Assembly (NCBI GenBank): GCA_016281255.1
Contig: JAEEIG010000037.1
Span: 453-64,452 of the forward strand
DNA length: 64,000 bases
Source: Bacteroidales bacterium
Lineage (GTDB): Bacteria > Bacteroidota > Bacteroidia > Bacteroidales > WCHB1-69
Direction: 5' to 3'
Shown here: piece after piece, positions 1 through 64,000 of the stretch
Layout: the number at the start of each line of letters is the position of its first letter
How positions within the stretch are numbered: position 1 is the first letter of the stretch
Notes under the pieces: generated by a model
The model's input: the letters and a program-made list of their open reading frames with translations, nothing else
What the model was told of the DNA's origin: nothing
Database searches by the model: none
Made by a program: the position numbers and the translations under genes

Positions 1-1211
1 TCGTTCTTGTTGGTGGAAACGAAGTCGAAGTTCAACGTGAAACGCAACGTATTGGCCAGCGGGTGATATTGCTGAGTGGCAATCAGGTAGGAGACGTCAA
101 TGCCGAAAACGCTGTACTTGATACCGGCACCGAGGGAGATAAACTGACGGTTGCCTTTGTAGGGGCTTTCGTGGAAATATCCGGTGCGGAAGAAGAACAG
201 GTTACGGTAGCTGTACTCAAGCCCCAGGGCCCACATGACCTCTTGCATCTCTTCTTTGAATCCGCCAGGGGCGTCATAGAAAGACTGGATCATGCCTTTC
301 GGCACGGAGACATCGGGGTTCATACCATATTCAATGACAGGATCGCCGGCCTCGTTATAGACAATGCGTCCGTCTTCGTCCACTAAATAGACAGGGTTGG
401 TGGGAACCAGCAGCTTGTTGATTTCGCCATTGACCGTCAAAGTGTTGTAACCGTCGAAATCCATCTCGTAGCCGATGCCTAACTTGAGGTTCGTGGGCAG
501 GAAGTCGCGGCGCAAAGTACCGGAAGAATAGGACATTTTGTTACCCATGTTGGAGATGCTCAAACCGGCACGCAACGTGCTGTTGTTGAAGGCTCTCACG
601 TCAAAATCCTGTTCGTAGAACAAGGAGATGTCGGCGGCACCTGCCAAACCGGCCTTGGTCTCTTCACCACCCACATACTGGCCGGCGGTCAGGTTGGAGT
701 AGATGAAGCGCGGGGTGATGGCGATGGACAATTGGTCGATCAACTTACGGGAGTAGGTGAAGTCGATGGCGAATTCGTTGGGGTTCTGGCTGCTGATGAA
801 GTAGCCATATTCGTCCATGAAATCGATGCTGCCCAACGAGAAATAACGGAAGGAAGCAGCAATGGCGTCCATTTCTGTGATTTTCCAATAACCAGACAGA
901 TAAGCCAAGTTGATGTCCTTTACCAAATGGGCAAGCCAAGGGCTGTAGGAGACGCTGAAGCCAAACATGTTGTCGCTGAAAACATATTTGGCAGGGTTGT
1001 AGCTCTGGGAGTTGATGTCAGCCGAGGTGGCGCAGCCGATGTCACCCATACCGCCCGCACGGGAATCGGGAGCGATAGAGAGAAAAGGAACAGCGGTTGT
1101 GATGGCGTTCAAGGATTGACCAATGGGATTCACGCCCTTACCGCTTTGTGCATGGATTTGTGTCGTGAAGATAAGAATGATTAAGGATAAAACAGATAAT
1201 GTTTTTTTCAT
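1..1211 (-). CDS. porV: T9SS outer-membrane shuttle protein PorV/LptO (3' end runs off the window)
   Basis: Own translation of the minus strand from ATG at 1211 gives signal peptide MKKTLSVLSLIILIFTTQIHAQ, then AVPFLSIAPDSRAGGMGDIGCATSADINSQSYNPAKY, a PorV/FadL-like signature. The frame is open to position 1, so it is missing from the ORF track. It lies next to porU, as in F. johnsoniae and P. gingivalis. Confidence 0.85.
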   Translation of the reverse strand, partial: MKKTLSVLSLIILIFTTQIHAQSGKGVNPIGQSLNAITTAVPFLSIAPDSRAGGMGDIGCATSADINSQSYNPAKYVFSDNMFGFSVSYSPWLAHLVKDINLAYLSGYWKITEMDAIAASFRYFSLGSIDFMDEYGYFISSQNPNEFAIDFTYSRKLIDQLSIAITPRFIYSNLTAGQYVGGEETKAGLAGAADISLFYEQDFDVRAFNNSTLRAGLSISNMGNKMSYSSGTLRRDFLPTNLKLGIGYEMDFDGYNTLTVNGEINKLLVPTNPVYLVDEDGRIVYNEAGDPVIEYGMNPDVSVPKGMIQSFYDAPGGFKEEMQEVMWALGLEYSYRNLFFFRTGYFHESPYKGNRQFISLGAGIKYSVFGIDVSYLIATQQYHPLANTLRFTLNFDFVSTNKN

Positions 1212-1439
1212 TGCTTGTTTGTTCATTAGTAGTTTTGCTTTTTTATAATTGTTACTATTTTAAATATTTCAAAAAAAATCTCTCCCCTTAACGGCCAATT
1301 GCCCCATTTATTTTATTCAGGCGAAAAAAAATTCATATAACCCAAAGTGTTTGTTGTAATACTTTGGATTACAGATATTTGTGTCGTAAATATTTTTTTT
1401 GTTTCAGTGCTGGGGACTGATGGAAGATTGCTATAAGGA

Positions 1440-4400
1440 TTACAAAATCACTAACTTTTCGATGGCTTCCGCCGTTTGGCCGTCCTGGTTCCTGACCCGG
1501 AGACGGTAGAGATAGGTTCCCTTTGCCAGCTTGTCGCCGAAGTCGTCCAAACCGTCCCAGGAAATGGCGCGGCAGCGGCTCCCGTCCATGAACTGCGTGT
1601 CGTAAAGGGTCTTCACCAGCTTGCCGGAGATGGTGTAGATGTTGACTTGGATGTCGAAGGTGCCGCCCGGCTGGTTGTGCTCGAAGAAGAAGTCTGTGTG
1701 GGTGGTGAAGGGGTTCGGGTAGTTGAGCACGTGGCTCAACGCGAACTTGTCCTCACTGACCACCCGGAAGGTCAGCTCCTGCTCGGTGCTGTTGTTGTTG
1801 ACGTCCCAAGCACGCACGGAGATGGTGTGGTCGCCGGGTGCCAAATCCTGCAGCTGATAGCGCACCACGCCGCAGTTGAAACTGTCCTTTTCGGTCTGGT
1901 AGTAGTCGTTGAGGACGATTTTGCCGCCCGTGTTGTGGTCCAGAACGCCCGTCAGGTCGTGTCCGATGCCGTTGCCCGTGGTGTTGATGCCGAAATTGTC
2001 GGAAATCTTGGCGATCAGCATGGGGCTCGGATGCGTGGTGCCGCCGTTGACGAAGTTTTCGTCGTTCAAGAAGAGCTCGACGCGCGGACTCTCGTCGTCG
2101 TGGATGCCGGTCGTGTCCATGCCGCCGATGATGAAGTCGGTGAAGGCACCGGCCGCATCCTCATTGTCGGTGCGGGCATAGTAGCTGATCCGTCCGTTGC
2201 CGAAGTTGTAGTCAATGTCCTTCGGAACGTAGAACGAGAACCGGAACCGACCCTCTTTCACCGTGACATTGCCCTTGAACAGCAGGCTCTTTTGCGTTTC
2301 GAACTCGAAAGGTTCCGGGGATACGTAGGAGGAGGGGTCGTTTAACAACGTGCTGGTCAACACCTTCTTGTCGTAAACCGACGGGAACAACGTTCCGTTG
2401 AACCCGCTCAGAGTCTGAAGGTTGGCGTCTGTCACACGGCCACTGACCGTCACTTTCGACAAAGCCCTGACGGTGTCGGCGGACGTGTTCACCGACTGGT
2501 GGTTGATGGAGTCGGTGACAATGTTGAACGTGGGGACCGCCAGTTTGACGGAGGGGTCCCCGAGGACAACGAACATGGAGAGGTTGTTCCCATACACGCC
2601 TCCTCCTCCAGCGAAACGGTTCTTGGCGATGCGTTCCATGTCGCTGACAGACCGATAGTTGCCGTTTTCGTCTTTCTCGAAGACAAGTTCGTAAAACCTG
2701 ATTCCGAAACGGTTGTTGGAGAGCGACCAAGCCTCGCGCGAGGCCGCGATGATGGCGAAGGCTCCTCCGTTGTTGTTGAAAATGATCTCATCGGCGGGGG
2801 ACATGATCAGCCGGTCGTAATAGGCGAACGTACACGATAGCGACAGCATGGCGGGCATGTTGTATTTGTTGTTCCACTTGTTGATGTCCGACATCTCCAA
2901 AACGCGTTCGGCCGCCCAGCCGTCTTTTCCGCTGTGACCGATATACATATAGAAGAGGGAACCTCGGTTCATGCGGTTGTTGATGTCCGTCACCGCGTCC
3001 GGATAGCGTTGCCCGCCTGCATTGGAGACTTGCTGGTAGGCGTCAAAGTAAATCTTGTCGAAGTTGATGTTCGGATTGCTGCGCGCAATTATTTTGGCAA
3101 AACTGTCGGCGTGAAAGACGAAGTCGTTGTTCTCTTCGTCATCCGCCACAAAGGCCATCATGTTCCGCCAATCGGCCAGATTGGAAATCTGGGAGGAGTT
3201 TTCGGGCACCAGATTGCGTTTTTCGGTGTATCGGATGCTCTTGTCAACCGCAGTGTTTGCCTGAGAGGCGTTCGTGCAGGGGAACCTGCCCACAGCCAAG
3301 TCGAAAAGCCCGTACCTGCTTGCGCCCTCCTCGTCATCCAGCAATCCCAAATCGTCATCGTCGGAGTATTGGCTGTAAAGATCTGAAATATAGTAGTATT
3401 GAGGATATTGAGAGTCTCTGTATTCAATGTTGTATTGGTAATTGGGAACGTAGATGGCTGTCCCTTGTGCGCGACCGCGGAAGTCGTAGCTCGGGCGGCC
3501 GAAGAGAAGGAGATACTTGGGGTACCCTTTGTTCGTGCGGTCGTAGATCATCTTGGTGTAGCCGCGAATGGCCATCGGGTCTTGCGAGCCGCTCGAGAAT
3601 TCGTTGTAAATCTGCTGGGTGGTCACCACTTTCACGCTCAAACCGTCGTTTTCGGAGCGGAACTGCGCCAGTCGGTTGGCTTGCGACAGGAAGTCGGGAT
3701 GAGTGACAATCACCATATCGACGGCGCCGGTGCCGTGCAGGTTTTGGTTGGCCACCGCGGAGAGTGGGGTGACCGATTTGCAGTTGGAACCGTCGAACAT
3801 GATGAACTCCCGGAGCTCGGAGGTCGGTGCTTTGAAATGCGCCCCCTGATTGTCGGAAGTGAGTGCATAGCGCACTGTTTGCGAAGGGTCGGTGACATCC
3901 CAGACGGCGACGGAAGCGGGGATGCCGGAAATGTTGAATTGCGTGATGTTCCCCTCGCCCACGGTGGAGGGGTTGCGGAAGCTTGTCTCCCCGCGATAAA
4001 GGGCAAGGCGACAGGGGACCTCTATCTCAATCCAGTCCAAATAGGCGGATGCCGAGGTGGTAGGCTTGGAGTAGGTGAGACCGACATTCAAATTGCTGGA
4101 TGCGATGTTGAAGGGCAGTGTGCTCGTGGTAAGGCATACCAAGGTGGAGGGCCTTGCAGAACGCATACTGACGTTTCCGAGCTGGGTTTGGTTCATCGTC
4201 ACCTGCATGGTGGAAGGGGTGGAGGCGGAAGAGGCCCATTTGACCGACAAACGGCCGGCGCCGGTCGGTGTCCCCGGGAGTTGGAAACCGTAGGATCGGC
4301 TGAGCGTCACGTCGAAACGGTCCCCGTACCAGGTCCTGCCCGACTCGCACAGATTGATGACATCCTCTTCATGAAAATCAAAAAAGGTGAAGTCCTGTAC

Positions 4401-5330
4401 CGTTAAATTGGCATTAAGACTTTCATTCTCAATGGTTTGTATGCGTTTCTTCTCGCCGACTCCTGCGGTTTGGGTCACGAAATAGAAGGAGGCGTCGCAG
4501 TAAACGTTGTAGGCGTGTGTAAAACTCTGGTTGGCAGAATCGTAGGTGATGTTGTGCGGCGACAATCCGTAAAAAAGAAAATAGTCTCCTTCGTCGAATT
4601 GTCCGTCACCGCCGTCGTGCATTTCGAGAGGCAGCTCTTGCAGATCGTCGGCCCGTTTGGCGGAATTGTCTTCGGGAAGCATTCTGCCTCCATTGCCGAA
4701 TACCGCCAGTTGCGAGGAGCTTATGGGGGTGGACATGCCCATTGATTTCAAATCCTGGCAGGTGACTTTGTGGATGCCGGTCTGGGTGATGGAGAATTGG
4801 AACCACTGTCCGGATGCCAACACCGATTGTGAGGCGTAACCCCGTGTCCCTTTGTGCGGCGCGGCGTTTTCGCCCACTATTTCCAAGGTTACGGAAACCA
4901 GTTTCCGGTACTGTCCCGGAGAGGTTTCCACGATGGGGATGAACGAGAGTTGCGCGTATGGGCGCTTACGATCGTATGCGGAACGGACTTGATAGTCAAC
5001 AGACTTCTGATGGAATCCGGGAGTCACTAATTGACAATCCGTTGCGGACATTTCAGCGAACTCCTCGGCGACGACATTCACCCGGTAGTCTATGAAAAAG
5101 TTATCAACAGCGATGATTTCATAAAATGAAGGGAGCTCCGGGAAATCACCCCCGTAAACTGCGTTTTCAAAAGAGAGAAACGACCGTGTATGACCGTCCG
5201 AGAAGGTGTTGGCCGCGGGTTCCGTCCAGTGTAAAGTGATATTTTTTTGCACTCTTTGTGCCTGAATATCAGCGGTTTGAAAAATTATTAGTATAAAAAA
5301 CAAAAATCGTACCCAAGATTTACCATTCAT
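1440..5330 (-). CDS. porU: T9SS C-terminal signal peptidase PorU (C25 gingipain-like)
   Basis: 1296 aa with signal peptide MNGKSWVRFLFFILIIFQTADIQAQ. C25-type His/Cys region YIGHSGKDGWAAE...LSLSCTFAYYD. C-terminal T9SS sorting domain LNYPNPF...GTYLYRLRV...KLVIL. Confidence 0.85.
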   Translation of the reverse strand: MNGKSWVRFLFFILIIFQTADIQAQRVQKNITLHWTEPAANTFSDGHTRSFLSFENAVYGGDFPELPSFYEIIAVDNFFIDYRVNVVAEEFAEMSATDCQLVTPGFHQKSVDYQVRSAYDRKRPYAQLSFIPIVETSPGQYRKLVSVTLEIVGENAAPHKGTRGYASQSVLASGQWFQFSITQTGIHKVTCQDLKSMGMSTPISSSQLAVFGNGGRMLPEDNSAKRADDLQELPLEMHDGGDGQFDEGDYFLFYGLSPHNITYDSANQSFTHAYNVYCDASFYFVTQTAGVGEKKRIQTIENESLNANLTVQDFTFFDFHEEDVINLCESGRTWYGDRFDVTLSRSYGFQLPGTPTGAGRLSVKWASSASTPSTMQVTMNQTQLGNVSMRSARPSTLVCLTTSTLPFNIASSNLNVGLTYSKPTTSASAYLDWIEIEVPCRLALYRGETSFRNPSTVGEGNITQFNISGIPASVAVWDVTDPSQTVRYALTSDNQGAHFKAPTSELREFIMFDGSNCKSVTPLSAVANQNLHGTGAVDMVIVTHPDFLSQANRLAQFRSENDGLSVKVVTTQQIYNEFSSGSQDPMAIRGYTKMIYDRTNKGYPKYLLLFGRPSYDFRGRAQGTAIYVPNYQYNIEYRDSQYPQYYYISDLYSQYSDDDDLGLLDDEEGASRYGLFDLAVGRFPCTNASQANTAVDKSIRYTEKRNLVPENSSQISNLADWRNMMAFVADDEENNDFVFHADSFAKIIARSNPNINFDKIYFDAYQQVSNAGGQRYPDAVTDINNRMNRGSLFYMYIGHSGKDGWAAERVLEMSDINKWNNKYNMPAMLSLSCTFAYYDRLIMSPADEIIFNNNGGAFAIIAASREAWSLSNNRFGIRFYELVFEKDENGNYRSVSDMERIAKNRFAGGGGVYGNNLSMFVVLGDPSVKLAVPTFNIVTDSINHQSVNTSADTVRALSKVTVSGRVTDANLQTLSGFNGTLFPSVYDKKVLTSTLLNDPSSYVSPEPFEFETQKSLLFKGNVTVKEGRFRFSFYVPKDIDYNFGNGRISYYARTDNEDAAGAFTDFIIGGMDTTGIHDDESPRVELFLNDENFVNGGTTHPSPMLIAKISDNFGINTTGNGIGHDLTGVLDHNTGGKIVLNDYYQTEKDSFNCGVVRYQLQDLAPGDHTISVRAWDVNNNSTEQELTFRVVSEDKFALSHVLNYPNPFTTHTDFFFEHNQPGGTFDIQVNIYTISGKLVKTLYDTQFMDGSRCRAISWDGLDDFGDKLAKGTYLYRLRVRNQDGQTAEAIEKLVIL

Positions 5331-5437
5331 TATTCGTTTATTTAAAAAGAGAAATACAATTTTCTTAACGAAATGTCGTTAAAAATATTGCAGAAAAAAT
5401 GTAACAAAAAAGGGGTGGAAGGCGTTAAATAATTTTG

Positions 5438-5445
5438 TATCTTTG
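5438..5445 (+). promoter_or_regulatory. putative sigma-A -7 box (TAnnTTTG) for porP/sprF
   Basis: TATCTTTG lies 20 nt upstream of the ATG at 5466. It matches the Bacteroidetes -7 consensus. Confidence 0.45.
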
Positions 5446-5465
5446 CCCGCTATAAATATAATGAT

Positions 5466-6545
5466 ATGAATAAACGTATTGCTATCATAGTCACGATTGT
5501 ATTGGCATTTGCAGGATTGCGTGTTCAGGCGCAGGATGCCTTGTTTTCGCAATATTATGCCAACCCGCTCTATTTGAACCCGGCGTTTGCGGGCACCAAT
5601 GTCTGTCCGCGCCTTGCGTTTCATTTTCGCGACCAGTGGCCTTCCGCTCCGGGAACATTCATGACCTATACCGCTTCATATGACGAGCACTTCGACAAGC
5701 TCTCCGGCGGTGTGGGGGTGCTCTTGTTCGGCGACCGTGCCGGTGAGGGCGGCATCATCAACACCTACACGGCAAGCCTCATGTACTCTTTCAAGTTGAA
5801 AGTGTCAAAAAACTTCAACATGCGTTTTGCTTTGCAGGCCACCTACGAAAACCGCGGGCTTAACTGGGAGAACCTCGTCTTCGGAGACATGATAGACCCC
5901 AAATACGGTGTTATCTACCAAACCGCTGAGATCCAACCCAACCAACTGACAATCCATTCCTTCGACATGGCAGCCGGTTTCTTGGGCTACACCCCGCACT
6001 TCTACTTCGGCGTGGCCGCCCACCACATCGTCCCTATCCTCGGAGCCAAAGGTTTCATCTCCAACGGTCTGGGACCTTATGACTACCGTCCCGTGAAATG
6101 GACGGCGCATGTCGGCGGTTACTTCGACTTGAAACGTAAAAGTAAAAAAGAGACTTCCTTCGGCGACATCTCCATCAGTCCGAACATCATCTACCAACAT
6201 CAGCAGAATTTCAATTACTTCAGCGAAGGTTTCTACCTGAATTTCTATCCCTTCACCGTCGGCGTGTGGTTGCGTCACGGCTTGACCTACAAGGGCGAAC
6301 AGTACATGGGCACCGACACCACCGGCGCGCCGATCACCCAGCCGATTTCCTACCACAACATGGATGCCGTCATCTTCATGTTCGGCGTGGAGTACGATTG
6401 GTTCAAGGTGGCTTATTCCTACGACGCCACCATCAGCAAGCTCACCAACGCCACCGGCGGCGCCCACGAGGTCTCCCTGCAGTTCCTGCTGCCTTGTCCT
6501 AACAAGCGCAAAGCGCTGAAAGACCTCAAGTGCCCTTCATTCTAA
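5466..6545 (+). CDS. porP: T9SS membrane protein, PorP/SprF family
   Basis: 359 aa with a signal peptide, then the family N-terminal motif QDALFSQYYANPLYLNPAFAG. The rest looks like a beta-barrel sequence. Confidence 0.85.
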   Translation: MNKRIAIIVTIVLAFAGLRVQAQDALFSQYYANPLYLNPAFAGTNVCPRLAFHFRDQWPSAPGTFMTYTASYDEHFDKLSGGVGVLLFGDRAGEGGIINTYTASLMYSFKLKVSKNFNMRFALQATYENRGLNWENLVFGDMIDPKYGVIYQTAEIQPNQLTIHSFDMAAGFLGYTPHFYFGVAAHHIVPILGAKGFISNGLGPYDYRPVKWTAHVGGYFDLKRKSKKETSFGDISISPNIIYQHQQNFNYFSEGFYLNFYPFTVGVWLRHGLTYKGEQYMGTDTTGAPITQPISYHNMDAVIFMFGVEYDWFKVAYSYDATISKLTNATGGAHEVSLQFLLPCPNKRKALKDLKCPSF

Positions 6546-6604
6546 TCATCAAAACATTCGACATTTTTCACCGTAGATCACTTAAGAAAAATAATAAAAA
6601 AACA

Positions 6605-8098
6605 ATGAATACAACGAAAAAATTATTAGGATTATTCACTATCGCAGCTATGCTGTTGGGTATGTCCTCTTGTTCGAAACAGAAATCCGCCACCACCGGT
6701 TGGAACTACAATGATGCAAAAAACGGTGGTTTCGAGGTGGCTCCTTTTGAAGAGCAGGCCACGGGTCCCGGTCTCGTCTTCATCGAAGGCGGTACCTTTG
6801 TGATGGGACAGATGGAAGAGGATGTGATGAAGGATTGGAACAACACGCCCCGCCGCGTTTCCGTTGCTTCTTTCTACATGGATGAATGCGAAATCGCCAA
6901 TGTCGATTATCTTGAATACCTCTATTGGCTGGAACGCGTCTTCATCCCGCAAGACCTGAAGGTGGTTTACGACAATGCTGTTCCGGATGAGGCTGTTTGG
7001 CGTGACCGTTTGGGTTATAACGAAGCTCAGGTGGAATATTACTTCCGCCACCCTGCTTTCAGATACTATCCAGTGGTGGGTGTGAACTGGCTTCAGGCTA
7101 CCAACTATGCCGCTTGGCGTACCGACCGTGTCAATGAGCAGATTCTGGTCGATCGCGGTTATATTGAGTTCGCTGAAACTCCTTCCGCAGAAGGTTACTT
7201 CAATACCGACGCCTACCTGACCTACGAGTCTTATGAGGCTGAAGGCCAAAAGCGTCTCCGCTACATCTCCAGCGGTGAATATCGCAACGTTAAGATGGAA
7301 GACGGTATCCTCCTGCCGAAATATAGACTGCCTACAGAGGCTGAATGGGAATACGCCGCCTACTCCACCGTCGGCAACACCCTCAACGAGCGCGTGTTGG
7401 AACGTAAGGTCTATCCCTGGAACGGTCAGCAACTCCGTACAGATGACAAAAAATACTATGGTGACTTCATTAACAATATCCGCCGCGGACGTGGCGACTA
7501 CATGGGTGTTGCCAGCGCACTCAACGACAATGGCTTCTACACCAAGGAGGTCAAGTCCGACTGGCCGAACGACTATGGCTTGTATCAAATGGGCGGTAAC
7601 GTTTCCGAATGGGTGATGGATGTTTACAGACAGACTTCCCACGACGATGTGACGGAATACAACCCGTTCCGTGGTAACTACTTCGAAACCAAGAAACTGC
7701 TGGAAGACGGTACTGTTGCCGAACGTGACAGCGTGGGTAAGATCCCCATGGTTCCCGTTTCTGACTTCAAGAATGACAGACGCCGTAACTACCGCGCCGC
7801 TGACAATAAAAACTATTTGGATGGTGACTGGCAGTCTCTGAAGAGCGTTGATGACTGGAAGAACGCCACCACCAGCACCGAGGCCACTGACTTGATGTAC
7901 TCTAAGGGTGCGGGTAACTACGATTTCTCACTCGTGAGCGATCAAGCCCGTGTCTATAAGGGCGGTTCTTGGAAGGACATTCCTTACTGGTCTTCCCCTG
8001 GTACCCGCCGTTATTTGGACGAGGATGAGGCTACGGATTATATCGGTTTCCGTTGCGCCATGGCTCGCGTGGGCTCACAAACCCAAGGCAAACGCTAA
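6605..8098 (+). CDS. gldJ: gliding motility lipoprotein GldJ (SUMF1/FGE-like fold)
   Basis: The internal ATG at 6605 gives lipoprotein signal MNTTKKLLGLFTIAAMLLGMSSC. GldJ-like motifs TGWNYNDAKNGGF, GPGLVFIEGGTFVMG and YLEYLYWL follow. The track start at 6530 overlaps porP and is unlikely. Confidence 0.8.
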   Translation: MNTTKKLLGLFTIAAMLLGMSSCSKQKSATTGWNYNDAKNGGFEVAPFEEQATGPGLVFIEGGTFVMGQMEEDVMKDWNNTPRRVSVASFYMDECEIANVDYLEYLYWLERVFIPQDLKVVYDNAVPDEAVWRDRLGYNEAQVEYYFRHPAFRYYPVVGVNWLQATNYAAWRTDRVNEQILVDRGYIEFAETPSAEGYFNTDAYLTYESYEAEGQKRLRYISSGEYRNVKMEDGILLPKYRLPTEAEWEYAAYSTVGNTLNERVLERKVYPWNGQQLRTDDKKYYGDFINNIRRGRGDYMGVASALNDNGFYTKEVKSDWPNDYGLYQMGGNVSEWVMDVYRQTSHDDVTEYNPFRGNYFETKKLLEDGTVAERDSVGKIPMVPVSDFKNDRRRNYRAADNKNYLDGDWQSLKSVDDWKNATTSTEATDLMYSKGAGNYDFSLVSDQARVYKGGSWKDIPYWSSPGTRRYLDEDEATDYIGFRCAMARVGSQTQGKR

Positions 8099-8127
8099 TA
8101 ACCTCTGATCGTTATTCAATCCCTACA

Positions 8128-8162
8128 AGACCTCTTTCCTCACCGAAAGAGGTCTGTTTTTT
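8128..8162 (+). terminator. rho-independent terminator after gldJ
   Basis: Hairpin AGACCTCTTTC-ctcacc-GAAAGAGGTCT followed by GTTTTTT. Confidence 0.75.
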
Positions 8163-8181
8163 ATAATGTAATATATAGAGT

Positions 8182-9561
8182 ATGTTGGATTTTCGTCCTT
8201 TGGAGATTATCTGTCGGGACCGTTTCCTGCCCTATATGGCGAAACGTTCACAGACGTGTGACCGTACATTTACCAATCTTTTCTGCTGGCAAGACTATTA
8301 TCACACGTTATATGCCGAGTATGAGGGCTGGATGGTCGTCAGAGTCAACATCAACGGTGAACGAAGAGTGGCGTATGTTGTGCTGTCGCAAGAGGATGAG
8401 CCCTACTATCCGGATATCATTCCTCTTGTTGAGGAGGACGCCGCCCGACTCGAACAGCCTTTGTCTCTGATTGGGCTCGCCGAGTCGGAGTGTGAAATGC
8501 TGCAACGTCAGCTGCCCGGTGAGTTTCTTTTCGACAAAAACCGCGATTTTGCCGACTATATCTACAGGGTGGAGGATTTGCGCCTGTTGAAAGGCCGTAA
8601 ATATGCGCAAAAGCGTAATCATGTCAACAAGTTCAAGTCCCTCTATTCCTATCACTACGAGCCGCTCACGGTTGATCATATCGAGGATTGTATGCGTCTG
8701 GAACGCTCGTGGACATCCCAACATACAGACCTTGAATCCGCCCAAGCTGAGTTTGAGACCATTCAGAGGGCCTTCCGCCATTTCGAGGAGCTGCAATTGA
8801 GAGGCGGCGTACTCTATGTCGATAACCGGATTGTGGCATTCACCTATGGTTCGGCCATCAACCCAGAGATGTTCTGTACCCATGTGGAGAAAGCCGATAT
8901 CCGGTATGAAGGGGTCTATCAGATGATTAACCACCAGTTTGCCCTGCATCTTCCTGAAAACTTCCTCTATATCAATCGCGAAGAGGATTTGGGCGTGCCG
9001 GGTCTCCGTAAGTCGAAAATGTCATACGAGCCCTTTCGGTTAGCCTACAAAGCGCAGGCGATGAAGTTGACTTCGGATATGCATGACATAGTGCGGATAT
9101 GGCATCGCTGTTTCGGCGAGGATGATTCGGTCTATCCGTTTCTCGCCCGGTATTATTTCAACGATTTCACGGAGGTGGAACGGTTGGATGGGCAGGTGGT
9201 CTCGATGGTCTCGATGATTCCTTGTCACACGGATTGCGGTTTTGGGGTCTATCTTTACGGTGTTGCCACTGATCCGGAATATCAGCATCGGGGAATCTCT
9301 TCTAAGCTGATCCTTAGGTCGTTGGAAAAATGCAAGAAGCTGGATGCCGCGTTTATATTCCTCATTCCCAGCGAGGACCGTCTTGTCCCGTTTTATGACC
9401 GGTTCGGATTCAAGCCCGCGGAAACACGGGCATTGTTTCACAGAGACATGGATTTGGGAACCGGAGATACCAAAAAAGACAGGATTCTTGTCCTGTCTTT
9501 GATTGATTCGTGGAAAAGGGAGTCCCTTCCCGAATTGTTGAACTGCACGCCAATGCTGTAG
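8182..9561 (+). CDS. DUF2156 (MprF C-terminal-like) domain fused to a GNAT acetyltransferase
   Basis: 459 aa with no TM segments. The N-terminal ~300 aa resembles the DUF2156 family (TFTNLFCWQDYY...). The C-terminal GNAT motif is GVATDPEYQHRGISSKLI...FYDRFGF. Confidence 0.6.
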   Translation: MLDFRPLEIICRDRFLPYMAKRSQTCDRTFTNLFCWQDYYHTLYAEYEGWMVVRVNINGERRVAYVVLSQEDEPYYPDIIPLVEEDAARLEQPLSLIGLAESECEMLQRQLPGEFLFDKNRDFADYIYRVEDLRLLKGRKYAQKRNHVNKFKSLYSYHYEPLTVDHIEDCMRLERSWTSQHTDLESAQAEFETIQRAFRHFEELQLRGGVLYVDNRIVAFTYGSAINPEMFCTHVEKADIRYEGVYQMINHQFALHLPENFLYINREEDLGVPGLRKSKMSYEPFRLAYKAQAMKLTSDMHDIVRIWHRCFGEDDSVYPFLARYYFNDFTEVERLDGQVVSMVSMIPCHTDCGFGVYLYGVATDPEYQHRGISSKLILRSLEKCKKLDAAFIFLIPSEDRLVPFYDRFGFKPAETRALFHRDMDLGTGDTKKDRILVLSLIDSWKRESLPELLNCTPML

Positions 9562-9563
9562 CG

Positions 9564-10016
9564 TTATTCCACTTTGCCGAGGTCCACGCCGGTGAAACGC
9601 ATGATTTCGAGGTCATCTGCCGCCAGGAGAATGAGTTCGTTGCCGTGGATTTTATATCGGACGATATCTTGTTTCAGTGCTTTGATGAAACGGCGTTCAA
9701 CGCTCATCTGTTGGCACAGTCGTTTGGTGGAACCTTGGAATTCGAGGGTCATTTTCTGCTTTTTGTTCGCGCTGTAGGTGCCGAAAAAGGTGTTGCAGCC
9801 GAGGTTTCCCGTGATGTTGCCAACGGAGTCGAAGGTGATGAAGGGGCGGAGGGCGAAATCAGCGCCGATCTCCTCGCCTTCCAGGGCTGAGAGGTTCCAT
9901 TGGGTGCCTATCAGGGGATAATTGCCGTTGGAGACGCTTTTTTTGGAGGTCTTGCAACAGCAGCAAGCCAGGATAAGCAGAACTGCCACCAGAGGATAGA
10001 TGGTTTTTTTCATCAT
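9564..10016 (-). CDS. META/HslJ-like domain lipoprotein
   Basis: A 150-aa product from ATGATG at 10016: MMKKTIYPLVAVLLILACCCC...GTQWNLSAL...GCNTFFGTY. The longer track ORF (to 10577) overlaps engB out of frame. Confidence 0.6.
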   Translation of the reverse strand: MMKKTIYPLVAVLLILACCCCKTSKKSVSNGNYPLIGTQWNLSALEGEEIGADFALRPFITFDSVGNITGNLGCNTFFGTYSANKKQKMTLEFQGSTKRLCQQMSVERRFIKALKQDIVRYKIHGNELILLAADDLEIMRFTGVDLGKVE

Positions 10017-10627
10017 AATGCGGTATTTGAATGATATTGGTCGTTGATTTCTTCGATAAAACACAGGATTTCCTCCTTGCCTGTGCCGGAGACGGCGGAG
10101 GATTTCAGCATGGAGGGCAGCTCTTCCCAGCTTTCCGCCAGCACGTTTTTCATCTTCTGTACATTGCTCATCGTTTTGCTTGTTGAGTTTTTGTCGGTTT
10201 TGGTGAAGATGATGGCGAAAGGTATGCCTTTCTCGCCTAAATTGTTGATGAAGGCGATGTCGATTTGCTGAGGTTCGAGGCGGGCATCCACCAGAACGAA
10301 GACCAGTTGCAGGTTTTCGCGGAACATCAGGTAGTCGGAAATCATCTTTTGCCATTTCTCCCGGTTCGTTTTGGAAGTTTTGGCAAAACCGTACCCGGGC
10401 AGGTCCACAAGATACCAGTTTTTGTTGATGAGGAAGTGGTTGATAGTCTGTGTTTTGCCTGGCTTTGAGGAGGTTTTGGCCAGACTTTTGTTGTTCACCA
10501 ACATATTGATGAGTGAGGATTTTCCCACGTTGGAGCGCCCGATGAAGGCGTATTCGGGGAGGTTGGGCGCGGGACATTTGCGCCAGTCTGCCTCGCTTTG
10601 CAGGTATATGGCGGTTTTGATGATCAT
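10013..10627 (-). CDS. engB: ribosome biogenesis GTPase YsxC/EngB
   Basis: 204 aa. G1 motif GRSNVGKSSLIN, then DLPGYG and TKTDK. Confidence 0.9.
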   Translation of the reverse strand: MIIKTAIYLQSEADWRKCPAPNLPEYAFIGRSNVGKSSLINMLVNNKSLAKTSSKPGKTQTINHFLINKNWYLVDLPGYGFAKTSKTNREKWQKMISDYLMFRENLQLVFVLVDARLEPQQIDIAFINNLGEKGIPFAIIFTKTDKNSTSKTMSNVQKMKNVLAESWEELPSMLKSSAVSGTGKEEILCFIEEINDQYHSNTAL

Positions 10628-10634
10628 AGGGACG

Positions 10635-11966
10635 TTATCTTCTTGCCAACCATTCGTTGGGGTTCACATATCGGTCGTTTTTCCAAATCTCGAAGTGCAG
10701 TTCATAGGTGTTGGAGGTCTGACTTTGGGCCACCATGCCGATGGTTTGCTTTGTTGTCACTTTGTCTCCTTTCTTCACTCTTGCAGATGAAAGGTTTTGA
10801 TAAACAGTGAGATATTCTCCATGTCGGATCATCACAACGGTGGTTCCCATGATATTCATGACGCCGGTGACCACGCCGTCGAACACCGCCCGTGCGGGAG
10901 TGCCGGCCTCCACCATGATGTCGATGCCGTGGTTTTCAATCTGTACGGAGGGCACGTCAGGGTGGGGATAGTTGCCGAAGTCGCTCACTTTGGCTCCTTT
11001 TGCCACGGGCCATGGCAGTTTTCCTTTGTTATTGATGAAGGAGGTGTTCAGGGTGGCCTCTTCGGGCGTCAGCGTGATGGCGGTGGTTGCTCTTGAGGAT
11101 GTTGACGAACTGGTTGACGAAGAGGCAGATGAAGCAGAGGAGCTTCCTGACGAGGCTTTTCCGCCAGACGATTTGCCGCTCTTTTTGGAACGTTCCGCGT
11201 TGGCTTTCGCGATTTCCGCCTTCACGGCACGTTGGATAGCCGCGTCAAGCTCCTTGCGCTGTTGCTGTTTTTTCTTCAGGTCCGCATTCAGCTTCTGCGA
11301 CTCCTTCCTGAGCTTTTCAGCGTTCTGTGTCTTCTTCCGCCGGTCGTTTTCCAGATTCTTGATTTCCTTTTCTTTGGAGGAGAGTGTGACCAGCTTGTCG
11401 TTTTTCAGCATCACAATCTCCTCGTTTTTTTTCGTCAACTCTTGGGTGGTCTTGTGGATGCGTTCCGACTGTTCCCGGACGTTTCTGGAGAAGATGGCGA
11501 AATAGCGCATACGGCGGAACATTTGGGAGAAATCTTCGGCGGCTAAGATGAAGGTCACTTTGTCGAGTAGTCGGCGGTTCCGGTAGGCGTTATACACCAT
11601 CTGCGCGTAATCTGCTTTCATGTAGGCCAGACGCTTTTCCAATTGCTTGATTTCTTGTGTGTTCTGCTCTTGCTCGTCCTCCATTTGGATGATTTGTGAG
11701 TTCAGATTGGTGATCATCTTCTCGCGGTTCTGGATTTGCTGACGGAGGAGAGCTGCCTGCTGCACGGCCGCTTTTTGGTTCGATTCGTTCTTTTTCAGCA
11801 GTTTTTGCGTGTTGGCAATCTCATTTTCAATCTTCTGCTTGTCCTTTTTGAGCTGCGTGCTGCTCTTGCCGTTCTGCGCAAAGACGGGCGACGAGAGCAG
11901 CAGCACTGCCATCAGGGTGAGTGTGCAAAGGACTTTGGGACAATATGTGGATGTAAACTTCTTCAT
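10635..11966 (-). CDS. M23 peptidase family murein hydrolase (EnvC-like, coiled-coil N-terminal part)
   Basis: The ATG at 11966 gives signal peptide MKKFTSTYCPKVLCTLTLMAVLLLSSPVFAQ. A long K/E/Q coiled coil and an S-rich linker follow. The C-terminal M23 domain reads GIDIMVEAGTPARAVFDGVV...HFEIWKN. Confidence 0.8.
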   Translation of the reverse strand: MKKFTSTYCPKVLCTLTLMAVLLLSSPVFAQNGKSSTQLKKDKQKIENEIANTQKLLKKNESNQKAAVQQAALLRQQIQNREKMITNLNSQIIQMEDEQEQNTQEIKQLEKRLAYMKADYAQMVYNAYRNRRLLDKVTFILAAEDFSQMFRRMRYFAIFSRNVREQSERIHKTTQELTKKNEEIVMLKNDKLVTLSSKEKEIKNLENDRRKKTQNAEKLRKESQKLNADLKKKQQQRKELDAAIQRAVKAEIAKANAERSKKSGKSSGGKASSGSSSASSASSSTSSSTSSRATTAITLTPEEATLNTSFINNKGKLPWPVAKGAKVSDFGNYPHPDVPSVQIENHGIDIMVEAGTPARAVFDGVVTGVMNIMGTTVVMIRHGEYLTVYQNLSSARVKKGDKVTTKQTIGMVAQSQTSNTYELHFEIWKNDRYVNPNEWLARR

Positions 11967-11983
11967 CTGAAAAACACAACCTG

Positions 11984-11991
11984 CAAAAATA
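11984..11991 (-). promoter_or_regulatory. putative -7 box for the M23 peptidase gene
   Basis: TATTTTTG on the minus strand, 17 nt upstream of the ATG at 11966. This supports the shorter start. Confidence 0.45.
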
Positions 11992-12080
11992 ACAGATATT
12001 TGCCAAATATCCAATTGGTTTGGCATATTTTATGAACAACCTCCCGTTGATGAGGTGTAACGGCGAATCGGTGAATATTG

Positions 12081-12088
12081 TATTTTTG
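12081..12088 (+). promoter_or_regulatory. putative -7 box for pnuC
   Basis: TATTTTTG lies 25 nt upstream of the ATG at 12114. Confidence 0.45.
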
Positions 12089-12113
12089 CCGCCGAATTTT
12101 TTTTTGACGAGTT

Positions 12114-12701
12114 ATGTCCATGGATCAGATTATCGAGATTATCGCAGCGGTCATCGGGTTGACCTATCTTTTTCTGGAATACAAGGCCAGTGTCTGGCTC
12201 TGGCCGGTCGGCATCCTGATGTCGCTGTTTTACGTGACGGTCTATATAACAGGCAAATTCTATGCGGATGCCGCGTTGCAAGTCTATTACATCGGGGCAA
12301 ATGTCTATGGTCTGCTGAAATGGACGGTTTCGCGCAGGCGTGGGAGCGGGAGACCGGGATTGGAGAAGGGGGAACTGGAAATCTGCCGCACACCCAAGCG
12401 GCTTTGGCTGCCGTTGTCGCTCGTTTCCGCTCTCCTTTGGCTGCTTCTTTACCTGATATTACGTACCTGTACCGACAGTCCGGTACCGGTCGGCGATGCG
12501 TTCACCACCGCCCTCAGCATCGTCGCCATGTGGATGCTCTCCAGAAAGTATATCGAGCAGTGGTTCTTTTGGGTGGCCGTCAATGTGGTTTGCGTGGCAC
12601 TCTACTTCTGGAAGGGACTCTATCCCACGGGGATTCTCTACTGTGTGTATGTGATTGTGGCAGTCCTCGGTTATTTCCGTTGGAAAAAAGAGATGGCATA
12701 A
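12114..12701 (+). CDS. pnuC: nicotinamide riboside transporter PnuC
   Basis: 195 aa, multi-TM. N-terminal sequence IIEIIAAVIGLTYLFLEYKASVWLWPVG is typical of PnuC. Confidence 0.85.
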   Translation: MSMDQIIEIIAAVIGLTYLFLEYKASVWLWPVGILMSLFYVTVYITGKFYADAALQVYYIGANVYGLLKWTVSRRRGSGRPGLEKGELEICRTPKRLWLPLSLVSALLWLLLYLILRTCTDSPVPVGDAFTTALSIVAMWMLSRKYIEQWFFWVAVNVVCVALYFWKGLYPTGILYCVYVIVAVLGYFRWKKEMA

Positions 12702-12706
12702 CAAAA

Positions 12707-12734
12707 GTAGAGACGTGCCATGGCGCGTCCCTAC
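12707..12734. terminator. palindromic GTAGRGACG element (bidirectional terminator between pnuC and purD)
   Basis: GTAGAGACGTGCCA/TGGCGCGTCCCTAC imperfect palindrome between convergent genes. It belongs to the same family as 18930 and 39496. Confidence 0.5.
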
Positions 12735-12761
12735 AAATGGAAATCATGGTGGCGATATGGG

Positions 12762-14024
12762 CTACAGTGCCTGCCAGCCGATGTCGTTGCGGAAGAAGAG
12801 GTCGGGATGTGCCATCCTGGCAACGCCTTGATAGGCATCTTGCTGCGCCTCTTTGAGGGTTGTGCCTTTGCCCACCACGAACAGCACGCGGCCGCCGTTG
12901 GAGAGCAGTTGTCCGTTTTCCTCTTTTACACCCATGCAGAAGACCTGTTGCGGAATGCCGGCGGGATTGTTCAGCGGGATGTTTTTGGAATAGCTCCCGG
13001 GGTAGCCTTTGGCCGCCAACACCACACCCAAGAATGCCTCTTCATGAAATTCGGGCTTGACCTCTTTGTTGTCCAGCACATCCAGGATCATCTGGGTGAG
13101 GTCGCTTTTGAGCTTGGGCAGTACCACCTCCGTTTCGGGGTCGCCGAAGCGGGCGTTGAATTCGATCACTTTCGGACCCTCTTTCGTGAGCATCAAGCCG
13201 CCGTAGAGGACTCCGCAGAAGGGACAACCCTCTGTCATCAAGGCTTTTGCGGTCGGTTTCATGATGTGCTCCACTGCCCAGTCGATTTGCGCCTGCGGGA
13301 TGACGGGAACGGGCGCGTAAGCCCCCATTCCGCCGGTGTTCGGACCCTTGTCGCCGTCATAGGCGCGTTTGTGGTCCTGTGCAATGACGAGCGGCACGAC
13401 CTGTTCGCCGTTGACCAATGTGAGCAGCGAGAATTCGGGGCCTTGCAGGAACTCTTCCATCACCACCTTGCCTTTGCCGAAACGGTTGTCCAATAGCATG
13501 TCTTTCAATGCGTTGTCGGCTTCTTCCGTGGACATAGCGACCACCACGCCCTTGCCGGCAGCCAATCCATCGTACTTGATGACGATGGGAGCGCCCTGCT
13601 CGTCAAGATACTGCTTGGCGGCCTCGTAATCCTCGAACGTGCGGTAGGCGGCGGTGGGAATGTGGTACTTCCGCATCAAATCTTTGGCAAATTCCTTGCT
13701 GCTTTCGATGCGGGCAGCGGCGGCTGTCGGGGCGAAGATGCGCAGCCCGGCGGTGCGGAACACCGTGGCGATGTCGTTGGCAAGCGCGGCTTCCGGTCCA
13801 ACCACGGTCAGGTCAATATGGTTCTCTATGGCGAAATCGCGCAACGCTTCGGTCGCGTTTTCGTCGATGTTCACCAGCGTCACTTGTGCGCCGGTCTGTC
13901 CGGTGATGAGCCGCATTCCGACATTGCCCGGGGCGACAAAAATCTCAGGTTTCAGAGCCGATTGGGCCATTTTCCAAGCGATGGCGTGTTCGCGGCCACC
14001 GCGTCCGATTACTAATACTTTCAT
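12762..14024 (-). CDS. purD: phosphoribosylamine--glycine ligase
   Basis: The ATG at 14024 gives MKVLVIGRGGREHAIAWK, followed by an ATP-grasp body. The upstream extension in the track has no homology-like features. Confidence 0.95.
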   Translation of the reverse strand: MKVLVIGRGGREHAIAWKMAQSALKPEIFVAPGNVGMRLITGQTGAQVTLVNIDENATEALRDFAIENHIDLTVVGPEAALANDIATVFRTAGLRIFAPTAAAARIESSKEFAKDLMRKYHIPTAAYRTFEDYEAAKQYLDEQGAPIVIKYDGLAAGKGVVVAMSTEEADNALKDMLLDNRFGKGKVVMEEFLQGPEFSLLTLVNGEQVVPLVIAQDHKRAYDGDKGPNTGGMGAYAPVPVIPQAQIDWAVEHIMKPTAKALMTEGCPFCGVLYGGLMLTKEGPKVIEFNARFGDPETEVVLPKLKSDLTQMILDVLDNKEVKPEFHEEAFLGVVLAAKGYPGSYSKNIPLNNPAGIPQQVFCMGVKEENGQLLSNGGRVLFVVGKGTTLKEAQQDAYQGVARMAHPDLFFRNDIGWQAL

Positions 14025-15412
14025 TGTTCCTTTGTTATGGCGAACCCGTTGTAACGCGTCATCACCTCTTCCACGTAGTTGACAGTGTGCTTTCCAGGAT
14101 AATACCCGCATTTTACCACAGGGTCGCGGTAATACTCTTTATGTGATTTCTTGATCAGATATTCCGATACTTTTGACCATTTGGTGTGGTCGTCTTCATA
14201 TTTCTTGCATAGTTCAATGGCGTCGAGGATGTGTCCGGGACCGGAGTTGTAGGCACCCGCCACAAAATAATAGAGGTCCGCGGTATCCACTTTGTCTTTG
14301 AAAATGTTGCACAGGAACGAGATGTATCTCGCACCGGCCCAGATTTGCTCTTCCACGGACGAAGAGTCGGTGATGCCGTAGCGTTCGCAGGTGACAGGCA
14401 TCATCTGCATCACGCCATAGCTGCCGCCGAAACCCACCAAGTCGGGAATGAACCGCGACTCCTGGTAGATAATGGCCGAGATCAGCCGCCAGTCGAAATC
14501 GTAGCGGGCCGCCGCCTTTTTCAGCACCCCGTCATAGTGCGACGTGCTGTTCTTGCTCTTGCCGAACGAGCGTGAGATGATGTAGGAGTGGGGCGACAAA
14601 TATTTTTCGCAAAGAGACTGGTATTTGTTGGTCTCCTTGAAATTGGCAAGCCATTGATTGATGGAGTCGTTGAATGCTTTGTTGTGGTTGTTCAGAATCC
14701 AGGTGCGGGGGAAGTTCTCGCCCACCCGCGGTCCGATGGTCAGCTGTGTGTAGAACGGCATCAGGGTGATGGCCACATTGTAGTTGCACACGGCGTAATC
14801 GATGCTCTTGTCCACCAGCATGTCCATCAAATCCTCGATGGCCAAGTCGGGGTTGTGTTGCACTTTCCAAGATTTCGGGTTTTCCAATGAGCCGAAATCC
14901 AGTTGATTGTAATACTTTGCGGAGGTGTGGACCAAATGCGGAAGCGTGTCGTAGGCGGAATCTTTCTTCCGCATGATCAGCACAGGATAGGTATATACAA
15001 TCGGCTCGGAAACGGTGATGTAGTAGGGTTCGAAGTTGGACTTGTCGAAGTCGAAGCAGACGATATCGTATTTGTTGGAAAGGGCGGTGAGGAACATGCT
15101 TTCAGCGTCGGCCTCGATGGTGATGTCCACGGGCCGGTGGAAATCTTTTTCCAATTGTTTCAGAATATCGTATTGGAAACCGATGACAGACCCTTGATAT
15201 ACAAAGTAATCGGCAGCATGGTAAAACAGGCACACGGAAAGCGTGTCGCTACGTTCTGGTTGTTTCCTCTCAAGCTTGGCAATGTGAAGGTTTGGGACTT
15301 TCAGCACATGTCCGCGCCACAACACGACGATGGCGAGCAGGAGAGATGCGATTAATAGAAATAGATAACTAAGGTGTTTCCTATTCAAAATCAAGGATTT
15401 AGTTAGTCTCAA
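14021..15412 (-). CDS. membrane-bound lytic transglycosylase (MltF-like: solute-binding domain + SLT domain)
   Basis: 463 aa with an N-terminal TM anchor. SLT motifs IIYQESRF and AGAYNSGPGHI. Confidence 0.75.
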   Translation of the reverse strand: MRLTKSLILNRKHLSYLFLLIASLLLAIVVLWRGHVLKVPNLHIAKLERKQPERSDTLSVCLFYHAADYFVYQGSVIGFQYDILKQLEKDFHRPVDITIEADAESMFLTALSNKYDIVCFDFDKSNFEPYYITVSEPIVYTYPVLIMRKKDSAYDTLPHLVHTSAKYYNQLDFGSLENPKSWKVQHNPDLAIEDLMDMLVDKSIDYAVCNYNVAITLMPFYTQLTIGPRVGENFPRTWILNNHNKAFNDSINQWLANFKETNKYQSLCEKYLSPHSYIISRSFGKSKNSTSHYDGVLKKAAARYDFDWRLISAIIYQESRFIPDLVGFGGSYGVMQMMPVTCERYGITDSSSVEEQIWAGARYISFLCNIFKDKVDTADLYYFVAGAYNSGPGHILDAIELCKKYEDDHTKWSKVSEYLIKKSHKEYYRDPVVKCGYYPGKHTVNYVEEVMTRYNGFAITKEQ

Positions 15413-15806
15413 CCATCAAGATGGTCTTGTCGGTCGTCTCACCTTCGTTCACCTGGACTTGCGTGGTGCCGGTGTATTTCTTGGCAATGCCGTCGATGGT
15501 GTCATACTTCACTGCGTTGACAATCAGCAAGGCGGGGTATTTGAGGGTGTACGTGAAAACGCCGCTGGCATTGGTCGGAACATCCTGCACACTTGAAATG
15601 GCGGGGTCGATGGCCAATCCGGCGTTGTATTTGACAGTGTCGAAGGAGATGAGTGCGAAGGGCACCACCGAGTCGCCGTTCATGCCGTCCTCGGAATAAT
15701 AGCAGGTGACCCGCATGTTGCAGGAGTGGTCTTTCTTGCATTGAGCGAAAAACAGCACGCCAACCAAGGCCATCATTATCGGCAAAAATACTTTCAACTT
15801 TTTCAT
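15399..15806 (-). CDS. hypothetical small lipoprotein
   Basis: 135 aa. Signal/lipobox MKKLKVFLPIMMALVGVLFFAQC. No recognisable family. Confidence 0.4.
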   Translation of the reverse strand: MKKLKVFLPIMMALVGVLFFAQCKKDHSCNMRVTCYYSEDGMNGDSVVPFALISFDTVKYNAGLAIDPAISSVQDVPTNASGVFTYTLKYPALLIVNAVKYDTIDGIAKKYTGTTQVQVNEGETTDKTILMVETN

Positions 15807-15832
15807 AAATCTTCATTTTATAAAACGAATCG

Positions 15833-15840
15833 CAAAAATA
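15833..15840 (-). promoter_or_regulatory. putative -7 box for the 15806 lipoprotein / mltF / purD operon
   Basis: TATTTTTG on the minus strand, 26 nt upstream of the ATG at 15806. Confidence 0.45.
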
Positions 15841-15955
15841 TAAAATATTTCGTAACGTACCATCAATTCATTTTATTATCCGGCAAAATATTTGTTTTTG
15901 CATTTTAATCATCAGGAAAAAATCGAGCGGGCTTTGAACATATTTGATATTTTTA

Positions 15956-15963
15956 TATTTTTG
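15956..15963 (+). promoter_or_regulatory. putative -7 box for lspA
   Basis: TATTTTTG lies 48 nt upstream of the start at 16012. Confidence 0.4.
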
Positions 15964-16011
15964 CCGTCCCTTAGGGGGACAAGTCATTATTCAGATTAAA
16001 AAACAGATAAA

Positions 16012-16677
16012 TTGAAAAAGAAATACGCGTGGATTGGGGCGGTTGTGGTGCTTTTGCTCATCATCATTGATCAAATCATCAAATTTTGGGTGAAAACACA
16101 CATGTCGATAGGTCAGACGATTCCGTTGTTGGGCCAATGGTGCAATCTCCATTTTGTGGAAAACGAAGGGATGGCGTTCGGCATCAGTTTCGGGCAGCAA
16201 GTGGGTAAATTGTTGCTTTCCCTGCTCCGTGTTGGTTTGGTGGGGCTGCTATGTTGGTACTTCGCCCGGCTGGTGAAACGCGACAAGATGGACGGCGTGG
16301 TGCTGACGGTCTTCTGCCTGGTCATTGCCGGTGCGTTCGGGAACATCATCGACAGTATGTTCTACGGTCTCTTTTTCACCGAGAGCAACTTCCTGGAGGT
16401 GGCGCAGTGGTCGCCCGGCCACGGCTATGCACCCTTCTTTTTCGGCAAGGTGGTGGATATGTTCTACCTGAAGCTCTTCCTTATTCCCGAAAAGTTCCCG
16501 CTCTGGGGCGGCTCCTACTTCTTCCCGGCCATCTTCAACTTCGCGGATGCCTGCATTACCGTGGGCATCGTCCTTGCCATTGTTTTCAACAAGCGGATTT
16601 TCAGCGATTTGGAAAATCCTCAAAAAAATAATGTAGCAAATCAGGAGGAGGGAGCATCTATTGGTAAAAGTGAATAG
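16012..16677 (+). CDS. lspA: lipoprotein signal peptidase II
   Basis: 221 aa with motifs NEGMAFGI and FNFADACITVG. The start codon is TTG; there is no in-frame ATG near the N-terminus. Confidence 0.85.
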   Translation: MKKKYAWIGAVVVLLLIIIDQIIKFWVKTHMSIGQTIPLLGQWCNLHFVENEGMAFGISFGQQVGKLLLSLLRVGLVGLLCWYFARLVKRDKMDGVVLTVFCLVIAGAFGNIIDSMFYGLFFTESNFLEVAQWSPGHGYAPFFFGKVVDMFYLKLFLIPEKFPLWGGSYFFPAIFNFADACITVGIVLAIVFNKRIFSDLENPQKNNVANQEEGASIGKSE

Positions 16678-16745
16678 TGAACAGGCTCGCCGGTCGCTAA
16701 TCAAAAACAAAAATCAAACAATTCAACAAATAAAAAAACAAACAA

Positions 16746-18905
16746 ATGAAGGTATTAACATTTCTGAAAAAACAACTGCTGTTACTGGCAGTGATGGCCA
16801 TCACGGCACCGGTTTTCGCCGTGAATCCGCCTGATGAAGGCATGTGGTTGCCGATGTTCATCAAAAATTACAACTATGCACAGATGCAGAAGATGGGTCT
16901 GAAACTGACCGCTGAGCAACTGTACGACATCAACCACTCCTCCCTGAAGGACGCTATCGTGCAACTCGGCGACGGCTTCTGCACGGGCGAGATTGTCTCC
17001 AAAGACGGTCTGATGTTCACCAACCACCACTGCGGTTACTCTTCAGTGGTCGCACTCTCCTCCGTGGAGCATGACTACCTCAACAACGGCTTCTTCGCCA
17101 TGAGCAAGGAAGAGGAACTTCCCGTGGATTTCCATGTGCATTTTCTTGAAAGAATGGAAGATGTGACCAGCATCGTGTTGGCCAAAGTGGACAACAACAC
17201 TTCCGAAAACGACCGCGCAAAATACGTGGAAGAGGCCATCAAGAAACTGAAAAAGGACAATTCCGCCGACGGCCGCTACAAAGTGGTGGTGAAACCCTTC
17301 TATGAAGGCAACGAGTACTACATGTTCGTGTACACCATGTATGAGGACGTGCGCCTTGTGGTGGCTCCCCCGAGTGCCATCGGTAAATTCGGCGGCGATA
17401 CCGATAACTGGATGTGGCCTCGTCATACCGGCGACTTCACTGTGTTCCGCATCTACACCGCCCCCGACGGTTCCCCCGCGAAATATTCCAAGGACAATGT
17501 CCCGATGAAACCGAAACACTATCTGCCCATCAGCTTGAAGGGTTATCAGCCTGGTGATTACACCATGATTTGGGGTTATCCCGGCACCACCAACCGCTTC
17601 ATGACCTCTTACGAGGTGCAGAACGAGATCAATATCAACGCTCCGGCAATTTACGAGCCTCTCGATGTGATGCTTCCCGTGATGCACGACGCCATGGAGT
17701 CTTCACAAAAGGTGAATCTGCAATATGCTGACAAACACGCTGGCTTGGCTAACTACTGGAAAAACCAGCATGGTGAGGTGAAGAGCTTGATCGCCCTTAA
17801 AGTGGTGGAATCCAAGGCAAAACAAGAGGCTGAACTGACCAAATGGATTAACGCTGACAAGGCTCGTAAAGAAAAGTACGGCAAATGTCTGAGCGAAATC
17901 GAGAAGATCTGCAAATCTGTTGACGGTGCAAGATATAAATCCGTGATGAATGCCAACCTGCAGTTCAGCGCATCTCCCACGCTGTTGGCTACTTTGCGTC
18001 TCCAAGGACAAATGAAACTCGACAAGGGTCAGAAGAAATACGACGACTCCAAAGTGGAGAAATTGCTGAAGAATTTCGACAATTACAACAATGACACCGA
18101 TCCCGCCACGGAGGCTAAACTCGTGGTGGCCGCTCTGAAGACCTGGAATAATCACGCTGAAAACAATCGTCCCGACCTCACTTTCTTCACGAAGAATTAC
18201 AAGGGCAATTATGACGCATTTGAAAAAGCGATGTTGAACTCCATCTTTGTCAGCAAGGAGAATTTCGAGAAATTCGTTAACAAACCTTCCAACAAAGTGC
18301 TGGAAAGCGATCCCGCTTATCAGTATTATCAGGCTATCTTCCAATACATTATCACAAACACCGCTGTCTTCCAGATTGATGATCAGCTGGAGGTCCCGCG
18401 CCGCACTTTCATCGCAGCCTTGAAGGAGATGAACGCTTCCACCCCGATGTATCCGGATGCCAACAGCACCATGCGTACCACCTTCGGTACCATCTGCGAC
18501 TACTATCCCGCTGACGGTGTGCACTATAACTACTACACCACCACGAAGGGTATTCTCGAAAAAGAGGTTCCCGGAGACTTCGAGTTTGACGTTCCCGCCA
18601 AGCTGAAAGACCTCATCCTGAAGAAAGATTTCGGTCAATATTTGGATAAGGACGGCACCATGCACGTCTGCTTCCTCTCTAATAACGACATCACCGGCGG
18701 TAACTCCGGAAGCCCGATCATGAACGGCAACGGCGAGCTCATCGGTTTGGCTTTCGACGGCAACTGGGAGGCTTTGAGCAGCGACATCGTCTTCAACACC
18801 GAATTGCAACGCTGTATCAACGTTGACGTTCGTTATGTCCTCTTCGTCATCGACAAGTTCGGCGGTGCCGGTTACCTGTTGAAGGAAATGGATATTCGCA
18901 AATAA
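16746..18905 (+). CDS. S46 family dipeptidyl-peptidase (DPP7/DPP11-like)
   Basis: 719 aa with a signal peptide. Motifs DEGMWLP, catalytic His FTNHHCG and catalytic Ser GGNSGSP. Confidence 0.9.
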   Translation: MKVLTFLKKQLLLLAVMAITAPVFAVNPPDEGMWLPMFIKNYNYAQMQKMGLKLTAEQLYDINHSSLKDAIVQLGDGFCTGEIVSKDGLMFTNHHCGYSSVVALSSVEHDYLNNGFFAMSKEEELPVDFHVHFLERMEDVTSIVLAKVDNNTSENDRAKYVEEAIKKLKKDNSADGRYKVVVKPFYEGNEYYMFVYTMYEDVRLVVAPPSAIGKFGGDTDNWMWPRHTGDFTVFRIYTAPDGSPAKYSKDNVPMKPKHYLPISLKGYQPGDYTMIWGYPGTTNRFMTSYEVQNEININAPAIYEPLDVMLPVMHDAMESSQKVNLQYADKHAGLANYWKNQHGEVKSLIALKVVESKAKQEAELTKWINADKARKEKYGKCLSEIEKICKSVDGARYKSVMNANLQFSASPTLLATLRLQGQMKLDKGQKKYDDSKVEKLLKNFDNYNNDTDPATEAKLVVAALKTWNNHAENNRPDLTFFTKNYKGNYDAFEKAMLNSIFVSKENFEKFVNKPSNKVLESDPAYQYYQAIFQYIITNTAVFQIDDQLEVPRRTFIAALKEMNASTPMYPDANSTMRTTFGTICDYYPADGVHYNYYTTTKGILEKEVPGDFEFDVPAKLKDLILKKDFGQYLDKDGTMHVCFLSNNDITGGNSGSPIMNGNGELIGLAFDGNWEALSSDIVFNTELQRCINVDVRYVLFVIDKFGGAGYLLKEMDIRK

Positions 18906-18929
18906 TTTTCGGTTTTTGTGAAACCCTGT

Positions 18930-18966
18930 CGTAGAGACGCGATTCATCGCGTCTCTACGTGTTTTT
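18930..18966. terminator. bidirectional terminator (GTAGAGACG palindrome) between the S46 peptidase gene and recG
   Basis: CGTAGAGACGCGA-ttca-TCGCGTCTCTACG followed by TGTTTTT. Confidence 0.7.
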
Positions 18967-18978
18967 AAAGGTCAGGTA

Positions 18979-21132
18979 TTAGCTGATTACGCTCCAGTTG
19001 GTCTCCTTTTGCACCTGTTTCTCCAATGTTTCCGCGAGACGTTTGTGCTCTGGCAAGGAGAGGTCCGGGTCTTTGTCCAACACTTGCTGTGCGTAGTTGC
19101 GGGTGTAGGCCACCAGCTTCTCGTCTTTGGTGAGGTCGGCGATTTTGAAGTCGAGCATGCCGCTTTGGCGCGTGCCTTGCAGGTCGCCGGGACCGCGCAG
19201 CTGCAGGTCGAAGTTGGCGATTTCGAAGCCGTCGTTGGTCTCCACCATGGCTTTCAGACGCTTGCGACCTTCGGTGGAGAGCTCGTATTTGGACATGAGG
19301 ATGCAGTACGATTGGTTGCCGCCCCGGCCCACGCGCCCGCGCAACTGGTGAAGCTGCGAGAGCCCGAACCGTTCGGCGTTTTCGATGACCATCACCGTGG
19401 CGTTCGGTACGTCGATGCCCACCTCGATCACGGTGGTGGAGAGCAGAATCTGGATCTGCCCCTTCTTGAAGCAGTTCATGGTGTAATCCTTCTCCTCGGC
19501 CTTCATCTTGCCGTGTACCACACCGATGCTGTATTCCGGTGGCGGGAAACTGCGCTCAATGGCCTCGTAGCCTGCTTGTAAGTCCAGCAAGTCCAGCGCT
19601 TCCGATTCCTGAATCAGGGGATAGACGATGAAAACTTGCCGTCCTTCCGCAATCTGCTGTTTCAGGAAACCGAACATTTTGAGGCGGTCTTTCTCGTAAT
19701 AGTGCTGCGTGACGATGGGCTTTCGTCCGGCGGGCAACTCGTCAATGACGGAGACATCCAGGTCGCCGTAGAGGGTCATGGCCAGCGTCCGCGGGATCGG
19801 CGTGGCGGTCATTACCAAGATGTGCGGCGGAATGACACCGCTCTTGCGCCACAACTTTGCCCGTTGCTCCACGCCGAAACGGTGTTGCTCGTCAATAATC
19901 ACAATTCCTAATTTGTTGAAGACCACGTTGTCTTCGATGAGCGCATGGGTGCCGATGAGGATGTTGACCTGCCCGTTCTGCAAGTCTGCGAGCAGCTCTT
20001 TGCGTTTGGCTGTCTTGGTGGAGCCTGAGAGGAATTCGACACGCAATCCCAAGGGCTCCAGTTGTTTGCTGATTTTTTCGTAATGTTGCGTGGCAAGGAT
20101 TTCCGTGGGCGCCATCATGCAGGCTTGGTAACCGTTGTCGATGGCTAACAGCATACTGAAGAGCGCGATGATGGTCTTTCCGCTGCCCACGTCGCCTTGC
20201 AGCAGACGGTTCATTTGACGGCCGCTGCCCACGTCGCCGCGAATCTCCCTGAGCACCCGTTTCTGTGCGTTGGTCAGGTCGAACGGCAGGCATTCTTTAT
20301 AGAATGTGTTGAAGTGGTCTCCTACTTGCGAGAAGACAAATCCCTTGAAGCGGTTGGTGTTTATCAGTTTGAGCTTCAGTAATCTGAGTTGCGTGAAGAA
20401 GAGCTCGTCGAATTTCAGCCGCAACGTGGCTTGTGACAGTTTCTGGTTGTCTTCGGGGTAATGGATGTTGACCAGTGCGTCGCGCAGGGTCATCAGGTGC
20501 AGCTCCTCCACCATTTCGCGGGGCATCGTTTCTGGGATGATGTCCTTGACCTGTGCCAGCAGGTTGGCTGTCAGTTTGGATATCGCCTTGGAGTCCAGCG
20601 ATTTCTTCTTGGCGGTTTCGGAGGTGTTGTAGAGCGGTTGGAATCGCAGCGAGACGGGGGAGTTCTGCTGTTGGGCGGGGTCAATGAGTTCAGGATGGGT
20701 GATGTTCCATCTGTTGTTGAAGAGGGTCGGTTTGCCGAAAATCACGAACTCCTTGCGCGATTTCAGCACGTCCTGCACCCAGCGGATGCCGTTGAACCAG
20801 ACTAATTCGACGGAGCCGGTCTCGTCGGTGAATTGCGCGGTGAGCCGTTGCGCGCGCATTTGCCCCACAATGCGGATGTTGCCGATGGTGCCGCGCAAGA
20901 GGATGTAACCGCCGTCGTTCACGATGTCGCGGACGTGATACACGTGCGATTTGTCAATGTGGCGGTATGGGAAATAGTAGAGCAGGTCGTTGAAAGTCTG
21001 GATGTTGAACTCCTTTCGGAGCACAGCGCCCCGCTTTTCGCCAACTCCTTTCAGGAATTCTATAGGGGTCTGCAACAGGTCGGATTGTAACATGTTCACA
21101 GAGATTCCAGACAATGCAGAATAATCCGGCAC
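18979..21132 (-). CDS. recG: ATP-dependent DNA helicase RecG
   Basis: 717 aa with Walker A GDVGSGKT, DEQHRFG and QLHQLRGRVGRG. An alternative start (MLQSDLL, 21093) would avoid the overlap with the upstream gene. Confidence 0.95.
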   Translation of the reverse strand: MPDYSALSGISVNMLQSDLLQTPIEFLKGVGEKRGAVLRKEFNIQTFNDLLYYFPYRHIDKSHVYHVRDIVNDGGYILLRGTIGNIRIVGQMRAQRLTAQFTDETGSVELVWFNGIRWVQDVLKSRKEFVIFGKPTLFNNRWNITHPELIDPAQQQNSPVSLRFQPLYNTSETAKKKSLDSKAISKLTANLLAQVKDIIPETMPREMVEELHLMTLRDALVNIHYPEDNQKLSQATLRLKFDELFFTQLRLLKLKLINTNRFKGFVFSQVGDHFNTFYKECLPFDLTNAQKRVLREIRGDVGSGRQMNRLLQGDVGSGKTIIALFSMLLAIDNGYQACMMAPTEILATQHYEKISKQLEPLGLRVEFLSGSTKTAKRKELLADLQNGQVNILIGTHALIEDNVVFNKLGIVIIDEQHRFGVEQRAKLWRKSGVIPPHILVMTATPIPRTLAMTLYGDLDVSVIDELPAGRKPIVTQHYYEKDRLKMFGFLKQQIAEGRQVFIVYPLIQESEALDLLDLQAGYEAIERSFPPPEYSIGVVHGKMKAEEKDYTMNCFKKGQIQILLSTTVIEVGIDVPNATVMVIENAERFGLSQLHQLRGRVGRGGNQSYCILMSKYELSTEGRKRLKAMVETNDGFEIANFDLQLRGPGDLQGTRQSGMLDFKIADLTKDEKLVAYTRNYAQQVLDKDPDLSLPEHKRLAETLEKQVQKETNWSVIS

Positions 21133-22298
21133 GAATCATCAATCTCGTCATTCGAGATGGTCAGCGGAGGGGAGATGCGGAAGGCGGTGTCGCAGAAGAG
21201 GAACCAGTCGCTCATGATGCAGTTTTCTTTGAAGAGTTCCATCATCTTGAAGAGTTTTTCGGAAGAACCGAGTTCCACGGCCATCAGCAGACCGCTGCGG
21301 CGGATCTCCTGCACGTGCGGGGCGTTTTTCAAAGCTTCTTCGTAGCGTTTTCCCTTCTCTTCGACACTGTCAACCAGATGGTTGACAAGGTTATAGTTCA
21401 GAGCGGCCAAACCGGCGGCGCAGCACACGGGATGCCCGCCGAAGGTGGTGATATGTCCCAAGACGGGATTGCGCTGCAGGGTGTCCATAATCTCTTTTGA
21501 GGAGATGAAGGCGCCGAGCGGCATGCCGCCGCCGAAGGCCTTTGCCAGACATACGATATCGGGGGTCACGCCGTATTTCTGCATGGCGAACATGGCACCG
21601 GTGCGCCCCATACCCGTCTGTATCTCATCGAAAACCAGCATCGTGCCGGTTTCATGGCAACGTTCGCGGAGGGCTTGCAGGTAGCCGTCTTTCGGGGGGA
21701 TAACCCCTGCTTCGCCCTGTACGGGCTCCACCAGCACGCAGGCGGTCTCCTCGTCAATGCGGCCGAGGTCGTCGAAGTTGTTGAACCAGAGGTACTCCAC
21801 TTCGGGCAGCAACGGCTGGAAAGGCGCTTTCCAAGTGTCGCCCTCCGGGGAGGCCATCATGCTGAGCGAACCGTGGTTGGAACCGTGGTAGGCGCAGTGC
21901 ATCGACATCATCTTGTGGCGTCCGGTGTATCGTTTCGCCAGCTTCAGCGCCCCTTCGACCGCTTCGCTGCCGGAGTTGACAAAATAGACGCTGTCTAACG
22001 GATCGGGCAGCAGTTCGGCGATTTGGCGGGCGTATTGCACTTGCGGGTGCTCCACTAATTCGCCATAGACCATAACGTGCATGTAATCAGCGGCTTGTCT
22101 CTGCACGGCTGAAATCACGGCAGGGTTCGCGTGACCGACATTGTTGACCGAGACGCCTGAGACCAAATCGTAGTAGCGTTTCCCTTCAGGGGTATAAAAA
22201 AAGACACCCTCCGCCTGCGCTACTTCCAGAAGCAGCGGCTCGGGGGAGGTTTGTCCTATATGTGCCAAAAATTGTTGACGCAGAGTTTTCATCTCCAT
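21096..22298 (-). CDS. class III PLP aminotransferase (acetylornithine/ornithine aminotransferase-like)
   Basis: Motifs LVFDEIQTGMGRTG and CLAKAFGGG. The -7 box at 22311-22318 excludes the track start at 22313. The start is placed at 22298 or 22292. Confidence 0.85.
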   Translation of the reverse strand: MEMKTLRQQFLAHIGQTSPEPLLLEVAQAEGVFFYTPEGKRYYDLVSGVSVNNVGHANPAVISAVQRQAADYMHVMVYGELVEHPQVQYARQIAELLPDPLDSVYFVNSGSEAVEGALKLAKRYTGRHKMMSMHCAYHGSNHGSLSMMASPEGDTWKAPFQPLLPEVEYLWFNNFDDLGRIDEETACVLVEPVQGEAGVIPPKDGYLQALRERCHETGTMLVFDEIQTGMGRTGAMFAMQKYGVTPDIVCLAKAFGGGMPLGAFISSKEIMDTLQRNPVLGHITTFGGHPVCCAAGLAALNYNLVNHLVDSVEEKGKRYEEALKNAPHVQEIRRSGLLMAVELGSSEKLFKMMELFKENCIMSDWFLFCDTAFRISPPLTISNDEIDDSCRIILHCLESL

Positions 22299-22310
22299 TT
22301 CTTTTTGGCG

Positions 22311-22318
22311 CAAAGATA
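22311..22318 (-). promoter_or_regulatory. putative -7 box for the aminotransferase-recG operon
   Basis: TATCTTTG on the minus strand, 12 nt upstream of the ATG at 22298. Confidence 0.45.
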
Positions 22319-22328
22319 CGATTTTTAT

Positions 22329-22877
22329 TTATGCAAAGGGGGTCTCCATAAACAGTTCCATTCCGCGCTCCGTCAGTGCGGGATAAAGGATGAATCTGAA
22401 CACTTCAGGTTTGTTGTAATGCTCTGTGTCAATCAGGAACATGTTGTTCAACAGAAAGGTGATATAGGCTTTTATGTTCAGATTCTCTTGGATATGAAAA
22501 CATTTCTTCCCTTTCTCCAGTATGGATTGCAATGCGGTGAAGAAAAAGGAGTCAGGATCCAGGTATTTGCGTTGGTCGCGTGTGTATTCGTAATAAAAAG
22601 GATTCTCAAACCTGATTTTGTAAAAATTGTACACGATCATGGTCAGCTCTTCTACGCTGTGGTTGCAATTTTTCATAATGGAAGTCCACTTTTCGGCGCA
22701 AAGATTCTGCCAATAATTCCAGGCGATTTCTATCGAATTCGCCTTGGTCCCGTATCGGTTGAAAAAAGTCTTATGGCAAATCTCCAGCTTTTCCACAATT
22801 GCATCTGTTGAGTGATGGAAACCGTTTTCTGAATAATAGTTATAGATGTCACGCTTTTTTTTCTCGCTTAAAGCCAT
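22329..22877 (-). CDS. putative TetR-family transcriptional regulator
   Basis: 182 aa. N-terminal HTH-like segment TDAIVEKLEICHKTFFNRYGTK followed by an all-helical remainder. This is a weak call. Confidence 0.45.
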   Translation of the reverse strand: MALSEKKKRDIYNYYSENGFHHSTDAIVEKLEICHKTFFNRYGTKANSIEIAWNYWQNLCAEKWTSIMKNCNHSVEELTMIVYNFYKIRFENPFYYEYTRDQRKYLDPDSFFFTALQSILEKGKKCFHIQENLNIKAYITFLLNNMFLIDTEHYNKPEVFRFILYPALTERGMELFMETPFA

Positions 22878-22930
22878 TGTGGTTGTTTTTGATGAGAAAT
22901 AATGTTAAAATCCGTATATGTTTGTTAATT

Positions 22931-23875
22931 CTAATCCAAGTGTTCAATGATCGATTTTTCGGTGAGATGACGCAGGTCCGCTGTCTTCACCACATCGCCG
23001 TTCTGAATGTACAGATAGGTGGGGAAATGCCCGTTGGCGACCCGAATGGCCTGCATGCCGGAGATGAAAACGTAGTTGAAAGACTCCGTTTTCGTCTCTT
23101 TTTGGTAACCGGGCAGTGCCGTGGTGTCGCCCCAGACGAAATAGACGATACGGCTGGTGTCCAGTTGGTTGTGTGCAACAATCTCAGACACTTTCAAACA
23201 GCTGGTCTTGCAGTAGGGACACCCGGTGGAGACGATTCCCACGAGGTAGTTTCCGTTGTCCAGATTCACCTCCTGCATGGTGGAGTCTGCCATGAGTGCA
23301 TTGTAGGAGGTTTCGTTGAAGTCAAGCTCGTTTTTGGAGAAGAGCGTGTAAACGTCGTCGATGGGGAAGAGGGCGAAAGGCAGCGCGATGGCGGCGATGC
23401 AGACGCCCGCAAGAGCGAGTGTCTTGCCCCGGAACTGGTAGTCGTCTTCCTTGCGGACGAACATCATTAACGCAATGATTACGATATTCTTGATGAGTGA
23501 TGCCACGGGATGGAGTTTGACAATCTCCCCCATGCAGTGGCAGTTGTCGTCGTGGCGGAAGAAGATGACGTATAGGAGCAGTAGCGAAAACCCGATGAGC
23601 ATCAGCAGGGTGAGCCACCAGACGGGTCTGTATTTCACTTTGATGATCAGTAAGGCACCGACAAGGAGCTCGCATGCGATGACCACGCGCGCCACCACTC
23701 CGCACAGGGTAAGGCTCATGAGATTGAAACTGTAGATGTAGAGCTCAAATTGGTCTAAAGAAAGAAGTTTGAAAATCGCGGAGACGATGAAAAGCGCGCC
23801 AATACCGATGCGGGTAATGAGCTTTAAAATCTGTGTTGGCGTATGTTTTCTCTCTTTCATCATTTGTTGGTGCAT
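22931..23875 (-). CDS. MauE/DoxX-like membrane domain fused to a thioredoxin-like (CPYC) domain
   Basis: 314 aa. Four or five N-terminal TM helices. The C-terminal domain carries GIVSTGCPYCKTS, a CxxC motif. Confidence 0.55.
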   Translation of the reverse strand: MHQQMMKERKHTPTQILKLITRIGIGALFIVSAIFKLLSLDQFELYIYSFNLMSLTLCGVVARVVIACELLVGALLIIKVKYRPVWWLTLLMLIGFSLLLLYVIFFRHDDNCHCMGEIVKLHPVASLIKNIVIIALMMFVRKEDDYQFRGKTLALAGVCIAAIALPFALFPIDDVYTLFSKNELDFNETSYNALMADSTMQEVNLDNGNYLVGIVSTGCPYCKTSCLKVSEIVAHNQLDTSRIVYFVWGDTTALPGYQKETKTESFNYVFISGMQAIRVANGHFPTYLYIQNGDVVKTADLRHLTEKSIIEHLD

Positions 23876-23889
23876 CTAAAAAAAACGTG

Positions 23890-23897
23890 CAAAAATA
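23890..23897 (-). promoter_or_regulatory. putative -7 box for the MauE-like/TetR genes
   Basis: TATTTTTG on the minus strand, 14 nt upstream of the ATG at 23875. Confidence 0.4.
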
Positions 23898-23970
23898 CAT
23901 TTTTTTATTTTGCATCCGTAAAAATGGCAAAAAAAGTATACAAAATACAATAGATACGTAACCAGTGTAT

Positions 23971-25710
23971 TTATTGGCGTTGAATTCCTTTCGGAATTGC
24001 ACTGATTAGTTTTTGAGTGTATTCTGTTTTGGGATTTTTGCAAAGCGTGTCGGCTTCGCCGGTCTCCACAATGACCCCTTGCTGCATCACCGCGATGCGG
24101 TCGGCCATAAACTTCACCACCGACAAATCGTGGGAGATGAAGATATAGGTGAAATGGTATTCGGCTTTCAATTCGTTGAGCAGGTTCAGCACTTGTGCCT
24201 GTACGGAGACATCGAGGGCCGACACCGACTCGTCGCAGATGATGAACTTCGGGTTGACGGCCAGGGCGCGCGCGATGGAGATGCGCTGTCGCTGTCCGCC
24301 GGAGAACTCATGCGGATACCTGTAGAAGTGGGATTCGTTGAGGCTGACGCGCTCCAGGAGTTCGATGACACGTTTTTTCCGCTCTTTGTCGTTGGAGAGA
24401 ATGCCGTGCACGCGCATCGGCTCCATCAGGGCTTCGCCGATGGTGAGCCTTTGATTGAGGGAAGAGTAGGGGTCTTGCAGGATGATTTGCATCTCTTTTC
24501 GCATCTTCCGCATCTCTGAACCGGGCATCTGAACGAGATTTTTCCCGCGATAGATAACGTCGCCGGAGGTGGGCTCGATCAGCCGCAGCATGGAGCGCCC
24601 GAGGGTGGTTTTCCCGCAGCCGGATTCGCCGACCAGCCCTAAGGTCTCCCCTTCGTAGATGTCGAGGCTGATATCGTGCAGGGCGTGGAAATAATGCTGT
24701 CTCTCGAAGAGCTTGCGTTTCCTCACCTTGTAGATTTTGTTCAGATTCTTGACTCTGACGATTCTGTCTCCGGCATAGAGTGCCTTGTGCGCCGCTTCCC
24801 GTTCCTTCGGGGTGACGGTCAGCTTTTGGAAGACCTGCTGCATGTCGATATCGGTGTTGCCGTCGAAATCGGAGACTTGCGGGAGTTTGCTGAGCCGGGT
24901 GGTCATGGAGGGACGGCAGGCGATAAGTTGTTTCGTGTAAGCGTTTTTGGGGTTCAGAAAGATGTTCCGGACGCTGTTTTCCTCCACGATGTTCCCTTTG
25001 TACATCACGATGGCGCGGTCGGCTATCTCGGCCACCACGCCGAGGTCGTGGGTGATGAAGAGCACCCCCATGCCGTGTTTCTCCTGCAGACTGCGGATGA
25101 GTTCGAGAATGTTCTTTTGGATGGTGACGTCCAAAGCGGTGGTCGGCTCGTCCGCGATGAGCAGACGAGGGTTGCAACTCATCGCCATCGCAATCATGAT
25201 GCGCTGTTTCTGTCCTCCGGAAAGCTCGTGCGGATAGGAGTCGAAGAGTTGCGCGGGACGTGGCAGTTTCACCTCGTCGAACAGATGGAGCACCTGCTCT
25301 TTGGCCTCTTTTTCGGAGACTTTCGTGTGCAGGAGAATCTGTTCGGTGATTTGCTCGCCGCAACGGATGACGGGGTTGAGGGAGGTCATCGGTTCCTGGA
25401 AAATCATGCCGATTTGGTTCCCCCGAAGCGTCTGCATGACGGATTCCGGGGCTTTCAGGAGATCAAGGGGTTGTTCCTCCTCTCTCTGCGGATGGAAAAG
25501 GATGCGGCCGGAAGGGTAGCGGGCGATGTTGGGGTTTAGCAGTCGCATGATGGAGAGTGCTGTGACAGACTTCCCCGATCCTGATTCCCCCACTATCCCT
25601 AATGATTCTCCCTCATATAGGGAGAATTGGATGTGGTTTAAAATAGGATTCCATAGAGTGTCGCGACGAAGTTCGAGCGACAAATCATCTATGTTCAAGA
25701 GAGGACGCAT
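23971..25710 (-). CDS. ABC transporter ATP-binding protein with duplicated ATPase domains (oligopeptide DppD/F-type)
   Basis: 579 aa. Two Walker A motifs ([16 protein letters not shown]) and two signatures ([16 protein letters not shown]). No permease gene is adjacent. Confidence 0.9.
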
Positions 25711-25740
25711 TGCGGTTGTCCTTGTCTGCGTCAGAAAAGA

Positions 25741-26127
25741 TTATTTCTTCTTCTCTTGTAATTTGGTATCGATGTCCAATGTGGCGTGAGGCACGATTCT
25801 CAGGCGTTCCTTGGGAATCAGTTTGCCCGTGATACGGTCCACCCCGTAAGTCTTGTTCTCAATACGTACCAATGCGGCTTCCAGGTTGGAGATGTATTTC
25901 ACCAGTCGAGCCATCAGACGACCGTTCTCTTCTTTGGAAAGCACTTGGTTGCCCTCTTCAAGGTTCTTGAATGTCGGGGCCGTGTCTTTTGTGTCATTAC
26001 CGACACCGCTGTAGGCCTCTTGATAGACTTCGAGGTTTTTTCTGGCCTCTTCGATTTTTTTCTCGATCAAGGCTTTGAACTCTTCCAAATCTTCATCGGA
26101 ATAACGGTTCACAACGACTTCGCTCAT
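25741..26127 (-). CDS. DksA/TraR-family regulator, cysteine-free variant
   Basis: 128 aa. A coiled-coil N-terminal part is followed by YGVDRITGKLIPKERLRIVPHATL. There is no Cys anywhere in the protein. Confidence 0.7.
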   Translation of the reverse strand: MSEVVVNRYSDEDLEEFKALIEKKIEEARKNLEVYQEAYSGVGNDTKDTAPTFKNLEEGNQVLSKEENGRLMARLVKYISNLEAALVRIENKTYGVDRITGKLIPKERLRIVPHATLDIDTKLQEKKK

Positions 26128-26167
26128 AATTCTTTCTTTGATTTATAAATGATGATAAATGACGGCG

Positions 26168-26175
26168 CAAAGATA
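26168..26175 (-). promoter_or_regulatory. putative -7 box for the dksA-like gene
   Basis: TATCTTTG on the minus strand, 40 nt upstream of the ATG at 26127. Confidence 0.45.
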
Positions 26176-26223
26176 CATTTTTTTACATAATGTCGGATTC
26201 GATTGGTGATTTTTCAGAGAATG

Positions 26224-27522
26224 TCAATAAGAGACCAGTTTTTTGATGGCTTTTTTACCGTTTTTGTCCTGAAAAACCAGAAGATAAGCCCCTTTGCCAT
26301 AGGGAAATGGATAGGATAAACGGTTGGTGCCTTCCTCCAGTTTTTCCTGATAGCGGGCAAGGAGCCGTCCGTCTATGGAATAAAGACTGATCATGCAATT
26401 ATCATTGAAGTCGCTTTGCCATTCAATCTGCAGCTTTTCCCGAACGGGGTTGACGACATTGACAAAAAAGCCGGTGGTGCGCTCGGCCAGGCCCACGTGT
26501 GCATCAATGGCCAAGTCCATCACTACCGGCAAATGGTCGGACTGCATGAAGAGGGCGTTGGCCACGTTGTCGGGCACCGAATTGTTGATAGGGGAGAGTA
26601 CAGAACCGTTGAACCGCATGCCGTCTTGACCTACCACGTGATAAGAGCCTTCCACAACATGCACCCGGTCGCTGCCATAGTAGATATAGGGCGATACCAG
26701 GATGATGTCGAAACGGTCGTCCAGTCCGCCGTCCGAGAAACAATCCACCGACTGATTGCGTGTGGATTGGGTGTGCAGAGCGGCGAATTGCGGGTTGTTG
26801 TGCCAATCGCCGGGACTGTTCACAGGGTCGTAAAAGCGGTAAAGACTGTTGGAATACTCCGTAAGTTCTTTGTATGCGGGCTCTTCGCTGTAATAGATGT
26901 TAAAGTCGCCCGAGAAGGTGTGGTTTCCCGGCATCCCTGAATTGGAGATGCGGTTCATCAATTTCTGGACCTGGGCCAGACGGTAGTTTTCGTTGGCGTT
27001 GCCGGAGCCCGCTTTCAAGTGTCCGATCCAAAAGGTCATGAAGATGGTGTCTCCCGAAGCCAGGTTGTCGGCATTGTAGTAGAAAGTGTATCCGTTAATA
27101 TCTCTGTATGAAGTGGTTATGTTGGTTGATTTGTACAAGGTCAGCTTGCGCGAGTCGTAGTAGATCATGTTGGCGATGGTTCCGCCCGACTGGCTGGTGA
27201 GCGGACCGCGACGGTAGTAGTCGATGCCGTCGGTGTTGATGGCGTTGTTGAGCAAACGGTCGGCATATTGGTTCTGGGCGCCCATCTCGCACACGCCCAT
27301 CACGGTGGGTTGCACGTGCTGGAAGATAGTCTTGATGTGGATATCCTTGTTGTCCAGGTTGTTCGTGACGCTGTTGCAGCCCGAAACCCCGGAGTTGTTG
27401 GTGTAGTACATCAGGTTGTACTGCATCATGCGAATCGTGTCCGGTCCCTGCGCAAAAGCGTTCCCTGCCGCTATGAGTAGCAGCAACACTGATATACTGA
27501 TGCGTTTTGATGACCGATGCAT
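26224..27522 (-). CDS. endonuclease/exonuclease/phosphatase-family protein with a T9SS C-terminal sorting domain
   Basis: 432 aa with signal peptide MHRSSKRISISVLLLLIAAGNAFAQ and an SDHLPVV motif. CTD-like tail: SLYSIDGRLL...GAYLLVFQDKNGKKAIKKLVSY. Confidence 0.7.
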   Translation of the reverse strand: MHRSSKRISISVLLLLIAAGNAFAQGPDTIRMMQYNLMYYTNNSGVSGCNSVTNNLDNKDIHIKTIFQHVQPTVMGVCEMGAQNQYADRLLNNAINTDGIDYYRRGPLTSQSGGTIANMIYYDSRKLTLYKSTNITTSYRDINGYTFYYNADNLASGDTIFMTFWIGHLKAGSGNANENYRLAQVQKLMNRISNSGMPGNHTFSGDFNIYYSEEPAYKELTEYSNSLYRFYDPVNSPGDWHNNPQFAALHTQSTRNQSVDCFSDGGLDDRFDIILVSPYIYYGSDRVHVVEGSYHVVGQDGMRFNGSVLSPINNSVPDNVANALFMQSDHLPVVMDLAIDAHVGLAERTTGFFVNVVNPVREKLQIEWQSDFNDNCMISLYSIDGRLLARYQEKLEEGTNRLSYPFPYGKGAYLLVFQDKNGKKAIKKLVSY

Positions 27523-27586
27523 ATCCTGTGGATTGTTGGGTTGTTTTGGGTGGTTATGCGATACGTTGGACGTATGCGATACGTCC

Positions 27587-27994
27587 CTACCGTTTGTGTT
27601 TTTGGTAATATTTGACGCCCGCTTTCACGTTGGCTATCACCGCGTTGGAGGAGTAGGTGGCGCCAGACACGGCATCCACTTCGGCGGTGGCGGCTTGCTT
27701 GACGGTCATGCCGTTCCACTTGTTCAGCAGGTTCTCTTGTACTCTGGCGAAAAATCCGGGGGTCTCTTCGTTGGGCAGGGCCTCGATTTTCTGGATTTTG
27801 TCGTCTTTGATGTAGATTTTCAACGGGGTGGTGCCGTTATAGCCGATGACATCCTGGGTCAAGGTGGTGGTGTTCACGATGTAAACACCCTTCTCTTTGG
27901 TCATCACTTTGTCTCCCGTGGTGGCGCAGATGAAAACGATGCCGATGAGAACAGCGATTGCGCATCCAATGGAAATTATGATTCCTTTTTTCAT
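27587..27994 (-). CDS. FMN-binding domain protein (membrane anchored)
   Basis: 135 aa with an N-terminal TM helix. AVSGATYSSNAV is an FMN_bind motif. Confidence 0.6.
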   Translation of the reverse strand: MKKGIIISIGCAIAVLIGIVFICATTGDKVMTKEKGVYIVNTTTLTQDVIGYNGTTPLKIYIKDDKIQKIEALPNEETPGFFARVQENLLNKWNGMTVKQAATAEVDAVSGATYSSNAVIANVKAGVKYYQKHKR

Positions 27995-28063
27995 TTGATT
28001 TGTTGTTAATTATCTGTTTTTGAATTGATTACGATAACTATGCCTCGTTTTTTTCAAGTGGTG

Positions 28064-28071
28064 CAAACATA
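28064..28071 (-). promoter_or_regulatory. putative -7 box for the FMN-binding protein gene
   Basis: TATGTTTG on the minus strand, 69 nt upstream of the ATG at 27994. Confidence 0.35.
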
Positions 28072-28114
28072 CATAAAATACGAATATCTCAGGCGGACGA
28101 CTGTCCCCCTGTCT

Positions 28115-29095
28115 CTATAACACCATCAGATTGCAGCCGCGCAGTTGCGAATGGTCGAGACGACCTAACACTTCGAACCCTTGCGGGTGGCGGCGGCCCA
28201 GGTCCTCCGTGGCGATGAAACTGCAGCTGTAGAGATTGGCCAAATCGATGACGTTGATGACACCGGTGTTGACGGAGTCGCTGGTGTCTAACGGGTCCTT
28301 CTCGTTGCGTAGCGAGAGCCGCATCCAGGGTGGGGTGGTGAAGAGGTTTCCGCTTTTGCTGTAGGCTTGCGACAGCAGTTCGCACATGCCATATTCCGAG
28401 TGGATGTCGGGTACGCCGAAAGCCTTTTCCAGAATGCCGTACAGTTCCTCCTTCACCATCTCTTTGCGACGGCCTTTCATTCCGCCGGTCTCGAACACGA
28501 TCAGCTCCGGGAAATCCAGCTGGTAGTGCTCGGCGAAGTCCAGCAAGGCGAAAGTGACACCCCAGAGGATGGTCTTCTTATGATTGTCCCGCAATTGTGT
28601 CAGTTTCCGATATAGGTCTTCGTGATTGTAAAGGTAATAGCCGTTGTCATCAGCTCCGGATTTGTGCATCAGCGTTTCCATCATGTAGATCAGCGAGGAG
28701 TGCTGCTGCTCCAAGTAGTTGGGCAGCAGGGCTAAAAAGACGTAGTCGGAGGGTTTGCCGTAGAAATGGCGGAAACTTTCGAGCAGACTGCGGCGGTAGA
28801 GCAGCTCGTTTTTGATGAGATGCACGGAGTGCTGCATTCCTGTGGTGCCGCTGCTTTGGAAGGTCAGTTCCGGGATGAATTCCGTGGTCTTCACCTCATG
28901 CGTTTTGAAGAAGGAGATGGGCAGAAAAGGGATCTGCGTCAGTGCGCAAACGCTCTCTTTGTCAATGCCAAAACATTGGCAATAAGTGCGATATACGGGA
29001 TTGTTCTTGTATTGGAATCGGAAAACCCGCAGCGCTGTCGCTTCAAAATCCGCCTGTGACTGCAGATGGAAAATATGGTTGCTCAGGGTTTCCAT
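28115..29095 (-). CDS. acyl-protein synthetase / LuxE-like acyltransferase family protein
   Basis: 326 aa with SSGTTG (adenylate-forming motif) and ETGGMKGRR. This is a family-level guess only. Confidence 0.55.
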   Translation of the reverse strand: METLSNHIFHLQSQADFEATALRVFRFQYKNNPVYRTYCQCFGIDKESVCALTQIPFLPISFFKTHEVKTTEFIPELTFQSSGTTGMQHSVHLIKNELLYRRSLLESFRHFYGKPSDYVFLALLPNYLEQQHSSLIYMMETLMHKSGADDNGYYLYNHEDLYRKLTQLRDNHKKTILWGVTFALLDFAEHYQLDFPELIVFETGGMKGRRKEMVKEELYGILEKAFGVPDIHSEYGMCELLSQAYSKSGNLFTTPPWMRLSLRNEKDPLDTSDSVNTGVINVIDLANLYSCSFIATEDLGRRHPQGFEVLGRLDHSQLRGCNLMVL

Positions 29096-29679
29096 GCGAA
29101 AGAGTTGATGAGGTGCATGGCGTCTTCCTTAAGGTAGTCGATGACTGGCTTGAGGGAGTCGTTGTTGGGCGCGAAGTCGAAGTAGAGGGTGGCGCGCACG
29201 AACCGGTGTGCGCTGTCGGTGAGCCAGAACTGGAACGGTGTGGCGACCTGCTTGCCGTAAATCTCGTATGTCTGCCCCCAGATATGTGCTTCCGGATCCC
29301 TGATGACGGAATATTGCACATCATCGGCTTTCTGGTAGTGGAATTTCACCATTTTGTCTTCCGAAACCATCAGCTTGCGCAGGCTGTCGGCGTTTTTGAC
29401 CGTGAAACAGGTGAAACGGAAGGCTGCGCCGAAATCGGGATAAGTCACATTGATCCACAAGGAGTTGTTCGGCTGCGGCTCGATGGTGGTGGTGGCATGG
29501 ACCGACTGTTCGCAGGTGAAGGGCATGGTGGTGTCGATCCGGCGGTACTGGTGTTCTGGCAGGTCGATCCGGAAATAGCCCATGGGCTTGGGCTCCGGCA
29601 GCGGTTTGGGTTTGCATGAGACCGCCAGTGCGGCCCATAATGTCACAACAATAATATATATGTATGATTGTCTTTTCAT
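29083..29679 (-). CDS. gldD: gliding motility lipoprotein GldD
   Basis: 198 aa with lipobox LAVSC, then KPKPLPEPKPMGYFRIDLPEHQY. The C-terminal region TDSAHRFVRATLYFDFAPNNDSLKPVIDYLKED matches my recollection of GldD. Confidence 0.7.
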   Translation of the reverse strand: MKRQSYIYIIVVTLWAALAVSCKPKPLPEPKPMGYFRIDLPEHQYRRIDTTMPFTCEQSVHATTTIEPQPNNSLWINVTYPDFGAAFRFTCFTVKNADSLRKLMVSEDKMVKFHYQKADDVQYSVIRDPEAHIWGQTYEIYGKQVATPFQFWLTDSAHRFVRATLYFDFAPNNDSLKPVIDYLKEDAMHLINSFAWKP

Positions 29680-29768
29680 TTGATTATTTGCCCACGGCTG
29701 CAGCCTAACGGCCTTACCTTGGGTTACCGAGCTCTTGCTCCTGACGGGGCTGCTTTAAGGAATATATT

Positions 29769-30629
29769 TTATAAATAACTTTTCAGGTTTTTGTTTTTGC
29801 TGTTTTGGCGTAATCTCTTCAGGGCGCGTTCCTTGATTTGGCGTACGCGTTCACGGGAGAGGTCGAGTTTGTCGCCAATCTCGTCCAGCGTATGCTCGTG
29901 CGAGGTGCCGATGCCGAAGAAGAGCTTCAAAACGTCGGCTTCTTTGTCAGGCAAGGTTTCTAACAGGTCGTTGATTTCCGACGAGAGCGACTCCTGCATC
30001 AGGGTGGTGTCGGTGTCCTCGTCGTTGTCGTGTACGAAAACATCCACGAAGCGGGTCTCTTCGTTGGGGGCGATGGGCGAGTCGATAGACTGCGGGTGGT
30101 TGTTCATCTTCATGATTTCAGCCACCTTATAGACGGGCATGTCCATGGCGTTGGCGATCTCCTCGGTGGTGGGCAGACGGTTGAGAGTCTGTTCCAGCCG
30201 GGCGGTCTCTTTTTTGATTTTGTTGATGACACCCACTTGGTTCAGCGGCAGGCGCACGATACGCGACTGGTCGGCGATGGCTTGCAGGATGGCCTGTCGG
30301 ATCCACCACACGGCGTAGGAGATGAATTTGAAGCCGCGCGTCTCGTCGAAACGTTGCGCGGCTTTGATAAGTCCCAAATTGCCCTCGTTGATGAGGTCCT
30401 GTAAGCCGATACCCTGGTTTTGGTACTGCTTTGCCACGGACACGACAAAACGCAAGTTGGTTGTCACCAGCTTGTTCAGCGCGTCCTCGTCGCCCGCTTT
30501 GATTTTGCGGGCCAGTTCCACCTCCTCGTCCGCGCCGATCATCTGCACCTTGCTGATGTCCGACAGGAATCGCTCCAGCGACGCGGAGTCGCGGTTGGTG
30601 ATGGATTTCGATATCTTTAATTGTCTCAT
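29769..30629 (-). CDS. rpoD: primary RNA polymerase sigma factor (sigma-A/RpoD, short Bacteroidetes type)
   Basis: 286 aa. Region 2: YAVWWIRQAI. Region 4.2: TLDEIGDKLDLSRERVRQIKERAL. Confidence 0.95.
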   Translation of the reverse strand: MRQLKISKSITNRDSASLERFLSDISKVQMIGADEEVELARKIKAGDEDALNKLVTTNLRFVVSVAKQYQNQGIGLQDLINEGNLGLIKAAQRFDETRGFKFISYAVWWIRQAILQAIADQSRIVRLPLNQVGVINKIKKETARLEQTLNRLPTTEEIANAMDMPVYKVAEIMKMNNHPQSIDSPIAPNEETRFVDVFVHDNDEDTDTTLMQESLSSEINDLLETLPDKEADVLKLFFGIGTSHEHTLDEIGDKLDLSRERVRQIKERALKRLRQNSKNKNLKSYL

Positions 30630-30633
30630 TTAT

Positions 30634-31758
30634 TTATTTTTCAACCTTTTCAGTTGTACCTTGACTATTCAATAAAGTTACACTTTTGGTCATTTTTTCT
30701 TTGTTTCTGACCAGAATCACTTTCACTTTGTCGCCGGGCGATTTCGTTTTGAGCACTCCGCGCACTTCGGCGAGGCTGTTGACGGGGGTTTCGTCAATAT
30801 GGGTGATGACGTCGCCCTCCTGGAATCCGTTTTGGGCGGCGGCTCCGTTGTCGGAGACTTCCGCCACGTAGATGCCGTTCACGTCGCTGAGGTTCAGCTC
30901 TTTGGCGTTGGAGGCGTTGAGTTCCATGATGGAGACGCCGAGGTAGGCTTGTTGCGTGACGCCGTAGTGCTGCAGGTCGTGGCAGATCTTTTGCACGATG
31001 TTGGAGGGGATGGCGAAGGAGTAGCCGGTGTAGTAGCCGTTGCCGGACGCGATGGCGGTGTTGATGCCGACCAGTTTGCCGGCGGCGTTCACGAGGGCGC
31101 CGCCGCTGTTGCCGGAGTTGACGGCTGCGTCAGTCTGAAGGTAAACCTCGTCGGAGGTGGTGTTGCGGCCGGTGCTGAGCTGGCGGGCTTTCGCGCTGAT
31201 GATGCCGGCGGTGACGGTGGAGTTGAGTCCCATGGGGTTGCCGATGGCCAACACCCACTCGCCGATGCGCACGGAGTCGGAGTTCGCAAAGGTCAGGTAG
31301 GGCAGGCGCGTCTCGTTGATCTTGATGAGCGCGAGGTCGGAGGCGGGGTCGGTGCCGATGATCTCGCCCTCATATTCGCGCTTGTCGTTCAGCGTGATGG
31401 TGATCTTTTCGGCATCCTGTACCACGTGGTTGTTGGTGACAATATAGCCGTCGGAGGAGATGATGACGCCCGAACCGGCCGCCTGGACAGGGTAGGCGCT
31501 GGGTGCCGAACCGAAGAAATGCTCCCAGATGGTGCCGCCGAAAAAGTCGTCCCACATGGAGTTTTTTTGCATAAATTCGGTCTTGATATAGACCACTGCG
31601 TTGACAGATGACTCTGCCGCGTCGGTCAGATCGACGTATCTTGTGCCTTGGCTCTCCTTCTGCGCACAGCCGGAGTAGGTGCAGGAAAAGAAAGCCAACA
31701 TTGTGAATAACAATACTTTAGAAATGTTCGATGTCTTCATATTTATATGCTTTTTCAT
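30634..31758 (-). CDS. HtrA/DegP-family serine protease with one PDZ domain
   Basis: 374 aa with a signal/lipobox, VVTNNHVV (His), the catalytic Ser motif GNSGGALV and a C-terminal PDZ domain. The rpoD start codon lies 5 nt past its stop, so the two are probably co-transcribed. Confidence 0.85.
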   Translation of the reverse strand: MKKHINMKTSNISKVLLFTMLAFFSCTYSGCAQKESQGTRYVDLTDAAESSVNAVVYIKTEFMQKNSMWDDFFGGTIWEHFFGSAPSAYPVQAAGSGVIISSDGYIVTNNHVVQDAEKITITLNDKREYEGEIIGTDPASDLALIKINETRLPYLTFANSDSVRIGEWVLAIGNPMGLNSTVTAGIISAKARQLSTGRNTTSDEVYLQTDAAVNSGNSGGALVNAAGKLVGINTAIASGNGYYTGYSFAIPSNIVQKICHDLQHYGVTQQAYLGVSIMELNASNAKELNLSDVNGIYVAEVSDNGAAAQNGFQEGDVITHIDETPVNSLAEVRGVLKTKSPGDKVKVILVRNKEKMTKSVTLLNSQGTTEKVEK

Positions 31759-31840
31759 TTGTGAATCTTATATCAAACCGCCCAATAACGCAAAAGTTTA
31801 AAAAAAATTGCAGGGAAAATGTTTGTATCGAAAAAAATTA

Positions 31841-31848
31841 TATTTTTG
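31841..31848 (+). promoter_or_regulatory. putative -7 box for rplU-rpmA
   Basis: TATTTTTG lies 35 nt upstream of the ATG at 31884. Confidence 0.5.
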
Positions 31849-31883
31849 CCGCCCAAAAAATTACAAACTAAAAACCCAAAAAA

Positions 31884-32195
31884 ATGTACGCAATTGTAGA
31901 AATAGCCGGGCAACAATTCAAGGTTGAAAAAGACCGCAGAGTCTATGTTCAGCGCCTCAAGGCTGAAGAAGGTGCGCAAGTCACATTTGACCGCGTCATG
32001 TTAGTCGATAACGACGGTGCCGTGAAAGTGGGTACGCCGACCGTTTCCGGTGCCAGCGTGACCGCTACCGTCCTGAATCATCTGAAGGGGGACAAAGTGC
32101 TTGTCTTCAAGAAGAAAAGAAGAAAAGGTTATCAGAAATTGAATGGTCACCGTCAATGTTTGACCACCATTAAGATTGATAGCATCAACCTGTAA
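31884..32195 (+). CDS. rplU: 50S ribosomal protein L21
   Basis: 103 aa. N-terminus [17 protein letters not shown]. Confidence 0.95.
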
Positions 32196-32226
32196 AATTT
32201 AGTGTTAACGATTAAAATTTAGACTT

Positions 32227-32487
32227 ATGGCTCATAAAAAAGGTGTCGGTAGTTCACAGAACGGCCGCGAATCAGCTAGTAAAAGATTAGGTTTGAAGAT
32301 CTTCGGCGGTCAATTTGCCAAGGCTGGCAACATCATCGTTCGCCAAAGAGGTACTGTCCACAATCCCGGCAAGAATGTCGGTATGGGTAAAGACCACACC
32401 CTGTTCGCATTGTGCGACGGTATTGTCGAATTCAAGAAAACCTATAAGGACAGATCTTACGTCTCCGTGGTTCCCACGCAGGAGTAA
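32227..32487 (+). CDS. rpmA: 50S ribosomal protein L27
   Basis: 86 aa. Contains [16 protein letters not shown] and [10 protein letters not shown]. Confidence 0.95.
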
Positions 32488-32534
32488 GCGACAAAAAAAA
32501 TCGCGCGGGAGATAGTGCGTATTGAAAAAAATTG

Positions 32535-32542
32535 TACTTTTG
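32535..32542 (+). promoter_or_regulatory. putative -7 box for tRNA-Thr
   Basis: TACTTTTG lies 13 nt upstream of the mature tRNA 5' end. Confidence 0.5.
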
Positions 32543-32555
32543 CCGCGCAAAACCA

Positions 32556-32628
<73 letters not shown>

Positions 32629-32630
32629 CG

Positions 32631-32667
32631 AAAAAAAAAAAGAGGAACTTAACGTTCCTCTTTTTTT
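32631..32667. terminator. bidirectional terminator between tRNA-Thr and the PfkB kinase gene
   Basis: An A10 run, hairpin AGAGGAAC-ttaac-GTTCCTCT, then a T7 run. It overlaps the last codons of the kinase gene. Confidence 0.7.
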
Positions 32668-33617
32668 AGTTTTGCCCACTCCTCATCCGGTAGCTTCGCG
32701 CCGACATGTTCAATCATCCGGGAGGAGAGGTAGGAAGCTAAGTTTCCGGCTCTCAGGGCGCTGTAACCATTGACAAGGCCGTAGAGGAAACCGGATGCGT
32801 AGATGTCGCCGGCGCCGGTGGTGTCGATACGTTGCGCATCGACGGGGGCGATCGCGGTCACCTCGCCGTCCATCTTGATGTAGGAGCCCTCTTTGCCGAC
32901 CTTCACGATGGCGATGGCGCACTCTTTAGACAGTGCATGCAGCGCCTCCACCTGTTCCATGCCGGTGTATGCCTTGGCCTCCTCTTCGTTGGCGAAGATG
33001 ATATCGACAAAGTCGCGCAGTAGCATCTTCACGAAGTCCAGATTGCTTTCTATCAGGTTGTAGCTGGCCATGTCCATGGAGACCTGCAGTCCGTGGGCCT
33101 TCGCTTTCCGGCACACGTCCAAGATGAGGTCGTGGTTGAAGATGAGGTATCCCTCGATATGGATGAGGTCGTAGCTGTCGAAGATCTCCGCGTCCACTTC
33201 GCAGGGTTGCATGGTGGCGGCGGCCCCGAGGTAGGTGGCGAAGGTGCGTTCGGCGTTCGGTGAGATGAAGGTGATGGCCACGCCCGTGTCTTCGTCAGAC
33301 CCGATGAGGTGCGGGATCACGCCGAAACGTTCGCACTCCTGGCGGAAAAGCCTGCCCAGTTTGTCGTTGCCCACCTTGCCGATGTATCCGGCGGTGGCGC
33401 CCAGACGGGCGAGGCCATGTATGGTGTTCGAGGTGGAGCCGCCGGTGGCCAGGGTCTGCGGCATCCCGGCAATCTCCTCCAGGATTTCGCGCTTCCGCCG
33501 GGCGTCTATCATCTCCATTCCGCCCTTGCTCAGATGCAGACGGTCGAGGATCTCGTCATTGTCAATGTGCACTAAGATGTCCACCAGTGCATTTCCGATT
33601 CCTAATATTTTCTTCAT
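32649..33617 (-). CDS. PfkB-family carbohydrate/nucleoside kinase (adenosine kinase-like)
   Basis: 322 aa with GGSTSN and DTTGAGDIYASGFLYG motifs. Confidence 0.85.
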   Translation of the reverse strand: MKKILGIGNALVDILVHIDNDEILDRLHLSKGGMEMIDARRKREILEEIAGMPQTLATGGSTSNTIHGLARLGATAGYIGKVGNDKLGRLFRQECERFGVIPHLIGSDEDTGVAITFISPNAERTFATYLGAAATMQPCEVDAEIFDSYDLIHIEGYLIFNHDLILDVCRKAKAHGLQVSMDMASYNLIESNLDFVKMLLRDFVDIIFANEEEAKAYTGMEQVEALHALSKECAIAIVKVGKEGSYIKMDGEVTAIAPVDAQRIDTTGAGDIYASGFLYGLVNGYSALRAGNLASYLSSRMIEHVGAKLPDEEWAKLKKEER

Positions 33618-33640
33618 TTCGTCTCTTTTTTTTGAAAGCG

Positions 33641-33648
33641 CAAAGATA
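33641..33648 (-). promoter_or_regulatory. putative -7 box for the PfkB kinase gene
   Basis: TATCTTTG on the minus strand, 23 nt upstream of the ATG at 33617. Confidence 0.45.
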
Positions 33649-33683
33649 GCAATTTTGTTAGCCGGTTGTTACCATTAAAATTG

Positions 33684-33691
33684 TACCTTTG
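33684..33691 (+). promoter_or_regulatory. putative -7 box for alaS
   Basis: TACCTTTG lies 19 nt upstream of the ATG at 33711. This excludes the track start at 33666. Confidence 0.5.
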
Positions 33692-33710
33692 CCGCTTAAT
33701 TTTTGTGATT

Positions 33711-36320
33711 ATGACATCTAACGAAATACGCTCCGCTTTTCTGGATTTTTTCAAGTCCAAAGGCCATCAGATCGTGCCTTCCGCACCGATGGTGATTAAG
33801 AATGACCCGACATTGATGTTCACCAATGCAGGCATGAATCAGTTCAAAGACATATTCCTCGGCAACACCCCGCGCGAATTCCCGCGTGTGGCCGACTCGC
33901 AGAAGTGCCTGCGCGTGTCGGGCAAACACAACGACTTGGAGGAGGTTGGTCGCGACACCTACCACCACACCATGTTCGAGATGCTCGGCAACTGGTCGTT
34001 CGGCGACTACTTCAAGAAAGAGGCCATCGACTACGCTTGGGAATTCCTGACCGAGGTGATGAAGCTCGACAAGAACCGCCTCTACGCCACCGTTTTCGAG
34101 GGCGACGAGAAGGACGGCACCGCCTTCGACCAGGAGGCGTTCGGCTTTTGGAAGGAGCATCTGCCCGAGGATCGTATTCTCAGGGGCAACAAGAAGGATA
34201 ACTTCTGGGAGATGGGCGACACCGGCCCGTGCGGTCCCTGCTCGGAAATCCATATCGACCTCCGTGACGACGCGGAGCGTGCGAAAGTGCCCGGTGCGGC
34301 ATTGGTGAACAAGGACAATCCGCTGGTGATTGAGGTTTGGAATCTGGTGTTTATGCAGTATAACCGTGTGGTTTCCGGCGAGTTGCATCCGCTTTCCGCC
34401 AAACATGTCGATACGGGCATGGGCTTCGAGCGCCTCTGCATGGCAGTACAGAACAAGAAATCCAACTACGACACGGACGTTTTCCAGCCGATTATCCGAA
34501 AGATCGCGCAGAATGCCGGCGTGAAATACGGCGAGAAACACGATGTCGATGTGGCTCTGCGCGTGGTGGCCGACCACTTGCGCGCCGTCACCTTCGCCAT
34601 TGCCGACGGTCAGCTGCCCTCCAACACGGGCGCCGGCTATGTCATCCGCCGCATCCTGCGTCGCGCCATCCGCTACGGCTTCACTTTCCTCAACTTCAAA
34701 GAGCCTTTCATGCATGCGCTTGTCGCTGACCTTGTGGCACAGATGGGCCACCAGTTCCCGGAAATCAAGGCGCAGCAACAGCTCGTTGAGAATGTCATCC
34801 GCGAGGAGGAGACCTCCTTCCTCAAAACGCTCGACTCTGGCATCCTCAAATTCGAAAATTACGTCAAGAAGATGGCCGGCAAGACGGTCATCGACGGCGA
34901 CTTCGCCTTCGAACTGTTCGACACTTACGGTTTCCCGATCGACCTCACCTGCCTGATGGCATCCGAAAAGAGCCTGACGGTGGATATGGACGGTTTCGCC
35001 GAGGGCCTGCGCCAGCAGAAGGAGCGTTCCCGCGCCGCCACGTCGGTTTCCGCCGGTGATTGGGTGGAGCTGCAATCCCAAGAGGCTCCCACCGTGTTTC
35101 TCGGCTATCACCAGTTGGTGTGCAAGTCCAAGATCGTGAAATACAGACAGGTGACCGCCAAGGGCAAGACCTATTTCCAGGTGGTGCTCGACCAGACACC
35201 TTTCTATGCCGAGTCCGGCGGTCAGGTGGGCGACACAGGTGTGCTGACCAACGGCACCGACACCGTTGAGATTTACAACACCACCAAGGAGAACAACCTC
35301 ACTATCCATCATACCGGCAAGTTGCCGGCAGATGTGAACGCCACTTTCGTGGCTCGTGTTGATGCCGAAAAACGGCAGAAGACGGCCAACAACCACTCTG
35401 CCACGCACCTGCTCGACCACGCGCTGCGCGCGGTCTTGGGTACGCACGTGGAGCAGAAAGGCTCTATGGTGGCTTCCGACCGTTTGCGTTTCGACTTCTC
35501 CCACTTCGCCAAGGTGACGGACGAGGAGTTGCGTGCGGCCGAGAAGATGGTGAATGCCATGATCCGTCAGAACCTGCCGTTGCAAGAGTTTGTCGATGTG
35601 CCGATTGAAGAGGCTCGCGAGCGCGGCGCCATCGCTTTGTTCGGCGAGAAGTACGGCAAAACTGTCCGTGTCATCCAGTTCGGCGACGCGGTGGAGTTGT
35701 GCGGTGGTACGCACACTTCCGCGACGGGTAACATCGGGCTCTTCAAGATCGTGTCTGAAGGCGCGGTGGCCGCTGGCGTGCGCCGTATCGAAGCGGTGAC
35801 CGGCGAGGCTGCCGAGCAGCTGGTCTATGCCGATCAAGACACCTTGGCGCAGCTGAAAGCCATGACGAACGCCACCAATCTGATCCAATCGGTGCAGAAA
35901 TTACAGGATGATTGCCAGGTGTTGCGTAAGAAGATGGAGGACATCGACCGTCAGATGGCGTTGGAGTTCGGCAAATCCCTGATGGAGAATGCCGAGGAGG
36001 TCAACGGTGTGCTGTTCATGTCGAAAGTCACCGACTATTCCGCTGACATGCTGCGGCAGGTTGCCCTGCAGTTGCGCGAGGGCGACAACCATGTGGTGGT
36101 GTTGGGCAGCGTGCACGACGGCAAACCGAACCTGGCAGTCGGCATCAGCACGAACCTGACAAGCAAGGTGGATGCCCCGACGTTAGTGCGTGCTGCCGGC
36201 AAGCTTATCCAAGGTGGCGGCGGCGGTCACCCGACGCTCGCCATGGCGGGCGGCAAGAATCCCGACGGGGTGGCGGCGGCCGTTAACGAGGCGGTTCAGT
36301 TAGCGAAATCGAAATTATAA
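33711..36320 (+). CDS. alaS: alanine--tRNA ligase
   Basis: The start at 33711 gives [37 protein letters not shown] is present. The product is about 870 aa. Confidence 0.97.
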
Positions 36321-36323
36321 AAA

Positions 36324-36349
36324 CAACGGCGACCGAAAGGCCGCCGTTG
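36324..36349. terminator. hairpin between convergent alaS and ssb
   Basis: CAACGGCGACC-gaaa-GGCCGCCGTTG. The T-run (TTTTTAT) is on the ssb side. Confidence 0.55.
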
Positions 36350-36355
36350 CTTGTC

Positions 36356-36811
36356 TTAGAAGGGCAGGTCGTCGTCGGAGTAGCTCTCGGGCGCCGGGGT
36401 TTCCGGAGGCGTGGGAGGCATGGGCGGCTGTTGCACCACCGTCTGGTTCGGCACTTGCGTGACCGTTTGGCCGCCGCTCTCTCTGGGGGAGAGGAAGAGG
36501 AAGGTGTTGGCCTCCACTTCCGTGATGTAGTGCCGCACCCCGTTGGCGTCGTCCCAGTAGCGGGTGCGCAGGCGACCCTCTAAATAGATTTGCCTTCCTT
36601 TGGTGAGGTACTTTTCCGCCAGATCGGCCAAGTTGCGCCACATCACAATGTTGTGCCACTCGGTCAGCTCGATGCGGTTGCCCTCCTTGTCCTTGCGGAT
36701 TTCGGTGGTGGCCAAAGAAAAGCTCGCTTTCTTGCTGCCGTTCTCAAAAGTTCTGATTTCCGGGTCTTTTCCCAAATGACCCACTAAGATTACTTTGTTA
36801 ATTCCTGACAT
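36356..36811 (-). CDS. ssb: single-stranded DNA-binding protein
   Basis: 151 aa. OB-fold N-terminus MSGINKVILVGHLGKDPEIR and acidic tail DDDLPF. Confidence 0.95.
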   Translation of the reverse strand: MSGINKVILVGHLGKDPEIRTFENGSKKASFSLATTEIRKDKEGNRIELTEWHNIVMWRNLADLAEKYLTKGRQIYLEGRLRTRYWDDANGVRHYITEVEANTFLFLSPRESGGQTVTQVPNQTVVQQPPMPPTPPETPAPESYSDDDLPF

Positions 36812-36835
36812 AGTTTTTTGTTTTTAAGTTCACGG

Positions 36836-36843
36836 CAAATATA
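36836..36843 (-). promoter_or_regulatory. putative -7 box for ssb
   Basis: TATATTTG on the minus strand, 24 nt upstream of the ATG at 36811. Confidence 0.45.
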
Positions 36844-36960
36844 CGATAATTTAATCAAAATTTATGTAGTGTTTTGAAATATTTATCAAGTGTTAATTGT
36901 TGATAAGTTTATATTTTGTTTGTTGTTAATTAGTTGGGTAGATAAAAGGATCGTTTTTTT

Positions 36961-37036
36961 GAGACTTGAGACTTGAGACTTAAGACTTGAGACTTAAGAC
37001 TTGAGACTTAAGACTTTGAACCTGAAACCTGAAACT
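36961..37036 (+). repeat. heptanucleotide tandem array (RAGACTT)8 + (TGAAACY)3
   Basis: Read directly: GAGACTT x3, then AAGACTT/GAGACTT alternating x5, then TGAACC, TGAAACC, TGAAACT. It lies between the gldB 3' end and the ssb promoter. Confidence 0.95.
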
Positions 37037-37101
37037 TTTGGGATAAGTAAACACAACAGTTGTTGTTCATCACTTCCCTCTTCCTTCTTCCCTCTTCCTT
37101 C

Positions 37102-38142
37102 TCACGACGGTTTGTATCCCGATTCTTTCAGGATTTTCTGGCTGTCGGTCATCTTCAGGAGTTCGTTGAGTGTGGTCTCGGGATGCGATTTCATGTAGCT
37201 TTGCACGATTTGGAAGCCGATGAAGACGCCGATGCGGCCGGGCGAGTCGTTGCCGAAGTCGCGGGTGAAGGGTGTCTCGTCGATCATGCGGCGGATGACG
37301 TCGTCGGAATTGTTATAGACCATGTTCTTTTCGATGAGTTTGTGCCAGATGGCCGACTCGTGCTCGATGGCCCATTTGTACTGCTCTTTGCTGTAGCAGA
37401 GGATATCTTCGGGCGGGGTGTTCGGGAACATCGTCTGCGTGAAGAGCATCTTCTTGCCGGCATCCACCATGTTGTCGAGCAACGTGACCAAGGTTTTGTC
37501 GGGCAGATGTCTGTAAACCAACGCTTTGGAGAAGCAGTCGGTGGCCATGTACTTCTTGTCGCAGCGGGCGGCGATGTATTTTGGCATTCCGGCTTGTCCG
37601 TAGTGCTTGTAGTCTTTGCCGAGGTACATGTCGAGGCAGATGAAGATGGTGTTTTCGTAACCGAAGACCTGCGGCATCTGGAAGTCGATGCCGGAAACCA
37701 GTGTGCAGAAGTCGGGGGCGTTCTCGTTGGGGAAGTGGGTGAGGTAGAGGCTCATGGCCGGGGTGACCTGACGTTTGAAGTCCGAGAGGTCGGCAAACTG
37801 GGCTTCCGTGTCTTTGTAAATCTCCTGGATGACGGGGTCGTTGATGAATCCTTTGATGGACTGTATCATTTCGGCGTTGTTCCAGGCGCCGTCGGCCACG
37901 ATGTTGTCAGGATATTTGCCGTAGAGCTTCTTGAATCCCACGGACATGTCGCTCTGGTCCATCATGAACAGGTCCTGTTCGTAACGTGATATTTTGATCT
38001 CCACATTTTTGGCTTTCTTCACCTGTTCTGCCGTCAGGGTGGGTTTTGCGACATTGACAGGTGCGTTCTTTTTCTTGCATCCCGTGCATCCCATGCAGAT
38101 AATCAGCAAGATACAGAGGATGGATAAGAGGTTCTTTCTCAT
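37102..38142 (-). CDS. gldB: gliding motility lipoprotein GldB
   Basis: The ATG at 38142 gives lipobox MRKNLLSILCILLIICMGC. The C-terminal region DSPGRIGVFIGFQIVQSYMKSH...ESGYKPS matches my recollection of the GldB family. The -7 box at 38167-38174 excludes the track start at 38169. Confidence 0.8.
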   Translation of the reverse strand: MRKNLLSILCILLIICMGCTGCKKKNAPVNVAKPTLTAEQVKKAKNVEIKISRYEQDLFMMDQSDMSVGFKKLYGKYPDNIVADGAWNNAEMIQSIKGFINDPVIQEIYKDTEAQFADLSDFKRQVTPAMSLYLTHFPNENAPDFCTLVSGIDFQMPQVFGYENTIFICLDMYLGKDYKHYGQAGMPKYIAARCDKKYMATDCFSKALVYRHLPDKTLVTLLDNMVDAGKKMLFTQTMFPNTPPEDILCYSKEQYKWAIEHESAIWHKLIEKNMVYNNSDDVIRRMIDETPFTRDFGNDSPGRIGVFIGFQIVQSYMKSHPETTLNELLKMTDSQKILKESGYKPS

Positions 38143-38166
38143 AAGTTTCTTCGTTTTTTGAAAAGG

Positions 38167-38174
38167 CAAAAGTA
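38167..38174 (-). promoter_or_regulatory. putative -7 box for gldB
   Basis: TACTTTTG on the minus strand, 24 nt upstream of the ATG at 38142. Confidence 0.45.
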
Positions 38175-38207
38175 CGATTTTTTAGTCTTTGAAAAAGATA
38201 ATTTGTG

Positions 38208-38215
38208 TATTTTTG
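38208..38215 (+). promoter_or_regulatory. putative -7 box for the saccharopine dehydrogenase-family gene
   Basis: TATTTTTG lies 37 nt upstream of the ATG at 38253. Confidence 0.45.
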
Positions 38216-38252
38216 CGCTTTCAAATTGAGTAGTCATAAATATTATAGACAA

Positions 38253-39458
38253 ATGGCAAGAGTATTAATCATCGGAGCGGGCGGCGTTGGTTCCGTCGTG
38301 GCTCACAAATGCGCTTCCGTACCGGAAGTTTTCACTGAAATCATGTTGGCCTCCCGCACGAAGGCGAAATGCGACGCCATCGCTGCGCAGATCGGCGGCA
38401 ACCGCATCCAAACCGCTCAGGTCGATGTCGACAACGTGGAAGAAACCATCCGTCTGCTTGAGAGCTATAAGCCTGATCTGCTGATAAATGTGGCGTTACC
38501 GTATCAGGACCTTCCGCTGATGGATGCCTGTTTGGCCACCAAGACCAACTACATGGACACCGCCAACTACGAGCCCCGCGACAAGGCGAAGTTCGAATAC
38601 AGCTGGCAGTGGGCCTACCACGACCGCTTCAAGGAAGCCGGCATCATGGCGCTGCTCGGCTGCGGTTTCGACCCCGGTATGACCAGCATCTACACCGCGT
38701 ATGCCGCCAAACACTACTTCGACGAGATGCACTATCTCGACATCGTGGACTGCAATGCCGGCGACCACGGCAAGGCATTCGCCACCAACTTCAACCCCGA
38801 AATCAACATCCGTGAGATCACCCAACGCGGCAAGTATTGGGAGAACGGTCAGTGGGTGGAGATCGACCCGATGTCAATTCACCGTCCCGTGGAATACCCG
38901 AATATCGGCGACCGTGAGTCTTATCTGCTTTATCATGAGGAATTGGAGTCTCTCGTGAAGAGCTATCCGACCATCAAGCGTGCCCGTTTCTGGATGACCT
39001 TCGGACAGAAATACCTCACTGTGCTGAACGTTCTGCAGGAGGTCGGCATGACCAGCATCAAGCCCATCCTCTACAAGGGTATGGAAATCGTGCCGTTGCA
39101 GTTCCTGAAGGCGGTGCTGCCCGAGCCTTCCTCCCTTGGCGAAGGCTACCACGGACAGACCTCCATCGGCTGCCAGATCAAGGGTGTCAAGGACGGCAAG
39201 GAGCGCACCTACTACGTGTGGAACAACTGCGACCATGCCGAGTGCTATAAGGAAGTGGGCGCACAAGCGGTCTCCTATACGACCGGCGTGCCTGCTATGT
39301 TGGGCGCGAAGATGATCCTCACCGGCACCTGGAAGGGTCAGGGTGTCTTCAACGTCGAACAGTTCGATCCCGATCCCTTCATGAAGGAAATCGGCGGTTA
39401 CGGTCTGCCGTGGAACGAGCGGATTGACCAGCCGCTGCCGGTTTATAAACACGAATAG
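38253..39458 (+). CDS. saccharopine dehydrogenase-family protein, probable carboxy(nor)spermidine dehydrogenase
   Basis: About 401 aa from MARVLIIGAGGVGSVVAHKCA (Rossmann GxGxxG). Length and sequence are typical of the polyamine-pathway enzyme of Bacteroides and Campylobacter. Confidence 0.75.
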   Translation: MARVLIIGAGGVGSVVAHKCASVPEVFTEIMLASRTKAKCDAIAAQIGGNRIQTAQVDVDNVEETIRLLESYKPDLLINVALPYQDLPLMDACLATKTNYMDTANYEPRDKAKFEYSWQWAYHDRFKEAGIMALLGCGFDPGMTSIYTAYAAKHYFDEMHYLDIVDCNAGDHGKAFATNFNPEINIREITQRGKYWENGQWVEIDPMSIHRPVEYPNIGDRESYLLYHEELESLVKSYPTIKRARFWMTFGQKYLTVLNVLQEVGMTSIKPILYKGMEIVPLQFLKAVLPEPSSLGEGYHGQTSIGCQIKGVKDGKERTYYVWNNCDHAECYKEVGAQAVSYTTGVPAMLGAKMILTGTWKGQGVFNVEQFDPDPFMKEIGGYGLPWNERIDQPLPVYKHE

Positions 39459-39459
39459 T

Positions 39460-39487
39460 AAATTCGGAATTCAGAATTAAGACGTGA
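39460..39487 (+). repeat. short degenerate heptamer array (AAATTCG GAATTCA GAATTAA GACGTGA)
   Basis: Four 7-bp units directly after the stop codon at 39456-39458. Confidence 0.6.
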
Positions 39488-39495
39488 TATAATGA

Positions 39496-39531
39496 GTAGG
39501 GACGTGCCATTGGCACGTCCCTACGTTTTTT
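39496..39531. terminator. bidirectional terminator, perfect GTAGGGACG palindrome
   Basis: GTAGGGACGTGCC-att-GGCACGTCCCTAC followed by GTTTTTT, between convergent genes. Confidence 0.8.
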
Positions 39532-40321
39532 ATTGTTTGAACCACAGGGGATGATCGCTGTCGTCGATGTAGTACAATTTGTCTTGAAAAAATCGGAATT
39601 GTGTGATGTTCGGTATTTTGATATCTATGGTTTCGATGGACATTGGGGAAGATTCGGTGGGAATTCTGTAGCGATACAAGGTGCTGTTTTTCAGATAAAT
39701 GATTTGATCCTTCGATAATTGCATCGCTTGGATGCCGGGAATGGGAATCATCTTCTCGAAGGTTCCGAAGAAGTCGAAAAGGCAGATGCCGCAAAGGGTG
39801 TCGAGGAGGGCGATGCGGTGTTCGGGGACGACCTGCATGTCCGTGGGGTGGAATTCACCGGGGAAGGTGATGTGTGTCTGACTCAACAAGTTGAGACTGA
39901 GGTCGGTGATGATGAGGTCTTGGTTGGCTTCGTCGTAGAGCACTATTTTGTTGGGGTTGCCCATAGCGGCTAACGAAACGGTCATCAACCCTTTGTCGAA
40001 GAGGCTCAGCGATCCATTGATAGGGGACAATTCGTTGTTCAACAGCAGGATAGTGCCGCTCTCTTGGTAGAAGACGAGGATTTTGGAGGCGATGCCTGCA
40101 TCCACTCTCGAAATGTTGCCCCATGTGGGATCGCTGTAGTTCAGCCGTTTGATGCCGTCGGCCGTGTAGGTGTCCAACGTCGAACCCATCGAGAGGAAGA
40201 CGTTGCCTTGCAGGTCAGTGGTGACAGACTCATATAGCTTGTCCGTAAAAAAAAGTCGCTCCTGGGCACTAACGCTCAGGGCGACTGAAAATATTATAAT
40301 GATGGAGATGAGATGTTTCAA
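39530..40321 (-). CDS. hypothetical exported protein (third gene of the low-complexity lipoprotein operon)
   Basis: 263 aa with signal peptide (M)KHLISIIIIFSVALSVSAQE and beta-rich sequence. The start codon is TTG and lies inside a TGAAACY repeat. No family recognised. Confidence 0.5.
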   Translation of the reverse strand: MKHLISIIIIFSVALSVSAQERLFFTDKLYESVTTDLQGNVFLSMGSTLDTYTADGIKRLNYSDPTWGNISRVDAGIASKILVFYQESGTILLLNNELSPINGSLSLFDKGLMTVSLAAMGNPNKIVLYDEANQDLIITDLSLNLLSQTHITFPGEFHPTDMQVVPEHRIALLDTLCGICLFDFFGTFEKMIPIPGIQAMQLSKDQIIYLKNSTLYRYRIPTESSPMSIETIDIKIPNITQFRFFQDKLYYIDDSDHPLWFKQ

Positions 40322-40341
40322 GTTTCAGGTTTCAAGTCTTA
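40314..40341 (-). repeat. heptamer array TAAGACT TGAAACC TGAAACT TGAAACA (read on the minus strand)
   Basis: It fills the 17-nt gap between the stop of the barrel gene (40339-40341) and the TTG start at 40321. The units are the same as the tail of the 36961 array. Confidence 0.8.
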
Positions 40342-41781
40342 GAATTTGCAACCGATGGTGGCCACCACGCTGTGGGATTTGGTGGTGTAGAGTCCCGGTT
40401 CGCCTTGCGGGTCATACAACCAGTAGCTGTCTTTGTTCAGACGGAACACGTAAGCCAAGTCGGCGAACATCACTTTTCCTCTGAAACCCAGGCCGCCAGA
40501 AATGAAGTGGGTGGTGTTGTTGTAGTCTTGGGGTGCTGATTTGTAGGGAGAGGTCTTCAGACGGTAGCCGGCGCGCAAGGCGAAACCTTGGGTGATGTTC
40601 ACTTCCGCACCCACGCGGATGTTGTGAGCTACGCCGAACTTGGAGGAAACAGCTTCGTTTTCTCTCACGAAATTGTAATCGTCGGCGTATAAATTGGCCA
40701 TTCCGTAGTTTTCGAACTCATATTCCGCCGCGATGAAGGCGCGTTTGGCAATCAAGAACGAGGTGTTGACATTGAATTTCAGCGGTGTGGTCAGCGAGTA
40801 GCGGTAATTGTTGTTGTAGAAATTGGTGTTGCGCTCGCCGCTACTGTAGCTGGTGGTCATCTCGCGATAGAATTTGTCGCGGATGGTCCAATAGTAGGTA
40901 GGCGTGTGGAAGGCGGCGCCGATGCGAACGAAATCAGCGGGTTGGTAGATGAAACCCAATTTGAGGTTCACGCCCGTACCCGAATTGCGCTGTTCGGAGT
41001 ACCAGTCATAGTAGTTGATGCCGTAAATGTTGCCTCCCGCTGCCGGCTCTTCGGTGTACAAGGTGGTCTCTTTGAAGTCGAGGAAAGGGAAACCGATGGT
41101 GGCGCCCAGGAACAACTTGTCGTTGTAGTTGCCGCCCACGCTGATCACCATTTCGTTGATGGCGCCATACCGGTTGACTACGGCCTTCTGGTTGAGATCT
41201 TGGTCGTCAAACAGGCTGTAATACTGGTTGTTAGTTCCCGGGAACGTGTCAATCAGCCAGCTGTTCCAAGCTAATTGGCCGTCACCTGTGAGGAGGTTGA
41301 AGGGGATTCCGTTCACATTGTCCACCACTTGGTCCATCATGGTGGAGTGGGTGTTGGCGCTGAAACGGAGCGTGTTGTTGAAGTCCATGATGCGGTTGTA
41401 GCCGAAGCCGAACTGCCAGGATTTCCAATTGTTGTCTTGCTTGATCTTGTGTACGGAGACAATGCCGGCCTGCGGAACCGTGTATTTGGTTTTGCGGGAC
41501 TCATTGTGGTTGCCGTAATAATAAGAGTCATTGTAGGCGAAGGTGAGGTTCATCGGGGTGAAAGTCACCTCATGGCGTTTGAAGAGGCCGATGGCGGCAG
41601 GGTTGGTGCTGAGCGCCGAGAAGTCGCCGCCCGTAGCCCCGAAGGCACCGCCTGCGCCCATGAAACGCGCCGTGCCCCAATAGTCGGCTTGCGAAAAGGT
41701 GAAGGCTTCATAGTCGCCTTGTGCGTTCGCCATTCCGATGATGCCTATAATTGCGATGATGAAGGTTGTTATCTTTTTCAT
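40339..41781 (-). CDS. FadL/PorV-like outer-membrane beta-barrel protein
   Basis: 480 aa with signal peptide MKKITTFIIAIIGIIGMANAQ. GTARFMGAGGAFGATGGDFSALSTNPAAIG is an OMPP1/FadL-type N-terminal motif. It ends in an aromatic residue (CKF). Confidence 0.65.
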   Translation of the reverse strand: MKKITTFIIAIIGIIGMANAQGDYEAFTFSQADYWGTARFMGAGGAFGATGGDFSALSTNPAAIGLFKRHEVTFTPMNLTFAYNDSYYYGNHNESRKTKYTVPQAGIVSVHKIKQDNNWKSWQFGFGYNRIMDFNNTLRFSANTHSTMMDQVVDNVNGIPFNLLTGDGQLAWNSWLIDTFPGTNNQYYSLFDDQDLNQKAVVNRYGAINEMVISVGGNYNDKLFLGATIGFPFLDFKETTLYTEEPAAGGNIYGINYYDWYSEQRNSGTGVNLKLGFIYQPADFVRIGAAFHTPTYYWTIRDKFYREMTTSYSSGERNTNFYNNNYRYSLTTPLKFNVNTSFLIAKRAFIAAEYEFENYGMANLYADDYNFVRENEAVSSKFGVAHNIRVGAEVNITQGFALRAGYRLKTSPYKSAPQDYNNTTHFISGGLGFRGKVMFADLAYVFRLNKDSYWLYDPQGEPGLYTTKSHSVVATIGCKF

Positions 41782-41789
41782 TTTTTTAA

Positions 41790-41830
41790 GGTTTACAGGT
41801 TTATGGGTTTACAGGTTTGACAGGTTTATC
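41790..41830. repeat. 8-bp period array (GGTTTACA GGTTTATG GGTTTACA GGTTTGACA GGTTTATC)
   Basis: It fills the gap between the lipoprotein gene stop (41826-41828) and the barrel gene start (41781). Confidence 0.85.
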
Positions 41831-43427
41831 GTCTGCCGCCGGAGTGGGAACCGCCGGAGTGTCCGCCGCCGTAAGAACCGCCGCCATAGGAACCGCCGCG
41901 CGAGGAGCCGGAGCTGCTGTGGGAGGAACCGCTGTAGGAAGAACGGCTGCTGGAAGAGGGTGCGCTGTAAGAGGAGGGACGGCTGCTGGTGGATGCGGGA
42001 CGGTTGGTCGCGGGCGTGCTGCTGTTGCTTCTGGAAGGAGTGGCCGTGGCGGGACGGCTGTTGCTGCTTGACGGACGGTTGTAGTTGGAACGAGGGGAGG
42101 AGGGAGCGGTGGTCGTCGGTCTGGTTGTGGTGCTCGGAACCGTGCGGGTGGTGGTGCGGGGAGCGGTCGTGGTCGGTGTCGTTGTCGTGCTGGTGCCGGT
42201 GCTCGGACGAGTGGCGGTCGGACGGGTTGTCGTCGGACGGGCGGTCGTGCCGGAGGGGGTCACTACCGTGCGGGTCACTGTGGTCGGACGAGTGGTGGTG
42301 GTAGTGCTCGGAGTGGCACTGCTGTTTGCGGAAGCGCTTGTTCTGGCGGAAGTTACCGTGGTTGTCGTGACGGGCTTGGCCGTGGTGCCGGAAGTGCCGT
42401 TAGTGTTGGAGGGAGCCGTTGAGCCGTTGGCGGGAGATACGGTGGTATAGGTCGAGGCCGCATTGTCTTTGGTGTTGCGGGCGTTGGTGATCTTCTTTTC
42501 GGTAGGATTCACAGGGGAGGTGTTGCCGCCGTTGCCACTGTTGTTGAAACTGCTGCCGCCGCCCGTGGTGCCGGCGATTTGGTCGTAGCGTTGGTTGAAG
42601 GAGGTTGGCGTGGAGGAGTAGTGATTGTTGGTTGCGCCGTTACCGTAACCGCCTGCTATAGGACCGTTTGAACCCTCATGGTCGGGACGCTCGCCGCGGC
42701 CGCCGTTGCCATTGCCACCACCGTTACCCACGGAGGGTCCGATGTTGTTGCGGTGACCATAGTAATAGCTATGGTTCGGGTCGTGGTTGTTGTGGTACCA
42801 GTCGATAGGGGCGGGACCGTGAGGGCCGTAAGGGCCAGGATAGTAAGGATCCCAAGCGTAGTAGGGGTAGGGTCTGTACCAGCCCCAACCGTAGTTGAAC
42901 CCGCAACTGTACCAGCAGGGACCATAGTAGTAGGGACGATAGTAGTAACCCGGCCACCACCAATTGTAACCCAGGTAGATGCTTAAGCCAAAGCTGGCCG
43001 GGCAGTAGTCGTACCAGTACATGTTGGTGAAGAAGGGGTCGTAGTAGCCCCAGCCAACGTAAACATCGCTGTGGAAACGGCGGATACGAGACGCGTAGGC
43101 GTAGTCGTAATAGTCGTCCGGGTCGTACGCGTAGTTGCTGGCGGCGGCGGTGGAGTCATTCGCCACCTCCATGTAGGTGGTGACCACCGGCTCGCTGCTG
43201 CCCGGATAGTAGGTCAGCGTGCGCAACAGATTGCCGTTTTCGTCGGTTTCGTAAATGATGGAATCGGCCTCGACGGCGGCGTTGGCTGCGGCCGGATTGG
43301 CGGTCTTCGCCTTCATTTCGTCCGAAGATGAGGTGTATATGTCATCGTAGTAGGCGAAGTTCGCTGTGGAACAAGCTGCTAACAAGCAAGTTATTGCGCT
43401 TAGTACGATTAAAATTTGTTTCTTCAT
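41826..43427 (-). CDS. low-complexity lipoprotein (Y/W/P/G-rich block, T/S/P/R mucin-like block, SYGGG/HSGG tail)
   Basis: 533 aa with lipobox [19 protein letters not shown]. Contains [51 protein letters not shown], a ~200-aa S/T/P/R/A tract, and the end [23 protein letters not shown]. Confidence 0.6.
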
Positions 43428-43453
43428 AATGTCCTCCTTATCTCTTATTTTGT

Positions 43454-43461
43454 TATTTTTG
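43454..43461 (+). promoter_or_regulatory. putative -7 box for proS
   Basis: TATTTTTG lies 60 nt upstream of the ATG at 43522. Confidence 0.4.
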
Positions 43462-43521
43462 CACCTTAATTTTCAATTAGACGGCAAAAGTACTAAAAAG
43501 TTAATATATACCGAAAAATTT

Positions 43522-44997
43522 ATGGCTAAAAATTTTTGTTCAAGAGAAGAGAATTATTCACAGTGGTATAATGACATTGTGAAAAAAGCGGATTTGGCTG
43601 AGAATTCTTCCGTGCGCGGATGTATGGTGATCAAGCCCTACGGTTATGCCATCTGGGAGAAAATGCAGCGCCAACTGGACCAAATGTTTAAAGATACGGG
43701 CCATTCCAACGCCTATTTCCCGATTTTCATCCCGAAATCTTTCTTCAGTCGTGAGGCAAGTCACGTGGAAGGTTTCGCCAAGGAGTGCGCCGTGGTCACC
43801 CACTACCGTCTGAAAAACGACCCTGACGGCGGCGGTGTCGTGGTGGATCCTGACGCAAAACTGGAAGAGGAACTCATTGTGCGCCCGACTTCCGAAACCA
43901 TCATCTGGGATACTTACAAAAACTGGATTCAGTCATACCGTGACCTGCCGATTCTCTGTAACCAGTGGGCCAACGTGGTCCGTTGGGAGATGCGCACCCG
44001 CCTCTTCCTCCGCACTGCCGAATTCTTGTGGCAAGAAGGCCACACCGCCCACGCCACTCGCGAAGAGGCATTGGAGGAGACCGACAAGATGATCCACGTC
44101 TATGCCGATTTCGCGGAGAAGCACATGGCCATCCCCGTCATCATGGGCGTGAAATCCCCGAACGAACGTTTCGGCGGCGCCCTCGACACCTACTGCATCG
44201 AGGCACTGATGCAAGACGGGAAGGCTCTGCAGGCCGGTACCTCCCACTTCCTCGGACAGAACTTCGCCAAAGCTTTCGACGTGAAGTTCCTCAACCAGAA
44301 GAATGAACTCGAATATGTGTGGGCTACCTCCTGGGGCGTCTCCACCCGTCTCATCGGTGCGCTCATCATGACCCACTCTGACGACAACGGTCTCGTGCTG
44401 CCGCCGGTGCTGGCTCCCATCCAAGTGGTGATTGTCCCCATCTACAAGACCGACGAACAACGCGAACAGATTGCTGCCAAGGCAGATACACTCGTTCAGC
44501 AACTCAAAGCCCTCGGCATCTCCGTGAAGTTCGACAACGACGACACCAAGCGCTCCGGTTGGAAGTTCAACGAATACGAACTCAAGGGCGTGCCCGTGCG
44601 CGTGGCCATCGGTCCGAAGGATATGGAGAACAACGAAGCGGAGGTTGCCCGCCGCGACACCATGGAGAAATACAACGTCTCCTTCGACACACTGGTGGAG
44701 CATATCCAGAAACTTCTGGAGGAAATTCAGCAGAATTTGTTCAACAAAGCGTTGAAATTCAGAGAAGAACACACCTTCAAAGCCGATACTTGGGACGAAT
44801 TTGTCGATTTGCTCGACAACAAGCCCGGTTTCGTCTATGCGCACTGGGACGGCACCCCCGAAACCGAAGAGAAGATCAAGGATCTCTGCAAGGCGACCAT
44901 CCGCTGCATCCCGTTCAACAACCCGCAAGAGGAGGGCAAGTGCATCCTCACGGGCAAGCCTTCTCATCAAAGAGTGTTGTTCGCACGTGCTTATTAA
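43522..44997 (+). CDS. proS: proline--tRNA ligase (archaeal/eukaryote-like type)
   Basis: The start at 43522 gives [27 protein letters not shown]. The product is about 491 aa with class II motifs. Confidence 0.95.
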
Positions 44998-45073
44998 ACC
45001 TCTTCCTTATTAGCCCCGTAGGGGCGCCATATCATAAGCAGGGGTGCGAATCCCTGTGTCAAACGAAGTAAAT

Positions 45074-45874
45074 ATGCAACAAACTGATAAATATGCAGAG
45101 GCTCTGTCGGCGTTCCGGCATCTGCTGGAAATCATGGACGAGTTGCGTGAGAATTGCCCGTGGGATCGAGAACAGACTTTCGACACATTGCGCAACCTCA
45201 CTGTAGAAGAGACTTTCGAGCTGGCGGATGCCATCATGGAGAAGGACTATCCCGACATGTGCAAGGAGCTCGGGGATCTGATGCTCCACATTGTCTTCTA
45301 CTCGAAAATTGCTTCCGAACAGCATCTTTTCGAGGTGAAAGATGTAATTAACCAGCTGTGTGACAAATTAATACGCCGTCACCCGCATATCTACGGCGAG
45401 GTCAAGGCCGACTCGGCCAACCAAGTGCACGAGAACTGGGAGAAGATCAAGCTGCAAACCGAAGGGAACCGCTCCGTGCTGGGCGGCATCCCTTCCGGAA
45501 TGCCGGCGATCACCAAAGCTTACCGCATCCAAGACAAGGTCAGCGGGGTCGGTTTCGACTGGGACAACCGCGACCAAGTGTGGGACAAGGTGCAGGAGGA
45601 GCTCGGAGAACTTCAATCCGAGGTCAACAGTCCCGCCCCCGACCAAGCCCACATTGAAGAGGAGCTCGGCGATGTGCTTTTTGCCATCGTCAACTACTCC
45701 CGCTTTATCAACGTGCACCCGGAAGACGCCTTGGAAAAAACCAACCGCAAATTCCTTCGCCGTTTTCAACTTCTCGAACAATATGTGAAGGCCGACGGAC
45801 GTTCTCTTACCGATATGTCGTTGGCTGAGATGGATGTGTATTGGGAAAAGGCGAAGAGAGAGTTGAGACGTTAG
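45074..45874 (+). CDS. mazG: nucleoside triphosphate pyrophosphohydrolase MazG
   Basis: About 266 aa from MQQTDKYAEAL. Two MazG EExxE/D motifs are present (EETFELADAI, EELGDVLF). The TAG stop lies inside a heptamer array. Confidence 0.9.
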   Translation: MQQTDKYAEALSAFRHLLEIMDELRENCPWDREQTFDTLRNLTVEETFELADAIMEKDYPDMCKELGDLMLHIVFYSKIASEQHLFEVKDVINQLCDKLIRRHPHIYGEVKADSANQVHENWEKIKLQTEGNRSVLGGIPSGMPAITKAYRIQDKVSGVGFDWDNRDQVWDKVQEELGELQSEVNSPAPDQAHIEEELGDVLFAIVNYSRFINVHPEDALEKTNRKFLRRFQLLEQYVKADGRSLTDMSLAEMDVYWEKAKRELRR

Positions 45875-45915
45875 ACTTGGGACTTGGGACTTGGGACTTG
45901 GGACTTGAGATTATA
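45867..45915 (+). repeat. heptamer array GACGTTA (GACTTGG)4 GACTTGA GATTATA
   Basis: Read directly. It contains the mazG stop codon. Confidence 0.95.
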
Positions 45916-45982
45916 AAATAAAGACATTAATCAAAAACAATGGAAAATATGACAAATTATTATGACTTAACATATAACCCCA

Positions 45983-46031
45983 AAAGTCCTAAGTCTTACG
46001 TCTTAAGTCTTACGTCTCAAGTCTTACGTCT
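45983..46031 (-). repeat. heptamer array in inverse orientation (AAAGTCC TAAGTCT TACGTCT TAAGTCT TACGTCT CAAGTCT TACGTCT)
   Basis: Read directly. It is the inverted partner of 45867-45915, 67 bp away. Confidence 0.95.
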
Positions 46032-46047
46032 TATAAACCCCACTCGG

Positions 46048-47973
46048 ATGTACCACAAATTAAATATAGTATATATAATATTAATGTGTATCATCGCTCC
46101 GATGATTACCAGTGCGCAGAAGAGTTCCAAGGCGGCGCCGTTGTTTGAAAAGGCCAAGCAGTGTATGAAATCCAACGATTTCGACAAGGCGTTGACCTAT
46201 CTTTACCAAGCGCAAGCCAAAGATGCGAACTTTGCCGACCTCTATATCATGAAGGGCGACATTTTCAACTTCCGTTTGCAGTCCGACTCCGCCATGTGCA
46301 ACTACCAGCGTGCCATCGAGCTCATCGGCGATCCTGACCCGATGCTCTACTATATTGCCGGAAACGAGGGAGCGAAGTGCGGTGCCTACGAATATGCGCT
46401 CAATACCTTGCAACTTTTCCTGCAGAACGGTCTGCAGTATTCCGATGTGCACCCCGATGCGCAGAAAACCATTGCCAATTGTCGGTTTGCCATGGAGGAG
46501 ATGCGGCATCCCAAGCGTTTTGAGTTGGTTAACATGGGTGCCAACATCAATTCCGAGTGGGACGAAATGCTTGCCGCCATCACTGCGGACGACGAACAAC
46601 TCATTTTCACCGTTAAGCGCCCCCGCGACAAGGGCACCGTCTGCGCCTTCTGTCTCAATGAAGAGGATCTCTATAGCAGTCGTTTCGTCAATGGCGACTG
46701 GCTGCCGCGCGAACCGCTCGGCCCTCCGGTGCGTACCGGCTATAACGAGGGAGCGCAATGTCTCTCCCCCGACGGCAAGTATCTGCTTTACACCATGTGC
46801 GATGCCGACTTCGGGATGGGAAGCTGCGATATCTATTGGGCCAAGCTCATGGGTGACAAGTGGTCACGGCCCCGCAATTTCGGTGCGCCGGTGAACACTT
46901 CCGCCTGGGAGAGCCAGCCGACCATGTCTTCCGACGGCATGACCGTCTATTTTGCCTCTTCCCGTCCGGGCGGGTACGGCGGTATGGACATCTGGAAGAC
47001 CACCATGACCGCAGAAGGGGAGTTCACGGTTCCCGAGAATCTCGGTCCGTCGATCAACACCCCCGGCGACGATGCCGCCCCCTTCATCCACAGTGACGGC
47101 CGCACACTCTACTTCGCCTCTAACGGTCGCGTAGGCATGGGAGGCTATGATCTCTACTACACTACCCTCCAGCCGGATGGTACGTGGAGCGACCCCAAGA
47201 ATATGGGTTACCCTATCAACTCCCCTGCTGATGAGATCAATATCTTCATTAACGCCTCTGGTACAATGGCTTACATGGCTTCCGACAAAGACGGGGGCTA
47301 CGGCGGTCTCGACCTTTACCGTTTCGAGCTCGACGATGAGTTGCGTCCCAACCCTGTCACCTACATCAAGGGTCGTGTGCGCGACGCCTTCACCGGCGAT
47401 CCGTTGTCGGCCCGCATCGAGATGATCGACCTCTCCACACGTCAGCTTCTCACCTCCACCACTTCGGATCCGCTGACCGGCAGTTATCTTGCCTGTATTC
47501 ACACCGGGGGCAACGTGCTGCTCAACGTTTCGCATCCCGACTATCCGTTCTATTCCGAGAACTTCCAGCTGGAGCGCACCTACACGGAACTTTCCCCGTA
47601 TCTGAAAGACATTGCCTTGCAGCCCACGGATGTGGGAACGGTGGTGACATTGAAGAACGTCTTCTTCGACTTCGACAAGACCGAGCTACGGCCCGAGTCG
47701 TACGTGGAGCTTGACAAGTTGGTTGAGTATCTCCGAAAGCACAACATCCGGATCGAGATCGGAGGGCACACCGACGACCAGGGTTCCGACGAGTACAACG
47801 ACCGTTTGTCGGAGAGTCGTGCCAAGTCGGTGTATGACTACTTGGTGAGCAAAGGCATCTCCGCCGACCGGTTGCAGTACAAGGGTTATGGCAAGCGGAT
47901 GCCGGTTGCCGACAACGCCACCGAGGAGGGGCGTGCGGCGAACCGGCGGACCGAGTTCAAGATCATACGGTGA
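46048..47973 (+). CDS. OmpA-family outer-membrane protein (TPR + TolB-like beta-propeller repeats + OmpA C-terminal domain)
   Basis: The start at 46048 (MYHKLNIVYIILMCIIAPMITSAQ) lies downstream of the repeat array. PD40-like repeats are present (YFASSRPGGYGGMDIW, YFASNGRVGMGGYDLY, YMASDKDGGYGGLDLY). OmpA motif GHTDDQGSDEYNDRLSESRA...NRRTEFKI. Confidence 0.8.
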   Translation: MYHKLNIVYIILMCIIAPMITSAQKSSKAAPLFEKAKQCMKSNDFDKALTYLYQAQAKDANFADLYIMKGDIFNFRLQSDSAMCNYQRAIELIGDPDPMLYYIAGNEGAKCGAYEYALNTLQLFLQNGLQYSDVHPDAQKTIANCRFAMEEMRHPKRFELVNMGANINSEWDEMLAAITADDEQLIFTVKRPRDKGTVCAFCLNEEDLYSSRFVNGDWLPREPLGPPVRTGYNEGAQCLSPDGKYLLYTMCDADFGMGSCDIYWAKLMGDKWSRPRNFGAPVNTSAWESQPTMSSDGMTVYFASSRPGGYGGMDIWKTTMTAEGEFTVPENLGPSINTPGDDAAPFIHSDGRTLYFASNGRVGMGGYDLYYTTLQPDGTWSDPKNMGYPINSPADEINIFINASGTMAYMASDKDGGYGGLDLYRFELDDELRPNPVTYIKGRVRDAFTGDPLSARIEMIDLSTRQLLTSTTSDPLTGSYLACIHTGGNVLLNVSHPDYPFYSENFQLERTYTELSPYLKDIALQPTDVGTVVTLKNVFFDFDKTELRPESYVELDKLVEYLRKHNIRIEIGGHTDDQGSDEYNDRLSESRAKSVYDYLVSKGISADRLQYKGYGKRMPVADNATEEGRAANRRTEFKIIR

Positions 47974-48004
47974 TTAGTGATTTGTGAGTTGTGAGTTGTG
48001 ATTT
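47970..48004 (+). repeat. heptamer array GTGATTA GTGATTT GTGAGTT GTGAGTT GTGATTT
   Basis: Read directly. It contains the TGA stop of the OmpA-family gene. Confidence 0.9.
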
Positions 48005-48034
48005 GAATTGCTGATAATCAGAAGGTTATGAGAT

Positions 48035-48073
48035 ATCGCGCCGAGAATTGAAAATTCCGGCGCGATTTGTGTT
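48035..48073 (+). terminator. rho-independent terminator after the OmpA-family gene
   Basis: ATCGCGCCG-A-GAATT-gaaa-AATTC-CGGCGCGAT followed by TTGTGTT. Confidence 0.65.
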
Positions 48074-48377
48074 CATATACGTGTTGTTCAATTCTCAAAG
48101 AGATGTTAAAAATCCTCTTGGAATGGGCTTCTGAGAGGGTTCGGGTGAGATGGGTCGTTCGTGTAACCAAGGAAATCCTCCGCCCGTATAACCAAACAAA
48201 GGCCTAAAACGATGTGAAAAGGAGTGTTTATAACGTGTGGATAGGTGTTAATAGCCTGTTGAAATTTTTTTTCGTGTTCCCATTTGTCTGTAATATGTTG
48301 ATAATAAGCGTAATAAGATTTTTTTTCAAAAAAAACGAAAAAAATTCGACAAATGAACAATCAATGAAAAAAAAATG

Positions 48378-48385
48378 TATTTTTG
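48378..48385 (+). promoter_or_regulatory. putative -7 box for the giant adhesin gene
   Basis: TATTTTTG lies 115 nt upstream of the ATG at 48501. It is followed by a purine/A-rich leader. Confidence 0.5.
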
Positions 48386-48500
48386 CAGGTTAAAAATTAT
48401 GTATAGTGTAATGTAATGTATAGTATTGACTTAAAGAGAGAAAAGAAAAGAAATTAAGGAAAAATAAATAATATAAATTACAAATTAAACAAAAAACAGT

Positions 48501-51500
48501 ATGAAAAAACTATTATCAATTTGCTTTTTAAGCATTCTGCTGGGGCTTCTGAGCTTCAGCACTCAGGCGCAAAGCAATTGCTACGGTTTCTGGATGGAGA
48601 ACCTCCAGCCAGACGTTCTGGATCATGTTGCCAATCCTGGTAACGAGACCGGAACCTACGCGTTGAACCATACGTTGGGTCATGCCGTTTTGCGCGGCCA
48701 ATCCAATCGTTATGTCGGCAACGTGGATTCAAGCGCCATCGGTCAACCCGAGCTTTATGAGTTGCATTTTTGCGACAATGCCTCTGGAAAGAAGCTTTCT
48801 TTCGACTGGCAGTTGGAGCGCAGAAATCCTGCAACCGGCAATTGGCAGATCGTGAACGATAACCTGTCTGCTTATGCGGATTTCGGTATCTACACGCTCT
48901 ACCCGCAACTCAATCAAGCAGGCCAATGCCAGAGCATCAAATGGCTCGGCGGTATTGTCCCGAACGGAATCGGCTACTGCGACAACAGTCAGGTCTATTC
49001 CTTGCTGGACACTATCCTTGGCATTCCTCCTTGCACCACCCCGACCAACTATCCCGGTGCTGTGCAAACCCAAGCTGGTACTCTGCCCGGCAGCGTTCTC
49101 AACACGCTGGGTCAGGCTATCCCTTCCATTGGTATGACTCCCATCTATACTGAAGGTTTCGATTACTTCTATGCAGACTTCCTTGCTTCCACCCGTACCA
49201 TTGTTGTCATCAACTGGAAACAGGTGGGTGATTACAGATTGGTGATGCGCGTGCGCGAGCGCGTTGGCGGTACTGATTGGACCAATGCCACCTGGAACAA
49301 ATACGGCGAAGGCAATGTCATGAACGAAACTGCCTATATCGGCGGTCACATGTCTTGCTGCGGTCCTGTCCTCCTTGTTGATACTTTGCATTATCCTGTT
49401 CTTGACACACTCAACATGGAAGTTTGTCAAGGAACCACCACTGAAATGGGTAGCCCTTACACCTACACTTTCGGTGTTGATCAAAGATGCATCCTCGACA
49501 CGACTGTCTTGGTTGGCGAAATCGTCAATGCAGACTGTCCGAGCGAAAGCCCCTGCCAATATATTGATATTGACACTCTCCGCAATGTGAACTACCTTGT
49601 GCGCATGGCTCCTGTTGCGCAAGTTGAAAAACATACTGACACGCTCTGCAAGTGCGACGCATTCACCACCGACATGGTTCGTGCTATGGTGGAATTCGAT
49701 TCTACTGAAATCGCTACTTTTGTTACCGGAGACGAAACCGTTGAGTATAAACTGCAATGGTTGCACGTGTTCCAAGAAGGTGAACATTTACCTGCAGGTG
49801 ATGGTGCTCTTTGTCCTAATTGTGATTGGTATGAATCCATCTATCCGCGCTCAATTACGGTTAATCCTGCAACCAATGATACTACCTATATGTACATTGT
49901 TCGTCAGGTCAACACCTACAACAATTATGGAGAAGAGGTGGTTTGCGCTGGTCCTGCCGATACCATTTACATCACTTTCCGCGAGATTGTGAAGCCGGTG
50001 GTTCCTGCTGACACTGCTTTCTGTCTTGAAACTATTGAGGCAGGTAGCACTTTGACCATTAACGCCACTCATGATCCTGTATGTGCAAACTCAACCCGTT
50101 GGTATACAAGCAGAAAGTATAATTATTGGACATATAAATATGATTATTCAGGTTATCTGGGTGATGTTGATGCTCTTGTAATTAACCTCAATGATTACAC
50201 CCCTTCTGTCAATAAGGACACCACGGTGCGTTTCTATGCATTCTCTATTGATACGACCAATGGTTGCATGTCCTCTCAGGTTTCTGTTTACACGATTGTT
50301 TTCCACCAGACTCCTGTGCTTGATACAGTAACGGCTCCTAACCTCTACAATTGTCCTGGTGTTGATGTGCCGATGGAAGTTATTGTGGACAACAATCCTT
50401 TGAATACCCCGAGTCCTTATACCTTTGTATGGACTGGTGTAACTGGTGTCGATTTGTTGAATCCGGCTCCTGCTCCGGCTAGCATCGCAACGGTGTCCAC
50501 TATCTCTACGCAAGCTAATTCATCATACGAATTACCATTGAGTAACAACTTTAATTACACTTATAGCCAGCAAATTTTCACGAAAGACGAAGTGGCTTCT
50601 GGTGTGATTAGTACTATTTCTTTCAATTATTCTTCAGCCAATCAGATGACCGCTAAGGACGATGTGAAGATTTATCTTGGTACTACTGATAAAGAATCTT
50701 TTACGGGCTATGGCAACTGGGATCTGACATCTGAGTTGACTTTAGTTTATTCAGGCAATCTCAATTGTAAGCAGGGATGGAATGATTTTACACTTACTAC
50801 TCCTTTTGACTACGATGGACAGAAGAACTTGTTGGTTGTTATTAGCGATGAGTCTGGTGTTTATGATGGTACTTCTTATAAATTTTATACAACTCCTGCA
50901 GGTGCATATAGAACATTGGTTGTGATGCAAGATGGCAGTGTTGCTACGCCTACATCCTATAATGGTGCTAGGAAAAACGTCCGTAGTGATATTAAGTTTA
51001 CGGTTGTTCCTGCCGGTGCTTACACGACCTCTGATGAATTCCAGCAAGCTTACTATCATATTTCCGATACTGATACATGTCATACCGCTTATACTTCTAG
51101 CGTTTATGTCATTGATGCCAACAACTGTAAGTCTACTCCTATCGTCTTTAACTACTTCTTGAACGATACTGTTGCTCCTGTAATCACTCCTGCTACTGTT
51201 TCTTACGGTATCAATGCTTGTGAAATTACGAGCCAGAACGTTCCTGCATACGACAACCTCGCTGAACTGGTTAACGCATTTAATTTGGATATCTACGACA
51301 GCTGTGGTGCTGAGTTTGTCGTTTTGGTTGGCCATAACGATGTTATGACGATCGATTCTTGTCAACAGACCCTCGTGAGAACCTATACCTTTGCTGATCA
51401 TTGCGGAAATCCTGCTACTTTCACTCAGACGGTTGTTTCTCGTGACTCTGTTGCTCCTTACTATACTTTCGATCGTCCGATCCGTCTCGACCCGATTCCT

Positions 51501-54500
51501 GCCGGTGACTGTAAGTTCAATGCTCCCAGCAGACAAGTCATGATTGACGCTATCGCTCCTTATGTGGCTGACAACTGCACCGATTCCGCTTTCTTGATGG
51601 ACAGCATTACCTTCGTTTGGGAGAACACCGACAAGGATCCCGCTTCTGATACCAACATCTTCAGATTGAAGAACCACCTGACCATTACCGCCACTATCAC
51701 TGACAAGTGCGATAACAGCTTCTCCGAAGTGGTCTTCTTCCTCGATCGTCCTGATGATCTCGAAATCGTCGGTCATCCCGTTTCCCATACCGGTGACCTT
51801 TGCGAACAACAGACTGCCACTCTCTTCTTCGATATGAACAGTATCGTTGATGACCAGGAAGTTGGTCCGTTCCCGCCGTACACCCTCACTTGGTATGAGG
51901 TGAATGGTAAGGATGTCACCTTCTCTGATATTCACAATGACACCACAGTGGTGACCTTCAATGAGGGTGCTGGCGACTATACCTTCGCTATGCGTGTGGT
52001 GAACGGCAACGATTGCGAAGCTGTTTCCGCTCCCGCCACCATCAATGTCAGAGAACTCCCGAGCTTGAGCATTATCCCGATCGTCCAACAACCCGGTGTT
52101 GTGGAACCCTACTGCCCGACCTATGGTAATTTGACCATCGAGGCCGTTGTTGCCAATGCCGAGACTTCCGGCGCTACCGGCTACACTTACACTTGGTCTG
52201 GTGAGAGTGTGAATATCTACTCCACCACTGAGACCACTTGGATCACGATTATCCCTGAATGGTGTGATACCACCTACACTGCCACTGTTGTTGTTTCTGA
52301 TGAAAGAGGTTGTACTGCTGAAACGTCCCGTACTTTCGAAGCAGCTGCCCACGATATGATTTTCAATGGCATTATTCCTGATTCTACCGTTGTTATCAAC
52401 CAAGGTTGTGAACTCCATGTTCCTAACTATATGGATCAGATTGCTGCTGAGAACATCACGGACGATTGTTATACCTTCTCCCAGATTACGCAAAAAGCTG
52501 GTTGGTATAAGCAAACTCCTGCTGCCGGTACTGTTTTCTCTACCGATTCAGTCGAGGTTACCATTACCATCACCAATCCTTGCGGCCAGACGGTTTCTAC
52601 CACGACTTATGCACGCAAACCTGCCAACTATCCTTCTGTGAAGATTGTTCCTGACACTATCGCTGTCTGCTACAATGAGTTCTTCGAAGGTGTTACCTAT
52701 AATACCGTAAGCGAAAATCTGGATGACAACACCACTTGGCGTTGGACCATCGGCAACGGCATTGTTGGCACTCAAGATTTCGTCACTCTTCCCAACGACG
52801 CTTTCAACGCTCCTGTGAACCAAGACACGACCTATGTCGTCAATGTCCAAGCTGTGAACAGCCTCGGTTGTCCTGCTACCGCTACCGCTAATCTTGTCAT
52901 CTACTACCAGGGTGATTCTGTCCAACTCCGTGTTTGGAACAACAACCTCTGTGGTGAGGATTATTACAATGGCGTGATTGCTGTTGATTTCGTCCCCACG
53001 AACTATGTGGTTACCCTGTCTCAAGGCAATGTTGACCTGGAGGTTAAGATTTCCGATAACAACCAACATGAACCTACCCTTTGGAATACGGTGATTTTCG
53101 ACTCTTTGGCTCCTGGTTACTATACCGTCACGGTTGAGAACCTGCATGGTTGTACCATGTCTGCCGATACCGTTGTCAGAACGGATGATGTCATCATTTC
53201 TGAACCTACTGTTACGGTTACCGATGTTACCGTTTGTACTGATAATAACGGTGTCATTTCAGTTGTTCGCGAGAACAATTACGGTTTCACCTTGTTCAAT
53301 TCCGATTATTCTGTTGAATACACCGGTATTGTGGCAGGTGCGAACATCAACTTCTCCGGTCTCTCCGCAGCTGAGTACAAGTTGGTAAAGACTCATATTC
53401 CTACCGGATGTGAATTTGCCTGGACTTACAATGTCCTTGATGCTTCTGAACCTGAAACCCAATTCGATATCAACTATACAAACAATACTCGTTGTGACAA
53501 TCCTAACGGTACCATTCACTTCACCGTTACCGGTTCTGATCCTTTGACTTTGCATGTTTGGAATGCAAATTATGACTATACTACTGGCGCCATCACCACT
53601 GATACTACTATCACGGGTCTTGGTTCTACTCAGGGATATATTTTCTATCTTTGCGAAGTTCAGAATACAGTTACTCAATGTAAGAGCGTCGTTTCACGTG
53701 TTCTGATTGAGAATAAAGCTGTTCTTCCTTCCTTTACGGCTACTCCTACTAATAACACCATTTGCCCGAACAACACTGCTTATAACAACAATGTCGAGAA
53801 TTTGGTCAACGGTAAGATTACGATTGCTCCGGCTAATGCGTACACTTATACTGTAATGGATGCGATTACGCTTGACACTGTTAAGACCTCTCTTGATTCT
53901 TTGGCCGAAGGTTCTTATGTCGTTATTGCTGTTAATGAGCAGAATGGTTGTGCTGCTATGAAGGTTGCCAATATTGGCAACACCTATTACCAACCTGTTG
54001 TCGAAACCATTTCTCAAACTCCCAACAGCGTTTGTGACACCACTTACGCTCATCAGTATGATGGTTCTCTGACTATCAAGGTCAAATCCAGCACCAATAC
54101 CATTGCTGATTTCAACAACTACATCCGTCCTTACATGATTGTGCTTGACAACGACACTGTCATTGCTCAATCCAATATCCAGCAAAATACGATTACACAC
54201 CTCGCAGATGGTGTTCACAACTATTACATCCTCACGGATAACAAATGTTATGTCACTGGTTCATACGAAGTGAAAAAGTATGTGATCGACACGATGAGAC
54301 TGGCGACCACTCCTGATCACTTCTGTGCTCCTACTTTCGAGAAACCTGGTGACGGTACTATCGTTGTTCTCTCACCTCGTAATTCTGCTGCACACGGTTA
54401 CAAGTACAAATTCTACGATGCCGACAGCACTGATATGACTGTTCCTTACGAAATGCCTATGACTTACACCAAGTACTGGCTTGCCGATGGTTTATATACC

Positions 54501-57500
54501 GTATTTGCTATCGATACCATTACCGGTTGTACGTTCACTGAGAACATTTATGTCGAGAAGGAACTCTACACCATCACTATCGCTGCTGACGCTACTCCCA
54601 GCACCTATTGCAGCCAAACCTCTGGCGACGGTACGATCACTGTGAATGCTACCAGCACCAATCCTGACGCTGTTTTCAACTACAGCCTTGACAATCAGAA
54701 CTGGCAGGTGAGCAATCTGTTCAGCAATTTGGCTAACAAGACTTATACCGTCTATGTCAAGGATGTCACCACTCGTTGTGTGGACAGCATTTATGTCGGT
54801 ATCAGCTACAGCGATTGCAGACCTGAAATCTCCATCGTTGACCAAAACGGCGACACTGCTCCGTTCGAATATTGTATCAACGACGAGAACGTCAAACTTT
54901 GCGCTAACGCTTTCTATCCTCTTGGCAGCGAATGCGAAGGTACGTTCACCTATCATTGGGATGCTCCTTGTTCAGATCCTCAGTATTCTGACGACAAGTG
55001 TATCGACGTCTTCATTGACCACGTGATGCCGAACGGTTGTAACTACATCCTTACGGTCACCAATCAACTGACGGGTTGTTCTTATGACACGATGGTTTAT
55101 GTCTATGTCAATCCTAAACCTGTCATCGGTTTCGATGTGAATGGTACAACCTATTATAACGCCGAGCAATCTATTCCTTTCTGCGAGCAAGAGAATCTCC
55201 ATATTACTGTTGTCTCTAAGAATGGTCAAACTCTGGTTCCTGAACTTACTTACTGGACTCTCGGTCACATTGGTACTGGTTTGAGCTTCGATACCACTGG
55301 CGCTGGCTACACGCAAGATTACATTACCATCTGCGCTTACTCTACCAGCGACAAGGGTTGTGTTTCCAACATTGCTTCTCTGCCGTTGAACTTCAACCGC
55401 GTGGAAAGAATCACTGTTGACACCACCGTTTGTGGAAGTTTCCAAGTTCCGGACGATATCAGAACTATTACCAGCAATACCTATCCTTACTATGATACTG
55501 TTTCTCATACGTATCCTGGTACACATCCTTACTGCGACCGCATTGTGACTTACAATGTCAAGCTCATCTCTGCTCCTGAGGTTACTCCTTTGAACGAGTA
55601 TGTGGCTGCTTTCTGTGAGGATATGAACTATACGTTGGCTAACTTCGTTGATTCATTCGCCGTTGACACCAATGGTGCTACTACAACTACGAAGTGGCAA
55701 GCTGCTTTGCGTCCTTCCTATAATTACGTTGATGTTGAAGCTACTACTGTTGTTGACTATGCATTTGCTACCACTCACAGAGTTAGATATGTTGCCACCA
55801 ACTGCTGCGGTACTGACTACTCTGATATCTATTTCAATGTTTCCAAGGCTCCTCGTATCGACAGCTTCCAATTGCAATCTAAGTATTGTAGAGCTCAACA
55901 GGCTACCTTAACATTTGATTTCACTGTTTATAATCCTGCTATCGCTGTTTTGACACTTGGTGCTGATACTGTTAGAAGTTATTACATGTATTCTAATGGT
56001 TCTACCAGTCGTACATTCACGTTTACTCCTAACCATGCTAATTATGATGGTAAGACACTCACTTTGAGCATTAGAAATCTAAACAACCTCTGTGATGTTG
56101 TTACTGCAAGCCAAGTGTTCCACGTTGATACTACTTTCATTAATAACTTCACTATTGATACGATTTATTGTGCTGGTAATACTCTCCATCACAGTGATCT
56201 CATCGATGGTACTGGTTATACTAATGTTCGTTTGTGGCATCAAATCGCTGGTCAAACTGATCAAAGAATTTATAATAATTCTACGGTTACTTATGCCATG
56301 AATGGTTATCTCGTATACTTCACCATGAATGATGGTTGTGGTAACCAGATTACGACCAACATTGATACTATCTTTGTGAAACCTCAACCGAGCGTTACTC
56401 TCAATGGTGATGATTATTACAATGTTTGTGAGGATGAATTTGAATTGCCGACTGTTAACATTCCTTCAAATGTTCAATCTCTCGTCTTATCACAAGGTTG
56501 GCAAATGTACAATGGTACTACTCAATCATTTGAAGATACCACTGCTGCCGATATTATAGCTCTTGCTGCTGATAGCATTGTAAGAATTCGTTACTTTGTT
56601 GAGACTGACTGTAATGTCGCTTATACTCAAGCAATCGAGGCTTACTATAAGTTCGCTCCTGAGATTGCCCAACTTCCTACTCTCACTATTTGCCCGGACA
56701 ACACTATTGCTGACGTTCTTCCTACTTCATTGGGTATTACTTGGCATAACATTCTTCTTCCCAACACTAATAACTTCCGTACTACTCGTTATTATTTAGT
56801 GAAGGGAACGAATACTGTTGAGGTTTATCCTACTTCTGTCTTTAGCAACTATTATTCATACAATGATGGTAAATTACGCATTGTAGTTACCAACGAGTGT
56901 GGTTCTGCTTCAACCGAAGCTACTATCCACATCCCGGTTTACAGCCACAACGAAATCGTTGCTGTTGACACATGTAAAGGTCTCACCATTGCAGCCTTCG
57001 CAGCTACTCCTCAATGGACCGGTGATCAAGGTGTTGTCACCTCTGAGACTTGGGTGCGTCTTGTCAATAATGAATATGTTGCTACCACCGATGAGTATGT
57101 CGTGAACACCAATACCACTATTTCTTATCGTTGGATTACTGTTTGCGAAGACACTCTCTACGCTGCTCCTGTCACGATTCATCCTCTGCTGACTCCCGAA
57201 GTTACTATCTTGGCTGACAACCTTGTCAACGATACTATCGCCATCTGTGAGGGTAACACGATCAATCCTACTGCTTTTGTCAGCTATCCTATCTATTCTT
57301 CCACCGTTACTGACACTACTTGGTTCTTCAACGGTAATGCTTACGATCCTTCTTATCAGTTCACCGCAGCTGACAATGACAAGGAACTTGTTGTCAAGCT
57401 TTCTACCACTTGCGATGATTCCTACGATACTGTCATTGTGAGAGTTTATCCTACTCCGGATCCTACCATCGACGGTCCTCTGACTGCTTGTAGTGGAGAA

Positions 57501-58709
57501 GAAATTACCATTACTGCACAGGCTGGCTTCAGCAGCTATGTCTTCACCGTAAATGGTCAAGCTTCTCAACCTCAATCCAGCAATGTCTTCGAGACCACTG
57601 TCTTCGACAACAATCCTGATGGTGTTGATATCACTACTGTTACTGTCACTGTCACCGACAATCATTCTTGTACCGGTACTTCTTCTGACAAGGTTGAAGT
57701 CTCTGTCACCGACCAAGCTGCATTTGTCTTCTTCAATGAAAACGGTACCGAGAACGAAACCCACAATTACACCGTCAACGATGGTGGTGGTTTGAACTAC
57801 GGTTGGATGATCAGCACGGAGTGCGCTGATTATGACACGTTGGTCTATGTTGAGTATGACATTTACTATGAAGGTCAGCTCATCTCCAACGATGCTATCG
57901 GTGAATACTTCCACACTGGCAACTACACTGACCAATGGGGTCATCAAACGCCTTTCATCAGCAGCAATACATTCAGCTGGCTGAGCGGTAATGGTACTCC
58001 TTTGACCAATACTACTTACTACAACTTCGCTGTTGCTAATCCTAATGTCGCCACCAATGGCAACCACTTCCCGAACACCAACCTTGGTCTCGGCAACACT
58101 AACGTTTACGATGACCTCTGGTTGCGCTTCATCGGTGACCGTGGTGTGAATGCCACTTTGGTTCCGTTCAGATTGGATGGTGAATACAAGATTGTTTACA
58201 GACTCTACTCCACCTCTCATGCTGATGACTTCGAGCATTACTACACCGAAGATAATCCTGCTCACGATAATTTCGGTACGCAGTCTCACCTCGGTGGTCA
58301 GAACGCTCTCGTCAATGTTGCTATTCGCAAGCTCTTAGCTATCGACTCTATCACCATCAACGTCGAGAACGCTGTTGCTGGTCCTTCTGAGACCACTGCT
58401 CCTGTCCTTGCTCCTGCTATCAGCTCTGAGGAGAATGTGATTGTTCCTGAAATGGAAGTTTGGCCGAACCCGGCTCCTTCTATCGTCACCACCTTCAAGG
58501 CTCGCGTTTACAACATGAGCGGTGAGGCTACTGTGACCATCACGAACTTCACTGGTAAACAAGTCTATAGTGGCAATATCAATATTGATAGCGATAACTT
58601 CTACTTCGAGGCCGACGTTAACAGCCTTGCCGTGGGTGCTTACATCATGACTGTTCGCACCGATGACGCTGTTGTCACCAAGAAACTGGTTGTGACCGTT
58701 AGACAATAA
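48501..58709 (+). CDS. giant (3402 aa) Cys-rich cell-surface repeat protein, SprB/HYR-like modules, T9SS C-terminal sorting domain
   Basis: Uninterrupted 10,209-nt ORF with signal peptide MKKLLSICFLSILLGLLSFSTQAQ. Repeated C...(N/D)G(T/S/V/K)I modules: CTDNNGVISVV, CDNPNGTIHFTV, GDGTIVVLSP, GDGTITVNATS. HYR-like D.V.P...C...CGN modules. CTD: VWPNPAPSIVTTF...GAYIMTVRTDDAVVTKKLVV. Confidence 0.85.
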   Translation: MKKLLSICFLSILLGLLSFSTQAQSNCYGFWMENLQPDVLDHVANPGNETGTYALNHTLGHAVLRGQSNRYVGNVDSSAIGQPELYELHFCDNASGKKLSFDWQLERRNPATGNWQIVNDNLSAYADFGIYTLYPQLNQAGQCQSIKWLGGIVPNGIGYCDNSQVYSLLDTILGIPPCTTPTNYPGAVQTQAGTLPGSVLNTLGQAIPSIGMTPIYTEGFDYFYADFLASTRTIVVINWKQVGDYRLVMRVRERVGGTDWTNATWNKYGEGNVMNETAYIGGHMSCCGPVLLVDTLHYPVLDTLNMEVCQGTTTEMGSPYTYTFGVDQRCILDTTVLVGEIVNADCPSESPCQYIDIDTLRNVNYLVRMAPVAQVEKHTDTLCKCDAFTTDMVRAMVEFDSTEIATFVTGDETVEYKLQWLHVFQEGEHLPAGDGALCPNCDWYESIYPRSITVNPATNDTTYMYIVRQVNTYNNYGEEVVCAGPADTIYITFREIVKPVVPADTAFCLETIEAGSTLTINATHDPVCANSTRWYTSRKYNYWTYKYDYSGYLGDVDALVINLNDYTPSVNKDTTVRFYAFSIDTTNGCMSSQVSVYTIVFHQTPVLDTVTAPNLYNCPGVDVPMEVIVDNNPLNTPSPYTFVWTGVTGVDLLNPAPAPASIATVSTISTQANSSYELPLSNNFNYTYSQQIFTKDEVASGVISTISFNYSSANQMTAKDDVKIYLGTTDKESFTGYGNWDLTSELTLVYSGNLNCKQGWNDFTLTTPFDYDGQKNLLVVISDESGVYDGTSYKFYTTPAGAYRTLVVMQDGSVATPTSYNGARKNVRSDIKFTVVPAGAYTTSDEFQQAYYHISDTDTCHTAYTSSVYVIDANNCKSTPIVFNYFLNDTVAPVITPATVSYGINACEITSQNVPAYDNLAELVNAFNLDIYDSCGAEFVVLVGHNDVMTIDSCQQTLVRTYTFADHCGNPATFTQTVVSRDSVAPYYTFDRPIRLDPIPAGDCKFNAPSRQVMIDAIAPYVADNCTDSAFLMDSITFVWENTDKDPASDTNIFRLKNHLTITATITDKCDNSFSEVVFFLDRPDDLEIVGHPVSHTGDLCEQQTATLFFDMNSIVDDQEVGPFPPYTLTWYEVNGKDVTFSDIHNDTTVVTFNEGAGDYTFAMRVVNGNDCEAVSAPATINVRELPSLSIIPIVQQPGVVEPYCPTYGNLTIEAVVANAETSGATGYTYTWSGESVNIYSTTETTWITIIPEWCDTTYTATVVVSDERGCTAETSRTFEAAAHDMIFNGIIPDSTVVINQGCELHVPNYMDQIAAENITDDCYTFSQITQKAGWYKQTPAAGTVFSTDSVEVTITITNPCGQTVSTTTYARKPANYPSVKIVPDTIAVCYNEFFEGVTYNTVSENLDDNTTWRWTIGNGIVGTQDFVTLPNDAFNAPVNQDTTYVVNVQAVNSLGCPATATANLVIYYQGDSVQLRVWNNNLCGEDYYNGVIAVDFVPTNYVVTLSQGNVDLEVKISDNNQHEPTLWNTVIFDSLAPGYYTVTVENLHGCTMSADTVVRTDDVIISEPTVTVTDVTVCTDNNGVISVVRENNYGFTLFNSDYSVEYTGIVAGANINFSGLSAAEYKLVKTHIPTGCEFAWTYNVLDASEPETQFDINYTNNTRCDNPNGTIHFTVTGSDPLTLHVWNANYDYTTGAITTDTTITGLGSTQGYIFYLCEVQNTVTQCKSVVSRVLIENKAVLPSFTATPTNNTICPNNTAYNNNVENLVNGKITIAPANAYTYTVMDAITLDTVKTSLDSLAEGSYVVIAVNEQNGCAAMKVANIGNTYYQPVVETISQTPNSVCDTTYAHQYDGSLTIKVKSSTNTIADFNNYIRPYMIVLDNDTVIAQSNIQQNTITHLADGVHNYYILTDNKCYVTGSYEVKKYVIDTMRLATTPDHFCAPTFEKPGDGTIVVLSPRNSAAHGYKYKFYDADSTDMTVPYEMPMTYTKYWLADGLYTVFAIDTITGCTFTENIYVEKELYTITIAADATPSTYCSQTSGDGTITVNATSTNPDAVFNYSLDNQNWQVSNLFSNLANKTYTVYVKDVTTRCVDSIYVGISYSDCRPEISIVDQNGDTAPFEYCINDENVKLCANAFYPLGSECEGTFTYHWDAPCSDPQYSDDKCIDVFIDHVMPNGCNYILTVTNQLTGCSYDTMVYVYVNPKPVIGFDVNGTTYYNAEQSIPFCEQENLHITVVSKNGQTLVPELTYWTLGHIGTGLSFDTTGAGYTQDYITICAYSTSDKGCVSNIASLPLNFNRVERITVDTTVCGSFQVPDDIRTITSNTYPYYDTVSHTYPGTHPYCDRIVTYNVKLISAPEVTPLNEYVAAFCEDMNYTLANFVDSFAVDTNGATTTTKWQAALRPSYNYVDVEATTVVDYAFATTHRVRYVATNCCGTDYSDIYFNVSKAPRIDSFQLQSKYCRAQQATLTFDFTVYNPAIAVLTLGADTVRSYYMYSNGSTSRTFTFTPNHANYDGKTLTLSIRNLNNLCDVVTASQVFHVDTTFINNFTIDTIYCAGNTLHHSDLIDGTGYTNVRLWHQIAGQTDQRIYNNSTVTYAMNGYLVYFTMNDGCGNQITTNIDTIFVKPQPSVTLNGDDYYNVCEDEFELPTVNIPSNVQSLVLSQGWQMYNGTTQSFEDTTAADIIALAADSIVRIRYFVETDCNVAYTQAIEAYYKFAPEIAQLPTLTICPDNTIADVLPTSLGITWHNILLPNTNNFRTTRYYLVKGTNTVEVYPTSVFSNYYSYNDGKLRIVVTNECGSASTEATIHIPVYSHNEIVAVDTCKGLTIAAFAATPQWTGDQGVVTSETWVRLVNNEYVATTDEYVVNTNTTISYRWITVCEDTLYAAPVTIHPLLTPEVTILADNLVNDTIAICEGNTINPTAFVSYPIYSSTVTDTTWFFNGNAYDPSYQFTAADNDKELVVKLSTTCDDSYDTVIVRVYPTPDPTIDGPLTACSGEEITITAQAGFSSYVFTVNGQASQPQSSNVFETTVFDNNPDGVDITTVTVTVTDNHSCTGTSSDKVEVSVTDQAAFVFFNENGTENETHNYTVNDGGGLNYGWMISTECADYDTLVYVEYDIYYEGQLISNDAIGEYFHTGNYTDQWGHQTPFISSNTFSWLSGNGTPLTNTTYYNFAVANPNVATNGNHFPNTNLGLGNTNVYDDLWLRFIGDRGVNATLVPFRLDGEYKIVYRLYSTSHADDFEHYYTEDNPAHDNFGTQSHLGGQNALVNVAIRKLLAIDSITINVENAVAGPSETTAPVLAPAISSEENVIVPEMEVWPNPAPSIVTTFKARVYNMSGEATVTITNFTGKQVYSGNINIDSDNFYFEADVNSLAVGAYIMTVRTDDAVVTKKLVVTVRQ

Positions 58710-58732
58710 TCAATAGTTATTCATACATGGAA

Positions 58733-58767
58733 GGAGTTGTGCGCACTGGCGTGCAACTCCTTTTTTT
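58733..58767 (+). terminator. rho-independent terminator of the giant gene
   Basis: GGAGTTGTGCGC-actg-GCGTGCAACTCC (two G-U pairs) followed by T7. Confidence 0.85.
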
Positions 58768-58953
58768 GATTTGAGATTTGAGATTTGAGATTTAAGACTT
58801 AAGACTTAAGACTTATGACTTATGACTTAAGATTTAAGACTAAAATCTAAAATCTAAAATCTAAAGTCTAAGGTCTAAAGTCCCAAGTCTAAAGTCTAAA
58901 GTCTAAAATCTAAAGTCCCAATTCTAAAGTCTCTAAAGTCTAAAGTCCCAAGT
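58768..58953. repeat. 186-bp head-to-head inverted heptamer array (10 forward GAYTTRA units, then 16 reverse CTAAAGT-type units)
   Basis: Read directly: (GATTTGA)3 GATTTAA (GACTTAA)2 (GACTTAT)2 GACTTAA GATTTAA, then (CTAAAAT)3 CTAAAGT CTAAGGT CTAAAGT CCCAAGT (CTAAAGT)2 CTAAAAT CTAAAGT CCCAATT CTAAAGT ct (CTAAAGT)2 CCCAAGT. Confidence 0.95.
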
Positions 58954-58971
58954 CCATAAACAAAAATTCTA

Positions 58972-60741
58972 ATGACCAACTACAAACGATATATCCCTTG
59001 GTTGTTCGCGGTGTTCTTGTTGAATGCGGTGTATGTTGTATTGACGATATTCGCGTTTTTGATGATCGAGCCGTTCGCGAAGTTGCTGTTTCGCGGCCAT
59101 TTGGAGGGATTGAGTCCATTGTCATCCTATTTTGTGTCGATTCTTGGCGGATACCTTCCGATGGACAGTCAGGGTGTTTCGTTTGTGACTTTGGTTTCCG
59201 CGGCCGTTTTTCTCTTCCTGTTGCGCAATCTTTCGGCGTATGCTTCTCAGTGGTTGATGGCCCATGTGCGTAGTGATTTTCTCTTTACGCTCCGCAATCG
59301 TCTCTACGACAAGATGATTTCATTGCCGTTGGGTTATTTCAACAAAGAGAGTCGCGGCGATGCGGTCACCCGTGCGGTGAACGACACCCAGGAGGTGGAA
59401 TACACGGTTCTCAACTCCATCTATCAGTTCCTTACCGACCCTCTCACCTTGTTTTGCTATCTCGGTTTCCTTTTTTACATCGACTACCAGCTTTCCTTGT
59501 GGGCGGTTTTGTTAATGCCGTTGTCCTTCCTGATCATCGGTTTCTTGGCGCACCGGCTCAAGCGTTCTTCGAAAACCTACCGTCAGCGACTTGGTGTCCT
59601 GTTGTCGCATGTGGAAGAGACTATTTCGGGGTTGCGGGTGATTTACGGTTTTAACGCCCAGGAGCGTGCCTATCGGCGTTTCAACGAGCGGAATCTGCAG
59701 TTCACGCAGAACCAGAAGCGGGTCTATCGACAGAGCTATTTGGCCAACCCGCTGAGTGAGTTCCTCGGGGTAAGTGCTGTTATGGTGGTGTTGGTGATCG
59801 GGGGCTCGTTGGTGCTTTCGGAGCGTTCTTCCTTGTCGGCGGAGCTTTTCATCACCTACATTGCCCTTTTCTCGCAGGTCATCACGCCCATTTCGCGCAT
59901 TTCCTCGGCCTTTTCGGACTACAAGCGCGGGGAGGCGGCGCTGGACCGTATCCGCGATTTTTTGGCGATTCCCGACAATGTGGAGGATAGCGGCGCGGTG
60001 TTGACTCTTCCCGGTTTTCACGAGGCTTTGACGTTCCGGGATGTCTCTTTCGCCTACACGGATGCCGAGGTGTTGAGCCATATCGATCTGACCATTCCGA
60101 AGGGGAAGACGGTGGCGTTTGTGGGGCAGTCGGGTGCTGGAAAATCCACCCTTGCCGATTTGCTGATGCGGTTCTATGACCCTACCGGCGGCGAGATATT
60201 GTTGGACGGGGTGCCCATCCGGCATTACGGGGTGGGGGATTACCGTTCTTTGTTCGCTTTGGTGTCGCAGGATGTGATGCTTTTTCACGACACTATCTAC
60301 CACAATATCACGATGGGGATGGAGGCCACGCCGGAGCAGGTCGCTGAAGCGGCGAAAACGGCCAATATTTACGACTTTGTGATGTCGCTGCCTGACGGGT
60401 TCGGCCATGTCGTCGGCGACCGCGGAACGACGCTTTCCGGCGGCCAGCGGCAACGGGTGAGCATTGCGAGGGCGGTGTTGCGGAAGGCGCCTGTGCTGGT
60501 GCTGGACGAAGCCACCTCGGCGATGGACACGGAGAGCGAGCGGCTGGTGCAGCAGTCGATAGAAGCGTTGTCGAAGCAGTGCACGGTGGTGATGATCGCC
60601 CACAGGCTCTCCACGGTGCAGCGTGCCGACCTGATCTGTGTGCTGGATGCCGGCCGGCTGGTGGAATCCGGCACGCACGAAGAGCTGATGGCGGCGAAAG
60701 GGACTTATTACAAGTTAGTAGTTAGTAGTTGTGATTTGTGA
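58972..60741 (+). CDS. ABC transporter permease/ATP-binding protein (MsbA-like exporter)
   Basis: 589 aa. A six-TM N-terminal half, Walker A GQSGAGKST, signature LSGGQRQR and Walker B LVLDEATSAMD. The last 9 codons (KLVVSSCDL) and the stop are encoded by the repeat array. Confidence 0.9.
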   Translation: MTNYKRYIPWLFAVFLLNAVYVVLTIFAFLMIEPFAKLLFRGHLEGLSPLSSYFVSILGGYLPMDSQGVSFVTLVSAAVFLFLLRNLSAYASQWLMAHVRSDFLFTLRNRLYDKMISLPLGYFNKESRGDAVTRAVNDTQEVEYTVLNSIYQFLTDPLTLFCYLGFLFYIDYQLSLWAVLLMPLSFLIIGFLAHRLKRSSKTYRQRLGVLLSHVEETISGLRVIYGFNAQERAYRRFNERNLQFTQNQKRVYRQSYLANPLSEFLGVSAVMVVLVIGGSLVLSERSSLSAELFITYIALFSQVITPISRISSAFSDYKRGEAALDRIRDFLAIPDNVEDSGAVLTLPGFHEALTFRDVSFAYTDAEVLSHIDLTIPKGKTVAFVGQSGAGKSTLADLLMRFYDPTGGEILLDGVPIRHYGVGDYRSLFALVSQDVMLFHDTIYHNITMGMEATPEQVAEAAKTANIYDFVMSLPDGFGHVVGDRGTTLSGGQRQRVSIARAVLRKAPVLVLDEATSAMDTESERLVQQSIEALSKQCTVVMIAHRLSTVQRADLICVLDAGRLVESGTHEELMAAKGTYYKLVVSSCDL

Positions 60742-60830
60742 TTTGTGATTTGTGATTTGTGATTTGTGATTTGTGATTTGTGATTTGAGATTTGAGATTT
60801 GAGATTTGAGATTTGTGATTTGTGACTTGT
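60714..60830 (+). repeat. heptamer array: degenerate GTTAGTA units, then (GATTTGT)7 (GATTTGA)4 (GATTTGT)2 GACTTGT
   Basis: Read directly; 14 clean units from 60733 to 60830. It spans the ABC gene stop and lies upstream of four-helix cassette 1. Confidence 0.95.
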
Positions 60831-60871
60831 GTTTTTTTAAGTGATGTTTGTTTTTGTATTATAATATTTTT

Positions 60872-60879
60872 TATTTTTG
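60872..60879 (+). promoter_or_regulatory. putative -7 box for four-helix-bundle gene 1
   Basis: TATTTTTG lies 33 nt upstream of the ATG at 60913. The 21-nt leader AAATTATTGTTTAACAAAATA (60883-60903) is identical in cassette 2. Confidence 0.5.
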
Positions 60880-60912
60880 CGGAAATTATTGTTTAACAAA
60901 ATAAATATCCTT

Positions 60913-61341
60913 ATGAAAACTTATTCTTTTGAAAATCTTGATGTTTGGAAATATTCCAGACAATTAGTCAAACAAGTTTACAACATTCAATCTGCATTTC
61001 CATCTTTTGAAAGGTATGGCTTGGGAGACCAAATAAGACGTGCCGTTGTTTCTCTTTCGTCGAATATTGCAGAAGGAAATGCAAGAAGTTCAATCAAGGA
61101 CCAGGTTCATTTCTTAGAAATATCTAAAGGGTCTCTAATGGAAGTCTATTGTCAAATGTTATTAGCCTATGATTTGAATTATATTAATGCAAATCAGCTG
61201 TCAAAGTGCAAAGAGAACATTGATGTCATTTTTAAACTGCTCAATGGCCTCATTTATCAAAAAATCAATCTTATATCTAACAATGCTGTCCAAACCCCAT
61301 ATCGAAACAAATACTGTCAGCCCCATAATCATAAATCATAA
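60913..61341 (+). CDS. four-helix-bundle protein (23S rRNA intervening-sequence protein / Avd-like family)
   Basis: The start at 60913 gives MKTYSFENLDVWKYSRQLV...FGLGDQIRRAVVSLSSNIAEGNAR...GSLMEV, the family pattern. The C-terminal HNHKS and the stop lie inside the downstream array. Confidence 0.85.
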   Translation: MKTYSFENLDVWKYSRQLVKQVYNIQSAFPSFERYGLGDQIRRAVVSLSSNIAEGNARSSIKDQVHFLEISKGSLMEVYCQMLLAYDLNYINANQLSKCKENIDVIFKLLNGLIYQKINLISNNAVQTPYRNKYCQPHNHKS

Positions 61342-61379
61342 GTCATAAATCATAAGTCATAAATCCTAAGTCTAAAATC
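61324..61379 (-). repeat. heptamer array, inverse orientation (CATAATC ATAAATC ATAAGTC ATAAATC ATAAGTC ATAAATC CTAAGTC TAAAATC)
   Basis: Read directly; 8 units between four-helix gene 1 and trmB. Confidence 0.95.
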
Positions 61380-61387
61380 AAACATCA

Positions 61388-62053
61388 ATGTCAAAACATA
61401 AATTAGCGAGATTCGCGGAGAACGCGACGTTTGAGAATTTGTTCCAGCATACGGAATACGACAGGGCGGGAAAGGAGTTCCCGTTGCGGGGCCGTTGGAA
61501 GGAGGATTATTTCCACAACGACCGTCCCATTGTGCTGGAGTTGGGCTGCGGCAAAGGGGAGTACACCATTGCGATGGCGAAGCGGTTCCCCGGGCGCAAC
61601 TACATCGGCATCGACCGGAAGGGGGCGCGGTTGTGGCGCGGCTGCAAGGACGCCATCGAGCAGGAGCTGGCGAATGTGGCGTTCCTGCGCATCACCATCG
61701 ACCACATAGAGCACTATTTCGCCCCCGGCGAGGTGGACGAGATTTGGGTGACCTTCCCGGACCCGCAGATCAAGAAGGAGCGCAAGCGCTTGGTGGGCCC
61801 GCATTTCGTGAACGACTACTATCGCCGGATTTGGCCCGCAAACGGCGGTATTTTGCATTTGAAGTCCGATAGCGACTTCTTGTACGATTATCTCCTCGAA
61901 ACGGCGAAAGAACAGCGCTGGGAGCTTCTGCAGGACATTCCCGACGTGTATGCCGGAGACGTTGATCCGTTGCTCACGGAGGTGCAGACGTTTTACGAGA
62001 AGATGTGGTTGGCGGAGGGGAAGACGATACACTATGTGAGACTTAAGACTTAA
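61388..62053 (+). CDS. trmB: tRNA (guanine46-N7)-methyltransferase
   Basis: 221 aa with SAM motif LELGCGKGEYT and FPDPQIKK. The last codons (VRLKT) and the stop are encoded by the repeat array. Confidence 0.9.
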   Translation: MSKHKLARFAENATFENLFQHTEYDRAGKEFPLRGRWKEDYFHNDRPIVLELGCGKGEYTIAMAKRFPGRNYIGIDRKGARLWRGCKDAIEQELANVAFLRITIDHIEHYFAPGEVDEIWVTFPDPQIKKERKRLVGPHFVNDYYRRIWPANGGILHLKSDSDFLYDYLLETAKEQRWELLQDIPDVYAGDVDPLLTEVQTFYEKMWLAEGKTIHYVRLKT

Positions 62054-62088
62054 GACTTGAGACTTGAGACTTGAAACTTAAGACTGTA
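62040..62088 (+). repeat. heptamer array (GACTTAA)2 (GACTTGA)3 AACTTAA GACTGTA
   Basis: Read directly. It contains the stop codons of both convergent genes: trmB (62051-62053) and four-helix gene 2 (62078-62080). Confidence 0.95.
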
Positions 62089-62458
62089 TGGTGGAAAGTT
62101 GTTTGGACTTTTGGTATCGCATCCCTTTTAGCAACTTATGTACTTCTTCTATTTTCTCTTTGCAAAGTTTTAGTTGCTTTTCGGTAATGTAGTTTAAATC
62201 ATAAGCTAATGTCAACTGGCAATAGACTTCCATCAACGATCCAAGGGCAATCTCAATGAAATGAATTTGTTCTTTTATGGAATACCGGGCGTTCCCTTCA
62301 ACAAAATTTGACGACACGGAAACAACAGCTCTCCTCAACTGATCTCCCAAACCATATTTTTCAAATGAAGGAAATGTGGATTGGATACGGTAAACAAGCA
62401 AAACAAGTTCTCTGGATTTTTTCCAAACTTCAAGATTTTCAAACGAATAAGTGTTCAT
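62078..62458 (-). CDS. four-helix-bundle protein (23S rRNA IVS protein / Avd-like family), paralog 2
   Basis: The ATG at 62458 gives MNTYSFENLEVWKKSRELV...YGLGDQLRRAVVSVSSNFVEGNAR. By hand alignment, 83 of the first 117 residues are identical to paralog 1. Confidence 0.85.
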   Translation of the reverse strand: MNTYSFENLEVWKKSRELVLLVYRIQSTFPSFEKYGLGDQLRRAVVSVSSNFVEGNARYSIKEQIHFIEIALGSLMEVYCQLTLAYDLNYITEKQLKLCKEKIEEVHKLLKGMRYQKSKQLSTIQS

Positions 62459-62491
62459 ACTATAAAATATTTTGTTAAACAATAATTTTTG

Positions 62492-62499
62492 CAAATATA
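62492..62499 (-). promoter_or_regulatory. putative -7 box for four-helix-bundle gene 2
   Basis: TATATTTG on the minus strand, 33 nt upstream of the ATG at 62458, the same spacing as cassette 1. The conserved leader is at 62468-62488. Confidence 0.5.
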
Positions 62500-62534
62500 A
62501 TCTTTTTATAATATAAAAAGGGCTTTCTTCAAAA

Positions 62535-62580
62535 AAAGTCTTAAGTCTCAAGTCTTAAGTCTAAAAATAATCTCAAGTCT
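62535..62580 (-). repeat. heptamer array, inverse orientation (AAAGTCT TAAGTCT CAAGTCT TAAGTCT ... CAAGTCT)
   Basis: Read directly. It lies upstream of four-helix cassette 2 and reads AGACTTR on the cassette strand. Confidence 0.9.
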
Positions 62581-62592
62581 CAATTATTTTTG

Positions 62593-62600
62593 TACTTTTG
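62593..62600 (+). promoter_or_regulatory. putative -7 box for gcvT
   Basis: TACTTTTG lies 38 nt upstream of the ATG at 62639. Confidence 0.5.
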
Positions 62601-62638
62601 CGCTCTCAAAAAGTTATTACAATTAAATCCAAAACAAT

Positions 62639-63733
62639 ATGAAAGAAACCGTTTACAGAGCGAAACATGAGGCCTTAGGCGCCAAAATGGAAGAGTTTGC
62701 CGGCTTTTACATGCCGATTCAGTACGACAGCATCACCAACGAGCACCTGCAGGTGCGTAACAAAGTGGGCGTGTTCGACGTGTCCCACATGGGTGAGTTC
62801 ACCGTGAAGGGTCCGAAGGCGTTGGCATTGCTGCAACACATCACCACCAACGATGTGGCTGCCTTGTTCCCGGGCAAAGTGCAATACAGCTGCTTCCCGA
62901 ACGGCAAGGGCGGTATCGTCGATGACCTTTTGGTTTACAATCTCCATGACGAGGATTACCTGCTGGTGGTGAACGCCGCCAACATCGACAAAGACTGGGC
63001 ATGGGTGGTGGAGCAGAACAAGGCTTTCGGTGCCGAGATCGAGAACATCTCCGACAGCATCTCCCAATTGGCAGTGCAGGGTCCTTTGGCACTCAAGGCT
63101 ATGCAGAAACTGACCAGCGCGAACGTGGTGGACATGGAGTACTACACCAACCAGATCATCACTTTCGCCGGCATCGACAATATCCTCTTCTCCACGACCG
63201 GTTACACTGGCAGCGGCGGATGTGAGATTTATTTCCCGAATGAGGTGGCCATGAAGATTTGGGATGCCGTGTTCGAGGCTGGTGCTGAGTTCGACATCAA
63301 ACCCATCGGTTTGGGTGCTCGCGACACCTTGCGTTTGGAGATGGGCTTCTGCCTGTATGGTCACGAGATTGACGACACGATCTCTCCGATCGAGGCCGGT
63401 TTGGGCTGGATCACGAAGTTCGTGGACGGCAAGGATTTCATCGACCGCAAGTACATGGAAGACCTGAAAGCCAACGGCGTGACCCGCAGAATCGCCGGTT
63501 TCGAGCTGATTGACCGCGGAATTCCGAGAAACGGCTACGAAGTGTGCGATGCCGAGGGTAACGTCATCGGCGAAGTGCGTTCCGGCACATTCGGTCCGTC
63601 CGTGAACAAGGGCATCGGCACGGCGCTGATCAAGAAAGAGTTCGCGAAATCCGGTACGGAAATTTTCATCAAAGTGCGTAACCGCCTGCTGAAGGCCGTT
63701 ACGGTGAAGATGCCGTTCTACAAACCCGAATAA
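62639..63733 (+). CDS. gcvT: glycine cleavage system aminomethyltransferase T
   Basis: 364 aa with [12 protein letters not shown] and [13 protein letters not shown]. Confidence 0.95.
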
Positions 63734-63764
63734 TTCAATGGCGTATGCTGTTGTTTGATAATAA

Positions 63765-63797
63765 ACGTCCGGGTTTTTCGCCTGGACGTTTTTTTTG
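63765..63797 (+). terminator. rho-independent terminator after gcvT
   Basis: ACGTCCGGG-tttttcg-CCTGGACGT followed by a T8 run. Confidence 0.8.
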
Positions 63798-63799
63798 GG

Positions 63800-63839
63800 C
63801 TTAGAGGCTTAGAGGTTTAGAGGTTAATAAGTTTAGAGG
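63800..63839. repeat. 8-bp period array (CTTAGAGG x2, TTTAGAGG, TTAATAAG, TTTAGAGG)
   Basis: Read directly, immediately after the gcvT terminator. Confidence 0.85.
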
Positions 63840-63864
63840 GGTAAATGGGTAAACGAAAAAAATG

Positions 63865-63872
63865 TAATTTTG
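63865..63872 (+). promoter_or_regulatory. putative -7 box for the last gene
   Basis: TAATTTTG lies 44 nt upstream of the ATG at 63917. Confidence 0.45.
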
Positions 63873-63890
63873 CAGCATCGTTCTGAAAGC

Positions 63891-63911
63891 TTAAGTCATC
63901 AGTCAAAAGTC
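63891..63911 (-). repeat. short heptamer array in a 5' leader (TTAAGTC ATCAGTC AAAAGTC)
   Basis: Three 7-bp units with the conserved AGTC core, between the -7 box and the ATG at 63917. Confidence 0.6.
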
Positions 63912-63916
63912 AAAAT

Positions 63917-64000
63917 ATGGAAAACCGAAAATTCATCATCACCATCAACCGCGAAGCAGGGACAGGTGGTCGCGAAATTGCCCAGAAAGTGAGCGAAATG
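63917..64000 (+). CDS. cytidylate kinase-like family protein (5' fragment, runs off the window)
   Basis: Own translation MENRKFIITINREAGTGGREIAQKVSEM. This N-terminal pattern (ITI.RE.G.GG..IA) is typical of the Bacteroidales cytidylate-kinase-like family. Only 28 codons are visible. Confidence 0.5.
   Translation, partial: MENRKFIITINREAGTGGREIAQKVSEM

Follow-up and report, generated by a model that had tools for sequence, protein, structure and literature searches.

An inverted heptamer array between an adhesin gene and an ABC exporter gene in a Bacteroidales genome: a probable empty form of a hairpin cassette

In the window analysed here, the whole stretch of 64,000 nucleotides of Bacteroidales DNA to which all positions refer, the gene of a giant adhesin and that of an ABC exporter are separated by an array of seven-nucleotide units that turns from one orientation into the other (58768-58954). 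The question is what kind of element this array represents and whether the two genes depend on it. The features bearing on the answer are collected in Table 1.

Table 1. Genes, arrays and signals of the window discussed in the text
Feature	Position	Strand	Basis or remark
(GACTTGA/GACTTAA)n then (CTTCCCT)n, ssb-gldB gap	36956..37103		
Second inverted pair, nearly empty: (GACTTGG)n, ~70-bp spacer, (AAGTCTT/ACGTCTT)n	45866..46033		mazG - OmpA/PD40 gap
Single G-type array (GTGATTT/GTGAGTT)n, begins at OmpA/PD40 gene stop codon	47969..48007		
Gene of 3402-aa secreted surface protein (adhesin), T9SS C-terminal sorting domain	48501..58709	+	ORF list; Pfam Por_Secre_tail, HYR_4C
Intrinsic terminator of surface protein gene	58729..58767	+	GC-rich stem 58733-58760, T7 run 58761-58767
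Left (G-type) arm, 10 heptamers GAYTTRA and turning unit	58768..58840		direct reading, TRF
Right (C-type) arm, 16 heptamers TAAARTC/CCAAGTC, pairs with left arm	58841..58954		direct reading, TRF, fold
A-rich 17-nt leader, followed by ABC start codon	58955..58971	+	
ABC exporter gene (MsbA-like), ATG at 58972	58972..60741	+	ORF list, profile match
Cassette 1 G-type arm (TTGTGAT/TTGAGAT) x15	60729..60835		TRF score 172
Cassette 1 leader, T7 run and Bacteroidota-type -7 box TATTTTTG at 60872-60879	60836..60912	+	
hb1, cassette 1 cargo, four-helix-bundle protein	60913..61341	+	TIGR02436 / PF05635
Cassette 1 C-type arm (ATCATAA/GTCATAA)n, complementary to G-type arm, contains hb1 stop	61325..61380		
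Cassette 2 arm (GACTTAA/GACTTGA)n, contains stops of trmB (+) and hb2 (-)	62034..62085		
hb2, cassette 2 cargo, four-helix-bundle protein	62078..62458	-	
Cassette 2 arm (AAGTCTT/AAGTCTC)n, A7 run and cassette promoter on gene side	62534..62566		
Octamer array (GGCTTAGA)n	63793..63840		TRF

Anatomy and predicted folding of the junction array

Direct reading resolves the array into ten forward heptamers, a turning unit and sixteen reverse heptamers. The forward units (58768-58837) run in the order GATTTGA three times, GATTTAA, GACTTAA twice, GACTTAT twice, GACTTAA and GATTTAA, and the turning unit GACTAAA starts at 58838. The reverse units begin at 58841 with TAAAATC three times, TAAAGTC, TAAGGTC, TAAAGTC, CCAAGTC, TAAAGTC twice and TAAAATC, and continue to 58954 with TAAAGTC, CCAATTC, TAAAGTC, a 2-nt insertion (TC, 58932-58933), TAAAGTC twice and CCAAGTC. 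The first-pass annotation, which had placed ten forward heptamers right after the terminator T-run and sixteen reverse ones behind them, is borne out unit by unit, as is its remark that the right arm, read as its reverse complement GACTTTA, departs from GACTTAA in one of seven bases. Its description of the array as the largest in the window applies to length, since this is the longest composite, and not to score: TRF assigns 92 to 58768-58841 and 129 to 58836-58947 (15.7 copies), and the single-orientation array of cassette 1 scores higher. A period-7 detector returns 12 arrays in the 64-kb window, the longest of 157 nt, compared with a mean of 0.03 arrays and a maximum of 30 nt in 100 dinucleotide shuffles. 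The array has the characters of heptanucleotide repeats of the LSSR/STRR type, i.e., tandem 7-nt units beyond chance, a non-coding site and copy-number polymorphism.

The array is predicted to fold on both strands. As RNA it reaches -56.8 kcal/mol on the plus strand and -60.1 on the minus strand, with 59 pairs of which 4 are G-U; together with the terminator it reaches -81.3 kcal/mol (z = -9.1), and as DNA -29.1 kcal/mol (z = -5.6). The long inverted-repeat stem of IVS-type elements is present here as an interrupted 59-bp stem (z = -7.5 to -9.1), in which a mismatch recurs every 6 bp. The RNA and DNA folds agree with the long imperfect hairpin proposed earlier for this region, and the extrusion of a cruciform from duplex DNA, proposed alongside it, is unlikely when every seventh base pair is a mismatch. 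Between the right arm and the ABC start codon lies the 17-nt A-rich leader, which stays unpaired in the predicted fold. An RNA-specific signature, in which the sense strand would pair better through G-U pairs, was rejected after comparison of 20 cassettes (9 versus 11, Wilcoxon p = 0.96); cassette 1 alone gave -62 versus -29 kcal/mol. With sense and antisense pairing alike in the cassettes and the two strands of the array folding equally well, nothing points specifically to a role at the RNA level.

Several known classes were considered for 58768-58954. A CRISPR array is ruled out by the 7-nt units, which are contiguous and without spacers (CRISPR repeats measure 23-50 nt), and an intrinsic terminator by an AT-rich stem that is followed by CATAAACAAAAATTCTA instead of a T-run. 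A REPIN/BIME unit is ruled out by the non-palindromic 7-mers and the open-ended arrays. Inverted arms, as in a MITE, are present; fixed termini and a target-site duplication are not visible, and the arm length varies between strains. The sub-threshold Rfam matches were plant microRNA precursors and were dismissed as reflecting merely a long AU-rich hairpin. Rfam detects no rRNA over 58000-63000; the flanks are protein-coding, and the array thus lies outside the 23S helix 25/45 location of an IVS. No ORF is present between the arms (58838-58846), so the array lacks the PF05635/TIGR02436 gene that IVS-type cassettes carry in the loop.

Loaded and empty cassettes in the window and its lineage

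Such a gene is found 2-3 kb downstream, where two array pairs bracket genes of the TIGR02436/PF05635 (S23p, Avd-like) four-helix-bundle family. The first of these cassettes overlaps the ABC exporter gene, whose last codons and stop codon sit within the array at 60729-60835. The proteins hb1 and hb2 match TIGR02436 with 110-113 bits (cutoff 24) and also PF05635, are homologous to PDB 2GSC and are 68% identical to each other. The cassettes are paralogous across promoter, gene and arms, and the promoter features of the cassette 1 leader are kept in cassette 2. The arms of the junction array are common to both, as its left arm aligns directly with the two G-arms (SW 30-33.5) and its right arm with the two C-arms (SW 15-22). 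PADLOC returned no defence-system match for hb1 or hb2, and no transposase occurs among the scanned neighbour genes. A search for recent transposition was negative: the 15 contigs that encode exactly hb2 and the one that encodes hb1 all represent the same locus.

Relatives were collected by a homology search with the ABC protein of the window, of which an exact-sequence look-up gave no match. At the trmB/gcvT site, where the window carries the loaded cassette 2, relative L038 has a cargo-less head-to-head pair built of the same unit, (GACTTGA)14/(TAAAGTC)7, and L037 and L005 have an empty inverted octamer pair. With like arms bracketing two cassettes, and with one site empty in L038 and loaded in the window, the earlier suggestion that 58768-58954 consists of abutting arrays without cargo, or an empty site, holds. 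At the adhesin/ABC site itself, no loaded allele was found in any relative compared. We consider it fairly probable that this 186-bp stretch belongs, as a copy without cargo, to a scattered family of hairpin elements that corresponds, between genes, to the IVS of 23S rRNA. An element of this family would consist of two inverted arrays of short units, usually of 7 nt, the G-rich array first and the C-rich array second, and a loaded element would carry a single TIGR02436/PF05635 gene at its apex.

The wider lineage contains many such arrays. In the present lineage of rumen Bacteroidales, arrays of period 7 or 8 fill the intergenic gaps, mostly as inverted pairs in which the G-rich arm precedes the C-rich arm; in 410 kb, 131 of 145 are intergenic, though about 88% of the DNA is coding. 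Inverted-complementary flanks surround 25 of 30 four-helix-bundle genes versus 9 of 224 genes outside the family (Fisher p = 2e-22), as measured by local alignment of one flank with the reverse complement of the other. The RNAduplex energy of 165-nt gene flanks was dropped as a measure because all genes score strongly. Pairing is far stronger between cognate arms than between non-cognate ones (p = 4e-10). Within one genome the same unit family occurs at unlinked sites, and orthologous sites in relatives have other units. In the sample studied, empty forms are roughly as frequent as loaded forms, a census that is biased because the loci were gathered via the four-helix-bundle gene. A single stretch of (GACTTRA)3 was found in 2.9 million viral contigs, so the arrays are not a phage feature.

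Other arrays of the window vary this layout. The spacer of the pair at 45866-46033 shows no obvious cassette remnant on inspection, and the arms at 36956-37103 have the G-then-C polarity yet are not complementary. The octamer array directly follows the T-run of the gcvT terminator, the same layout as at 58761-58768. Host stop codons lie against G-type arms in 39 cases and, with the four-helix-bundle genes excluded, against C-type arms in about 7. Stop codons as a general explanation of the polarity were rejected, as the (CGATTTA)n array of relative L011 has no inward stop codon.

An alternative would see in the junction only plain simple-sequence DNA, i.e., two independent slippage microsatellites which abut by chance, have no function and are unrelated to the cassettes. 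According to the summary of Mrazek 2007 given in PMC4679880, many prokaryotes have heptamers as their commonest class of long SSRs, for which slippage is held responsible; a slippage origin would fit both copy-number shifts in steps of 7 and a structure that is dispensable at its site. Independent arrays, however, would lack the complementarity of cognate arms (p = 4e-10) and the fixed polarity observed here (11 adjacent pairs G-then-C, 0 C-then-G). The recurrence of the unit family at unlinked sites and the association with one gene family across phyla also make this alternative improbable.

Variation of the junction between strains

The junction is a hypervariable island between otherwise identical strains. 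Compared with L001, the flanks are 99-100% identical, whereas 58745-58999 is only 32-66% identical, and the array allele of such near-identical strains is shorter, decayed and non-folding. The terminator of the surface protein gene is kept in all relatives, with differences only in its loop. Some alleles differ in steps of 7: L041 and L043 are exactly 2 units apart at the adhesin/ABC site, and the cassette 2 arm at 62034-62085 numbers 3, 5 or 6 units among strains whose hb2 is identical. The difference between the window and the L001 allele exceeds slippage, and alleles vary in unit sequence and architecture too; relatives carry (CAGTTAN)n at this site, a near reverse complement of TAACTGA. 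Nearly every metagenomic contig of the locus terminates in an array. The first-pass annotation had treated identical length in all strains, together with read-through that leaves expression unaffected by the array, as a sign of inert simple-sequence DNA; the junction proves to be highly polymorphic.

Folding alleles at the adhesin/ABC site are confined to the window (z -7.5) and L038 (z -7.1). The common L001-type allele does not fold (z -0.2), nor do five other relatives, four of them at z +0.4 to -1.4 and L037 at z -2.4. As the nearest strains carry a non-folding allele, the array is dispensable at this site. The notion of a barrier or regulator needed between the adhesin and ABC genes is therefore not upheld, because a foldable structure is missing there from the nearest strains and from most relatives.

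Such variation could also be functional if the array were a phase-variable 5' UTR, in which repeat number or hairpin strength tunes the ABC exporter or couples it to the adhesin gene. The array indeed lies between a terminator and a start codon, its length is polymorphic between strains, and the leader at 58955-58971 is too short to house a promoter of the ABC gene (the promoter scan of the junction used the sigma-70 consensus). Tandem repeats upstream of the start codon tune expression elsewhere, e.g., of UspA2 in Moraxella, according to the review in PMC4679880. A gene-specific switch is nevertheless a poor fit, because similar arrays lie in the gaps of convergent and divergent genes and of all kinds of housekeeping genes, both in the window and in L011. 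The alleles also vary beyond repeat number, and the leader before the ABC ATG is unpaired in the predicted fold. This explanation is regarded as quite improbable.

An equally low likelihood is given to a host RNA element resembling REP/BIME, which would act as a back-up or bidirectional terminator, an insulator or a 3'-end stabiliser. Its appeal lies in the array standing directly 3' of a gene end, in the excess of G-type arms at stop codons, in the strong predicted hairpin and in a REP-like intergenic distribution with genome-specific sequence. The canonical terminator, however, precedes the array, so transcripts ending there would exclude it, and the hairpin is not followed by a T-run. In L011 one gap holds a head-to-head array beside a separate canonical bidirectional terminator, and the strains nearest to the window lack the hairpin. 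The element at the adhesin/ABC site is probably neutral, or else selfish, and not a regulator serving the host.

Relation to known systems and proposed origin

The unloaded hairpin element remains the preferred reading, and its build recurs outside the lineage. Fourteen plasmid-borne copies of the TIGR02436 family were compared, 13 of them cyanobacterial, and inverted flanks were found in 10, such as (GTAGGGA)n...(TCCCTAC)n in Nostoc. One of the 10, from Azospirillum, lies within a 23S rRNA gene, which Rfam LSU matches with 2135 bits, and the stem of this IVS consists of the heptamer arms CAGAGGA/CGGAGGA ... CCGTCCT/CTGTCTT. The same build thus occurs in Bacteroidota, in Cyanobacteria and in an rRNA IVS; in some members of the gene family (L051, L066) the flanking arrays are direct, not inverted.

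23S IVSs with an S23p/PF05635 ORF occur in Leptospira, Coxiella, Xanthomonas and Brucella, and short IVSs without an ORF exist as well. In Coxiella, GACAGAT is repeated 3-4 times, variably between strains, before the S23p ORF, and the IVS is cut by RNase III (PMC4990558). The window elements resemble such IVSs in the PF05635 protein in the loop of an inverted-repeat stem, the tandem-heptamer arms and the G-rich arm in first place, and ORF-less short IVSs parallel the empty form at 58768-58954, which itself has no ORF. The differences are that the window elements lie between protein-coding genes instead of in helix 25/45, that the loaded cassettes have their own Bacteroidota-type promoter, and that their arms far exceed those of IVSs in length and are more uniform. 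Excision by RNase III has been demonstrated for 23S IVSs; for the window elements it is a prediction.

The second group of known repeats comprises STRR, LSSR and the TAACTGA intergenic repeats (MacGregor 2015, PMC4679880). Shared features are tandem 7-nt units, an almost exclusively intergenic location, often flush with stop or start codons, 7-nt indel steps between strains and occurrence in Cyanobacteria and Bacteroidetes. The reports, however, describe direct repeats, with 1 inverted case in 170 sets of a Beggiatoa genome, and contain no head-to-head arrangement, G-then-C polarity or link to a four-helix-bundle gene. Within the literature library searched, no paper was found that ties PF05635/TIGR02436 genes to inverted tandem arrays in their flanks.

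The REP, BIME and REPIN sequences of proteobacteria are intergenic inverted hairpin doublets, genome-specific, present in many copies and often located just after stop codons (PMC3116915). The arrays of the window are likewise intergenic inverted hairpin doublets of genome-specific sequence, but REPs are imperfect palindromes, 20-40 nt long and with fixed ends, that RAYT transposases mobilise, while the present units are non-palindromic 7-mers in open-ended arrays and point to no transposase. Another possibility is a non-autonomous MITE- or REPIN-like element mobilised by a transposase in trans, with the four-helix-bundle gene as an occasional passenger. Inverted doublets with genome-specific units at many unlinked, strictly intergenic sites would be expected of it, and so would the near parity of empty and loaded forms in the sample. 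Defined termini and target-site duplications are not seen, however; the variable, open-ended arms start exactly at stop codons or T-runs, the units are non-palindromic, unlike REPs, and the cargo is almost always of the same family, unlike in passenger capture. The probability of such an element is accordingly judged to be small.

Two further systems share single traits with the loaded cassettes. Integrons also have small single-gene cassettes, imperfect inverted repeats acting as hairpins (attC), and loaded and empty sites. Integron cassettes, however, are promoterless, stacked at one attI and moved by an integrase that acts on a single 3'-end attC, whereas the window cassettes sit at scattered places, each between two arms and with no integrase nearby. 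The Avd proteins of DGRs belong to the same pentameric four-helix-bundle fold family as hb1 and hb2, which match PF22296 (bAvd-like) and, weakly, NF033474 (29-37 bits). Since the equivalog cutoff of NF033474 (80) is not reached, hb1 and hb2 are not DGR Avd proteins, and reverse transcriptase, template repeat and variable repeat are absent beside the cassettes.

For the hairpin element, the following course of events can be proposed. The arms would grow and shrink yet stay complementary through replication slippage, quasi-palindrome template switching and conversion from arrays of the same unit; quasi-palindrome correction could make arm complementarity purely mechanistic. Arms common to several loci would offer 50-100 bp of homology on each side, through which a cassette may come or go by recombination, so that 58768-58954 would be a landing pad or a vacated site. 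As there is no room for a promoter of the ABC gene, the array would enter a transcript only when the adhesin terminator is read through. The resulting RNA would form an interrupted duplex of about 59 bp, which by analogy with IVS stems would probably be cut by RNase III.

A broader reading, held only tentatively and as rather unlikely in its entirety, is that inverted arrays with a TIGR02436 gene constitute a widespread and undescribed class of hairpin-loop cassette. In the same joint reading, the 23S IVS would be a special case, and the intergenic heptamer arrays of Bacteroidota and Cyanobacteria (STRR-type) would for the most part represent its arms and its empty relics. A part in making, keeping or moving the arrays would fall to the Avd-like protein. 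The fixed polarity and the 7-nt period would then stem from that mechanism and not from selection on folding; an example would be repeat synthesis at 3' ends, templated or prone to slippage, on either side of a break.

Intergenic heptamer repeats have been on record for decades (STRR of cyanobacteria, and those of Bacteroidetes and of giant sulfur bacteria), to our knowledge with no origin or function assigned to them. We know of no role for the S23p/TIGR02436 proteins, including those with solved structures, and of no settled origin of the 23S IVS. The present data join these three puzzles through one gene family found in repeat-built hairpin loops in rRNA genes, in cyanobacterial plasmid operons and in the housekeeping-gene gaps of rumen Bacteroidales, with empty hairpins such as 58768-58954 at equivalent sites. 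On the practical side, the arrays break short-read assemblies. The predictions that follow are RNase III processing of the intergenic hairpins, gain and loss of cassettes via the arms, and a nucleic-acid-related role of the protein.

The inverted array between surface protein and ABC exporter

The adhesin–ABC array, located between the genes of a surface protein (adhesin) and an ABC exporter, consists of two arms facing each other, both called by TRF (see the table). The ten forward and sixteen reverse heptamers can be read directly and agree with the first-pass annotation. A period-7 detector found 12 arrays in the window, compared with a mean of 0.03 in 100 dinucleotide shuffles.

Features of the adhesin–ABC junction and related structures in the window
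Feature	Position	Strand	Remarks
Second nearly empty inverted pair	45866-46033
Surface protein gene	48501-58709	+	3402 aa; T9SS-type; Por_Secre_tail
Intrinsic terminator of surface protein gene	stem 58733-58760; T7 58761-58767		canonical
Forward arm	58768-58837		ten heptamers GAYTTRA; starts directly after terminator T-run
Turning unit			between forward and reverse arms
Reverse arm	58841-58954		sixteen heptamers TAAARTC/CCAAGTC; single 2-nt insertion 58932-58933
ABC exporter gene	58972-60741		MsbA-like; ATG 17 A-rich bases past the array
Cassette 1			AT-rich, between housekeeping genes; ABC, (TTGTGAT)15, hb1, (ATCATAA)n, trmB
Cassette 2			AT-rich, between housekeeping genes; trmB, (GACTTAA)7, hb2 (minus strand), (AAGTCTT)4, gcvT

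The long imperfect hairpin proposed earlier for this region is possible, as the arms pair when either strand is folded. The predicted RNA fold reaches -56.8 kcal/mol for the plus strand and -60.1 for the minus strand, with 59 pairs between the arms and a single mismatch interrupting the stem after every 6 bp. The fold z-score is -9.1 for the array plus terminator and -5.6 as DNA. From general cruciform energetics, duplex DNA with a mismatch at every seventh base would be unlikely to extrude a cruciform. In the arm-pairing and strand-fold comparisons, no sequence feature points to RNA in preference to DNA as the place where pairing matters. Such a hairpin might be considered a terminator or stabiliser serving the host; however, a separate canonical terminator lies directly upstream, and the hairpin is lost in the closest strains.

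Cassettes with four-helix-bundle genes

The source organism is an uncultured rumen Bacteroidales, whose closest ABC homologues and related loci come from rumen or ruminant-gut metagenomes and MAGs; gldB and T9SS markers were found in the window. The same kind of array occupies several of its intergenic gaps. Cassettes 1 and 2 enclose the only four-helix-bundle genes of the window, hb1 and hb2 (mutual identity 68%). Both are members of TIGR02436 (110–113 bits against a cutoff of 24) and of PF05635, the family named '23S rRNA intervening sequence protein'. Further matches are to the Xanthomonas protein in PDB 2GSC and, with scores short of the cutoff, to the DGR Avd model. Both cassettes can be aligned across the T-run, the Bacteroidota-type -7 box (TAnnTTTG), the gene and the arms, and in gene orientation both follow the order of G-type (G-rich) arm, predicted promoter, gene and C-type arm, its C-rich inverted partner. 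The stop codons of hb1 and hb2 fall in the first unit of the adjoining arm. Against the cassette arms in the same orientation, the arms of the adhesin–ABC array give SW scores of 30–33.5 (left) and 15–22 (right).

Host genes also run into arrays. The first units contain the last codons and stops of ABC, trmB, mazG and OmpA/PD40 (60713-60741, 62030-62053, 45866-45880 and 47969-47975), so a change in an array can alter the C-terminal end of the host protein; in ABC, the final residues (…KLVVSSCDL) are encoded by the array. Within 63762-63840, an octamer array (GGCTTAGA)n lies directly 3' of the gcvT terminator T-run, matching the layout of terminator T-run and G-type array at 58761-58768.

With the hb1/hb2 alignment as query, a scan restricted to one genome per species yielded 29 loci, from rumen Bacteroidales, Prevotella, Bacteroidaceae, Saprospiraceae and others. 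Most of these genes lie between inverted tandem arrays with a period of 7, 8, 9, 10/11 or longer, the unit of which varies between loci while the two arms of one locus match: cognate arms pair at -0.95 kcal/mol per nt, and non-cognate ones at -0.35 (p = 4e-10). By flank-against-flank local alignment (threshold 14), inverted flanks scoring at least 14 surround 25 of 30 four-helix-bundle genes, compared with 9 of 224 genes of other kinds (p = 2e-22), counts that do not equal independent events, as loaded cassettes may often share ancestry. The nine other genes are mostly situated between two neighbouring structures. By simple longest-ORF gene calls, 131 of the 145 period-7/8 arrays in 410 kb are intergenic, with about 88% of the DNA coding; the loci were collected via the four-helix-bundle gene, and neither this array density nor the ratio of empty to loaded sites is unbiased.

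Read 5' to 3', the G-rich arm comes first on either strand. Adjacent pairs are G-then-C in 11 cases and C-then-G in none; at distances of 121–620 bp the numbers are 13 and 3, the three being places where one structure ends and another begins. With four-helix-bundle genes removed, host stop codons abut 39 G-type and about 7 C-type arms. This fixed polarity would not be expected from a hairpin selected for pairing alone. If the arrays were independent microsatellites, their complementarity, polarity and gene association would be left unexplained. In locus L011, a head-to-head (CGRTTTA)n/(TAAAYCG)n pair occupies nearly every gap, between convergent, divergent or tandem neighbours alike; this occurrence in every kind of gap speaks against a gene-specific phase-variation switch. 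Unit families are common to unlinked sites within one genome, and other units occur at the orthologous sites of relatives. On the 64 kb of the window, a transposase-driven MITE or REPIN appears less probable, with arms that have no fixed ends and cargo almost always of the same family. Judged by dN/dS of 0.03–0.10, the four-helix-bundle genes are under purifying selection.

The cassette architecture has variants, as seen in L036 (4450-5260, Saprospirales MAG), with a complete head-to-head 9-mer hairpin on either side of the gene (G-C, gene, G-C), and in L011 (G, gene, G-C). The arms of L022 (4790-5560), L029 (4790-5610) and L014 (4800-5450) have, in place of heptamers, longer units (roughly 16–24 nt) that in some cases contain hairpins of their own, and are nonetheless inverted and complementary. 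In L017 (5001-5352), the one decaying copy seen, the gene carries an in-frame stop and a frameshift between intact (GACTTAA)n/(AAGTCTT)n arms; it is possibly an intermediate towards the empty hairpin.

Orthologous gaps in relatives

At the adhesin/ABC site, loci with a 99% identical ABC protein (L001-L004, L052, L053, L055; at least eight samples) have a shorter, degenerate head-to-head stretch. In L038 and L039 (83%), the head-to-head array is long and built from the window's unit; L037, L040, L005, L041 and L043 have nothing but an (AGTTAGN)n array in forward orientation, which reaches into the ATG, with a difference of exactly two units between L041 and L043. The junction length, which the first-pass annotation had marked for comparison across strains, is thus not identical, and the architecture differs as well. 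No loaded allele was found here among the relatives compared. Significant folding is limited to the window (z -7.5) and L038 (-7.1) alleles; the common L001-type allele (-0.2), four relatives (+0.4 to -1.4) and L037 (-2.4) do not fold significantly. Per 100 bp, window and L001 are 99–100% identical for more than 1 kb on each side, but only 32–66% across 58701-58999, which marks the junction, at the sequence level, as a hypervariable island and more than a slippage variant.

The divergent patch, 58745-58999, is wider than the arrays: it takes in the loop of the terminator as well as some 25 nt at the start of the ABC reading frame (ATGACCAACTACAAA in the window, ATGAACAATTATAAA in L001), while the terminator stem and all else outside it are 99–100% identical. 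This suggests a swap of a ~250-bp patch rather than slippage in place.

At the trmB/gcvT site, where the window has the loaded cassette 2, L038 carries (GACTTGA)14/(TAAAGTC)7 without cargo in the corresponding gap, which it fills from the stop codon of trmB up to the promoter of gcvT. An empty inverted pair of the octamer found after gcvT in the window is present in L037 and L005, and L040 has a different repeat element. The ABC/trmB site, loaded with cassette 1 in the window, lacks a cassette in L005, L037 and L038. Empty and loaded forms at the same site indicate alternative states of one site, and the L038 array backs the earlier idea of an empty site. Among contigs encoding hb2, no recent cassette movement was seen.

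Different filler occurs in L040 (3408-3880, 4567-4790; ABC 85% identical), where it occupies the ABC/trmB and trmB/gcvT gaps, and in L038 (11868-11975). Bracketed by heptamer arrays, it includes a ~65-nt unit that resembles Acido-Lenti-1 RNA below the Rfam threshold (32.4 bits against a gathering cutoff of 37; minus strand), followed by 12 or ~4 tandem copies of a 28–29-nt GC-rich hairpin repeat.

These comparisons establish the adhesin–ABC array as an unloaded member of the four-helix-bundle hairpin cassette family, recent or fast-evolving, and dispensable because the L001-type allele and five other relatives do not fold significantly. The arrays would grow and shrink by slippage, 7-nt steps being observed, and the likeness of the arms may be maintained by template switching in the quasi-palindrome and conversion from same-unit arrays elsewhere. 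Shared arms could provide homology for cassette gain or loss. The adhesin–ABC array would be transcribed only via terminator read-through, as the stretch ahead of the ABC ATG is too short to hold a promoter; a scan restricted to sigma-70-like sites, as distinct from Bacteroidota promoters, found none there. By analogy with the stems of 23S rRNA intervening sequences (IVS), the resulting duplex would be a plausible RNase III substrate.

Other phyla and rRNA intervening sequences

In a tblastn search of plasmids, nearly all members of the family came from cyanobacteria, where they sit within operons, between cas6/cas4 (Anabaena sp. 90, Pseudanabaena), cmr2/cmr3 (Picosynechococcus) and the ribonucleotide reductase beta and alpha subunit genes (Nostoc edaphicum) (L044-L051, L068-L071). 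Inverted flanks with the G-rich arm first surround 10 of the 14 copies examined, such as (GTAGGGA)n ... (TCCCTAC)n in Nostoc edaphicum and (GGGTGTA)n ... (CTACACC)n in Calothrix; two have direct arrays and two none. In several plasmid cassettes, the G-type arm (e.g., CAGGAGT) gives GGAG-like Shine-Dalgarno motifs immediately before the ATG.

A match in Azospirillum lipoferum is located within the 23S rRNA gene (Rfam LSU, 2135 bits), and its ORF is bordered by CAGAGGA/CGGAGGA units on one flank and CCGTCCT/CTGTCTT units on the opposite one, which in the predicted fold make up the IVS stem. The Coxiella IVS has three to four tandem heptamers (GACAGAT), strain-variable in number, before the S23p start codon, an inverted-repeat stem and RNase III excision (PMC4990558). 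Classical IVS and the window cassettes therefore share protein family, placement in a hairpin loop, heptamer arms and polarity.

Heptamers are the commonest long SSR class in prokaryotes, as summarised in PMC4679880. That study described intergenic TAACTGA direct repeats in five Bacteroidetes as well as in Beggiatoaceae and Cyanobacteria; their indels come in 7-nt steps, and a role in translation or rearrangement is considered possible. It has one inverted case in 170 sets and makes no link to four-helix-bundle genes (PMC4679880). Within an incomplete coverage of the literature, no paper was found that links inverted flanking arrays to PF05635/TIGR02436 genes located elsewhere than in rRNA. 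The adhesin–ABC array is rated as a variant of the known heptamer SSR and IVS kinds, which possibly unite in a single cassette class. Nearly all short-read contigs of the adhesin/ABC locus (L001-L004, L039, L052, L053, L055) end in (TTGTGAT)n or in the adhesin–ABC array. Such arrays systematically break metagenome assemblies, hiding the cassettes.

Follow-up and report, generated by a model that had tools for sequence, protein, structure and literature searches.

Among the closest described systems are the 23S rRNA intervening sequences (IVSs) with an S23p ORF of Coxiella burnetii, Leptospira and Brucella, elements of ~430-700 nt that encode a PF05635 protein, have inverted-repeat borders forming a stem around the ORF, carry tandem heptamers at the 5' border, are sporadically distributed and have a GC content below that of the host. 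In Coxiella, three to four tandem GACAGAT heptamers precede the S23p ORF in a copy number that varies among strains, RNase III cleaves the 28-bp terminal stem at the first repeat, and S23p is reported as probably not translated (PMC4990558). Within the rRNA IVS literature we did not find heptamers treated as a defining feature. A second case is the crystallised homologue XCC0516 (PDB 2gsc), whose Xanthomonas orthologues lie between accB and accC with (GGGAATC)n on one side and its complement on the other. In Xanthomonas about 186 GGGAATC sites have been catalogued, of which 70 are convergent inverted pairs; the repeats were left unexplained and without connection to the XCC0516 protein (PMC4692102).

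The protein Avd of diversity-generating retroelements (DGRs) is a basic, nucleic-acid-associated four-helix bundle that forms a homopentameric barrel. To our knowledge, Avd loci carry no heptamer arrays. RAYT genes encode an HUH Y1 nuclease and lie between inverted cognate repeats, the REPs, which are palindromes of ~20-40 nt. Heptamer repeats are also known in their own right, as the STRR of cyanobacteria, the TAACTGA repeats of Beggiatoaceae, Cyanobacteria and Bacteroidetes, and the four-/five-heptamer elements of Geobacter (PMC4679880, PMC2700814, PMC4692102); like the arrays described below they are intergenic, tandem in 2-6 units (sometimes dozens), near start or stop codons and patchy in phylogenetic spread. 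We found no link to any protein family in this literature (STRR, TAACTGA, Geobacter), and not every known heptamer repeat need belong with the arrays considered here. The phase-variation heptamers of Haemophilus are a separate matter.

In the window, the 64,000-nt stretch of Bacteroidales DNA analysed here, two PF05635/TIGR02436 four-helix-bundle genes lie one on either side of trmB, each between inverted (GAYTTRN)n arrays (Table 1). Three consecutive GAYTTRN units match 43 times in the window as against 0 in 100 shuffles, and Tandem Repeats Finder together with our own period-7 scan returned the four arrays, the first three with the limits given in Table 1 and the last as 62536-62562. In both cassettes 33 nt separate the -7 box (Bacteroidetes consensus TAnnTTTG) from the ATG; in two relatives (P0009 and P0027) the gene calls translate the leader between box and ATG as MFNKI. 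The cassettes have ~30% GC against 57% in the host, and the composition of trmB is that of the host. As an inverted repeat, the two genes pair over 392 nt at 70% complementarity, and 62037-62085 is 87-95% complementary to 62536-62565 (inverted repeats I2-I6). Arrays and genes interlock, with the final codons of the cassette 1 gene inside its 3' array, that array stopping at the trmB ATG, and the trmB stop codon inside the first units of the cassette 2 array at 62037.

Table 1. Features of the two cassettes and of gene-less arrays in the window
Feature	Position	Strand	Remarks
Solo array (GACTTGA/GACTTAA)n	36959..37016	+	
Gene-less inverted pair, (GACTTGG)n and (AAGTCTT/ACGTCTT)n	45871..45907 and 45981..46033		73-nt AT-rich spacer
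Solo array (GTGATTT/GTGAGTT)n	47970..48001	+	overlaps upstream gene's stop codon
Gene-less pair	58763..58955		forward arm GATTTGA/GACTTAA abutting inverted arm TAGACTT (reverse complement)
Resident array (AGTTAGT)n	60708..60730	+	3' end of ABC-transporter gene; codes its last residues
Cassette 1, 5' arm	60727..60831	+	~15 units GATTTGT/GATTTGA, G/T-rich strand
Cassette 1, -7 box TATTTTTG	60872..60879	+	Bacteroidetes-type, matches TAnnTTTG
Cassette 1, 21-nt leader AAATTATTGTTTAACAAAATA	60883..60903	+	imperfect palindrome TTGTT-T-AACAA within
Cassette 1, four-helix-bundle gene	60913..61341	+	142 aa; PF05635/TIGR02436
Cassette 1, 3' arm	61324..61388	-	+ strand ATAAATC/ATAAGTC = - strand GATTTAT/GACTTAT
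trmB, tRNA m7G46 methyltransferase	61388..62053	+	profile match; host gene between cassettes
Cassette 2, 3' arm (relative to - strand gene)	62037..62085	+	+ strand GACTTAA/GACTTGA
Cassette 2, four-helix-bundle gene	62078..62458	-	126 aa; PF05635/TIGR02436
Cassette 2, 21-nt leader AAATTATTGTTTAACAAAATA	62468..62488	-	reverse complement; 100% match to cassette 1 copy
Cassette 2, -7 box TATATTTG	62492..62499	-	reverse complement; Bacteroidetes-type
Cassette 2, 5' arm	62536..62580	-	- strand GACTTAA/GACTTGA

The cassette heptamer family also occurs at several sites in the window in arrays without any four-helix gene. The pair at 58763 follows an intrinsic terminator, ends 17 nt before an ABC-transporter ATG and scores in Rfam merely as a generic long hairpin; at 45871 the first unit of the pair and the upstream gene's stop codon overlap. 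Compared with the rRNA IVSs, the cassettes share the protein family, the inverted-repeat borders around the ORF, the tandem heptamers, the sporadic distribution and the low GC, but they lie between protein-coding genes, each with its own Bacteroidetes promoter, their arms are long pure heptamer arrays of up to 15 units, and their heptamers recur in gene-less arrays across the region. With XCC0516 they share G-rich heptamers 5' and the complement 3' of the gene; XCC0516, in contrast, is inside the accBC operon, where a promoter of its own would not fit, and all species have it fixed there, and the Xanthomonas repeats are G-rich enough for G-quadruplexes, which the GAYTTRN units of the window cannot form.

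Both proteins match PF05635 over their full length (E 2e-35 and 1e-36), as they do TIGR02436, all above cut-offs. The AlphaFold (AF2) model of protein 1 has a pLDDT of 87.7, and Foldseek ranks 2gsc best (TM 0.97, target-normalised, rmsd 0.7 Å; ~40% sequence identity), followed by 2rld and then Avd (TM about 0.8-0.87). The proteins are basic (pI about 9), as is Avd, yet matches to Avd profiles are weak (PF22296, 24-32 bits; phrog_3206), below the model cut-offs of 40 and 80 bits, and no reverse transcriptase, template or variable repeats lie nearby. Profile searches found no catalytic domain in the cassette proteins, and the 110-aa four-helix bundle has no HUH, other nuclease or recombinase motif. 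The counterpart of the cassette 2 protein in the relative L093 is 84% identical. Mismatches by codon position number 26/15/64, and the gene is under strong purifying selection. The boxes, leader, 33-nt spacing and coding sequences of the preliminary description stand, as does its hand alignment of the two proteins (83 of 117 residues; 70.9% identity by tblastn), and so does its view that the C-terminal tails run into the arrays; residues 128-141 are disordered in the model of protein 1. The first units that it had counted in cassette 1, however, belong to the ABC gene: the array at 60708..60730 has a different heptamer, AGTTAGT, is outside cassette 1, and still terminates the ABC gene in relatives without the cassette.

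A comparison with about 20 metagenomic relatives (TrmB 85-95% identical) gives a view of gain and loss. Neither cassette gene is present in most of them, two (L093 and L094) have cassette 2 alone, and the order ABC transporter-trmB-gcvT is the same in all, with zero, one or two cassettes. Elsewhere in this syntenic block, two more intergenic sites hold homologues 70-75% identical to protein 1, with related GAYKTRN arrays, and in the relatives that have them the trmB flanks are empty. This presence/absence polymorphism bears out the earlier proposal that each cassette is a discrete unit, and the array-only trmB flanks then suggested as a thing to look for do exist, one relative (L087) having a gene-less pair of cassette 1 heptamers. 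The comparison shows that whole cassettes, as single blocks, have been gained or lost at intergenic sites. With no catalytic domain and no target-site duplications found, we infer mobility from presence and absence alone, and differential loss could contribute. Close relatives have arrays in nearly every intergenic region, and at the same intergenic site some have gene-less arrays built of other heptamers. Persistence and turnover of arrays therefore do not require the gene in cis. Between near-identical strains the 5' arm of cassette 1 differs by unit substitutions and its 3' arm by one unit more or less, a whole-unit change at >99% strain identity.

We also surveyed about 80 loci with PF05635 genes from many phyla, measuring flanks of 200 nt. 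Period-7 repeats cover 9.3% of the sequence beside the gene, as against 0.4-0.6% for periods 5, 6 and 9 and 0.6% for period 7 in far flanks. Arrays stand on both sides in 24 of 80 loci (first scan), and in 22 of these 24 the upstream and downstream units are reverse complements of each other at 5/7 positions or better; the polarity, a G/T-rich, C-poor arm 5' and a G-poor arm 3', is kept in 36 of 39 non-redundant gene-flanking pairs. Medians are 4.2-4.4 units for array length, 18 nt from array to start codon and 6 nt from stop codon to array. In 86 of 89 loci the AT content of the gene exceeds that of its flanks; the gene is co-oriented with 67 of 78 upstream and 58 of 65 downstream ORFs, and insertions are found within rRNA genes, within cas operons and in accBC. 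Heptamers vary from genome to genome, and the local heptamer is found again in distant arrays in 33% of cases (4.8% across loci). Our detector found no array in about 40% of the sampled family members. The link between gene and heptamer array is real and general, and the arrays are not exclusive to cassettes; the survey shows a very large family, PF05635, flanked by inverted 7-base arrays in many bacterial phyla. Overall, heptamer identity does not correlate with protein identity (Spearman 0.04, Mantel p 0.16), the two similarities going together no further than close relatives, which argues against a conserved sequence-specific recognition code.

On balance we favour reading each of the two cassettes as an independent copy of a selfish cassette of the IVS type, here lying between protein-coding genes. 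The unit consists of a 5' heptamer array, a short leader (with its own -7 promoter in this Bacteroidales lineage, ~18 nt in most other genomes), the four-helix-bundle gene and an inverted heptamer array. In the RNA fold of each cassette the arrays form a terminal stem that encloses the ORF (z -5.1 and -4.1), the 5' arm of cassette 1 pairing with 61324..61388 and the 62536 arm of cassette 2 with 62037-62085. In read-through RNA the paired arms would enclose the ORF in a stem of 22 bp or more, probably a substrate for RNase III by analogy with rRNA IVSs, whose cutting has been demonstrated by experiment, and cleavage of the cassette stem would free the cassette mRNA and spare the host operon or rRNA. 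The promoter of each window cassette lies downstream of the 5' arm, so the cassette's own transcript would lack that arm. The G-rich-first polarity may ensure that no C-rich, Rho-loading RNA is exposed before the partner arm is made. The arrays are probably also the putative target of the basic, pentameric Avd-like protein, which would act at about one pentamer per 4-5 units, controlling processing or translation or promoting spread; typical arrays of 4-5 units and pentameric relatives are compatible with such binding. Gene-less pairs may be relics after loop loss, or non-autonomous copies. The sense-strand RNA duplex is more stable in 18 loci and the antisense in 21, which gives no reason to prefer RNA to DNA as the functional form.

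It is possible, but unlikely, that the four-helix pentamer is instead a domesticated global regulator of the host, acting post-transcriptionally and TRAP/CsrA-like in principle. Its binding sites would be the tandem heptamers of mRNA leaders and 3' ends; the scattered arrays would make up its regulon, those around its own gene would serve autoregulation, and the gene would come and go as accessory genes ordinarily do. The median of 18 nt to the start codon and the 4-5 units agree with this, as do the gene-less window array 17 nt ahead of the ABC-transporter ATG, the basic proteins under purifying selection, and the structural relative Avd in an RNA-protein complex (8ub7 and related entries); an unknown post-transcriptional regulator was inferred by MacGregor for start-codon-adjacent TAACTGA repeats (PMC4679880). 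A host regulator, however, sits poorly with a gene that is AT-richer than its flanks, sporadic among near-identical lineages and lodged in rRNA genes, in cas operons and in accBC, or with arrays kept by relatives without a gene nearby, and a simple binding-site model needs no pairing of inverted arms.

Less probable still is spreading of repeats at the DNA level in the functional manner of REP/RAYT (REPINs), in which the protein would recognise hairpin or cruciform DNA of the inverted arrays and, with host enzymes, copy or move the arrays, together with its own gene, into further intergenic regions; the 7-nt period would then be its binding register or the product of slippage that it promotes. 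Both systems have a single gene between inverted, genome-specific cognate short repeats and many gene-less pairs at gene ends (for Xanthomonas, PMC4692102), and the whole-unit changes between >99% identical strains and the lack of a favoured RNA strand are in keeping with it. Unlike the RAYT nuclease, however, the cassette protein shows no catalytic motif that can be recognised, a REP is one palindrome and not a tandem 7-nt array, target-site duplications were not seen, and heptamers differing at one site among relatives are equally explained by local concerted evolution. Coincidence, with arrays as a general intergenic feature (slippage-prone SSRs or terminator-like hairpins) beside ordinary paralogues, would suit the gene-less sites of the window and of close relatives and the arrays directly 3' of canonical terminators, but it is very improbable and already largely refuted: beside the gene, across phyla, only period 7 is in excess, a control for the region's merely being intergenic, arms are reverse complements, the heptamer family accompanies related genes to non-orthologous sites, and the pattern is seen again in Xanthomonas, cyanobacteria and Coxiella. 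The composite-transposon-like arrangement first proposed, which would here mean inverted cassettes mobilising trmB as cargo, and a DGR remnant with Avd subunits of a decayed element, to which the inverted genes and weak Avd matches had pointed, are ruled out by the orthologous loci, in which synteny is constant, trmB host-like and each cassette independent, with no transposase present, Avd scores below cut-offs, and no reverse transcriptase or template/variable repeat pair among neighbouring ORFs.

We found no published account of a link between this protein family and heptamers, and the link may account for unexplained 7-base repeats reported in bacterial genomes. Units resembling GAYAAC/TAACTGA stand beside four-helix genes at three surveyed loci (L037, L081 and L083). 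Nearly all family members on plasmids come from Nostoc, Calothrix and Anabaena, and cyanobacterial plasmid copies lie within cas operons, flanked by inverted heptamers.

By their profile matches, both four-helix genes at the trmB locus, gene 1 between an ABC transporter gene and trmB and gene 2 between trmB and gcvT, are members of a known protein family, PF05635, scoring 121.7 and 125.6 bits (cut-off 33.8) over profile positions 1-106 of 106, and they also match TIGR02436 (110.7 and 112.8 bits; cut-off 24); no other Pfam, NCBIfam or PADLOC match was found for the four-helix proteins. An AlphaFold2 model (pLDDT 87.7) has four helices, with the array-encoded tail of protein 1 (residues 128-141) disordered, and its best Foldseek match is XCC0516 (PDB 2gsc; target-normalised TM 0.97, rmsd 0.7 A), followed by BT_0352 (2rld; TM 0.89) and then by Avd (4dwl, 8ub7). 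There are five chains per PDB entry in both solved relatives (2gsc, 2rld), and by analogy the cassette proteins, which are basic (pI ~9), belong to a family of pentameric toroids. PF05635 comprises 31,764 clusters at 50% identity and has had crystal structures since 2006, and we know of no function for it. The motif GxxRxxxSxxxNxxE, which Lin is said to have described in 2006, is present in the cassette proteins, and an alignment of 21 relatives shows no variation at Leu37, Gln40, Arg42, Arg43, Ala44, Ser47, Ser50, Asn51, Glu54 or Gly55; Gly38 and Asp39 vary in a few of them. This is the family's conserved motif (Zhang 2013, PMC3936711).

The preliminary description of the cassettes, with their coordinates, leaders and -7 boxes (TAnnTTTG, 33 nt 5' of the ATG in each gene), was borne out in the sequence, as was its hand alignment of the two proteins (83 of the first 117 residues, 70.9% identity). 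It had begun the first array at 60714; the GATTTGT array at 60727-60831 stands, but 60708-60730 reads AGTTAGT and belongs to the C-terminus of the ABC transporter. Genes and leaders of the two cassettes form a 392-nt inverted repeat, 70% complementary, and the cassettes have a GC content of ~28-33% vs 55-63% in the flanking genes. With 26/15/64 mismatches by codon position between the paralogues, proteins 1 and 2 are under purifying selection. The arms are predicted to pair around the ORF in the minimum-free-energy fold (z -5.1 for cassette 1 and -4.1 for cassette 2); both cassettes have terminal inverted repeats that form an ORF-enclosing stem in this fold, as do 23S rRNA intervening sequences (IVSs). 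Each cassette's promoter lies 3' of its 5' arm, and its own transcript in the window therefore lacks that arm. The leader holds an imperfect palindrome (TTGTT-T-AACAA) and is so well conserved that gene callers read it as MFNKI in two relatives' proteins (P0009, P0027); it could be an operator or translational control site of the cassette.

Coordinates of the cassettes and of further heptamer arrays in the window
Feature	Position	Strand	Description
Gene 1	60913-61341	+	142 aa four-helix-bundle protein
Gene 2	62078-62458	-	126 aa four-helix-bundle protein
Heptamer arrays of cassettes	60727-60831, 61324-61388, 62037-62085, 62536-62580		
Identical 21-nt leader	60883-60903 and 62468-62488		
Array	36959-37016		without four-helix gene
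Inverted array pair	45871-45907 + 45981-46033		without four-helix gene; 73-nt spacer
Array	47970-48001		without four-helix gene
Abutting forward + inverted arrays	58763-58955		without four-helix gene

Three metagenomic contigs (L001-L003) carry the identical arrangement at >99% identity, and nearly all their differences from the window lie within the arrays at 60727-60831, 61324-61388 and 62037-62085, as one heptamer more or less or as unit swaps between GATTTGA and GATTTGT/GACTTGT; the arrays have the behaviour of hypervariable VNTRs. Several contigs terminate inside heptamer arrays, which probably break assemblies. In a comparison set of eighty trmB loci from metagenomes, the four-helix gene is absent from both sides of trmB in most lineages with TrmB 85-95% identical, while two relatives (L093/L094) have cassette 2 only, with GACTTAA arrays and a protein 84% identical to protein 2. 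Presence/absence polymorphism, on which the preliminary description had staked its idea of a spreading module, is thus found, and so are the array-only empty trmB flanks that it had sought, with array pairs of other heptamers (AGTTAGY; GAATTAA/GAATGAA with TTCATTC; GGTTTAG with GTAAACC); lineages with TrmB <=72% identical have few arrays. At one locus (L104) CGTTGAC arrays bracket a divergent four-helix gene, and another (L087) has the cassette-1 heptamer pair without the gene and with a promoter-like box. Derivation of the latter from cassette 1 by internal deletion was rejected, as BLAST support is limited to the arrays and the final 44 nt. In L164-L167 the order ABC-trmB-gcvT-cmk-dcd is kept with empty trmB flanks, and the gene for a protein 70% identical to protein 1, bordered by GACGTTA/GACGTAA arrays and their complement, separates dcd from a methylase gene; L168/L169 encode a 75%-identical protein beside cmk, between GACGTGA/GACGTAT arrays. 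The cassettes are independent gain-or-loss units, and related genes bring related heptamers (GAYKTRN) to non-orthologous sites. Filled and empty sites can be aligned, yet array turnover blurs their exact boundaries and any target-site duplication. A second short repeat, with a consensus of about TTCCTTGAGCAGCCCCGGTAGGGGCAAGAGCTCGGTAG, occurs in the loop between arrays of the ABC-trmB spacer in five loci (L084, L088, L096, L101, L164) and looks like a separate MITE-like hairpin element.

Arrays of the cassettes' heptamer family are also found without four-helix genes in the window, where the GAYTTRN three-unit pattern has 43 matches vs none in 100 shuffles. All pairs in the window share one polarity, an arm with its G-rich units on the + strand preceding one that has them on the - strand, and the pair around gene 2 keeps it despite the opposite direction of the gene. 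Some arrays begin at, or overlap, the stop codon of the host gene upstream (60741, 62053, 45874, 47973), and others lie directly 3' of canonical intrinsic terminators (58729-58764, 63763-63791), the T-run being followed by heptamers from 58763 in the first and by 8-mers from 63798 in the second, the layout being the same in L168; the T-tracts of terminators may be places where arrays seed or insert. The period-8 arrays lie at 63798-63839 (GGCTTAGA/GGTTTAGA) and 41785-41828 (TTTACAGG). The long hairpin at 58768-58939 gave only sub-threshold plant miRNA-precursor matches in Rfam, and just 5' of this gene-less pair a single 3,402-aa ORF (48501-58709) has a signal-peptide-like N-terminus and many Cys-rich repeats. 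Period-15 tandem repeats (41831-41957, 42203-42248) lie within a long - strand ORF (41826-43427) and presumably encode a repetitive protein segment.

Scanning one genome per species with the profile yielded at least 80 four-helix loci in Bacteroidota, Verrucomicrobiota, Clostridia, Alpha-, Beta- and Gammaproteobacteria, Desulfobacterota, Acidobacteriota, Planctomycetota, Omnitrophota, Patescibacteria and others. Among the loci listed, period-7 arrays lie within 200 nt of 47/83 genes and cover 9.3% of those bases vs 0.6% of the far flanks, and ~40% of genes have no detectable array. Because near-gene DNA is mostly intergenic and the far flanks are mostly coding, a period-specific control was used: in the same near-gene windows of the loci listed, arrays of period 5, 6 or 9 each cover 0.4-0.6%, and period-8 arrays, with 3.5%, are moderately enriched beside four-helix genes in other genomes. 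Two-sided arrays were found at 24 of the loci listed in the first scan, and in 22 of them the upstream unit matches the reverse complement of the downstream unit (>=5/7). The heptamers are genome-specific (GGGAATG, GGTTTTC, CGTGAAT, GAGTGAG, AGTGGTC, CGTAGGG, GTTGTCA and more), and the 5' arm is G/T-rich and C-poor in 36/39 non-redundant pairs, with 10% C in the consensus units. Arrays have a median length of 4.2-4.4 units (IQR 3.5-5.0) and lie a median of 18 nt upstream of the gene and 6 nt beyond its stop codon, which they overlap in 13/40. Gene and upstream ORF point the same way at 67/78 loci, gene and downstream ORF at 58/65, and the AT content of the gene exceeds that of its flanks in 86/89. 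Arrays more than 400 nt away match the gene-adjacent heptamer (>=6/7) in 33% of cases vs 4.8% across loci. The association of the four-helix family with inverted heptamer arrays is general and has a fixed polarity.

Heptamer repeats (STRR, GGGAATC, TAACTGA) have been reported as over-represented in bacteria, and left unexplained, since 1990-2007, STRR heptamers having first been described in Nostoc, Calothrix, Anabaena and related taxa. In a plasmid collection the four-helix family is nearly confined to these genera and their relatives: a Calothrix copy is flanked by GGGTGTA and its complement, an Anabaena sp. 90 copy, with GGTGACA and its complement, has cas6 and cas4 as neighbours, and a Picosynechococcus copy lies between cas10 (cmr2) and cmr3 with GGAGATA-type units. 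The copies in cas operons (L180, L181) are co-oriented with their neighbours and heptamer-flanked, and the family's reported 'CRISPR association' (PMC3936711, PMC10910872) is to be read with caution, as it may reflect insertion into tolerant operons and not a Cas function. An exception is the Nostoc PCC 7120 gamma-plasmid (L178, 2370-2960), with C/T-rich heptamer-like arrays in the same orientation on both sides and no inverted pair; its four-helix gene sits between two IS transposase genes. For TAACTGA, horizontal spread has been suggested "but no mechanism is evident" (PMC4679880). In Xanthomonas (L170-L177) orthologues of XCC0516 split the accB-accC operon (~2924-3373), with (GGGAATC)n upstream, (CCCATTC/CCGATTC)n downstream and spacers of only 76 and 42 nt that consist mostly of GGGAATC-type heptamers. 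Rehm et al. (PMC4692102) counted GGGAATC at ~186 sites in each genome, of which 70 are convergent inverted pairs, and gave them no explanation and no protein partner. Downstream of accC, L170 has a 97-nt unit repeated 4.9 times at 90% identity (4858-5327), which is absent from L176. The Coxiella 23S IVS has three to four GACAGAT repeats 5' of its PF05635 ORF, S23p, their number differing among strains, and RNase III cleaves its 28-bp terminal stem at the first repeat; RNase III excision is experimentally established for rRNA IVSs only (PMC4990558). In open-access papers and bioRxiv we found no earlier report linking the family and heptamers in general, and the new element here is the polarity-fixed association that ties the family to published unexplained repeats.

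The best classification of the cassettes is as IVS-type elements outside rRNA. They share with 23S rRNA IVSs a sporadic presence among close relatives but lie between protein genes, whereas IVSs lie in 23S rRNA helix 9, 25 or 45, and no rRNA match was found in window positions 58600-64000. We tentatively propose, as a possibility to which we give somewhat less than even chances, that one widespread protein-repeat system unites the four-helix pentamers of PF05635 with tandem heptamer arrays, each genome's dispersed heptamers (STRR, TAACTGA, GGGAATC, and GAYTTRN here) being the cognate target or the product of the four-helix genes that it carries, with a 7-nt period set by the binding register of the pentamer. 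Such a selfish or regulatory partnership would rank as a new class beside REP/RAYT, would account for the long-noted heptamer excess in bacteria and would give a function to a family of >30,000 50%-identity clusters; the tie makes both puzzles bench-testable, as XCC0516 protein and GGGAATC oligonucleotides exist. As to how the cassettes work, their architecture, block gain and loss, purifying selection on the protein, complementary arms of fixed polarity, placement inside transcription units and co-occurring gene-less arrays of the matching heptamer are established. Upon host read-through the arms would pair as a long stem around the ORF, and RNase III may cut this array stem, as in rRNA IVSs, which would make copies inside rRNA genes, accBC and cas operons harmless and free a hairpin-capped mRNA. 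C-rich, G-poor unpaired RNA would load Rho, and the fixed polarity would keep such an arm from being exposed. We think that the protein probably acts on the repeats because it is basic, comes from a pentameric-toroid family and is structurally related to Avd, which acts within an RNA-protein complex (Foldseek entries), and because arrays of 4-5 heptamers (~30-35 nt) would offer roughly one unit per pentamer subunit.

The simple stem/repeat model is weakened by four points: neither strand is favoured, long-range covariation is absent, ~40% of genes are array-less, and the cassette's own transcript lacks the 5' arm. In a G-U wobble test of 39 loci, 18 had the more stable duplex on the sense side and 21 on the antisense side (Wilcoxon p 0.69), which gives no general evidence of selection on sense RNA; the arms of cassette 1 pair far better as sense RNA (-63 vs -27.6 kcal/mol). 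Protein and heptamer do not covary across loci (Spearman 0.04, Mantel p 0.16) except above ~55-70% protein identity, and we claim no recognition code between them. Three-frame stop codons as the purpose of the arrays hold, on inspection, for GACTTAA and GATTTGT and fail for GGGAATC, GGTTTTC and AGATGCC; telomere-like ends have the opposite polarity, the G-rich strand here being at the 5' end; and a G-quadruplex function, as proposed for Xanthomonas, is not general, as GAYTTRN is unable to form one.

Among other readings, a domesticated TRAP- or CsrA-like regulator with the arrays as its regulon seems to us unlikely. A DNA-level spreading system like REP/RAYT is improbable: a gene flanked by inverted cognate repeats and many gene-less copies are common to both, and the layout recurs in the Xanthomonas GGGAATC/XCC0516 case (dispersed copies, PMC4692102), but REP/RAYT has an HUH Y1 transposase between the repeats where the cassettes have a four-helix bundle. 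Coincidence of arrays and genes is effectively excluded by the period-specific enrichment across phyla. The composite-transposon-like arrangement around trmB read into the locus earlier is excluded by the orthologous loci, because the cassettes come and go independently and trmB, whose neighbours are constant in every relative with or without cassettes, is not cargo; a composite transposon has two transposase-bearing IS copies, and no transposase is present here. A DGR remnant is excluded as well: the Avd models score below cut-off (PF22296, 23.9 and 32.3 bits vs 40; NF033474, 28.9 and 37.4 bits vs 80), no reverse transcriptase adjoins the genes, whose neighbours are the ABC transporter, trmB and gcvT, and no template/variable repeats were found, the only long repeats being the two cassettes and the arrays. 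Heptamer arrays can be flagged as hot spots of assembly breaks and of strain-level length variation.
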